DNA from: Strigamia acuminata
Taxonomy: Eukaryota
NCBI GenBank assembly: GCA_949358305.1
Contig: OX442314.1
Location: forward strand, 28,396,001-28,460,000
Length of the DNA stretch: 64,000 nt
Reading direction: 5' to 3'
Numbering within the stretch: position 1 is the first letter of the stretch; each line of letters starts with the position of its first letter. Shown here piece after piece: positions 1-64,000 of this stretch. Under the pieces are notes generated by a model. The model made no database searches. It was not told the origin of the DNA and saw only the letters and a program-made list of their open reading frames with translations. The translations under genes and the position numbers were made by a program.

Positions 1-170
1 TTTCCTGGCCAACCGTTGCTAAGAAAAAAATATGAAAGCTGCATGAGTGATTGTATTGGTAGCAACACAACCCAACTTATATAATTAAAAACTAACAATT
101 TCATGTGGTCACAATACATAATATCAACATAATATCCCATCCAGTATTGCGAAATAATAGAATTAAATAC

Positions 171-665
171 CTGTCTTATCTTGACGTGCTGTAAATTGCT
201 TGAAATGTTGCTTTTTAACCAAAAATCTGTATAATTTTCAATTTTCACAGCTGCATAAATCATGCATCTCACTGGCAAAATACATTCATGTAATCTTTCG
301 AGGTTGCCTTGCACTGAAGAAACTTCTGGCATTTTTTCCCAGTATTCGGATAAAGATCCGGTATCGAGACTAAAGTACCTAAATTCTGAGTATGTCATTT
401 CACCTATTGGAACATATTCAATTTCAACCTTGAAATGTCCTTCAAAGTAGAATTGGATTCTTTCTATTGTCTGGTAACAACAAATGGTGCCACAAACGAT
501 CAAAACAACGAACCAAACTGCCCGGACTAAACTTCTCTTTTCTTTGTTGAAAATATTATCAATAAACTTCAAACTATCATTGCCTGACAGTGAAGTTTGC
601 ATTTCCTGCCGTACAAAACGACGAATATGACTTCGACGAAGCCTAAGAGCTTTCACCGCAGTCAT
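171..665 (-). CDS. DEG/ENaC-like channel, paralog copy A, first coding exon (gene continues off the window edge)
   Basis: Manual translation from ATG at 665: MTAVKALRLRRSHIRRFVRQEMQTSLSGNDSLKFIDNIFNKEKRSLVRAVWFVVLIVCGTICCYQTIERIQFYFEG...KIRQ then GT donor at 170. Same 495-nt length as, and high identity to, exon 27677-28171. Has the RxxW-TM1 pattern typical of the DEG/ENaC N-terminus. Confidence 0.7.
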
Positions 666-1044
666 TTTGCATCAAATTCTACCGTGGTAATGACATAGCT
701 TCGACAGCTAGCTTAACTCGTGTCTCCGCAAAAAATCCAATTTTTAATTAAAATTTACAATTTGTATATGAAAATCCAGTATCGAAACGCCACTCCCTAA
801 GTGCGAGTCAGGAAAGAAAATTCAATAAATTTAAATTAATTTCAGCGAGAGTATACCGATATGTAATTTAGGTATGTAATTTATGTAAATTATAGTGCAG
901 CAAGTTATGAAAATAAATTGAAAAAATTATTGAGTTTCTGTCTCCGCAAGAAATACAATTTTTAATTAAAATTTATAATTTTATATGAAAATTCGAGAAT
1001 GGGTTGCTGTAGCGACGCAAGATAGCGATGCAAGATAACGACTG

Positions 1045-1700
1045 TCCTGGGCCTAGCCCTCGACCCTCACCTGACCTTCGCTTTACACATTCTGAACCTA
1101 ACTACATTTTTAGCCAGGACCGTTTATATTGTCACTCTCATCCGCAAAGTCCTGTCCAAGCTCGAATTGACATCTTACATTAAATCCAAAGTCCACCCCG
1201 CTATCTCCTATGCTTTCCCTGTCTGGAACTCAACACCCCGCCGCTTCTTGATCCCCCTCCAGTCGGCTTACTACCGAATCCTCCGTGCCTCTTATAAAAT
1301 CCCACCTAGATCCCGTCTCACTCTTTACTGCAACACCCATAAACTCCTGACCCTCTCCAACTTGCTGCGGCTTAATGACCTATCGTCCCTCGCCGATGCC
1401 ATTAGGGACCCTGGACACCCCGCGCCACTCATTCGAGATTAACACCCGTGTCTCCACTTACCGATCCAGAACATTCCCTTATCGCTGTACGAAGATGTGG
1501 AATCATCTCCCGATGGACATCCGTGCTGCCATGCTCGATTGCCCAGCCTTCAATTGTCGCTTCCACTGCTGCCACTTTCATCGCCGCCTAAAAAATTTCC
1601 TGTTGCTCACTCAATGTAATAATTAATCACTCGCTGTCACTCAGCATCACACTGTATTTACTCCCCAGGAGTGCTTGAAAATAAACTAAACTAAACTAAA
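1045..1700 (+). mobile_element. 5'-truncated, frameshifted non-LTR retrotransposon (CR1/L2-like LINE) 3' end
   Basis: Translates LGLALDPHLTF...HPAISYAFPVWNST...LQSAYYRILR, then RSRTFPYRCTKMWNHLP in another frame (typical post-RT region). Ends in AATAAA plus a (CTAAA)n tail. Confidence 0.7.
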
Positions 1701-2475
1701 AGATACACTTTAGCGACGCCTGACGACGCTAAAGTGACCCCCCCCCCAAACAAAAATGAGTTTTGGCAAGAGCACATCGAGTCTGATTTGCATTTTACAT
1801 GTCACAACATTAGTTTCAGGTTTGTTTTATGGTTAGTCCCAGCAGCAGTACATGCAGGGCTTCATTCAAGCCCAGGCCCAACTGATGGTTGCTGCCAACG
1901 CCAATGCCAACGCCATCATCCAACCAGTACAACCTGCGCCGAGTAATCCGCCCAGGCCTCCGCCCAGGCCCCCTCCGAAGGCTACCTGTCGCTAAAACAT
2001 ACATGTCGCTAAAAGGTACCGCACTTTAGTGATGCATATAAGTATGCATCGCTAAAGTGGCAGTCGCTAAAGTAAACAATTTTTTTGATAATTCGCTAAA
2101 CCTTGCGCTAAAGTAAGTTTTTTCCAAAAATCCAATATCAGAATGCCACTCTTCAATTGCGAGTCAGCAAATATATTCAATGAAGTTGAATTAATTTTAG
2201 CGAGAATATACCGGTGTGTAATTTAAGTCAAAGTCGGTTGTTTATGAAAAATTTAAATTAAAAATTGAATCCATTTTCATTAATTTTTGTATTACTTTTC
2301 TAAGATAATAAATAACAATTAAAAAGCACAAGTGCATAATTTTTATAATTTATCTCAATTTATAATTTAAATTTTGTCACAAACATTGGTGATGACAATT
2401 ATAGTGCAGCTTGGACGGATTCGTCCAAGAGTGCAGCACGTTATGAAAATAAACTGAAAAAATTATTGAGTTTCT

Positions 2476-2990
2476 GACCGCTTGGCCACCCATGGGTGAT
2501 CTGCGGCACTACCACACACTACAGAATGGCCCTCGTTTAGTGATACGACCCAGTAAGAGAAAGGAGGGAGCGGAGTGGTGTGGGGAGAGAAGAGCACTGG
2601 GTCTCAACGGGAAACAGACATGTAGACGAGATATCCTGAAGCCAGCAAGAGCAGTCGTGCTCTGTGCTGCCGCTGCTCTCTTTCCTATTCACCACAGTGT
2701 CGACCAATATGGGAAATTTGTAAAAATTGCTAAAATGACTATAACCGCGCCACAGCCTCCACGAGCTATTACATGGGCAATACCTTATAAAAGCAGCAGA
2801 GCATAGGCAACCTAGGGGAATACACAGGGGGTCGCGCTTTAGATTGCGGTTATATGTATCAGGGTTACGAGTATTCAGTCTAAAGGTGCATTTACAAGAG
2901 GAGGAATCAGAAAAACGCAGAAACATACATAACTTAAAAGCACATAAATACCCCAAACTCAAGTGCGGTGCGGCTGCGCCGTGTGATTTA
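2476..2990 (+). mobile_element. Degenerate LTR-like repeat related to the solo LTR at 22105
   Basis: Start TGACCGCTTGGCCACCCATGGGTGATCTGCGGCACTACCACACAC resembles TGACCGGCAGGCCACCTGGGTGACCTGCGGCACTGCCACACAC at 22107; both contain GGAGGGAGYGGAGTGGTGTGG. Right boundary uncertain. Confidence 0.45.
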
Positions 2991-3629
2991 TTCTTTCTCT
3001 CCTGTGTGGAGACTTCCCTAGCAGGAAGTCAAACATGGCGCATATTTTTATTTTCTGTAGTTTCGTGGCATTTGTTTCGAGGGTATGTCAAAAACACCTG
3101 CTCATACATACATAAGCTAAGCATGCGCAATGACATTCCCATGTTTTCCCTATTTGGTTCATTTAATCAGCGGTTTCACTCTTTTCTGAGCCCTCCTTTA
3201 GTGTACATGATGACTAACTGAAATGCTGAGTGTAACTATAAGCCTATCCACCCAGGAAGGCAACATCCACTCATTTGCAAGCTTTGACAACAAGTGAAGT
3301 TTATTCAGCGTGGTTGCCAGAGCAACCACGATAACAATTAGTAGCCAATCTATTACATTCGAAATGTATACAACACCAAAATACGTCTAAACACAACACC
3401 TCCCACCTCCGCGCAACTCGCAATTCAGTTCGTAAAACACCTACTGTGAAAAACATTTCAAAATAAAATTAATTTTGAAGTTTTTATTTTTCTGAAAGTG
3501 CGCCTAGAGAATATAAAATGTATTCTATCTTATTAATTATATCTGTTCCACAAGTGCCATTATTGTGCTAAGTCGAATAATTAAAGGAAAGGGATTACAA
3601 TGTTCAAGTTTTAAAAAAATAAATCTAAC

Positions 3630-3844
3630 TATACTCAAAACCACCACAACGTTGATCTATTGTTCGAGCCGTATCACTGGTGTAGTGGCACAAAAAGTAG
3701 CTCATAACACCATATTTGTAAAAAAAAGTCCAGACATGTGATCGATTACCAACATTGTCAAAGGTACAGAACTACTTTTCCACGTAGCAGAACACATGGC
3801 GTAAACAGGCTAAATACATCAACGTTGTGGTGGTTTTGAGTATA
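3630..3844. mobile_element. MITE with ~27-bp terminal inverted repeats (TA-flanked, Tc1/mariner-like)
   Basis: TATACTCAAAACCACCACAACGTTGAT ... ATCAACGTTGTGGTGGTTTTGAGTATA; internal AGCCGTATCACTGGTGTAGTG is shared with the MITE at 53854. Confidence 0.7.
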
Positions 3845-4511
3845 GCACTTAAATGTTAACAATTTTTTAAAAATCATTTCAATTATCAAAAATTGTGAAT
3901 ATTTCAAAATGAAAGAGTAAACTTAGTCAATAAACAGTTCAAGATTAGCATAAATGTAATGTGACACTAAACAAACATTCAATTCGTCTAAATCGATCAA
4001 GCAAACAACGTTTTTGAGTCAATGAATAGAAGAAGAAAATTCAATCAAAAGATTAAGAAATATGGAAATATACAAGTTAATAATTAAAAAGCATTCAATA
4101 TGGAATTACTAACTTAGGTGCATTCAGATTGGTTAAGCAAATACTTGAAGTTTACTTTCATGAATAAAAAGGTAAGTTCAAGGACAATTACTGACACAAC
4201 CCCTTGCTTAAAGTTAATTAAAATAAATGGACTAACTTAAGCAAAATATGATGTAAAAAACACCATATCCATCAGACATAAAAACAAGATTATCAACTTA
4301 ATGCAGTCAAGCAGATTTTTCGGAACCAATTTTAACTACTAAAATGATTAGACAAGCATTAAAATTCTAAAAGTTTCTCTAAATATTAAACAGTTTAAAC
4401 AACATTTTAGTTTTATATAGACATAATTCAATGCAGGGTCCCCACTTCAAAAATACTGAATTGTACCGTACTAAAAATATAGTTATTTCTACCTACAGTC
4501 TACTACCTTCT

Positions 4512-5030
4512 ACAGTGGGGGGGCAAAAGTAAGTTTACAAACGCATCACGTTGATTCTCCCGGCTGTATCTCAGGAAAAAAGAGAGAAAAATTAATGAAA
4601 TTTTAACTGGATGCTTGTACAACATCCTACGTTATTCACCTAAAATTTTATCAAAATCTATCCATTAGTTTCTGAGAAAAAATTTTTTTTGTGAACTGAC
4701 ATCAAAAAATAAAGGGCAAAATTAAGTTTACATACCCATTATCCACCAACAATTAGCCATTCCCATTATAAAATATGCGGCAAATATTAAAATTTATCCA
4801 TAAACACATGTGTAGTCACTCATACACTTCATTAAAACATCCAAACCACAAGCAATCCCATTGTGAAACACTGAGCAATTGCCTTGACTACGCTTGACTT
4901 TATGCTTAGAATCATTTTTCTGCTAAAATATCCATGTCAAAGGCAGTTTATCATCTGCAAATGGAAGCATAACAGTCCTCCAATACTTTTTTATAAGTAT
5001 ATTTGTCAATGATACCCTTAATTTAATGTT
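4512..5030 (+). mobile_element. Possible Tc1/mariner-like DNA transposon end (fragment)
   Basis: TA-CAGTGGGGGGGCAAAAGTAAGTTTACA start with a subterminal repeat (GGGCAAAATTAAGTTTACA at ~4713); no matching right TIR found. Confidence 0.35.
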
Positions 5031-5064
5031 GTGGACGGATACACATACAGAAAACCATCCCCAA

Positions 5065-5425
5065 GCCATTTGGCTGCATTTTGGGGTCTCAAGTCTTTTG
5101 CTAGGGATTTATCCAATAGTATAGTTAAGATTAGAATGGATAATACTGCAGCGATTGCCTCCATAAATCATCTGGGCAGCCCCAGATCCCGAGATCTTAC
5201 TGCCGTAGCTATGGAAAGAAATATCTCTGTTCAAGCTGAACACATCCCGGGTCGCCTCAATATAGAAGCGGACGCAGCCTCTAGGGGTAAGGTCATAGAC
5301 TCAGGTGACTGGTTGTTAAATCATAAGGTTTTTCACTCCATCGATCATATTTGGGGTCCCTTTTCTTTAGACCTTTTCGCGGCTATGCACAACACGCAAT
5401 TAGAAAACTTTTTTAGCTGGAAGCC
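5065..5425 (+). mobile_element. DIRS-type (tyrosine-recombinase) retrotransposon fragment: RNase H and following region
   Basis: ORF 5031-5522 contains IRMDNTAAIASIN...AEHIPGRLNIEADAASR...DWLL...WGPFSLDLFA...FFSWKP, the DIRS1 RNase H motif series. Confidence 0.8.
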
Positions 5426-5764
5426 ATTTGACTTGGGTAGTATCTTAAGTAAAATACGACGTAAATTATGTCATGTGCAAAAATACATAGTCAAGCAGAT
5501 TTTTCTAAGCGCACCTAGATAAATTTTAAATGATTAGACAGGCATTAAAATTCTAACGATTTCCCTACATATTAAAAAGTTAAAACTATTCTAGTTTTTC
5601 TAGAGACAATACAGAGAAGTGTTAAACACTAAAAAGAAGAGTCATGTACTATAAAACTGTAGTTATTTTTACCTACAGATCGTTTTAGTCACTGAAACTA
5701 AATAAACACTGTACAAGTACAGTAATTGATAATTAATAATTGAAAAGCTGCATTTTACATAACT

Positions 5765-8700
5765 TCAGATTTGATGCTCTGAATTAGTATCTTTTTTAAC
5801 TTTTTTAACTCGAGAATATGATGAAAGGTGTTCTTTTATATTTATTCTGAGTACCATAAACTGATTTACTATCTTTTGCAATAATTCTGGAATTGCAAGA
5901 ATTGAAAGGCCAAGCATTAGTGCAAAAGAATTTCCAATATCGCAAAACAATGCAACTGCAGTGTAGGATAAAATTTGTTTAATCTGTTCAATTATGTTAT
6001 TCAGTGGACTAATACCAAGAACCTTGACTGGAAATGCTTCAGGGTGTTGAAAGTGAACGTAAGGGTCAAATATTTGTTCTTCACAAAGAGGATGACATCC
6101 ACAGTCTTTCGTTATGTCAACTTTTAAGGAATTCTTCATGAATAGTTGTAGTGAAGAAATTGATTCTTCAGCATTTGCACAGGAATTATTTGTTACATTA
6201 TCCAAAAATGGTGTGACGATTCTACTTTTGGGCTAATTTATTAGTCCTTTTGAGATAGATAATTCGGTTTATACAAGACGTTGCTAAGTTTAACAACAAC
6301 CTAACCGAGATAAGCTACGGAAGCCCTTACAAACATGAATATGTGATCAAGTAGGAATAACTTACAGTTTTAGTGTGCCATAACATATTTATTACTAAAT
6401 ATTAATGATAACAGAGATGGGTTCTGGACGCGTGTAAACAGGCGGCATCAACTGGTTGAGGATCCGGGCGAAGCCAAGGGATACGGCTGACTTGCGGCAT
6501 CGTCACAAATAGCGCTACGGAGACGCATTTGGTCCGCAGCTCGAATATCTAATAATGCGAAGAATCCTTCGCATAAGTAGGAATATTCGGCAGAATATTC
6601 CATGTTCCAAATGAATAAAAGTAATTAGTGGAATACAACAAATGAATTGTTGTATAAATATTAATTGGGCGGGGACCGTCACGACAATTGAGAGAACGTC
6701 GCGGGAGTTGTTGAGACTCCATCCGCCAGCATGCCTTACGACGACAAGATCTCGTGATCAGGCGCCGAGTATTTGTTTGTACGCTTTAATTCGCTGTCGG
6801 TGGTACCAACCACCAGGTAAACATTTCTATGGACTTACCGGGTTTAAAAGATATTGCCAATACAGGATTACCAATGCCCGAGTAATTTATTTAACACGAC
6901 ATATTTATATATCATTCACGGGTTACTAACCCGGAGGGTACGATGGGGCGGGGACCGTCACGACGGTCGAGAGAACCATCGCGGGAGGATTTGACTCCTC
7001 CATCCGCCAGCATGCCTTACGATGGCGGGATCCAACGATCGAGCACCGGGTAAAATATTATTTGGCCACTGCCGTTGGATTACCATTATCCAGGTAGTTA
7101 TTTATCGCAACATCTGCAGATATTACTCACGGGCTACCAACCCGGCGTGTTACCTGTGCATTAGGCCTTTACCGACTTTTAACGAGCGGAAGGACCAATC
7201 GTAGAAAGACGGGAACCTGCGTGGGCTGTTTACAACAACCATCCTGCAGCGGACTGTGGCCAGTTAGCTGAGGGACCTACTTTCATTTGGCAAGGTCGTA
7301 CTGTATACGACCGTTATATTAAGCCACCGTACGAAGTCCTACTGTCCCGTAGAACAGCTGGCTAACGTTACGGGGCCATTTCATGCGAATGCATGTCTAT
7401 TACCGGAGTTGGCCTTCCCGAAAAGGCCTTACAACAACAATAACAGATAGTAATGAATACTATCTGTGGAGAGCTGAGGTGGCCTGATGTGTCGATAGAG
7501 AATAATGAAATCAAACGATAACAATTCAACTACAGACAATATACAAGTTCAGTTATCAAGCAAGCCAGCGGAAGTGAGAAACTGGAGCTTATATAGTTCT
7601 GTAGAACTACTAGATTGGCGACAGCCAATCAGCGTACGAATCGGCGGATTCGTGGGTCACTAGTCTGGACCTAATATATGACTATGTCCAGATGGGCCCA
7701 GTTGGGGGCAGGAAGGGTCCAATTGGTTCCCTTCAACAGGTAAGTAATGTAAATATTGATTCGATAGAATCAACTTGTCAAGTAAATAATACTTAATTTA
7801 TATCGAATAAAATAGTTATATTTTATTCACCGTGTTTAAATAATTATTTATCACACTTTTAGTTTTATCGAGTTTGAATTACGCGCGTTTGGTAAACAGC
7901 GCCATCTATTGTGAACATTGATAAATACGGATTTGTAATCATCACACATCCCCCGGTGACAATCATAGAGTTTACCAACTTTTAATTGTCATTCTTAATG
8001 TATAAGAAATGTTCACCTAATTCTATCGAATTAATCCACTTGGTAAGTATTTTTATTAAACTTAATCATGCTATTTCTTTCAGAAACTTCGTCACCCGAT
8101 TAGACTAATCGGCTTCTCTACACAGCGCATCTCCGGGTTGCTAAGCGACGGAAATGGACTCGACCGAACATGGATACATGTTCGAGAAAATTAATTTCGA
8201 TGGAAATTTTTTATTTTTCTCCGTCAGATAAATTCTTCAAGGCTCATTAATCAACAAGATAATCAATAAAATAAACTTATGCAAAATTTTATTTATCGAA
8301 AATCTAACTACTTAACTTTTTATTACGATTGTCATAAAAAATTAACGAATTTCAACTTGAAATTCTTCAGCGCTTCGATCAAAGCAAAAACAAACACAAT
8401 TTTCCACAAATAATTATGAAATTTAAACTAAACAATCACACATATGTTAATATGATTAATTCAAATAAACATCCAAATTGAATTCGAAAAACAATAACAA
8501 ATTAAATTGAATCCAATTTTTAAATTAAACTATACTCGTTTGAGCATTTAATGATTAGTTCAAGATCTTGAAACAAACAAACACAATACTCGTGGGAATA
8601 TTTCGTAATTGCAAAAAACACAACAAAACACTTGGAGTATTTTTAGTCATAAAAAATCTCCACTCGGAAAAATAACGAACGTTAATTTTGTCCCTTTTTA

Positions 8701-11700
8701 ATCTTTCTTTTCGACATCAGTCGAAACTTTCTCTTCCTTCTTCTCGACTTCAGCAGAAGTCAGAAAATCAGATTCTTCAGTCGCCTCTGTCGAGACGGCG
8801 GAAAACACAGCTTCTTCCGGCGCTTCGATTTCATCTGGACTCGGAGGCGGAAACGGCATGTCGTCGAGAAGCTCAGCCACAAAATCAACGACGGAAAGCA
8901 GCTCTTCAGCGTCCTCGAACTGTGCTTCGTCCGAAGTTTCAGACTTAGGCGCGATAGGAGCGCTCGACTCGTCGATCACGACCGCTGGAGGATCCTCCAC
9001 GGGTTTGGACGACGCTTCTACGGCCTGTTGAAGCTTACGAGCTCGCCCTCGTGCCAAGATGTTGGTTCGTTGAACCTTGGCGATTTCTCTCGCTCGGTCG
9101 AGCGTCAGACAGCCTCGTCCACGCGACATCGTTCTCGGTCGGACGAATTCTTCCACGACCTCGCTTCCAACGCTGTCGGCGGCCTGGACAGTTTCAGTTG
9201 AAACTTCGGAGTCCTCGGACGGCGGCGGTGATTGTCGAAGGAGTTCGACTCTTACGCCGGCGTTGGCTTCAGCACGCGTCCAGGTGAGGAAGCGCGGGTC
9301 GATGTATACAGCCTCGCCGCGGCTGTTTAGAAACAATCGGCACTTGGGGCAGTGAGCCCAACATCGCTTCTCATTCGGCTTAATACCTTTCACCACGTGG
9401 GGCTGAACCTCCTTGCGCCACGGCTCCGAACGCGGTCGCGTTTTCCTTCCACGGCAATTTGGACAACGCATCAATGAAGACCCTGCGGATGCACCGCAGC
9501 ACCACCCACAGCCGACGCAAAATGGGCAGATCGTCTCTGTTGCCTGGTCCGTCACGATGTTATCGTGAGGTATTCCGGCTGCCATGTCTCGTTCGCACTG
9601 CTCCTTGCGCAGGCGGGCCTTCTCGTCCTTCTTTTTGGCCTTGTTGGCCGCTCGGTACTCGCGGTTGCGAGAAACAGGCTCCGAATAACGCAAAGCGCCC
9701 GGCGGCGGCTCATTCCATCCGTATTCTGACGCAGAAGACTCAGCACCAGCAGGAAGATGCGTAACAGACGCTGATTGTCCCGTCACGGTCGGTGCAGCCG
9801 CATTCGACGTGTTGGCGACGGTGGGCGCCACGCTTGCAGTTGGCGGTCGAAATTCGGGTGAATGCGGGGCCAACGGGACGTTGATAACGTTCGCGGGCGG
9901 ATACGCCACTTGGGCCATCGGGGCCAATTGTGCCGACTCATAAACGGTTGGCTGTGCAGAAGTGGACGGGGCCTGCATCATCGCATTTAAGTCGAGCGGA
10001 AATCCGTCCGGATGGACGCTCAGCCAATTAAGCGTTGCGAGTTGCAGCGGCGTCAGGGCGTACATCGAGGCGGGCGCCGTCGGTATCGGTTGGGCCCTCA
10101 TGTAAGCACGTTCTGCTGAACGGCGTTGCTCGTCACTAGACGAGGTGGACGAGCTGGAGCTTTCATGTCGGTGTCGTCGATGACTCCTTTTTGAGCGGTG
10201 TTTACCACTTCCCATAATTAGAAGCTAGTTTTCCTGGGTTGAAGTTGGCTAAATGAATTAGCGTCGAAATTCTCAAGTCGAAAAGCGAAGACGGTTGAAG
10301 GGACGAAGTCACTAGTATCCGTGTGTTTAACGAAGTGTTTGTGTGCAATGAACCCTGGGAATTTTATTCCCTATTAATTGTCGGGTTCGAGGTTTAATCA
10401 CACCTCGTAAGTCTCGTACCTTCGTAATTACGCGAGATTATCACTTTTCAAAGTAATTCTCTGTATTTTGGTTAAAATACATGTAAATACGACCAAAAAA
10501 TTAAAATATTCTACCGAATATTTAATTCATCGCAACAAATTCATATTTTAATATAAATTTCCATAAGTATCGTAATATCTTGTCCCCCGGTGTTGAGATT
10601 ATAAATCACTACACCTGTCAGACATGTAAATAATTACAGTCTCCAAGTTTTGAATAAAACTTATCAATTCCAACAGAACTTTGAGGCTTTTCCTCGTTGT
10701 TGGTAAGGTTTTTTAAATACTGCAGTGATGTTTCGCACGAAATTTTCATCTGCATATTTAGGATTTGGTTTTCGTTCTCGTCGTGGATGAGTGCTAGTTC
10801 GAGGAACTATCGGTTGGGGTTTGCGGGGTTTTCGAGGCGGTTTCTTTGGAACTTCGCCTCTTTTTAACGCCGCTTTCCTTTCTATAGCAGTTAAGCGTTG
10901 TCTATGTCTATGTTTAGACTTTGTGGGCGCAGATTTGTCAATCTGCACTGAAGTTGAGTCGGATAATTCCATTGGAATTTCTGAGGAAGTTTCAGGAATT
11001 AATTCCATTTCTTCAGCATCCGGAAGTTGATTACTTTCGTCCATCCATTTAGGATTTTCTTGAGGCGAGTAAGAGGCGGACTTTTGTCCTACTTTCCAAG
11101 TCTCAATCGGGTACGAGGGCGTATAGGGGTACAACGCTTTAATGTTCACTGATTTTTCGATCGAACCATCAGATAATTTGCGTAATTTATACGCTCCGCC
11201 TGGAAGTACTTTAGTAATCTCCCACGGACCATCTCTCTTCTCTGCGAAACCAGCAGAAATATTTTTATCTGCGCACGAGAGAATGTGAGTTTGTTTCCAA
11301 ACTAAATCTCCAACTTCAAACTCCGTAATTACGAACTTTTGTTCGTGTATTTTCCTATGTCGTTCAAAATTCAATTGAATTCTGCGATGCATCTCTTGAT
11401 GCGATCTAATACATCCAATAGTACTCTAACATATTTTTCTGGATTTTCTTTGTCAAATGGATTGGCATGTTTGATAATCCTTGGGTCGAAGGGTAATGTT
11501 ACGATTCTCCCCGTGTTAAGTAGCATCGGGCTTGAGCCTGTTGCCGATGACACATTATTTCGCATTGCAAACGCAAATTCGTCTAAATAACGTGACCATT
11601 GCGTGTGCACATCTGTGTACAGGGCCAACATCGTCTTTATATCTCTATTGGCTCGCTCTGTCGGGTTCGCCTGGGCATGATACGTGCTTGTATGGGACGG

Positions 11701-14700
11701 GCGAATGTTGTACATTTCGCAATACTCATTGTAAATATCGGAAACAAATTGTTTTCCGTTATCGCTCACAATCTTTTTGGGGTGTCCCCATCTGTTTGTA
11801 ACAGATCTTAATTCTTGAACGCAGTTAGCGCTCGTGGCTTTTGTCAAAGCCTTAATTTCAACGAACTTGGTACAATTGTCAATAATGACAAAAATATACT
11901 GATTTTGGGACCTTCCCGCGGGTTTCGGGCCCATCAAGTCCATGTTAATACATTCCCAAGGATTGGTCATGTTGTGTGGTGTGTAAGGAGCTGCGTGCCT
12001 TTTCTGTTGAATAGGTTTGTACTGAGCGCAGTGCGTGCAGCTTTTAACGTAGTTCCTGACACTTCTACTCATACCAGGCCAGAAATATATTAAACGCGTT
12101 TTCTCAAGCGTCTTACTCATCCCAGCGTGACCGCTTAGGGGGTGGCCATGACAAGCGAAGAGTACTCGTTTTACGAGTGCACTGGGTACAACGGCTTTAA
12201 AGCCATTTCCCGAATCGTTTAATTCCTCTTCGAACGAAGGGTTAAAATAGATGATCATTTGATCACCATCAACTTCTTTTTTGTCTAAACAATAGTTTTT
12301 GACTTTGTTTTTCCATTCTTTTATTTCAGATTGTGGTATCCCAACAACCTTGTCATTCAATAAATATTCTCGAATGCGTTTGCATTCATTATCTAGTAAC
12401 TGAGCATCTATTATTTCTCTCCTTGTAGGAGGGACTTCCTTAAGTACTTCAGTCAACGCACTGTACAAGGTTTCTTGTACTTCCTCCCCCTCCTTTTCTT
12501 CAGAACATTCTTTAGAATTTTCTGAAAAATAGGAACGCACACTAGCCAAATATTCTCGTTTCTCCGGGGCACGATTTAATGAAACAGAAGGATTTCCGTC
12601 CCACTCAGGCCAGTATTGTTTAATTTCAACAGGTTCCACATGATCACGAAGAGGAATGTCTTCCTCTGTTAGTGGGGCTCTAGAAAGTGCGTCTGCAACT
12701 TGGTTAGCAGCACCTTTTCGAAAAACAATTTTAAAATTTCCACATTGGATTCTTAAGGCCCATCGGCCAAATTTCCCAGATGGTTCAGGCGTTCGCATCA
12801 ACCATTTCAGTGCTTCTGCATCTGACTCTAAAGTGAATGTACCATATTCGAGATATGGTTTAAATCGATCAATAGCCCACACAACTGCGAGACATTCGAG
12901 TTCCGGCGTTGTATAACGCTTCTCCGCTCCACGTAAAACTCTGCTTGCATAAGCTACAGGTCTGGGTACAGAAATGTTTTTCTGCTTCTTTTCATCGAAT
13001 ATATCGACATCTTGGCAAAGGACAGCTCCTAAGCCTTCATGAGAAGCGTCAGTCATGACGACAAATGGCAAAGTCATGTCTGGTTTATGGAGACAATTGT
13101 CACCACATAGTAGCTCTTTAATTCTATTAAAAGCTTCTGTCTGCTCATCTCCCCACTCAAATGGAGTTTTCTCATTCATCATACGTGTGTATGGCGCGGC
13201 AATAGTTCCGTGATTTGGAACAAACTTCCTGAAGAAGTTAGTCATGCCGTGAAAGCGCTGAATGTCTTTAGCACACGTGGGGGTGGGAAATTTCATAATC
13301 GCCGATATTTTGTCGGGATCACCGAAGAGACCTTCGGGTTTAATCCAGTGGCCCAAGAATTTTAATTCTGTACGCCCAAAACGAGATTTCGCTTTATTTA
13401 TTGTCATGTTGGCTTGGTTAAGCCTTTCCAAAACATCTCGAACATGTTTGAGATGATCATCCCAATTATCTGAATACACAATTACGTCATCCAAATAAAC
13501 TAACGCGTAGTCTTGTAAAGCTGAGCCTAAAATGCCTTCCATCAGACGCTGGAAAGTACAAGGCGCATTGCAAAGGCCGAACGGCATTCGCACAAATTGA
13601 TAAGGGCCGTTTGGCGTATAAAACGCCGTTTTTGGACGATCTTCCTCACACATTTCGACTTGGTAGTAACCTTTAACAAGGTCAATAGACGTAAAATACT
13701 TTGCCGGACCAGTATTATGCAATAAAAGGTCAATACTTGGCATTTGTATTACTTCGACTTCAGTGATGGCATTTAGCCACCGGTAGTCAATGCACATCCT
13801 ATACGAGCCGTCAGGCTTCGCAACAATGACTGGATGACTTATGAAGGGCCCCTTGGCCTTTTCAATGAGTCCATCCTGTTCCAATTCTGCAGCTAGTTTG
13901 GTCATAATGGCTCTCTTGGCCGGGTTATACATTCTATACTGCATTTTGGGCAATGAATGCCCTTCTTTGAACTTAATACGATGTTGGGTCACGTTAGTGC
14001 ACCCAACTTGATCACGAAATACATTCGGTATCGATTTAACCACTTCGCGAAGTGCTAGTCGTTGTTCTGGAGTGCAGTCGCTCTCCTCAACTAATTTTTC
14101 ATCCCAAGTCAACACAGGAGTGTCTGTTAACTCAATTGAGTTGAGAGTGGACGACAGTCCTAAATAATCGAAAGTAATTCGATTCAACGGGGCGAGGGCC
14201 AAATTGGCTTCTTCCGATTCATAAGGAGCGGACCAATTAGGTTTATCTGCACAAGAGAATTCTTGTAAATGTGGATGCGGACTAATTTTCTGTCTGCGCA
14301 TGAAATTGTGACCAAGTATCAAGCCACAAACATCGTTTTGCTAAAACGATGAAATTCATTGGTGTAAATTCATCAGCCCATTGCACGCACAAAGTTATTT
14401 GTCCGACAGGCTTGTGTGCTACGCCTACAGCGTTAACCAACATGTTTCTGGGGGCCTCTTGCAAAAATTCTGGCAAAGCCTGAGTTTCAGACAAGAGTTG
14501 TTCCCCAATGTAACATTGAGATGCTCCTGTATCCATGAGCGCGTTGTAGGTGAGCCCACCAATTGTGATCTTCATTCGAGGATCATCTTTATTATTACCT
14601 AAAGTAATATTGTGCAAATTATTGCCGCCTATGACTCTGTTGAGTCGGCGAAGTCTACAGAATTTCTTCGTGTAACACTTGTGGGGAAACAATGTCAGAT

Positions 14701-17700
14701 TTTTTAATTGTTCTGTCATTTCTTGCAGATTTTCCTCTACTCCGCCACTATGACTAGTGGCTACTTCAAGACAAGTTGTGTCTACATCCATAAATAAAGA
14801 TTCCGACGTAGCATCAGCCACTTCTGGGGGATGGAATAAACCTTCTTCCCCCGGATCTAGTTTTTTGAACTAGTCGCACTTGAATCAGCAGATTCTGGCT
14901 TGATCAAAGTCTTGACCATTTCTGCCAACGAGTTAGTCAGCGAAGTTTGTAACTTATTTTCAAAAGTATTAAGTTTCGCATCAAGTTTAGCATCTAGTGT
15001 TGCATCCAACACTTCTTGAGTTATCCATCTATTATTAGGACGTTTAGAAGTAGGATCCACAGTCGGGGAATCCGGCGTACTTCGTTTTTGCAACTCTTCA
15101 GAGTTGAAATTTGTACGTGGTTTTAAATCTGGACAATCTCGACGCATGTGTCCTGGTTTCTTACAGTGGTAACAAACTAATTGACCACGTCTGGTCTGAT
15201 CTACTGCTCCATTTATTAGATAAACGGCCTCACACTCCTCAGGTAACTCTTCATCACAAATATTAAGTTGTTCTTGTGAATTCAAAGTTAAAGATTTAAC
15301 ATTTGTCTTCGACTGAGGACGTGTGTCAGTTTTCCGAGGTGGGAAAACGACTGGATTGGAAATATTTTCCCTTGCTCCATTAGCTGTACGACTGTACAAG
15401 CCTTTATTTTTTGTTATAACGGCATAAATCTCTGTCAGAGGTAAATCTGCTATGCCTTGCGTATGCAAAAGCAAATCATTAGCAGGAGTTACACTCCCGA
15501 TAAAAAGACAACCAGCTCCTTTTGCATCAAGACTGTCTTGTAATATCCATAACTGGTAATATTTGTGCATAAAGTCGTAAAGACTTTCTGTTTCCAGTTG
15601 TTTCAACTTAGTTAGTTGGTTCGTCCGCTCTTGTCGAGTGGCTACAAACCGTTCTTTGAACGCCTGTTCAAATACTTCCCAAGATATGAAATCTTCTCTC
15701 CTTTCATGAAACCAACCATGCGCTTGCTCGGTTAAATAACCGGCCACGCCTTTAACAAGCATGTCATCGAGTGACATGTTTCGCAGGAAAGCGACATTTT
15801 TTACAATATTGAGAAAGCGTTCGCTTTCTTCTGCTTTTCCGGAGAATACAGGGATATCTGGTGGTTTCAAACAGTTAGTTTGAGGGACAGTGGCGGAACT
15901 TTTTCCTGCCTGTATTAACTTGTGCATGGTCGTGGCAATTGACGCGAGGTCATCAGCCGTCATTCCAAAGCTACTGGGGGGGCGCGAGTTGTCATTTGAC
16001 GACCCGCCATTATTTGGTTGACTCGAGTTATTTTGACTTGAGCCACCACTATTGGGGTTGAAATTATTCGACCCTCCTTGATTTGACCTGCTGTGGTTAC
16101 CAAAGTTCGAATGGTTATTCGAATTGCCTCGGTTTCCATAATTCGAATGATTATTAGAATTACCCTGATTGTCAAAATTCGAACGGTTGTTCGAACTTTC
16201 TTGATTACCAAAATTCGGACGATAGTTCGAATTACCTGGCGTACCTCGATTCAAATAGTTATTTGAATTTCCTGGAGTTCCAGTAGAAGGATTATTTAAA
16301 TCATTCGGATTATTTAGGTTATTCGAGTTCGGAGGAACTGGGTGACCCCTTTGCATGTTAGGTGCTGGACTAGAATTGTTTGCAAATCTAGAATTTGGGT
16401 CAAAACGACGGTTTGGACCTCTTGTCGCACCTGAATTTGGGTTCAAATTTCCAGCGAGATTCGGACAACTATTCGATCCGTTTAGAAAACTTGGATTAGG
16501 GTTGACCATATTAGGCGGATCCAAATTCGCTCTGTTGAACGTATTCTCAAAGTTCTCTGGATTTGTAAATCCCCTTTGTTGGTTGCGAGCGAAGTTATTC
16601 GCTCGTAATCGTTGTTGGAAAGCACGATTAAAATCTCCTGGTGTCAAATTCGACTGATCTTGACGAGGAGGTTGTGCATTTTTATTTCTATATCTAGAAA
16701 TAGGCGTCGAAGGAGTGGGACTAAAATTATTTAATCTTTGGCTGGCTGGGGAATGGGGTTGCTCCGACGTAGCACGAGGTGCGTGCACAAAATCTAACAC
16801 TTCGGTCAAAGATCTAAATTGGTTTGGGTTCAAACCGTGATCCTGACAAAATAATAGACCGCCTCGGCCTAAATGAGAACCTTCAGGAATGCATTCCTCT
16901 TCTCCAGGCGGAGTAGGTTCACGTGGAGCCCTATTCTCTCCAGATGGTCCGGCTGTTTCATTTGAAACGCCATTATGGACCGCGTGGTTTTCCACTTCTT
17001 CAGTTCCATTAGGAACAGGTATAAACCCGGATAGATTCATTCCACCGGTCAAACAAGTTCTTTCCTTACCACGGGTGTTCATGTGATGCTGGTTATTAGT
17101 CATAACTAAACTTAAAACTAAGAAAATTTCCTAAGTCTGAGAGATAACGATGAAGTTGCAAACGTTCAGGAGGATCGCAAACGAAGCAGTGGTCACACTA
17201 GTTCGAAAGGAAGTAAGGGTACTTCGATACACCTCTCTGATTGGTCAAGTATCAACGCTAGTCTCGCGAGAGTCCAATCTCGTCCGAGATTGGTGGAAAT
17301 CACTAACTTCGTGGAACCTTAATCTTGTCAGATTTCAGTGTTATGACGTAGTCACAAACAATATGGATACTTTTCAAAGTACCCTAAAATATTATCAAAT
17401 TTATGTAATAAAATGACCATTCCATGAGAATTTTAAAGTATTAAAACCCACAATTTTAATAAAGCGCGTCAAATCGTTTGAATCGACGGCTTCTCTGCAC
17501 AACCTGGTTGCTAGGCAACACAACAGTGAGAATTTTTCTTCGCTAAAATTCGAACGGTACTCCATTCGTAAAAATTCGATTCCAACGCCTTGAAATCACG
17601 ATTTTTAACCAACATTCCAATGTAAATCACGTCTGTAAAATAAGGTAAACCCACTTTGAAATAAAATATAAATTTTAATTCCTTCGAAAAAGCGTCAATT

Positions 17701-20700
17701 TTCTTTCTAATTTATTTAGGCAAATAAATTTAGGTTTGACTTGAAGTCTCAAGCAAAATACATATAAAAGAATATTCTAAAATTAAAACAACTGTTAAAT
17801 TGATAGAATTCTTTAAGAATTCCATCAAAAGTCAACTTTTCAAAATTAGGCCCGACCGCGTGGTTTTGTCAGATTGTCAACGACAAAATGACGTTACCCG
17901 GGCGGAACCAACTTCAACAAGTTCGGGCAAGATTCTCCGTTCTCAGGGTTTAGGCCTTTAGGCCTGACCACGCGGTAGAAATTACTATTTTGTTAAAACA
18001 AATAATTTCCACTGCGGAGAAAACAGAATAAAGTGAGTGACACTTATTATCTTGCGAGAAGTTCTAAAACAGAATAAAATATATTAAACACTTATAAATC
18101 TCAAACGAAATTTATTTTACACACAAAAATCACCATAAACGTTACATTACTCGAGTTCACCATAGACATGCAAAACTTCAAATTTTATTTAAAATTTGGC
18201 AGCCTATCTCGGTAGAACCTCCACTTGTGACGGTTCTAACGAGATTCCTATAAAAAGAAAAACATTATACATACATGGATTCTATCACACAAAAATTTCA
18301 TTCGAAATTTTATCACCGTAAGCACATTTCCGAATTCTCATACACATAATACACAAACTCAAAATTCATTTGAATTTTTTGCAGCCTTATCTCGGTAGAA
18401 CCTCCACTTGTGACGATTCTACTTTTGGGCTAATTTATTAGTCCTTTTGAGATAGATAATTCGGTTTATACAAGACGTTGCTAAGTTTAACAACAACCTA
18501 ACCGAGATAAGCTACGGAAGCCCTTACAAACATGAATATGTGATCAAGTAGGAATAACTTACAGTTTTAGTGTGCCATAACATATTTATTACTAAATATT
18601 AATGATAACAGAGATGGGTTCTGGACGCGTGTAAACAGGCGGCATCAACTGGTTGAGGATCCGGGCGAAGCCAAGGGATACGGCTGACTTGCGGCATCGT
18701 CACAAATAGCGCTACGGAGACGCATTTGGTCCGCAGCTCGAATATCTAATAATGCGAAGAATCCTTCGCATAAGTAGGAATATTCGGCAGAATATTCCAT
18801 GTTCCAAATGAATAAAAGTAATTAGTGGAATACAACAAATGAATTGTTGTATAAATATTAATTGGGCGGGGACCGTCACGACAATTGAGAGAACGTCGCG
18901 GGAGTTGTTGAGACTCCATCCGCCAGCATGCCTTACGACGACAAGATCTCGTGATCAGGCGCCGAGTATTTGTTTGTACGCTTTAATTCGCTGTCGGTGG
19001 TACCAACCACCAGGTAAACATTTCTATGGACTTACCGGGTTTAAAAGATATTGCCAATACAGGATTACCAATGCCCGAGTAATTTATTTAACACGACATA
19101 TTTATATATCATTCACGGGTTACTAACCCGGAGGGTACGATGGGGCGGGGACCGTCACGACGGTCGAGAGAACCATCGCGGGAGGATTTGACTCCTCCAT
19201 CCGCCAGCATGCCTTACGATGGCGGGATCCAACGATCGAGCACCGGGTAAAATATTATTTGGCCACTGCCGTTGGATTACCATTATCCAGGTAGTTATTT
19301 ATCGCAACATCTGCAGATATTACTCACGGGCTACCAACCCGGCGTGTTACCTGTGCATTAGGCCTTTACCGACTTTTAACGAGCGGAAGGACCAATCGTA
19401 GAAAGACGGGAACCTGCGTGGGCTGTTTACAACAACCATCCTGCAGCGGACTGTGGCCAGTTAGCTGAGGGACCTACTTTCATTTGGCAAGGTCGTACTG
19501 TATACGACCGTTATATTAAGCCACCGTACGAAGTCCTACTGTCCCGTAGAACAGCTGGCTAACGTTACGGGGCCATTTCATGCGAATGCATGTCTATTAC
19601 CGGAGTTGGCCTTCCCGAAAAGGCCTTACAACAACAATAACAGATAGTAATGAATACTATCTGTGGAGAGCTGAGGTGGCCTGATGTGTCGATAGAGAAT
19701 AATGAAATCAAACGATAACAATTCAACTACAGACAATATACAAGTTCAGTTATCAAGCAAGCCAGCGGAAGTGAGAAACTGGAGCTTATATAGTTCTGTA
19801 GAACTACTAGATTGGCGACAGCCAATCAGCGTACGAATCGGCGGATTCGTGGGTCACTAGTCCGGACCTAATATATGACTATGTCCAGATGGGCCCAGTT
19901 GGGGGCAGGAAGGGTCCAATTGGTTCCCTTCAACAGGTAAGTAATGTAAATATTGATTCGATAGAATCAACTTGTCAAGTAAATAATACTTAATTTATAT
20001 CGAATAAAATAGTTATATTTTATTCACCGTGTTTAAATAATTATTTATCACACTTTTAGTTTTATCGAGTTTGAATTACGCGCGTTTGGTAAACAGCGCC
20101 ATCTATTGTGAACATTGATAAATACGGATTTGTAATCATCACAATGGTAACCTAAAATTATAAAGATTTATTACAACCCAGTGCAGTAACTCATACCGTA
20201 TGGTGTCAACCCCTTTGACTTTCCCCATGCATGGACCTCCTCTGAGTCCTCTTGTACCAGCCCATACAGAATCTTTAGTTAATTTTGTAAATTTAGCTTC
20301 TAAATTTAGAAAAGACTTAAAATAAAAAAACAAGAAAATTTGAGATAGATACACGACAATCTTATTTTGCATTCTGATGTCACCCTGATTGATGGTGTAA
20401 GCCAGTGCAGTCCGCACTCCCTGAACTCTGGTAAATAATCTCTATTTCTACCGTAACTTTGGTGTGGAGTTTTTCGGGTTCGAGACAGACATGTTAGGTC
20501 GCCAGAGGGCGCTTGGACGTAACACCGCTAACACGTGCATTGTCAAGACGCCCGATAGACGTTTATTGGCAACAGCCAATAGGAGCGAGCGATTGTTGTA
20601 TTTAAACAGGGTTATTTTGTAATAATAAAGAACTAAAGAACACTTTTGAATTTAAACTAGCAGAGTGTGTGTCGTGCACTGATGGTCCACCATTGTTTAT

Positions 20701-23700
20701 TTTCGGAGTCAGCTGTCAATTAGTTTTGATAGTTTATGGAGTGTTTTGCACTCCATCTTATTTTTGATAATTTGCGCCATCTGTACTTTCATGCAAATAA
20801 AATTCATTTATGCTAATTCTACACTACTGGCTGGTCACTGCTCCAATCCAATCCAGCCGTATTATTGCAATCCAATTGCATCCATTTTCCATCCACACAA
20901 TCCAAGCACAAGATCACATCAGTTTACACTACAAGTAGAACTTCTGGATTTTGAGGGCCCAAGTAGCAACGTTCAAATCTGTGAAGAAATATTACTCACT
21001 TGCATCGAACAAAATTATAAATCATTTTTTTATAACAATCATCCTCGCATCGTTTGTATTTGTCGTGGTCAAGACAAGGTTGTGCTCGTAAGTTTAATCG
21101 AACGATCTAAAATAGAGCAAATGTTTCAAGAGTGTATATGTAATAAACTGATGTATTACTTTAATCATCTTAAATGTAATAACAACTAAGGTGTTATCTA
21201 CAATACTTCTTCTACTTCTGAGAATTGATGGTATTTTAGCATCATTTTGTCGAAAGTATATCTACAAAAGAAATTACGATTACCAACAATTTCTACATTT
21301 ACACATGTAACTAAACATAACCACAGTACAAGTAGTTCGCCTGGGCAATTTACACCTCTGATCCCATCCATCTAAGCAGTTTACCATTAACCATGACTTT
21401 CCCTAAAACGTACATTACGTTACGTGAAAAATATTATAAAGAATCAATCTGTACTGAGGGACTACTACGGTAGTAACTTATTACACATTGATCAAGACAT
21501 ACAAGACGGCAGAAAAGTTGGCACATTGACGTGTCCAGTCTTGTAGTCAGTGTTAAGATCTGAAATTTCAGATATTAATAGCTACTGTTCTACCAGATTT
21601 TTTAAATTGAATATTCCATCTTTTCATTGTCATTTTTACCGTACGGATTACTTAAAATTGCAACAACATTTTCAAGTTTTCTTTTAACTGAATTGTAGCT
21701 CAATAATGGTAAAATGTAGAATGATATCTTTAACACTACGATTCATTCATTTATTTTGTTATCTTTAAAAAATTGTATGAAAATTGGTCATGACCTGAAC
21801 TTAGTTTTGACCAATATTCCATTTATTTGTCAAGGAATTGTACATTACTTCATACTCATGCTGATTACATATTTGACCTGCCAATGGTTGCAGACTAAAA
21901 AATATTAGTGATATAGGTAGCTCCGGCAAATTTCAGTGGTGCTGCAACAAGATAAAGCTCGTATTAATTTTTCATGTACAATTTATATAAAATGTCTAGT
22001 TATGTACGTATATCAGATTGAAAGCATGTTCCAGTGGGCATAGCTATTTTACTCCATGTTACATTAGTTCTTACTCCAGTAACCTGCAAAAACATTTATG
22101 ATCATGTGACCGGCAGGCCACCTGGGTGACCTGCGGCACTGCCACACACCACCATACGGCCCCAAAGGTCAAACCCCTCTGTGGGTAATTGACCTAGCCC
22201 GGGGAGGAGGGAGTGGAGTGGTGTGGTGAGGAGAGGAGTGGAGGAGAGAGAGTTGTAATAGACACGGCCTGAGAAGGACGTGTCTGGAGTGGCTCCCCGA
22301 GAGGAGAAGGTGTTCATCTGGGAGGGACAAGAAGTGTCCCGGTTTGGACTCTGTACTCCTCACCATTCACCACGATGATACTCAGTACAGCGGCTGAGCC
22401 CGTTGTGCAGCCTCCATGAGTGGACGCGTGGGTCATAGGTAAGTACAACATGAATGCCTAGTCGAACCGACCACGTCACCCATTGGGTTCCCACCCAGTG
22501 TGTGACGGGCCGGTTGCCGGTGCGGCGTGCCTTTGTGGCACCAGCGCAGCGGGTAACGGGATTCCCCATACCCCTAGACAACGCAATAAAGGCCAACCAA
22601 CCAATATTGTGGGATTCTCCGTTATTTCACGTGAAGTATGCTTCCCTACCCAGTGTTCTCAGTCCCCTGACTACATTGGCACAATCAACTTTCAGTTAAT
22701 TAACATACGTTTGTAGATTAAACAATTGTATGTAACCAAAGGTACCCTCGCTCTGTTTATTAAATGGTGCAACCTGAGTTTGAAACCCTCTCTAAAAATC
22801 AGTTCTGTTCATAGCACAAAAACTGTAACCCATTATGAAAATAACATCCTAAAACAACAGAATTTATCTTAATTATGTTATTATTATTTTCTATTCTACA
22901 TTCTACCTAGAACATCCACTTCATTAGTATAAAATTTGCTTTTGTCTTTAAGAAACCGTAAAGAATTGTTTTAAAATGAATTCCTTTATGATTTAATGTC
23001 AGCAAATGTTTGATTTGTATATGTATTTTAGATACCTAGTCTGGAGTCGTGAAAACCTTTCTCGAGCGAAAAGAGGTCGTGAGTGGAAAAAGTTTGTTCT
23101 CAACTGTTTTTACATAAAGATTATGTTTGATGTACAGCAGATCCCCAACTTACGTACACACCGTGGCTCGACCCACCCAGATATCCCAGTACTAAATTTG
23201 TACCCAGTCCAGCCCTGGTTACAAACATCCAAACTTAAAAGATACCAATTACAAATTAAGTTTACGTGGTTGGGACTAGGATAAGCACAAATAATAAACA
23301 ACAATATATTGTTGTTTATTACGCAGTAATTTATAATAAAATCATAAAATCATAAAAAAAATATGATTCAAAAATGTTTTTCTTAATTACAGGGGTAAAC
23401 AATTTTTTCACTTTGTATGTAGATCCTTGACAGCAGAACAAGTGCTTGGAACTCTACTACGGTAATTCAAAAGTTGAGGACCTGCTGTATATATGCATAA
23501 TCTCGCTTTCATGTGATTGGATGCAGAATGCTGGGTGCATTCGTATTCAATCCTTGATATTGGCGCCCTCTTGCAAACACGGATGCCAAAATTTTATTTG
23601 GTCTATAAACTGTCACGATTAATTCAATGTTGGGGAATTAATTTAACAAAATTATCGCGGGAAGGTGGAATTTGCGCAATGTTAGGGCAAAGGCTCGTGG

Positions 23701-26700
23701 ATTTCCCTTAACTTGGTCATCGTCAAATAAGGACATCGGGTGATTAAAAAAAATCCTGGTTCGCTGTGATTCAACATTATTTATATTCGACAGTATCGGA
23801 CTCACGGTTGGTATATACCGTAACTAATCACGCAGAGGGTGAAAAATGTCTTCAGGCATGTAAATATAAAATAGCGGGTCATAAGCGGCGCGGTAGGATT
23901 ATTATTATGGAGGAGCGCTTGTGAGGACGCAAAATTAATAATGGGTGACGTTCTCAAACTAAAATCTAGGAGTAGAAGCTCGGTCAAAGGTAGAAAGAGA
24001 AATGATTTTAATGAGTAGAAATGAAATTAAGTCACCTTGATCATATGTTGATTGGCCTCATCAACTATGATCGGACGTGAAGGAAGAAATAAAGTTGATT
24101 GTTGAAAATAATGTGATGCGCAAATCTTTGCGCATACATTTAGAAGAATGAATCAGCAAAATAAAATAGAATGAAAATAATACAAAATAGAAAAATAAGA
24201 ATAGGTCAAATCAAAATAAAAAATAGGGTACGTAGCATGTAAGTTGACGTTATGTGTATGTGTATCAAGATGGGTCCACACCTGCGTAACATCGCGATGT
24301 ATATGCAGATGTGAACCCATCTTTAGAGGAATACTTACCAAATAGGCATTGGCCATTGCAAGTTTATTCATCGCAGGCGTTTGGTATCGCCACACATCTT
24401 CTATTGACGGTTTTTTGTTCTTGATAGTCATGTTCATTAAATTGATAAAATGAATCTTGCATTCATTCTTGCCTATTTCTTTAGCATATTTCCTCCTGAA
24501 GGTAGTCATTACGGATCCATCCATACATGCAATTAAATTGGGTAAATACAATGTGTGATTTTCTTGAATAATTACCACATATCTTGTCGGCTCACTCATA
24601 TATAATGCGATTCTTTCTTTGCTCACATAAACTGCCAATATCGCAGAAGTAAATATAAGCATTAAATTCAATGTAGATTGCAGTAGAAGTTTTTTTTGTG
24701 GCTGCTGCATCACACTTTGAGAAACATCTTTCTTTTTGTCGATGACCAAATGCATTTGCTTAGTAGTTTTCTTTTTTATGCTCGCTTTAAGTTGGGCAGG
24801 TCTGATGTATTTAGACAAAATGAGAACAAACATTTGAGCAATTTCAATCAAAGACAGAAGAGAAAATCCCAAAGAGAATCCCAAATTGCCCCCAAAATCG
24901 ATCAATAAGTTTGGAATGGTGTAAATGTAGGTTTCTGTCATTCTGACAAACAATTCTTCCAATACTTTAAAATTGAGACTTATTAGATCTTTGCCACTTG
25001 GTTCATCTTGAAAATCTAACTTAAAACATAATAATTTTGAGAATGATGTATAAAAATACAATTATACTCTGGCTGACCGTAAGTGGGTACCCAGTTCATA
25101 TTGGCCAAGCCTGTTTACTCCTAATGTTGCCGTTATATTACCACCAGCAAAAGTAGTTTTTTTTCACTCAATTTTTGTGATTATTGTAATGATTAAAATA
25201 ATATCATTTTAATTGGATTTTATAATAGAATAATTTTCGAATTTATAAAATACAATTTTATGCTGTTTTTAGTTTAATACACATGTCTGTTTAGTTTAGT
25301 GATTACTTTACCTGGAAAGCACACAATTTTGAATTTTGCCAATTACCTAGGCTATCGATTGCAATGTCTGTACATCTATTGTGTTTCTGGTGTTTTGGCT
25401 TACTTTTAGGTATACCAGTGAAATGGCTCGGCCAATAGGTGAGCCAGAGTATAGAAGATGTTATCGTTTAACTTGTATCAGAATAGAGTAGAAACAAATA
25501 AACATTCTGTTCACAAGGTCTCAAGCAACCACAATCGAACGATGGCAGTGTAGTCGTTTCATGGAAATATGCTTCGTCATACATTTCAGCCACAATTGAT
25601 TTGTTTGACTCTAAACTGCAATCCATCAAAGTTTTGTTGGACATAAAAGGCAACCTGGTAAGTCAAAAATCTATGAGTTTATCAATATTTAGATGTTGCA
25701 TGCAATTAGACCTGCATCGTTGAGGAGTTTTTTTCCTCACACAATCTTCGTAGCATTGGGTTTCCTTTTTCTTATCCGGTTCACAATAGGGATGTCTCGA
25801 AGCTAAAAATTGATACTACCAAAAAACAAATGCAGCATTACTATATTTGGTAATCCATCACAATAAACACGATGGACAAGCTGACATCTGATATATTCAA
25901 ACTTATAAACGTTTGTAATGCACTACAAATTTCACAATATCTGCAACAGGTTAATTGAGCTTACACTTCGAATGAAAAATTGCATATCAGATTCAATTCC
26001 TGACGCCACCGAGAAAGTATATTGGTGAGACATAACGCCAACTACCGCTGTCATCTAATATTCAAGTGTGTAAAAATAAAAGTATTACGTTACAAACTCC
26101 AATAAAATCGTAAAAAATGAGATTCTTATCGAAATTTGTGGCTTGACACAGTTGGTGCTATTCGTTTTGAAGAGTAGGTGTAATTTCATGTTTTGTGCTA
26201 ATTTTCGATCTGGTATACTTAAACTTAGGGGCCGTTCATAAATTACGTAACGCACAATTTGGGATTTTTAGACCCCCTCCCTCCCCCCTCTGTAACATAG
26301 TCGTAACATAGTCGTAACTTATGGACGGCCTCTTATACACTTTTGTAATGCACTACAAATTTCACAATATCTACAAACACAACAGGTTAATTAAGCTTAC
26401 ACTTCGAATAAAAACGTGAATATCAGATTCAATTCCTGACACCACCGAGAAAGTATATTGGTAAGACATGACGCCAACTACCGCTGACATCTAATATTCA
26501 AGTGTGTAAAAAAAGTATAAGTTACAAACTCCAATAAAATAATAAATGATGAGATTCTTACCGTAATTTGTGGCTCGATACAATTGGTTCTATTCGTTTT
26601 AAAGAGTATGTGAAATTTCATATTGGGGGCTAATTTTCGATCTATAGATTTAGCCAAAAATATTAAAACCTCAAAATTATTTTATTTTGTTTTAATTTCT

Positions 26701-28171
26701 AACTTCTTTTAATTTCTAAGACCAAAGATCGTCCACCGACATCATTTCGATAGCTTAGTGAAAATTCTGTGTTATCCTTTCTAGAAATTCCTTCTTTAAT
26801 TGTTGTTTCATGCAATACAGTTTTGCCCTGAAAAGTTATACGAATATAGTTGTACCATAATTCAGGATATTACTGTATACGTATAAAATGCACACTACAC
26901 GTACCCCCCCCCCCCCCCATTTAACTCCGATAATCAAGTTCCCTTTATAAATAACTACACTGTGATATAGTGTTTATATGAATAATTGTAAAGATCGCCA
27001 CGAGATGGCGATAGATTGTAAAGTGTGTGACCGAGGATATAAAGGTCGTTGAAGGCCAAATAAAGTCAGATAGGAATCAAGTACGAATGCGTGTGTGTGT
27101 CACCTTTATTGGACATGTTACGACATTACATACACATACGATAAAAAAATTATGGCATTATGTCCATGAATTTGCTGTCATTTACTGTCACGTCCATGAA
27201 TAAAATTGAACAATTTCGGTCCCACTAACACTTGTTTTGCATTGTTTTTAATAACAATTTTTACAAGGATCTGAATACTTATTATAATGAGAATGACAAC
27301 TGTAGGATGCTGGGCTTCAGCATCAGTGACCAATTCCCTGCATCCCATCGTTGCCCAGGAGATGGAATAATTCAGACAGAGCTTATGATTTAGTGTCTAA
27401 CTTCACTTCCTGTTTTACACAAGAAAGGTCATTTGTTGCTACTCTCTAACAGAGAAGCAAAGTAATTCTTTATTGTTTCTTTTCCTGACCAACCGTCGCT
27501 AAGGGGAAATATGGAAGCTGCATGACGACATCAGTGATTGTATTGGTAGCAATACTTGTACAAGCCTAACTTTTATCATTAAAAGCTAACAATTACTAGA
27601 ACAATTTTATGTGGTGACAGTACATAATATCAACAAATATCCCATCCGGTATTAATAAAATAATAGGATTAAATACCTGTCTTATCTTGACGTGCTGTAA
27701 ATTGCTTGACATGTTGCTTTTTAACCAAAAATCTGTATAATTTTCAATTTTTACTGCTGCAGAAATCATTCCTTTCAGTGGCCAAATACAAACACGTAAT
27801 CTTTCGATGTTGTCTCGCATTGAAGAAACTTCTTCTATTTTTTCCCAGTATTCGGACAAAGATCCGGTATCGAGACCAAAGTACCTCGTTTCTGGGAACG
27901 TCATTTCACCTATTGGAACATATTCAATTTCAACTTTGATATGTCCATCGATGTAGAATTGGATTCTATCCATTGTCTGGTAACAGAAAATAATGCCACA
28001 AACGATCAAAACAACGAACCAAAGTGCCCGGACTAAACTTCTCTTTTTTTTGTTGAAAACATTATCAATAAACTTCAAACTATCATTGCCTGACAGTGAA
28101 GTTTGCATTTCTTGCCGTACAAAACGACGAATATGACTTCGACGAAGCCTAAGAGCTTTCACCGCAGTCAT
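5765..28171 (-). CDS. Tandem two-domain DEG/ENaC-like channel gene (copy B), multi-exon, last exon disrupted by an LTR retrotransposon; probably a disrupted allele or pseudogene
   Basis: Exons read with GT/AG ends: 27677-28171 (TM1a), 26562-26641, 26401-26490, 25712-25802 (CEPD...CYEDCV...CR), 25473-25654 (LPFM...CGCLRPCEQ), 24339-25015 (GGNLGFSLGFSLLSLIE TM2a, linker, TM1b, YMSEPT...LYLPNLIAC), 22008-22083 (PTGTCFQ), an exon from 21941, and a final exon 20144-20151 + 5765-6207 (LPFL...CGCHPLCEE...DIGNSFALMLGLSILAIPE TM2b, stop). Several internal exons are unresolved. Confidence 0.7.
6212..7946 (-). repeat. 3' LTR
   Basis: Matches 18409-20143 at offset 12197; only one mismatch noticed by eye (7666 T vs 19863 C). 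Confidence 0.97.
7585..7632 (-). promoter_or_regulatory. LTR promoter: TATA box and paired CCAAT boxes (also 19782-19829 in the 5' LTR)
   Basis: Minus-strand TATATAA at 7589-7595, with ATTGG/CCAAT motifs at ~7614 and ~7625 just upstream, ~350 bp into the LTR. Confidence 0.55.
7947..7958 (-). other. Polypurine tract (short)
   Basis: Minus-strand CACCGGGGGATG directly abuts the 3' LTR start. Confidence 0.6.
8698..10215 (-). CDS. Retrotransposon accessory ORF3 (505 aa), Cys-rich, unknown function, not env-like
   Basis: Intact sense-orientation ORF between pol and the 3' LTR; basic/Ser N-terminus, Pro/Ala region, CPFCVGCGWCC..CPNC..CWAHCPKC cluster, acidic C-terminus; no evident signal peptide or TM helix. 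Confidence 0.75.
   Translation of the reverse strand: MGSGKHRSKRSHRRHRHESSSSSTSSSDEQRRSAERAYMRAQPIPTAPASMYALTPLQLATLNWLSVHPDGFPLDLNAMMQAPSTSAQPTVYESAQLAPMAQVAYPPANVINVPLAPHSPEFRPPTASVAPTVANTSNAAAPTVTGQSASVTHLPAGAESSASEYGWNEPPPGALRYSEPVSRNREYRAANKAKKKDEKARLRKEQCERDMAAGIPHDNIVTDQATETICPFCVGCGWCCGASAGSSLMRCPNCRGRKTRPRSEPWRKEVQPHVVKGIKPNEKRCWAHCPKCRLFLNSRGEAVYIDPRFLTWTRAEANAGVRVELLRQSPPPSEDSEVSTETVQAADSVGSEVVEEFVRPRTMSRGRGCLTLDRAREIAKVQRTNILARGRARKLQQAVEASSKPVEDPPAVVIDESSAPIAPKSETSDEAQFEDAEELLSVVDFVAELLDDMPFPPPSPDEIEAPEEAVFSAVSTEATEESDFLTSAEVEKKEEKVSTDVEKKD
10664..11392 (-). CDS. Integrase C-terminal part (GPY/F region), frameshifted from pol
   Basis: FEVGDLVW...KRDGPWEITKVLPGGAYKL motif; overlaps the pol ORF end in the -1 frame at ~11392. 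Confidence 0.85.
   Translation of the reverse strand: MHRRIQLNFERHRKIHEQKFVITEFEVGDLVWKQTHILSCADKNISAGFAEKRDGPWEITKVLPGGAYKLRKLSDGSIEKSVNIKALYPYTPSYPIETWKVGQKSASYSPQENPKWMDESNQLPDAEEMELIPETSSEIPMELSDSTSVQIDKSAPTKSKHRHRQRLTAIERKAALKRGEVPKKPPRKPRKPQPIVPRTSTHPRRERKPNPKYADENFVRNITAVFKKPYQQRGKASKFCWN
11371..14322 (-). CDS. pol: Pol: protease C-terminus, reverse transcriptase, RNase H, integrase core
   Basis: ILGHNF; RMCIDYRWLN; MPFGLCNAP; YLDD; TDAS; ELECLAVVWAI; ADALSR; H-H-C-C zinc finger; MDLMGP; SDNGKQF; ERANRDIK. Confidence 0.96.
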   Translation of the reverse strand: MILGHNFMRRQKISPHPHLQEFSCADKPNWSAPYESEEANLALAPLNRITFDYLGLSSTLNSIELTDTPVLTWDEKLVEESDCTPEQRLALREVVKSIPNVFRDQVGCTNVTQHRIKFKEGHSLPKMQYRMYNPAKRAIMTKLAAELEQDGLIEKAKGPFISHPVIVAKPDGSYRMCIDYRWLNAITEVEVIQMPSIDLLLHNTGPAKYFTSIDLVKGYYQVEMCEEDRPKTAFYTPNGPYQFVRMPFGLCNAPCTFQRLMEGILGSALQDYALVYLDDVIVYSDNWDDHLKHVRDVLERLNQANMTINKAKSRFGRTELKFLGHWIKPEGLFGDPDKISAIMKFPTPTCAKDIQRFHGMTNFFRKFVPNHGTIAAPYTRMMNEKTPFEWGDEQTEAFNRIKELLCGDNCLHKPDMTLPFVVMTDASHEGLGAVLCQDVDIFDEKKQKNISVPRPVAYASRVLRGAEKRYTTPELECLAVVWAIDRFKPYLEYGTFTLESDAEALKWLMRTPEPSGKFGRWALRIQCGNFKIVFRKGAANQVADALSRAPLTEEDIPLRDHVEPVEIKQYWPEWDGNPSVSLNRAPEKREYLASVRSYFSENSKECSEEKEGEEVQETLYSALTEVLKEVPPTRREIIDAQLLDNECKRIREYLLNDKVVGIPQSEIKEWKNKVKNYCLDKKEVDGDQMIIYFNPSFEEELNDSGNGFKAVVPSALVKRVLFACHGHPLSGHAGMSKTLEKTRLIYFWPGMSRSVRNYVKSCTHCAQYKPIQQKRHAAPYTPHNMTNPWECINMDLMGPKPAGRSQNQYIFVIIDNCTKFVEIKALTKATSANCVQELRSVTNRWGHPKKIVSDNGKQFVSDIYNEYCEMYNIRPSHTSTYHAQANPTERANRDIKTMLALYTDVHTQWSRYLDEFAFAMRNNVSSATGSSPMLLNTGRIVTLPFDPRIIKHANPFDKENPEKYVRVLLDVLDRIKRCIAEFN
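14282..14860 (-). CDS. Pol N-terminus with aspartic protease active site, reached by -1 frameshift from gag
   Basis: ALMDTGASQCYI motif; this frame is open back to the A AAA AAC site at the gag stop. Confidence 0.85.
   Translation of the reverse strand, partial: LDPGEEGLFHPPEVADATSESLFMDVDTTCLEVATSHSGGVEENLQEMTEQLKNLTLFPHKCYTKKFCRLRRLNRVIGGNNLHNITLGNNKDDPRMKITIGGLTYNALMDTGASQCYIGEQLLSETQALPEFLQEAPRNMLVNAVGVAHKPVGQITLCVQWADEFTPMNFIVLAKRCLWLDTWSQFHAQTEN
14857..17103 (-). CDS. gag: Gag (748 aa): Asn/Gly/Ser-rich N-half, capsid-like domain, CCHC zinc knuckle
   Basis: PPDIPVFSG...A..WF...SWEVFEQAFKERF capsid-like motif; CYHCKKPGHMRRDC knuckle. Confidence 0.92.
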   Translation of the reverse strand: MTNNQHHMNTRGKERTCLTGGMNLSGFIPVPNGTEEVENHAVHNGVSNETAGPSGENRAPREPTPPGEEECIPEGSHLGRGGLLFCQDHGLNPNQFRSLTEVLDFVHAPRATSEQPHSPASQRLNNFSPTPSTPISRYRNKNAQPPRQDQSNLTPGDFNRAFQQRLRANNFARNQQRGFTNPENFENTFNRANLDPPNMVNPNPSFLNGSNSCPNLAGNLNPNSGATRGPNRRFDPNSRFANNSSPAPNMQRGHPVPPNSNNLNNPNDLNNPSTGTPGNSNNYLNRGTPGNSNYRPNFGNQESSNNRSNFDNQGNSNNHSNYGNRGNSNNHSNFGNHSRSNQGGSNNFNPNSGGSSQNNSSQPNNGGSSNDNSRPPSSFGMTADDLASIATTMHKLIQAGKSSATVPQTNCLKPPDIPVFSGKAEESERFLNIVKNVAFLRNMSLDDMLVKGVAGYLTEQAHGWFHERREDFISWEVFEQAFKERFVATRQERTNQLTKLKQLETESLYDFMHKYYQLWILQDSLDAKGAGCLFIGSVTPANDLLLHTQGIADLPLTEIYAVITKNKGLYSRTANGARENISNPVVFPPRKTDTRPQSKTNVKSLTLNSQEQLNICDEELPEECEAVYLINGAVDQTRRGQLVCYHCKKPGHMRRDCPDLKPRTNFNSEELQKRSTPDSPTVDPTSKRPNNRWITQEVLDATLDAKLDAKLNTFENKLQTSLTNSLAEMVKTLIKPESADSSATSSKN
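18389..18406 (-). other. Primer-binding site complementary to the tRNA-Gln 3' end (second copy at 18206-18223)
   Basis: Minus-strand TGGAGGTTCTACCGAGAT begins 2 nt after the 5' LTR; its complement ATCTCGGTAGAACCT-CCA matches the eukaryotic tRNA-Gln 3' end as recalled. Confidence 0.85.
18409..20143 (-). repeat. 5' LTR
   Basis: Direct repeat of 6212-7946, followed on the minus strand by the PBS. Confidence 0.97.
20463..20695 (+). repeat. Short LTR-like dispersed repeat; related inverted copy at ~28970-29198
   Basis: Both start TGTGGAGT and share CCGATAGACGTTT(T)ATTG..AACAGCCAAT, AATAAAGAA..CACTTT(T)GAATT and GTGTGTGT; no TSD found. Confidence 0.35.
22105..22683 (+). mobile_element. Solo LTR (579 bp) in a DEG/ENaC intron
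   Basis: TGTG...CACA termini; ATCA duplicated on both sides (22101-22104, 22684-22687); AATAAA at ~22586. Confidence 0.75.
25913..26645 (-). repeat. Internal tandem duplication (~300 bp) of two DEG/ENaC exons
   Basis: 25913-26215 resembles 26343-26645; both hold an 80-nt and a 90-nt exon; the donor of the second 80-nt copy is GT>AT. Confidence 0.85.
26228..26332. mobile_element. PIF/Harbinger-like MITE; related one-ended copy at ~45904
   Basis: GGGGCCGTTCATAA...TTATGGACGGCCTC TIRs; TTA on both sides. Confidence 0.7.
26961..27130 (+). mobile_element. Very short solo LTR (170 bp)
   Basis: TGTGAT...ATTACA termini; 5-bp TSD TACAC (26956-26960, 27131-27135); internal TATAAA and AATAAA. Confidence 0.7.
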
Positions 28172-29803
28172 TTTGCATCAAATTCTACTGTGGTAATGAC
28201 ATACCTTTGACACCTAGCTTAACTCGTGTCTCCACAAAAAATTAAAATTTTTAATTAAAATTTGTGATTTGCATATAAAAATCCAGTTTCGGAACACCAC
28301 TCCCCACAGTCCCCAGTGTGAGTCAGGAAACAAATTCAATAAAATTAATTAATTTTAGCGAGAGTAACCGATAAGTAATTTAAGTAATGTGCGGTTGTGT
28401 ATGAAAAAATTTAATTAGTAGAGCCCATTCTAATTGAAACCCGCCCACAATTACAGGATTAACAATCCATGTGTCCAGAAAATTAAAGGTACTGCATACA
28501 CCAACAACTTGAAATTATTAGTTTAGTAAATACTGAAGATGGGGTTAATTCAGGGTTAACTTGCTTTCAGCCAGCCCTGGCTCTAATAAGAATCATTTTC
28601 AGAGCATGGTGTAATGTAGGGCAGTTCTTCTCAAAGTGTGGTCTGCCTGCAAGGCAACAGGCTGGTGGTCCGAAAATAAGCTTCGTACAAATAAGTGAGG
28701 TGATTAATTAAACCAAAAAAACTACGTTTTTGAAAAGGGCTTTTATGCTGTATCCCTGCAAAATTTGAATCCATACTAAAAATTTGCCAAATGACAAATC
28801 GTTTTTTAGCAAATAAAAAAAAATGTAGCTCAGATCAAAAAGTTATCAGCACCATTTGAAAGAGCGGCAAATTCTGCACAGGAAACATATTTTTAATTTT
28901 TTAAACTGTTAATTTTCCATATTTTTTGTTTTTATGGTCAAATTTAAATTTCTTACTAAATTGACCATGCGGTCGCCAGCTACGATTTTGGCAACACACA
29001 CGCTTGCTTGTTACAATTCAAAGTGATTCTTTATTCAAATTCAACTAATTATATATCTCACTGGTCAGCCCTGATTGGCTGTTTACAATAAAACGTCTAT
29101 CGGACGTTTTGTCTCAGACTGTTGTCCCAGGTGGCGCTCCGGTTTGCTTACAGTTTGCCGTAAATCAGAGTTTTCAGCATTCGTACTTCCACTCCACAGC
29201 GCTTAAAAATGAGTCTTTTTTTAATTTCTTTTTATTATAATGTGTGGAATGACCTGTTCTAGGGCTTGACGTCGGCCAAAATTTAATTTTTTGTTATGCT
29301 GAATTGATTTTTGGAAAAAAACACCCAAAATTAGACAAACCGGAAGTTGAACCACACACACAAACGTTCAAGTCAAGTTAAATAAAAGTCGGTTTCTTTC
29401 AAAAGCCCGCCTGATAGCGCGTCTCGGAAAACCTAGACTTGAAAACGGCCGAGATGCTGCAAGTATAAACCCGCGTCATAATGGAATCCCATGTTCAATT
29501 AAAAGTATGCTGAACCCACGCACCAAACCAAACCAGTTCCTTTTTCCGATTCCCCCTTCACCAACTCCGTAAAAGAATCATAAAGAATCAATTTTGAACT
29601 TTTTATTTATCTCAAATTGTGCAGATTAAATGTGCGACAAATAAACTCCGTCGACTACAGTGCGCAAGCAAACTCCGTCCGAATTCTCCGCTGCGTCCCC
29701 CAACTCAATTAAAAAACCCCTCAGCAAACATTAAACAATGACCAATAAAAACACATTCAAGCCTAACATCCTACCACAACATTGTTCCCTACCATATCAA
29801 AAC

Positions 29804-29836
<33 letters not shown>

Positions 29837-29915
29837 AAAAAGAAAAAGACAAAGAAAAACAACTAAACAGTAATACCAGCTACCGAAAAAAAACCCCAAA
29901 CAATTATGCTAACTA

Positions 29916-41080
<11,165 letters not shown>

Positions 41081-41199
41081 TTTACATTCCTAATTGAGTA
41101 ATTTTTCAATTTCCTAATTTTTTTTTCAAATCTGAAAAATCAAAAAATTTAAATTACAAAAAATCATTTCGGCAAAATCGGAAGAATACATCGACACTC

Positions 41200-41645
41200 G
41201 TGCATTTTCGCTGCAAGTGGATTAAATCGTGAATAGAAAGCCCCATGCTGAACGAATGGGAAAAACATAGAAGATTTTCTTGACTAGAAAACAGAGAAAA
41301 TGGCCGCCAACGAGAAGAATAAAGTCGATAAAAAGAATTGGGAAAAATTGGATTTTGCGCGATTGTTTGGCGGTAATCGGTGCCGGACTCGGTTAAAGGA
41401 TAGTCGAGATCCTGTTCTAACATCCAATCAACTTACTCTAGCAATTGATGCGAATTTTAATCTACCTATCCGTCATTGATCAACACCGGCACGAAACACA
41501 AAGCTTGGGGAAACACGAGCAATCCTCGACCATAAACGGCGCATGCGTCGACATTCGTCATTGTTGTTCGCGATTCGTTTTGCCTGGTTTGTGACCGGCC
41601 TCTTCTGGGAAGTTTGTGCAATATGTTTATAAATGGCGGATTGGA
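41200..41645 (-). promoter_or_regulatory. Probable brm promoter / 5' UTR region
   Basis: CpG-enriched stretch upstream of the ATG with AAAATGGCCG and AAATGGCGG (YY1/Pho-like) and GCGCATGCG (NRF1/ewg-like) motifs. Confidence 0.4.
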
Positions 41646-42621
41646 AATACTGTATTTATATCAAAATGTAACAAACTATCGTGATTAAATACGTAAACAC
41701 AAACTGCACGTTTTATTTTGCGTCAATTAAATACAATAAATTATTTACATTTCCTACAATTGAATAATTTCAAATAATTTCAATTTAATGGATATGATTT
41801 TTTTTTTCTTTTTTTTTTTTTTAAATTTTTAATCAACAAATACATTTTTCCTATTTTACAAGCATTTAAGAGTTTCTACACATGAAAAATCGTTTTAAAC
41901 TTTCCTTCTTTATATATACAAGAAAAAAAAAAGTCTCGTCAGCGATGAAAAATTACCATCTCACTTCTATACTGTACAATCATTCTTAAAGTTAAATTAA
42001 ACAAAATTAAAATCAATTTTTCTTCAATAATATTCTAAAAAAGAAAAAAAAAAGAAGTAGAAAATCAAAATTAAAGTAATTTTCAAACGGATATAATTAA
42101 AAATTTACATATGTCTGTACACGAAATAAAAATTAACAAATTTATTTACACAATTTAATTAATAAACTTAAAAATATAAGATTTTGTTTTAAAACCCTAA
42201 TGTTGTCACGCGACTTCACAAATACACAGTAAAATTAATAAAAACAACTGTTTGTTATTGTAGCATAGTAATTGTAGTAGAAAAACACATCAATTGTCAT
42301 CGCTTCTAATCAAAATGGACGACCTGGATGAAAAAAAGTCTTGGTCGGTTCTGGGGACACAAACGCAAACATTTTCGAAAAATGAAACCAAAATGGCCGT
42401 TCGGAATTCACAAAACTGTTTAAAATGCACAGTTGAATAGCGTTTTGGAACATGGTTGCATTTTTTACTTAAAGAAAAAAGAAATAATAAAGAGTTTTTG
42501 TCAAAATTGGATGGGTTTTTGAGGAGCCCCCCCAATATTTTCGTGTCCCTTATTTGGTGATGAGAGTTGAGTCTTGAAAAAATTCTTCTACGATTTAATC
42601 TTCAATTCATGTAGCTAGTTT

Positions 42622-45600
42622 TTACACAAATTCGTTGGTGCCTGGATTTGTAAGCGGCTCTAAAGTCTAAAATTATAATCAATAAAATCATTACAAACAC
42701 CATAATTTTATGCATAAAAATAAATTTTTCATACAAAAAATTAAAAAAAAAAAATTTTTTTTTACACTTTTTACACTTACAATGCAAAAAAATTAATTTT
42801 TTACACTTAAAATCTAAAATAATAGATTTTTTTTTTTACATTTAAAATCTAAAATAATGGATTTTCTCTTTGGTTAAATGGTTAACCGTTTAATTGCCGT
42901 CCAATTACTTAGCCCGGTATCTTGATGCTAAATTCGTACTGCACATCCCATTCTGCGCAGACGATTTTCTAATTCCAGTTGTTATTTAGCAGTATTGAGC
43001 CTAACATTAGGCCTAACAATGCGAAAATAAAGTAAATAAACAACAATATTTTGGTACTACGCTGAAAATTACTTTTATTAAAGAGTTTATTGTTGTTTAT
43101 TTACTTTATTTTAGCATTATTAGGCCTAACATTAGGCTTATAATACTGCTAAATAACTGGAATTAGAAAATCGTCTGCGCAGAATGAGATGCGCGAACTG
43201 TAGTTAATTGTTAATTCTCCTCCCGCCCAATCGTCATACGATTAATTGTCACCCGATTATGTCTTTTTTCCTCATAAAAATGAATAAAAAGCCTTAAAAA
43301 TAAAATAAATATGGAAAACAAAGTATCACAACTTTGAATACGTACTTCTTCACTTACCGCTGTGTACGACCTTGTGTTTTGGTACTGGTTTTTCTCGATG
43401 GTGAACTGGTCTTCGGTGGTTTTGCGGTACACTGGGTTATCGAAATTTATACTTTTCACATTTCTCCGTATATATTGCTTGTACACACAAAACGCGACCT
43501 ATCAAACGAAAACAAAAACTCATTGTCAGCCACAATATTCATCCACGAGCTTCACTTTAGTGACACAATTTGACCGCCACACAATTTGCATCGCCAAAGT
43601 GATCGAACCACCTCCGTTTTTATCTTTACCAATGCTCCAGCTAAAGCAAGTCCTCCGATTATACCAATCACAATGCCGGCTATTTTTCCTGAATCTGTAG
43701 CATCACCTATATCACTGAAATTGGCAACATTTGTACTGTTGTTGTTTGTTGTTGATGATGAAGATGATGATGATGATCCATGTGCGTCGGATGTGGCGAG
43801 ACCGGCTGGAAATTTTTATTAAAAAATAGAAATTAGTAGATTAAATAGAGATTCAAATATATTCGTTCACTTCCACTGATGGTTTGGTCGAAGGAGAATT
43901 TATTTTAGTGCAGAATACTCACTGGGGAGAGTGTTTTCTTCATATATCGACTCGGTTACGTTTACATTGGCCGCGGTGTGCGCGGCACAAGTTCGCGCAA
44001 CCAGAACAAGCAGGAGGAGAGTTATCATTGCGCCTTACGTTTACATCGGGGGAGAATGTTTTTGAAAATAAAATGGAGTGGTGTTGGCTCGGTGATGTGG
44101 ATTTGACAAAAGGGTACTAATTGTAGGATTATAGGACACTGCGGATATTCGGTTGTGTCGATAAATACTTAAGTCTTGACCGGGAGTGAGTGATTGATGA
44201 TAACCGCGCACTTGAGTTATTTTAGATTTTTGGAAATTTGGTACAAATTATTAATTTTAGTTAATTTATTTTATCACGGTAGTTAGATAGAATTATGTTT
44301 TCATTTAGTTTTATTTGTGTTTATCTATTAAAGAGGATCTGGTTTTGGATATTCCACCTTTTCCAGACAACCGAATAACTCATCCTGGAATGATTACTCG
44401 ATTACTGAACCGTTGTATGGCATTTGCCATAGCTTAGTTGTTTGTTTGTGTATTTAAACGTACAATAAATCAAAAATATGTGACTATAGATATCACATTA
44501 CAAGATTTAAAATTATTAATCAAACGTAATTTTGCCTTTGTTTCTCGGTACGAAATATTCATATGGAATTTGTTAGAAATAAATTCAATTTTTTCCAACA
44601 GAAATGGCAGGAAACCACACCACATTGCTCAATTTCCTACACTATGATTACTAATAATCATACACAAATATTGAACACATGACATGAATAAAGTGAATTC
44701 ATTTCTTAAAAAAAACAACACAGAAATTCCTATTATAATTCTGTTTCGTGTGCAACAAAAAATTGCAAATTCATTGCCTTTGCCTGGATTTAACACAGCA
44801 ATTAATTTAGGCAGCAATTTCTACAACATTTTATTTGTAGTGGATTTTCACTCAATTTGATTGATTTCTATATAATAGCTTTATTGGATTTGCCACAACT
44901 GTGGTAAATTTGTCAGATTTGCTAATGGATTTGTTGACAGGGGCAGATCTATGGTCTGTATAGCCATTATCGCAGCTTTTTTTTCTTGCCCTATTTGTCC
45001 ACATCAAATAAACGTTTTTGAATTCAATGCCCCATCACCGCTTGGGGTGTTACTCCCAGTGGCGGGCCCACCGTGGCCCGTCCCTGGCCCACCGTAGCCT
45101 GACCCTGTGGCCCGACAAATCCAGATTTCCCGATACTAAATTTGTACCCAGTCCAGCCCTGAGCTAGAGAGACCTGAAGATTTTTATATGCTTCTTTCTT
45201 AGCCACCATTTTGACTACAGTAGTCATTGTACTTCAGTTATCATGGAGAAATGGACGGCACAACATCGCACACCAATTTCACTAGCAATAACCACCAATT
45301 ACCTACAAACCCTAGAAAAATCTAAAAATCTTACCAGCCATGAGACATGTTTGTCCATTGTCTTGCAGTTCAAAACCATCTGGACAAGCGCAAGTGAAGA
45401 GTGGTGAGCGGTTATTAATTTTTGGAGCGGGAAGACAAAAATGTGAACACATTCCATTGGTTGGACTGCAGTAATTTTCACCTGAAAAAAAAAAAACATG
45501 CTTGCAGCCATTGTACCATTGTTGTGGTAATATCTCACCTTCCGGTTGCTTGTACGGATGGTAAACGTGTATTCCCATTGGAGAATAAACCCGGCTGGCC

Positions 45601-48600
45601 ACTTCGCTCAATTGTTCTCCATTGAATTTTTTGGCCTTCATTATAGTTTCATGCTCCCAATCTGTCCAATACATCCAGTCCTCAAAGACGGCAATAAAAA
45701 AGGGATGTTTGACAACCGACAGTTTGGACAGAATTACATGACGGCTACTTCCATCAAAGTCACAGCTAGAAATGGAGTACATTTTTGCGTCGGTCCAAAA
45801 CAATCTTTTCCCAACAAAATCTACAATAAAAAAACAACACACAGTGAATAAATACTTTGTGGAACCTAAACTCCATTTCTACATGCAGACTAGACGCTCC
45901 CTAGGGGCCGTCCATAAATTACGTAACGCTGATTTTTCAATTTTTAGACCCCCTCCCCCCCCCTGTAAGAAGGTCGTAACAAATCCACAAACCCCCCCTA
46001 GAATATTACGTAACAAAACTTAAGAACTTTGAAAACGGATTAAAACAAGAAACTTATTTACCTATAGCAATACCATTAGGCCACCGAATATCAGTTGTAA
46101 TTATACTTTTTCTATGCGTTCCATCCATTCCGCACCTTTCAATTTTTGGAATTAGCCCCCAATCAGTCCAAAACATCCACCTGCAATCACATTTCACGTA
46201 TAAATAAGATTAAACAATGTCAAAACAGCAATTGTACCCGTCTAAAGGATTCACTGCAATTCCTCTTGGTTCTTCAAGTCCTTCGCTAATCAGAGTCTTT
46301 CTTATTCGCCTGTCGATATCAACTACTTCTATTGTATCCTTGCCAGTGTCAGTCCAATAAATATGAGAATAAATCCAATCCACAGCCAGTGCATCTGGAG
46401 TTATTAAATCCTTATCCACAATAGTTGTAATGGGTTCTCCACCATCCAGCGGCGAACTGTTTATCGTTTCTTCGGCAACATCCGTCCAAAAGACATTACC
46501 CGTGCGAAACATGAAATCCACCCCGATAGCACCACGCAAGTTTCCAACTATAGTTTTGTATTCGCGAGTTTCAAGATCTATTTTCCTTATGTCGTGCCGA
46601 TTAGCGAATAAGAGAGCGACGTGGCCTTCTTTCGCTTTGCAACGATGCGGATTGTAGGGTTCGGCGACATAACCGTCAACGCATTCGCATTTGTAACTAC
46701 CTTTGAGGTTGGTGCACAGTTGAGAACATGTACCAAATTCTTCACATTCATTGATGTCTGAAAATCAAATTTCTTGGTTGAAAACGGGAAAATACGGCGT
46801 TAATTCAGTGTCGTGGACTGCCAGATAATTTTTATTATCTGCCAGTCTTCGAAAGATTGTTGATGTCTAAAGATTGTTAAGAATAAATAATAAGATCATA
46901 GTTACCGTCACATGTTTTATTGTCAACCAGTTGGTATCCCGGATTGCAATTGCAGTAATAGCCACCCACTGTGTTAATGCAAAGTTGTGAGCAGCCACCA
47001 TTGTTTTGTTCACATTCATTAACACCTAGAAATGTATTGATGTCCATTAGACAATTGTGAAGCATTTAAAAAGAATCAAACCTACCACATTTAGTCTTTG
47101 CCTCGTCCTCCCAATCACCACAATCATTTACCCCATCACATGCTTTTATTATTGGTATACATGTATTGCTGCCACAATCGAAATGCTTCGAAGGATCACA
47201 AGATGCGTGGAAGATTCCTATCACGCAACAAAAAGTGATTTAATTTGTTGGATTTAGACTGAATGTCCACGAAGGGTGTAAGACAATACAAGCCGCGATC
47301 TGGAGAGCCCATTCTTGAGGACCCAACCTTGCATTTGCACTGAAAACTTCCATGCGCAAATATTAATAATTATATTATTAAATTTTCAAAACTCATAAAA
47401 AATATTATACTGGCAAAAAAAAATCAAATTTATATACATAATCCTAATCAAATACCATAATATTGAAACAAAAATGTTAGTGGCTCTCTAAAAACTGGAA
47501 AATTTTGTAAATTGTAACTTTTGGCTCTTCCGTTTCAAAAGTTTGCCGACCCCTGGACTAGATCGTCGAAATTCGCGAGAACTGTTAAACTTACCACAAT
47601 CTTCTTCGTCCGATGCATCTAAACATTCGACTTTCCCATTACATTGCAAGTGCCCTGGAATGCAACTGTTGTCGCGGCACCGGAACTGGTCATCTCGACA
47701 CTTCTTCGTACCTAGAAGACAGTGAAAAAAAATAATTCAAAATGAATTAAATTAATTTTCACTCCGAATTATTTGCAACTTACAGTTCACTTCGTCCGAT
47801 TTATCGGGGCAATCACCATCGCCGTCGCATTTCCAGTTGGCGTGCACACAATCCACACCATTAGCGCACAGAAATTCCCTTTCTGTGCACTGCGACGGCG
47901 CAGTCGTGTTGCCACAATCCCGTTCGTCCGAACCGTCCGCGCAGTCGTTCTCACCGTCGCATCGCCATCGGTCCGGCAAACAACGATTATCGTTGTTTTC
48001 GCACACGAATTCCGATTCGGAACAAGTGGCTGGCGCTAAAATATATATATATATATATATTTTAGGGTTGTATTTATTAGCACACTATTTATTCTTTATT
48101 TTTCACTAAAAGTGATTTTATTCCACACTACGTTTTTCCGCACTATTTTTACTTATTTCCACACAGCAGATTACTTTTTTCCACACTGCAGATTACTTAA
48201 TGCCACACTAAAGTTTTAAGTTATACCAACAATGCCTTCTGGACTTTAGAAGGCCTACCACGTTAATAATAATAATTAAAAGCCTTTCGTACGGCAAGTG
48301 GTTTCGTCGCTGGCATCGCCGCAGTCGTCGTCGCCGTCGCAAACCCATCGCGTCGTAATGCATTTATCATTGATGCACGTAAACTCCTCCGCAGTGCACG
48401 TCATGTGCTCTGAAATAATCGAAAATGTAGAAAAACGTTTAAATTAAAAATATATTTAAAAAACTACTGCAATTTTCTTCGTCCGAGCCATCCGCGCAGT
48501 CTATTTGCTGATCGCATCGCCATGCGTTTGGAATACAACTTCCGCTTGAATTAACGCAGACAAACTCATCCGTCCTGCATGTTTTCAAATCTGTTTCATA

Positions 48601-50000
48601 AATAACAAAAAAAAAAATTAAAAAATAAAATAAAATAAAATAAATGCAACAGAATTACAACAAGAAAAAGAAATTAACGTTTTAATTTATTCGAAATGTT
48701 TCTGTATAAATAGCAAACAACACAACACCGTATTTGGAGCGCGTCCAAAATTGATCTTAAAGGAACAAGAAACAGCCTGAAGCAAGCATACTTCCTGTCT
48801 GGAGATGAGTATTGGTTCAATGGTTCAAGCACCAACACAAAAAAGAAGAAAAGCAACAACAACAACAAAATGAAACAAGAAAAATCCATTGCCACTAAAA
48901 AAAAATAGAAAATAATTGCAACTTTTTTATTTTCTGCATTCATTCTTTACTTATTTATTTGTTTATTTTATCAAACAACATCAGACAACATCACTCATTT
49001 TCCCACTGTAGGAGAAAAAAGGTCAACTCTTGCACCAGGTGGCACCATTAGTTATTCTACTGTAAACCCAACACCGCCATCCTTTGCCATAACGGCCAGA
49101 TTTAGGTAATGCGGGCCCTGTACACATATGGGGCCTACGGTGCAGCTCCTTTAGCCTAATTGTGATAGGGATCTAGGCCCCCGCTGTCGTAGGAGGCATT
49201 TTCCTGCGAGAACTGCGAGAACCTATAAATCCGTCTCTGTTTTCTGAAAATGAAAACACTACACAGTTTGCGGCACGTACTTTTCCCTTACAATTATGAC
49301 ATATTTTACACTATATTTAGCGTAAGGTAAAAGTGTTAAAGTTTGGGTTGCGGTTGAAATTTCATGTGATAGTTATAAAATTAGACTTAACCTTATACAT
49401 GTCACGTGATTACCGAAACTAGTATTGTCTTGTTAGCATAAAAAGAGAGAATTCTTATTTTTAAATGTTTTAATACATTGCTGCAACTTTATAATTGTGA
49501 ATTTAAATGAATTCAAAGCAGAAAGAATTAGATAAACCGTAACATGTGCTCCGCGCATGAATGAAACGGAGAATTCAAAATGGCGACAAAAGAGATCATT
49601 GATAATCCAAATTTTTAGTCAGTGACGTAAATAGCGGAAAACTACCGGATTGGCTACGCTATTTTCAGAAATAGTGTAAGCTCCGGTGGAGTTATAAGTT
49701 TTCCACTATACTTATAGGCATAACGGGGGTTTTTATAAGGGAAAAGTACCTGCCGCAAACTGCGTACTCTAGTTTTCGTGCTACATTTAAAATTGATTGA
49801 TTTTATGTCCATCTATTCAACATTCTTGATCAAACATTCATTTAAATTTTTTTTTAAAAAAAATGTAAATAAATTACCACATATTTCAGCTTCTTCGTCA
49901 GACCGATCACTGCAGTCTGCAGTACCATCACATTGCCATCTCCCTGGAATGCATTGCCCGTTTCTACACACAAAAGCTGTTTCTTGGCAAGTTTTTTGTT
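42622..50000 (-). CDS. Lipophorin receptor / VLDLR-like LDL-receptor family gene, 5'-incomplete
   Basis: Seven LDL-A repeats (49878-50000, ~48470-48590, ~48290-48410, two in 47780-48036, ~47593-47711, ~47085-47217), EGF repeats, YWTD propeller (FWTD, YWTD), third EGF, Ser/Thr region, [16 protein letters not shown] motif, last exon 42622-42666 [14 protein letters not shown]. No signal-peptide exon located. Confidence 0.93.
42944..43191. mobile_element. Palindromic MITE in the last receptor intron
   Basis: CATCCCATTCTGCGCAGACGATTTTCTAATTCCAGTT ... AACTGGAATTAGAAAATCGTCTGCGCAGAATGAGATG, near-full-length foldback. Confidence 0.75.
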
Positions 50001-50623
50001 CTGAAAGGAAGGAAAAAATAGATAAAACAAACAGAAACGGCAAATTTTTATTCAAAGTCATTTCTTTTTAATTTACAACCCCGTGAAAGATTTTTTCAAG
50101 CGAAAAGCAAATGACTGTTTTATACAAACTGGGAGCAATCCATAAGTTTTTACTTCTCTATTCGAAAAAAAAACAAACCCATTAGGAGTCCCCCAACAAA
50201 CAAAAATTGACGTGAAAATGCACTAAAGATTTAAAAGCAAACTCTTTTGACAACTCTTCGTTCAGTTCCTTTCTCTTCGTGAAATCAATAGCTCTTTTGT
50301 CACATTTGAAAAGCTTGATACTTTAATATAGAAGACAAGAAAGTAGTATAGAACTTTTCTGAAAAGGCGATTACGTATTGTAAAATTGGAATTGAGAATG
50401 TAATATCTATATAGAACAGGCAGAAGGACTTTGGGGGAGTAAAGACATAACTTAATAATGTTATTCTACAAAAAAGAAACACACAGGTATCTAAAGCCTT
50501 TTCGCTCTTTTTTTCAGCCAGAGGTTTGAGAGCGGGAACTAGACCATGGATTTTCTCTAATCACAGTGTCATCGTTATCGTTATTTAGCTCCAAAAGTAA
50601 CTACCATATTTCTTTGATTCTAA

Positions 50624-50980
50624 AGGCTCGTTTACATTGTTGCGAAATTTAGCAAGCGAAATGGTCACGCCCAAAAATTCACATGAAAAAATTTGCTTCT
50701 CATGTTCTCAATGAAGCAAAGAGAAGTGATGAAGTGAAGTCTCGTTTCACTTGTCCAACGTGGTGCTGCCATTTTGAATCAATTGTGAAGTTGGCGACGA
50801 CATACGCTATCTCGCCTGTCATTGGCCAACGCGTGCAAACTTTCCAAGCGAAGCGAAAAAGTAGACTTCAAGTCTACTCTGAAATTTTGCGTGCGAAGGG
50901 TTGCCACACGAACTTTCACGCGCGAAATTGTCGCGTTCGCATCAATTCGAACGCAATTTCGCAACAATGTAAACGAGCCT
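50624..50980. mobile_element. PIF/Harbinger-like MITE
   Basis: AGGCTCGTTTACATTGTTGCGAAATT ... AATTTCGCAACAATGTAAACGAGCCT, with TAA on both sides. Confidence 0.85.
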
Positions 50981-51699
50981 TAAGATGCACTTTTTTCTCC
51001 ATACGTAAATGAGGCGAGTCTTAGAATAGAGGGTTTGCGGACATGCCTTTTTCCTTATAACCATATGTTATGTTCTTAAACTGGAGAGCATTCATGACGT
51101 CACTTCATCCCAACAATGCCTACTCCTATCGCAAGCTGGACGCCATTTGCAGTGCACAGTCCAATAGTATTTAGGTCGGTGGTCTTACAGTCGAAAGCGT
51201 CATAGAGTCGAAGAAATACGATAGTGTGTTACTGTATGGCCTATGCACAGTACTGAGCTGCCCTTCTACAACATTCTTGTTAGAAATAGTACAATTTTTA
51301 TTTGTTGTCATATTATCTCTCTGGAGGGCGCCACTAGTTCTTTCAGAGTTGTGAGGTCACTGTATACTGTGTTCCTTGTGTGTGCCCTGATGTATGGTAA
51401 AACTAGAACTTATGTGACTTAAATCAGTTCATCTGTTTTGGTTCAACTGGTTAGTACTTTTATATATTTAGACACACTGCATTTTTGCTATCATCTAACA
51501 ACTCTGCGCCACACTTTCGGTTGGAACCACTCCTACCCCCCTCCGCTAAAGAAGTTTCACTTCCAAAATGCAAAGAAACCATCAATCACTTGGCAGTCAG
51601 TAGTCAGTACACAGTGCAGCAAATCTCACTTCTCATTCGTTGCACCTGTGGCTACGTTGAAAAATACGTTGCCCAACTGCGCTAGACATCGACAGAATA

Positions 51700-51810
51700 A
51701 GAACGGCCCACCGTTCGGATCACCTGTTCCCATTAGAACACAGAAGTAAAGCAGCATTTGGTCTGATCTAGTACATGAATGGGTGACCAGTTATAGGAAT
51801 CTGACTTGTT
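51700..51810 (+). pseudogene. Degenerate 5S rRNA-derived sequence (pseudogene or SINE3 head)
   Basis: CACCTGTTCCCATTAGAACACAGAAGTAAAGC...TAGTACATGAATGGGTGACC resembles 5S box A (GAAGTTAAGC) and box C (TGGATGGGTGACC), with many mismatches. Confidence 0.65.
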
Positions 51811-51991
51811 TCTCATCCTCAGGGCAGAATTTAAGTATATTGTGGGGCCGCTAAGCACAAAATTCGCCTCAAACCTAGATTTTCTGTGGTTTCACCAATT
51901 CTCAATGCAAATGCCACCTCAGATCCTAGTAAAAGTCGTCCCACAGAATGATAAATCCTAGAACATTATACAGCCCGCATTTATTTTTTTC

Positions 51992-52173
51992 TACAGTGAC
52001 ACTACCGATCATCCGCCCATTACCGATCGACACCGCTGCACCAAGCGTAACAATTCTTTTCCTACTCGCAAGGCACGACACAAAAATGAGTGCGAAAAGG
52101 GCGTTGATCGCTTACAATGTCTGGTGGAACAGTGGCGATCGGCAATTGGCAGATGATCGGTAGTGTCGCTGTA
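51992..52173. mobile_element. Tc1/mariner-like MITE
   Basis: TA-CAGTGACACTACCGATCATC ... GATGATCGGTAGTGTCGCTG-TA. Confidence 0.75.
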
Positions 52174-52384
52174 AAAAAAAATATATGCATGCAGCCCATG
52201 GGTATAGATTGAGACTTTGAGTCGACTTTCACGATAGAAGAAGGCTGCATCTTTTGGATGTTATCGGGGTCTTGCAACCAGCTCTTTTCTTATGAATAAA
52301 TATGAGTAACGCTTGGATGCAATACATTCACCTCTACCTGGCTTTCGAAGCATCTCTTTTCTTACTCTAACATTCGGCAGCACT

Positions 52385-53845
52385 GGGATGGGATACTTGG
52401 GTCGAAATGTAATAAGGTCGAAACAGAATTTCGACCTTAGTCATTTCGACCCTCGTCATTTCAAGAGAAGTAATTTCGACCTTATTCATGAATAAGGTAA
52501 ATAAAGGATTTCGACCTTAGTCATTTCGACCTTATTCATGAATAAGGTAGAAACAGGATTTCGACCTTATTCATTTCGACCCTAGTCATTTCTGTATATG
52601 TAATTTCGACCTTATTCATGAATAAGGTCAAAACACAAAATTTTTATATGAATAAGGTCGAAACTCAAAAACACAAAATTTTTATATGAATAATGTCGAA
52701 ACTCAAAAACTTTCAAACACGAGAATTTCACACGATAATCTCGTGTCTTCTCTCGTTCTGTAATAACATAAAAAATGTTTTTTATCACATGTTTTTGTAT
52801 TTTCAGGAAACCAGAGCTTCTAGAACTAACCTTTTCTCATATTCTCATTTATTATGTAAATAAGTAATAAAATAACTTCATTTTAGCCTAAATAAATTTG
52901 TTTTCATTTTGATTTTGATTTCATTTTTTTTTGGAACGGTAATTGGCACTATAAACTGAGTTACTACTGGTAACACACTGGCCTGATCAAGTAATAGAAA
53001 AAACACGGCCCAAAACACCGTATCTATTAGAAAATGCGCGCCGGCAGGCTGCTTAGCGCATTTACCCGGTGCTTCACTGCAGCACATTGATGCCATTTTT
53101 TTTCGGTTTTTCACCGTTTTTTATGCTTTTCAAGTGGTTTTAACTCGTTTTTATCATTTTTTTTTATGATTTCTTAGGGTTTTTTTCATTTTTAAATCGA
53201 TTTTTACAGTTTTTAATGTTTTTTTCCCATTTTTTTTCGGTTTTTTGGTGATTTTTCAGGGTTTTTTTAAGTTTTAATCGGTTTTTCATAGTTTTTAATA
53301 TTTTATTTGGTTTTAATCGGTGTTTTATGATCTTTTACGTGTTTTTCCAGTTTTTATAGAGTTTCTTACTATTTTTTACGTGTGTTTTTAGAAAAAACAT
53401 TTTTTATGTTATTACAGAACGAGAGAAGACACGAGATTATCGTGTGAAATTCTCGTGTTTTGAGTTTTTGAGTTTCGACCTTATTCATATAAAAATTTTG
53501 TGTTTTTGAGTTTCGACCTTATTCATATAAAAATTTTGTGTTTTTTGAGTTTCGACCTTATTCATATAAAAATTTTGAGTTTCGACCTTATTCATATAAA
53601 AATTTTGAGTTTCGACCTTATTCATGAATAAGATAAAAAAAAAGGATTTCGACCTTAGTCATTTCGACCTTATTCATGAATAAGGTAGAAACAGGATTTC
53701 GACCTTATTCATTTCGACCTTAGTCATTTCTGTATAAGTAATTTCGACTTTAATCATTTCGACCTTAGTTACACAAGACTAAGAAAATATTTTATGAAAA
53801 GGAATAATTTCGACCTTAGTTATTTCGACCTTAGTATGAAATCCC
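52385..53845. mobile_element. Non-autonomous Mutator-like (foldback) element, 1461 bp
   Basis: 9-bp TSD GGCAGCACT (52376-52384, 53846-53854); GGGAT...ATCCC termini; arrays of ATTTCGACCTTA and a long internal inverted repeat (~52630-52790 vs ~53390-53610). Confidence 0.85.
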
Positions 53846-53853
53846 GGCAGCAC

Positions 53854-54276
53854 TATACTCTTGTTCGACTCAAAAGGGTGGCCTTCTCCCATTGGCCAAG
53901 CCGTATCACTGGTGTAGTGATCCAAAAATATAGACCCAAACACCAGAACTGCATTACAATGTACAGACATTGTAATCGATTGCCTAGGTAACAGCCAAAA
54001 TTTCAAAATATTGTGCTTTCCAGACAAAGCAACCAATAAACGGAACAAACATGAGTTTTACATTTATTTGTGCATAAAACTTCATTTCCTAAATGGAAAT
54101 AACATTTTATAATAAAATACAATTAAAACTATATCAACTTAAATGGTAATAGCAATCACAAAACATAATAAAAATAAAAACTACTTCTCCTAGTGGTAGT
54201 AATACAGACCGGAGATAGGAGTAATGCGGCTCGGCCAACGGGAGAAGGCCACTCTTTTGAGTCGAACAAGAGTATA
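53854..54276. mobile_element. MITE, TA-flanked; another copy starts at 63972
   Basis: TATACTCTTGTTCGACTCAAAAGGGTGGCCTTCTCCC ... GGGAGAAGGCCACTCTTTTGAGTCGAACAAGAGTATA. Confidence 0.8.
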
Positions 54277-55374
54277 TTCTCAAACATTTTTGGCTCCGGA
54301 ACCCTTTACAAGTGTATAAATCTTCCCAGAACCCCGGTGGCCTCTCCTGATTGTATGTGTTGTAGCCATCGACGTCGAGAAACCTCTGCGCTACAGCTTG
54401 AAACTTTGGAACTTAGCAAACTTGGTCCACCTTGATCAAAAGAAAGCCATTCTAAGCAGATTACTGCAGATTGGAAAAGCTCAAAGGGCTCGCTGCGCTA
54501 AAAACATGAAAAATGATGATGACCTACAGGAAGCCCAAACCACCTTTCTCCCTTGTTTAAAAACTAAAAAACCATTACAATTCACACAACCAACCAACTA
54601 AACTAGATCAAAATTGTAATAACTCTCTGTCTTCTTGGAAGCAAATTTACTGCACATCCTTCCATCCATCACACCAACTTATTAACCCCTTGACACCCTC
54701 TTGAAATGTCTTACAACTTAATTGCACACCTTCAGCTTATACACACACTAAGTACAAAGAAGAAGAGAGAAGGAAAAAAAAGACAGACAGAGGGGTGTTG
54801 CTCTTAAAGATACCCCCTCTGGTGGCGTTTTTATCCACTGTAGAAGAATGTGGGCTGATATATTGTACACTTGTAGATCTCTATCACACTAGAATTCATG
54901 GAAATTTAATATTTTATCACCCGGTGTTACTAACACTGCCACTGATCTAATGTTTTCTCTTTTTTTGGTTTAACATCTGATAAAATAAAGGGATCAATTC
55001 TAAGTGACAACGACAGTTTAAAAAAAAAAGATGTACAAGTTAAGCTGGTACCAGTTCTGTGACCCCGCTTGTTCTTGTGGTCATTGATAGCGCTTCGGCT
55101 GGTGAGTATTTTGAACTTTTGTTGCGATTACGATTATTTGAGTAATTGACTGCATTTATTTCGGTTCTTTTTGTTGGTTTAGGCGAAGTTTAAGTATTTG
55201 GGAAAGAAATTTGAAGACAGCTATTGTAGGTCGATAGTTAGGGGCGGGGATTAAGTCTTTGGGGGGGCCCAGAGAACTTGTAATTACGATCAGGGGGGCC
55301 CGTGGATGCATTAAGAAATGGGTAAATGACATCTTCACAATATTTTGGCCGAATAATGCTTCTCTAGCAAAAAA

Positions 55375-56090
55375 AAGTGCATTTTTATGAGAAAGATTCA
55401 TTTTGAGGTGAAAAAATTGCATTTTCACACAAAAACAGGCATTTTTGGTTTGAAAAGATGCATTTTTGGTTCGAAAAGATGCATTTTTTGTTTGAAAAGA
55501 TGTATTTTTGGTTTAAAAAGATGCATTTTTGGTTTGAAAAGATGCATTTTTGGTTTGAAAACATGTATTTTTGGTTTGAAAAGATGCATTTTTGGTTTAA
55601 AAAGATGCATTTTTGGTTTGAAAAGATGCATTTTTGGTTTGAAAAGATGCATTTTTGGTTTGAAAACATGTATTTTTTGTTTGAAAACATGCATTTTTGT
55701 TTGAAAACATGCATTTTTGTTTGAAAACATGCATTTTTGTTTGAAAACATGCATTTTTGTTTGAAAACATGCATTTTTGTTTGAAAACATGCATTTTTGT
55801 TTAAAAACGTGCGTTTTAAATCAAAACATGCATTTTTGGTTGGAAAACAAGTATTTTTTGGTGAAAAACAAGTATTTTTTGGTGATAAACAGGTATTTTT
55901 TGGTGAAAAACAAGTATTTTTTGGTGAAAAACAAGTATTTTTTGGTGAAAAACAAGTATTTTTTGGTGAAAAACAAGTATTTTTTGGTGAAAAACAAGTA
56001 TTTTTTGGTGATAAACAGGTATTTTTTGGTGAAAAACAAGTATTTTTTGGTGAAAAACGTGCATTTTTATGTGACAAAAATGCATTTTAT
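55375..56090. repeat. Minisatellite array, 20-21-bp units in three variant blocks
   Basis: TTTTTGGTTTGAAAAGATGCA, TTTTTGTTTGAAAACATGCA and TTTTTTGGTGAAAAACAAGTA repeats. Confidence 0.95.
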
Positions 56091-59000
56091 ACATGTAACA
56101 GGAATCCATTTTGAATTAGGGGGCTAGAAATAAATTTCCCCTTAATCCGGTCCTGATTGTGCTGCAAAAAATCACTTCAAGAAGGATAAATAGACAATCT
56201 AATTCGAAAATTGGATCTTGTGAATAAATAAAATGTAATTTAAATCATAAAATTTATTTTATCAAATCCTTCAAATCCACTTTTTTCAAGAGGATAAAAT
56301 TTATCATATCTGGCATGAATGACAACCGATGACATTTTCTTTTGAAACAACCAACAGTGTTGTTCTTTCATTTACTGGCTAAATCAGTGCCTCGCTAACT
56401 TAATCTTCATTATTAAACCAACTTCCTCGATAATCAAAGTACAATTAAATCTACTTAATGGTAAATCTCTTTCTGATTTCTAATTTATACTGGCAATTTT
56501 TTCTTCTTGTATTTGCTCGGATGATAATGAAGATCTATCGCATGCTGAAAACAATACAAACAGGTCAATTTGAATCAAGAGCTGGGTGTCCTTGGTTAAA
56601 CTGTTCAGTGGTTTCTAAACTGGGCAAAAAAAAAATGAAATAAAAAAAATAAACTTTTCAACTTTATCCAGTAGACAGACATACAAAAAACTCAAGATTT
56701 TTAGCTCTGATTGTAGTTTGCTTTGGAAATTGATATTATTAAATTAGAAATATCAAAAACCAAACATAAAACTTAAAGTTTTTCACTCAAAAAATGGTTA
56801 AAATCATAAAGATAAACATCAAAATCCTATAGTCCCATAATTCTACTAAAATTAATGCCACAACCAACCCCCATATCTTTTATTTTATAACAATTTTTAC
56901 AACCCTGAAAACTAAACCCTATTTATATTGGCATTGCAAGAAATAAATGAAATTGGAATAATAATAAAAAAAAAAAAATCCATAAGACTTTATTTCAGAA
57001 AAATCTTCTTTGCAAAATCTGAAATTGCATGACAAATAATCCTTTTTCCAATTAGGAAATAGAAAACTTTTTATTTTTAAATTTATATATATATAAAAAA
57101 AAATAAAAAATAAAAAAAAGAGTTTTTCTTTGATGACAGAGGAATCAAAGGACCTCAAGAAAATGATTTGGCTTTTTCAAGCCCCCCTGCAGGGGGCAAG
57201 GAGGCCATTTGTCCTTCACATAAAGGAGGGGGATGCAAACAAGGAGGATCCAGGAACAAGAGGTCAAGAACCAATTAAAGATAGAGCAAGAAAATGTACA
57301 TCATCTTCAAGAACTCATTTTTCTTGTGTGTTGGTTCCCACTGGTATTGACTTTGTGTTTAAATTTAATGTTTTGGATGTTTGTCTTTAATTTACATTCA
57401 CTTTGAATTAATAAAATTCTAGTTTCTTACATTATTTAGTCAATTTTTGAAAATTTTTTAGTCTAAAAGAATATTTTCCCCATGAAACAATCAATGAATT
57501 GTCAACATTTCAACAATCACTGCCACCACCATTATGCCACACCTCAAAACACTTTACAAAAATTAAATAATAATAATAATTGTAATTAAAAATGTTAATG
57601 GCACTACAATGCACAAAACATAACATTTAAAAAAATTACTGCTAATTATTTATTCATCAATCTGCATTGTTGCCAAATTAGTCCTCAGTTAATTACACTA
57701 CAATTTGTCAATACAACTATTTCTGTTACACACACATCATTCAGTGGGAATTTGTCTTTCCATTTACTTGCACAATCCAGATCTCATTTTCTCAAATCTG
57801 ACAAACAATTATTCTTGTTTAAGTAGGATAGAATGGGAGGGTTTGTGAATTGAACTGACTGATGGAATAGCTGGAGTGGGTGTCACACTCACTTAATTTC
57901 AAAAAAAGACACAAACCCTAATGAAGCAGGAGCAAAGCAGTTTGTAATTAGTGTCACATTCCACTTATCCTCACAATCAACAGCACAAATAGCTTTAAAT
58001 TTCAACTCTACTATCAAACCATTGACAAATTAGTACCAACAATTGCAATCAAACTAAGAAAAGGTGTGCCTATAATGACAATCACTTATGACTTAGCAGT
58101 TTCCTGGGTGTGATAAAAGCTACATCATCAAAGAGATGGATAACAGCTCGATAAGGCTTTGTGTGATGACTTCATTTTGAAAAATCCATGCTAAGAATGA
58201 AGGATGGAATTAATAGCATGATTAGACAAGCATTGCCAGTAATATTTATCCCAAATCATGTTGTATGTTGTCTTTTATACGCGAACAGCGTGATGCCGCT
58301 CAAACAAAGCCGATAGCGCTAAAACCAGTATATAAATTATCAATTACTTATGTTTTCTACGCTTATTTCTAAAATTGGATTCATATTTTCACCAAATTTA
58401 TAATATTATTAATTTTTGGGATGAGATATGCGTAAAAATTGATTTAGAGCGAGACCTGAGGCGGCCATTTTGAATGTGCGCGAAATACGAGTGTATAAAT
58501 TCAGTTTGCGCAGATTAAACATCGTCTCCAATAATTTCCGAGTGAATAATAACAAAATTGATTTTATTGATCATCAAAAACATTTCCCCACTCCAAGTCT
58601 TACATCTTTAAATGATGTTTAATAAACAGTTTGCAACCAATATCCATTATGAAAGCCGTTAAAGAATCGAAAGAAAATTTTTATGCCTGCACTTGGTAAT
58701 TATGTAAAGATTAAAAACAAGCAAGAAAGGTTATTGTATAATGAATTTGATTTTTTTTTTAAAAATCATTATTATTTTACCTGCAGCTAAAATGTACAAT
58801 TAATTATGCAAGTTCTGCGAAAGTTTAAAGAAATTTTCAGGAAAAATTTTCATCAGTTCAAGCAGAAACTTCCACAAGATTCATCACAGCCAATGAGAAT
58901 GCAGTCTAATTGCAATATTGCAAACAAAATGCTCAACTGTGTTATTCAGGATTGGGCAGGGAGATGTTTAAACTATGAAGAAACTGTGGGGTTGGTTGAA

Positions 59001-61042
59001 AAATAATCTCATCCCTCCTTGTGTTGGTGGAGTGTCTTCAACAATATTTATTACTTAAGGGGGAACTAACAACTGGTATGTCATGTTGACTTTTCTTTAG
59101 TGTTTGTTACAACTCAACACATAACTGAATTAATATAAATGTTCATAAATGAAAAAGTTTAGTTTGTCATACTCTATTTTAATGAGGATAATGCCCTGGA
59201 TAATGGGGTTTTGGTGGTTCTGCTATGCTCAAAAACAGTAAAAGTCAACTTGTGTAAATAAAAATGTGACCAAAAATCTCACACCTTAATTGTCCCTCCC
59301 CTTTTCTTCTTTTTCTGCAATTATTTTTAATTTGTGGTTTATTTGGGAGAGTTTTGACATTTTTTCCACGACAAATAATAAAAGCGTGCTGAAGTTTATG
59401 TTTTTGCTGTTTTTAGTAACTGCACTCGTGAAGCGTGTTTAAAATTGAAATGAAACGTGTTTTGTTGTTTAAATGTTGTGCGCATACGATGAAAGCATCG
59501 ACGCAAACTCTCAGTCAAGCCGTTTAAATGTGGTGTTTAACACATTTAAACTGCTTGACTGAGGGTTTGCGTCGATGCTAGCTGCATTCAAAGACTAAAA
59601 CATTTTGTGTTTTACTTCAATTTTAAAACAAAAATGACATCATTTCCTGTTTAAACCCAAGTTAAAACTTAAAATACGCTCAAACTAAAATATAGTTGTT
59701 GACGATCGGTAGATAAAAACAAACAACGCTTCTTCTGGTTTCCAAGAAGATTCAATCCAATGGCTAACCCTAAGATAATATTGCCTATTGCTAATAAAAA
59801 CCTCTTTTTATAAATTATTATTATTATTAATATAATTATTATTAAAATTTAATTTTTTATAATTTTTAAGCTTGATAATGTCTGTTTTAAAATAACACTA
59901 TAAAATAACCAACCCATTATAAAAGTAAAAGAAAAAAAAGTAATCTAATTAAACCCAAATGAAATTGCGCAGACTTTAAAAATTCATTAAAAAAATCAAC
60001 AACACACCAACATTTTTTTTGCCCCCTCCTAAACCCATTTTCATTTTTTCCCCACTCCAATTTTCCCTTCCCACCTACTTTTTTTCCCAAACCTCTAACA
60101 TAAAATATCCATCCTGAGTACTTGCCTATTTGAGCGATATCTAAAATCCATAGTATAAACAACTCTCAAACACTCTTCTTTATTTCCCCATTATCTGCTA
60201 CTTGTCAACAAACAAGATGGCTGGCTAAGAGTGTGAATGTTTAATATGTGACGATGATTTATGGTGGCTTTTGTGATTAAAGAATGCAGTTTAATTGCTG
60301 AGATTTTATATATTTTTTTTCAAATTCTGTACTTGGCCTTAAAAGTGAATGCAAAATGTTTGATTTGTGAATTATTTATGACACTTTCAGTCACTTGCAG
60401 TTCTACTTGGTTACCCACTCATGCTCCAATAAGTTTGAGTAAAAGCAGTGGTGGGGAGAAAAGAGAAGAAAGAAAGAATAGTTGTGTCCACTCTGATGAA
60501 TCCAGGATTGGACACAGTCATCAGAAAAACCCCTAATTGAAGCTCCCCCTGTTATTGACAGAACCATTTCTAACCCCAAACTCCTGTGGGAAGTCTAAAA
60601 GGACCCAAACTGAATTTGGTTGTAATTAGCCAGGAAATCGTTTGCTGCCACTACTATTGCATTACAAAGACAAAGAAAACAAGAAAAAGCAATTGCACTT
60701 TGGTGTCGAATTAAGTGCTATCATCATTCAGATTAAAAGAGATTTTATTAATGCCTAATACTCAAAACAAATACATTTTATTCCGAATACTTCTATGACA
60801 ATATTTGTTGCTTTACAATCCTTAACAGGGATTCTTTGCGAAGAGTATCGTTAAAATGCAATTTAGACTAAAACAACATTTACAAACAAACAGTTTAACT
60901 GTTTAACTGTTGTTTATTATGTCTGGTTTCGCCTATTTGTATTTTAGTTAATGTATTTTATCGGTTTAGAGCCGCGGCTCTTATTCAAAACTGCCATTTT
61001 TGTTAGCAATTACAATTTCGGTTTTTCGTTTCTTACATTTGT

Positions 61043-61073
<31 letters not shown>

Positions 61074-61294
61074 TTTCAAACACTCCAATGGAGTAAAATT
61101 AATGTAACAAACAAAGTCTGAACGTCACGTACAGTCGTGGATAAGAAAAACTTCCCTTCAGTTTAGCCATTTTAATTTTATCTACCAGGTGGCATAAAAA
61201 TCCATTGAGATTCAATGACATTAATCTTGACCCGGTCTCTCGTCTTGCCCTAACAACAGTATTAAAGGATAGACCGGGCAAATAATGATAGTTA

Positions 61295-61823
61295 TAGAGA
61301 CCGGATAAATGGATAAATGCATGGAATATATTTATATTCAATACAAAAGCAAAATCTGCTATTAATGCATATTTTCCGAAAATCGGAAATAAATGCATAA
61401 ATTGCAGTTTTTATGATACGAAAGTGATATGTATCGTCTATCCGTGATATGTTTTGTAAACGTATCATATCAGTTAAGCCTTTTATATATGTATTTCATT
61501 TACAACAATGCCGAAAATTGTTAGTTTGAGATCGACACGGGAACAATTGAACTTGTATGTTAATGAAATTGATAAAAGCACATTACGAGTTGATTGTGAT
61601 TTCATTTTTATCCCAATTTAAGTCTGTGCTTACTGACAAGCAACGCAGTTTTACAACAGAACACTTAGCAATGACGCTGATTTGCTATTGCAATAAATAA
61701 TTTCACTGAAATAAATGGTTTTATTTTGCATATTTTCATTTTTTTTCCGCATAAAATGAAAATTTTAGTGCATATTTTATGTGCTTAAACCGAATTTTAT
61801 TTCACATATATATCCGATCTCTA
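61295..61823. mobile_element. hAT-like MITE nested inside another inverted-repeat element (~61135-61862); related end fragment at ~40350-40410
   Basis: TAGAGACCGGATA...TATCCGATCTCTA; outer arms AAAAACTTCCCTTCAGTTTAGC / GCTAAACTGAAGGGAAGTTTTT. No TSD seen. Confidence 0.55.
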
Positions 61824-63971
61824 AAACAGCTAAACTGAAGGGAAGTTTTTTTTGTCCACGACATCGTTCGTGAAGTTAACTACGGAAACAATACCGTACT
61901 TTTGCAAAAATACAATATTCTTGGTGTCTCAGCCGCGGCTACTATTCGAGGACGACTCTTAATCGGTAAAATACAGTATGTAGATATTTGTTTAAAACCC
62001 TTCTTCTTCCAGACAAAGATGTTTACCTCTTGAAGTTGAGCAATTCTCTTCCACTTGGCATTCCCAGCTTAAGGCTAGATAATATTGAGCTAGGTTAACT
62101 CAACTGAAATCTAGCCAAGCCTAGAATGTTGGTCTGTTTGCACTGATAACTGTAGGAAAAAATCCACTTACAGATGTCAGAAGAAAAAAGCATTGCAGTG
62201 CAACATGGACAAAGGGAGAGTACATAAACCTATAACCCAAAAAACAATTACAGTTTCAACTCTTGATACCTAGCACAGCCTGTAGTTAATGCATCTTTGA
62301 ACTAGTTGAAGCAAAACAAAGGAAACTCCCAGGGAATTTATCCAAACTGCAATAGTGAATGGAAGTAATGTCAACTGCAAACACCAGGCAGCTTATAAGC
62401 TGGCTCTATATCTAGATTGAGTATGCTCAGTGAAGTTGCCATCAGAACTGTCTAGTAAGACTTTCTGGAGAAATTGTAACCACTTTTGCTAATAGATTTA
62501 GGAGATGTGGCAAAATGACAACAATTTTCATCCAACAGACACTTGCAGTATTGTATCCAAAAATAAGAAATCATAACTTATGTTTTTTTTTCTTCTTTTT
62601 ATTGCATTCTTTATTTTTTTATTTATTTCAAATATTAAACTTGTTTTCAACTGCATCAACAGAAAATGTCAACATTTCTTAAACAATAATGTGTGTGTTT
62701 TTGCCCCTTGAAACTCGAGTTTCAGTGCACTCACACAAATGAAATTAACTTGTCATAGAAATGTAAGTAAAGGAAATGTGATGTTTCCAGAGTTGCAAGA
62801 AGAAGCTCCAAATTTGGACAATTCTTGCTCCAACAAACTGATCTTGTGACTAATTTTTATTGAATTGAAGCTCAGCAGAGTATAATTTCATCCAATTAGA
62901 ACTCTACTCAACCTTTCCCCTAATTTTCCTCACTATAGTAACTGCATTTCACAGTTTTCCCACTTCCAGTACGTCATCCAGAAAATAAATGTGCTTTAGT
63001 ATCAGTATCTATAATTCTGCAATCTTTTTTTATTTAGAAAAAGAAAAAAAAAATCTTCAGAAATTTTTTTTCGAAGATCATTGAAGAGAAAAAAAATACA
63101 TTTGAGCCAAAAACATCTTTGGAATTTAATGGCTTGAACAAAGTAACAACTCCCAAACTAGAATAAAAAAGGTTTAGAATTGTCATGTTGACAGATCCTG
63201 GTCCTCAGTGCAGAGAAAAACAAAAAAATCCACTTATAAAAGATTTAAAATGGACTTTTCGAAAAGCCGCCGCTTGTGACTTGTACCACACCACGACTAA
63301 CTTGTAGATGCATTAACTAGCCCACTTGCATCCACAACACTGTCATCTGCAAGATTAAAACCTAGATATAGATCCCTGGATGCAATTTACAAAAAAAAAA
63401 AAATAGGCCTAAAATCTATATGAAATTTGACCACATGTGTGAAAAATATTTATTTTTGCTTTTAGCTGGCTAATATCAATTTTCTTTGTTTTATGGAAAA
63501 ATTCTGCATAATTTTGAAGCTGGGATGTACATGCAATGGAAAAGTACAATATTTTGCTTGTAAATATGTGGTGAGGGTTCCATTTTTTGGAAAAAGGAGG
63601 AAAAAAATTCAAAATGAAGCAACGCTCAGTGAAGAAGACTTTTCCTGCTATTGATTTTCCCTTCTGTAAAGAGGATCTCTCTTTTTCCTCTCTCTGTGAA
63701 GGTACATGTCTCTTGTTATTCTTGAATGGTGATAAATGGAACTATTAAAATGCTGCATGGACAATTTGTTTTAAAGTGAAATTAATGCAGCTGACAGAGT
63801 AATGTAGTAGGCTAAATCTTTTTTGGTGGGCTGCAGTAATTATTACAAATTTGACTCCAATGCAGATAAACAAAAACTACAGAAATCTGTAATTAGTGAT
63901 GTAAATGTACTCTATTTTGCACACCGTACTAAATATAAATTGTAAATGTATTACATCTTTACGTTGAATTC

Positions 63972-64000
63972 TATACTCTTGTTCGACTCAAAAGAGTGGC
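63972..64000. mobile_element. Left TIR of a MITE of the 53854 family (cut by window end)
   Basis: TATACTCTTGTTCGACTCAAAAGAGTGGC. Confidence 0.7.

Follow-up and report, generated by a model that had tools for sequence, protein, structure and literature searches.

According to the available text of two reviews, each DEG/ENaC channel subunit has two helices, and channels are trimers of such subunits (PMC10148893, PMC9822975). The window analysed here, a stretch of 64,000 nucleotides of Strigamia acuminata DNA, contains one exon that was read in the initial annotation as the end of such a subunit followed in frame by the start of another, which raises the question of whether two subunits can be naturally encoded as a single chain. 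The reading that we hold to be likely is that the locus encodes two complete DEG/ENaC subunits in one frame, that it belongs to an old multi-copy centipede family whose four-helix chain would fill two of the three positions of a channel, and that a broken frame and an inserted retrotransposon have disabled this copy.

The junction exon and the gene around it

Exon 7, the junction exon (Table 1), comprises 677 nt with an AG acceptor at 25017-16 and a GTAAGT donor at 24338, runs from phase 1 to phase 0 and is stop-free throughout, sitting within a 302-codon open frame; the coordinates and splice sites first assigned to it were recovered. It starts with the last strand and TM2 of repeat 1, where the DEG/ENaC signature that had been noticed initially is matched by Pfam ASC, passes through a Lys-rich linker (41 residues, about 40 having been estimated) and continues into the N-terminus of repeat 2, a hydrophobic stretch followed by YMSEP...LYLPNLIAC. 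The joint lies within this single exon, with no intron or spacer between the repeats. Among local non-coding starts, a 45-codon open frame is found in 6% and a 160-codon open frame in 0.08%.

The assignment of a second-subunit N-terminus after the linker was borne out by a profile of 15 domains of relatives, from which the window's own sequence was excluded: the N-half of repeat 2 scored E 7e-17 as a single comparison. Searched alone, the same N-terminus gave no match in Pfam or the PDB, and a profile-profile comparison of exon 1 with the repeat-2 N-half did not reach significance. A pattern of helix plus motif, composed from the family motif after the sequence had been seen, occurred 0-1 times in 20,000 shuffles and, in six frames of the whole window, at two sites only, which are exon 1 and exon 7. 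AlphaFold2 on exon 7 alone gave a pLDDT of 40, too low for use.

The window is animal DNA whose genes are rich in introns and lie on the minus strand. The gene model consists of 13 exons with GT-AG ends on that strand and encodes a chain of 866 aa. Repeat 1 is encoded by exons 1-7 and repeat 2 by exons 7-13, exon 7 serving both; exons 2-4 and 9-10 were placed by phase fit and profile alignment rather than by transcripts. The gene is bounded on both sides, by an in-frame TGA three codons upstream of the ATG and by the stop at 5765. Against the profile of relatives the model gave two full-length domains, at residues 26-427 (137 bits) and 464-835 (175 bits). Hydropathy (Kyte-Doolittle only) gave four hydrophobic segments, the number expected from the initial annotation, at residues 43-68, 405-427, 468-487 and 804-825, and each repeat carries one set of the thumb motifs CxxDC, LPF and CGC. 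Because a single frame encodes both domains and all four helices, the predicted chain is classed as a tandem variant and not as the canonical one-subunit polypeptide.

Table 1. Features of the gene and its surroundings in the window
Feature	Position	Strand	Support or remark
Exon 1: ATG, N-tail, repeat-1 TM1, ectodomain start	27677..28171	(-)	Pfam ASC E 1.2e-5; ASIC1 in PDB E 1e-4; GT donor
Exon 2 (repeat 1, palm)	26704..26827	(-)	AG/GT, phase 0 to 1, open; weakest-supported, without independent match
Exon 3 (repeat 1)	26562..26641	(-)	AG/GT, phase 1 to 0
Exon 4 (repeat 1)	26401..26490	(-)	AG/GT, phase 0 to 0
Local duplicate of exons 3-4	25902..26211	(-)	87% identical
Exon 5: first thumb cysteines, repeat 1	25712..25815	(-)	phase 0 to 2; position and phase match exon 12
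Exon 6: LPF...CGC thumb, repeat 1	25473..25654	(-)	tblastn of P0001 60% identical, E 3e-15
Exon 7 (junction exon): end of repeat 1 and start of repeat 2	24339..25015	(-)	open frame; P0001 64% identical, 223 aa
TM2 of repeat 1 (DFGGNLGFSLGFS...)	24813..24899	(-)	Pfam ASC E 3e-9; hydropathy peak
Linker, 41 residues, Lys-rich, stop-free, predicted cytoplasmic	24690..24812	(-)	reading frame; P0001 comparison
TM1 of repeat 2 and YMSEP...LPNLIAC motif	24525..24689	(-)	47.7 bits, profile positions 7-123
Exon 8 (PTGTCFQ)	22008..22083	(-)	tblastn of P0001 52% identical, same order
Exon 9: frame break at a T run near 21896-21901, with a TAG in frame	21878..21941	(-)	64 nt against 63 needed by phases
Exon 10	21356..21402	(-)	phase fit with exon 11; within profile match; acceptor fails pyrimidine filter
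Exon 11	21160..21261	(-)	gene model; profile match
Exon 12: first thumb cysteines, repeat 2	21000..21106	(-)	tblastn of P0005 and P0016 44% identical
Exon 13, first 8 nt, before insertion	20144..20151	(-)	AG acceptor, phase 2, LPF as in exon 6
Ty3/gypsy-type LTR retrotransposon inside exon 13	6212..20143	(-)	LTRs 18409-20143 and 6212-7946; gene orientation
Exon 13 remainder: thumb, repeat-2 TM2 (DIGNSFALMLGLS), C-tail, stop at 5765	5765..6211	(-)	Pfam ASC E 4.7e-6; PDPNaC1 E 5.6e-7
Exon 1 of next tandem copy, runs off window	171..665	(-)	83% aa identity to exon 1

Pfam ASC (PF00858) was matched above its cut-off by exon 1, by the repeat-1 TM2 and by exon 13, so that both repeats are hit, as had been anticipated, and the second half of the chain does resemble ASC; the N-half of repeat 2 was missed by Pfam and found by the relatives' profile. 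The repeats are about 25% identical: their C-terminal halves align with z 18.6, their N-terminal halves only marginally (z 2.3), and the middle parts cannot be aligned. Intron positions and phases are common to both, including the phase-2 intron at C-R/K|LPF and one in phase 0 that lies 11 residues ahead of the first cysteine of the thumb. PDB searches with the repeat-2 N-half and with exon 11 gave nothing or chance matches, and exon 12 reached BRTNaC1 at E 3.3 only. The exon encoding PTGTCFQ, named initially as a continuation of the second domain, stands, being matched in order by the relative P0001.

Two other layouts were considered for this gene. A third domain in further exons, suggested initially, is not supported, given the upstream TGA and the seven exons per repeat that fill the full length; exon 13 as an alternative last exon of repeat 1 is rejected, since exons 7-12 form a whole second repeat. 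In the local duplicate of exons 3-4, the exon-3 copy is without a GT donor and the exon-4 copy retains both sites.

The centipede channels PDPNaC1 and BRTNaC1 are the best solved matches, both by sequence and by the fold of the relative P0016. They share with the repeats a similar subunit length (421-431 aa), a compact ectodomain and the lack of a His-Gly motif, and BRTNaC1 has seven exons, as has each repeat here; they differ in being single two-helix subunits, PDPNaC1 forming a homotrimer, whereas here two repeats stand in one frame. In an alignment the LHG of ASIC1 pairs with LKF in repeat 1, so no His-Gly motif precedes TM1, and none is present in the linker either. Since the motif, common in the family without being universal, is also absent from PDPNaC1, its absence does not exclude the repeats from DEG/ENaC.

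Relatives and the age of the fusion

A phmmer search with exon 7 against 1.84 billion representatives gave 35 matches at E <= 0.001, all of which carry an ASC match. The joint of TM2, linker and TM1 is present in 21 of them, 20 of these from Strigamia maritima; it is not confined to the locus described here. Thirty of the 35 were looked up by name (P0017, P0024, P0025, P0030 and P0031 lay outside the look-up), and 22 of the 30 are uncharacterised S. maritima models. TM2, a basic linker and TM1 were seen in 19 of 20 aligned relatives, with 89-117 residues from the TM2 Asp to the post-TM1 Pro; the remaining one, P0033, is without a second TM1 and was excluded from the joint count, and for P0002 and P0009 the joint was shown by domain envelopes. 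The relatives (UniRef T1ITA9, T1JD34, T1ITL7, T1IPM9, T1J963 and others) have the same two-repeat layout and joint and are without name or description in the databases; they are automatic gene models, mostly fragments and seen as protein only, of a kind that can merge neighbouring genes.

The closest relative is P0001 (T1ITA9), 64% identical to exon 7 over 223 aa, with identities of 48/66 before the linker, 15/39 in the linker and 78/114 after it. Its tblastn matches to exons 6, 7 and 8 follow the order of the exons in the gene, and it may be an orthologue or a paralogue of the window gene. Two whole domains are present in P0004, P0015 and P0016. Word-index protein searches returned none of these relatives, so their blanks are to be put down to the method. 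A metagenome scan gave no match, and an Atlas search with P0016 returned only ASC clusters of single-domain size, a result neutral as to a tandem cluster.

AlphaFold2 was run on P0016, a relative of the window protein, with a 21-row alignment (pLDDT 67, below 50 in the linker). Residues 51-381 superposed on PDPNaC1 with Z 18.7 (rmsd 3.8, 315 aligned) and residues 423-787 on BRTNaC1 with Z 19.9 (rmsd 5.0, 340 aligned); the predicted model consists of two DEG/ENaC hand-shaped folds, the outcome foreseen for a structure prediction, here obtained for the relative. Together with the two full-length profile matches and the relatives that have the same joint, this upholds the central proposal of the initial annotation, two DEG/ENaC subunits in one frame.

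Contigs carrying the same species label were taken from public runs of two studies, one of which may be the window's source. Over the 301 nt of the joint, 82 + 43 contigs aligned and gave 37 substitution rows, no stops and no indels, so the stop in the linker of paralogues or reads that would have spoken for separate genes was absent among them; the contig pieces tile the joint, no single contig spanning TM2 to TM1. Some diverged pieces show 16-18 differences per 129 letters and are gap-free. The wider region, scored with other thresholds, has 160 indel rows against 858 substitution rows, from which about 7 indel rows would be expected at the joint as a rough control. Single tests at the joint were not significant (stop absence P 0.09; silent excess 14/37, P 0.09; linker third-position 7/20). 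For two other organisms, the runs yielded 0 and 1 contig that partly fitted the joint. Some TM2-like contigs run into unrelated sequence, which means that relatives with other tails exist. Within the window, exon 1 and its counterpart in the next tandem copy align over 495 nt with 0 indels, whereas 380 nt of their flanks contain 11, and the exon pair has a dN/dS of 0.70; judged from these two copies, the exon's frame is kept and its protein is fast-changing.

These comparisons bear on the sceptical view that a stop was simply lost between two dying neighbours here, the database proteins being merged gene predictions. The window copy does have a broken frame and an insertion within coding sequence, and tandem genes do get merged in automatic models. 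Against this, the joint lies inside one exon without intron or spacer, and the same joint and spacing recur in 21 proteins about 25% identical to one another, one of them 64% identical to exon 7. The diverged contigs lack indels and stops at the joint, and the repeats sort by position in a tree. We regard such an accident or artefact as highly improbable and as largely refuted already.

The tree comprised 45 domains and is unrooted, with many long branches; fragments below about 230 residues were left out, as were P0001, P0017, P0024 and, from P0027 and P0029, the shortened middle repeats. All 11 centipede-type first repeats are set apart together by a single branch (94/87, slightly short of the starring threshold). 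Repeat 2 of the window groups with six more second repeats and a fragment (8 rows, 98/95), and of nine second repeats seven lie inside the second-repeat group and two outside. Because first repeats group together, and most second repeats do so as well, across paralogues, the fusion can be called old, and one fusion followed by expansion is the best account of the tree. The initial annotation had likewise called the fusion old, a conclusion that stands on this positional grouping; its reason, the divergence between the two domains, is insufficient by itself to date the fusion.

State of the copy in the window

The initial annotation overlooked two lesions in this copy. The exon from 21941 had been taken to continue domain 2 in phase; at 64 nt, against the 63 required by the flanking phases, it runs into a TAG. 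Under the splice-site filter only two short paths remain open as alternatives for exon 9 (6 and 9 codons), each losing about 30 residues. The frame break may be a real lesion or an assembly error at the T run.

The second lesion affects the end of domain 2, for which the thumb rich in cysteines, TM2 and the stop at 5765 were correctly described and the splitting of their exon by an LTR element was not seen. The element is 13.9 kb long, with 1735-nt LTRs that differ by 1 mismatch, TG...CA ends and a CCAT target duplication, and its coding order is gag, protease, RT, RNase H, integrase. It is inserted 8 nt past the exon 13 acceptor (20151) and is very young. Because of the frame break in exon 9 and the retrotransposon in the last exon, the window copy is probably non-functional, a dead or damaged allele. 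It is a poor test object; intact-looking relatives are T1JD34, T1ITL7, T1IPM9 and a Penaeus protein. An AG near the LTR end would restore the exon 13 frame, and is without a pyrimidine tract.

Proposed assembly of the chain and possible multi-repeat channels in arthropods

For the origin of the family we propose that two neighbouring genes fused, the final exon of the one and the initial coding exon of the other becoming a single exon. The fusion would have removed the stop and the spacer, and the fused gene would then have multiplied. The chain would be made whole, its short basic linker staying in the cytoplasm and tying the repeat-1 TM2 to the repeat-2 TM1, so that both repeats could sit as neighbours in one trimer and occupy two of the three positions of an asymmetric cation channel. 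The third position would go to a repeat-1-like subunit, which could be a separate protein of one domain or come from another chain as its repeat 1. We infer this 2+1 stoichiometry, and it needs an extra assumption: two repeats do not divide into three positions.

Of the TM2 signature, with its G-x-S belt and pore glycines, repeat 1 has DFGGNLG and GFS; repeat 2 has GLS, but DIGNSFA, with two glycines gone. First repeats retain DxGGNxG, and all six second repeats with a TM2 have lost one or both glycines. According to the available text of PMC12714832, Gly375 and Gly378 of PDPNaC1 are pore constrictions and affect selectivity; the window's repeat 2 has Asn and Ala at these positions. With its larger residues there, repeat 2 would be the fixed partner that makes the pore asymmetric, and its glycine loss favours a mixed pore over a repeat-2 homotrimer.

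The whole chain might instead be real with its repeats in different trimers, three chains giving two tethered pores, or channel clusters; a variant with mixed 2:1 and 1:2 trimers is possible. Such an arrangement would have the attraction that six domains make exactly two trimers, no free subunit being necessary, and the variable linkers (89-117 residues between anchors) are long enough to reach outwards. It is set back by the loss of the pore glycines from second repeats, as an all-repeat-2 pore would be unlikely to conduct like PDPNaC1 (our inference from the available part of PMC12714832), and we consider it unlikely.

Less likely still, to our mind quite doubtful, is that the fused frame serves co-expression only, the subunits being separated by cutting of the linker, an internal start or alternative splicing and then forming an ordinary heterotrimer. 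In-frame ATGs at 24755 and 24710 do lie 22 and 7 codons before the repeat-2 TM1, weak donor-like sites are present in exon 7 at 24715 and 24626, and the linker is poorly conserved, as the comparison with P0001 showed; engineered concatemers also shed monomers (PMC4529235, available text). Yet the ATG at 24710 varies in one contig, the linkers of 19 relatives have no common motif visible beyond basic residues, and repeat 1 is without a stop or terminal exon of its own.

In the text available, the engineered ASIC/ENaC concatemers (PMC10329638, PMC4529235) are likewise joined head to tail via a cytoplasmic linker, fix the channel make-up and can conduct. Head-to-tail ASIC1a dimers conduct in oocytes and also give cleaved monomers (PMC4529235), so that the dimer currents do not show how the dimer assembles, and trimeric concatemers fix subunit stoichiometry (PMC10329638). 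The engineered concatemers are man-made and usually of three subunits with full tails and an added linker, whereas in the chain described here about 40 residues in total separate TM2 from TM1 of two diverged repeats. One pore is likewise built from unequal subunits in heterotrimeric ENaC and in insect pickpocket channels, where each subunit is a protein of its own from a gene of its own (PMC10148893 and PMC9822975, available text). The nearest solved relatives are antennal channels, as described in the accessible parts of PMC9974506 and PMC12714832; by analogy with these relatives only, our guess would be a sensory role for the chain, in detecting protons, heat or chemicals.

No report of natural DEG/ENaC concatemers was found in full-text searches of openly accessible literature. 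Fused or tandem subunits were not found in the available portions of PMC5203786, PMC8438182, PMC10507113, PMC9822975, PMC10148893, PMC7067487 and bioRxiv 10.1101/2022.06.28.497943, and the family goes unmentioned in the main text of the genome papers on Strigamia (PMC4244043) and on millipedes (PMC7523956). The tandem sequences are already in databases, unnamed, and an earlier mention may exist. If our reading is true, a natural, old and expanded linked family exists in which fusion fixes the subunit make-up and each pore position evolves separately, and asymmetric gating and selectivity could be studied on naturally occurring examples. It would also mean that multi-domain ASC models, often dismissed as annotation errors, can be real, and it raises the structural question of how two repeats fit into a three-fold channel.

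In K2P, TPC and Nav/Cav channels, gene fusion replaced a symmetric oligomer by a chain whose repeats have specialised and whose pore is asymmetric. There the fold is unrelated and the repeat number divides the four-fold symmetry, whereas two repeats do not divide a trimer. Among the phmmer matches, three full domains are present in P0013 and P0034 (Halocaridina rubra), and three repeats with a short middle one in P0027 and the P0029 cluster (Halocaridina; Penaeus vannamei). P0010 (Polypedilum vanderplanki) is also a three-repeat model and may be a merge of tandem genes. These three-repeat models entered the analysis as protein only. Decapod repeats group by position in the tree (first 97/90, third 97/94). 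The P0029 cluster includes five proteins of 1001 residues that come from assembled contigs of 3.4-4.0 kb, a length in which a merge spanning long introns could hardly be accommodated.

Taking these proteins together, we lean slightly towards the view that single-chain multi-repeat DEG/ENaC channels arose more than once in arthropods, as the large centipede two-repeat family with specialised repeats, as a distinct subfamily in centipedes whose three repeats are nearly alike and as the three-repeat chains of decapods (Halocaridina, Penaeus), and that they are expressed, intact and fix the pore make-up. If so, a single decapod three-repeat protein might make up a complete asymmetric pore, which would parallel, for a trimer, the transition between Kv subunits and the four-repeat Nav/Cav channels. 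The separate Strigamia subfamily comprises P0002, P0003, P0008 and P0012, whose repeats are near-alike; its count of at least three repeats comes from two overlapping models that are 76% identical.

Retrotransposon within the tandem channel gene

The last exon of the tandem DEG/ENaC gene, exon 13, is split by a Ty3/gypsy-type element, which is very young judging by the divergence of its LTR pair. Its gag, protease and pol occupy different reading frames, with an additional open frame upstream of the 3' LTR for which searches of Pfam and NCBIfam gave no convincing match. Contig depth over the LTR was far higher than over unique pieces. A candidate acceptor AG lies 10 bases within the LTR end, with CTAAT upstream and no pyrimidine tract; its phase fits exon 12, and splicing around the element could be possible through it.

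Elsewhere in the gene, an exon 3-4 block is duplicated and the second copy of exon 4 retains its splice sites and could serve as an alternative exon. In contigs of other copies, the repeat within intron 6 is skipped.

Features of the window
Feature	Position	Strand	Remarks
PF05869-like stretch	5022-5519	+	weak match, E 1e-4
Ty3/gypsy-type element	6212-20143	-	LTR pair with 1 difference in 1735 sites
Candidate AG acceptor near LTR end	6221-6245	-	in phase with exon 12
Additional open frame	8701-10224		508 codons
Intron 6 repeat	25101-25442		72% similar to 53885-54238, inverted
Duplicated exon 3-4 block	25902-26211 and 26332-26643	-	87% identity between copies
Brahma/SMARCA2-4-like gene	about 29916-41089	-	SNF2, helicase C, SnAC, BRK, bromodomain
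LDL-receptor-family gene	about 43214-50067	-	class A and B repeats, EGF domains, NPVY tail

Relatives with three or more repeats

Among the protein relatives, P0002, P0003, P0008, P0012 and P0033 form a Strigamia subfamily with nearly alike repeats, of which overlapping models place at least three consecutively. Three-repeat DEG/ENaC proteins are also found in Halocaridina rubra and Penaeus vannamei (P0013, P0034, P0027 and P0029/P0036-P0040); their repeats group by position in the domain tree, and these proteins are candidates for single-chain pores. P0010, a Polypedilum vanderplanki model, holds three full pickpocket-like ASC domains with short gaps between them, and may represent either a real concatemer or merged genes.

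Other features of the window

Long tandem-repeat arrays occupy introns of the Brahma/SMARCA2-4-like gene. The forward-strand match to the DNA N6-adenine methyltransferase family PF05869 falls below the cut-off and is perhaps a mobile-element remnant.
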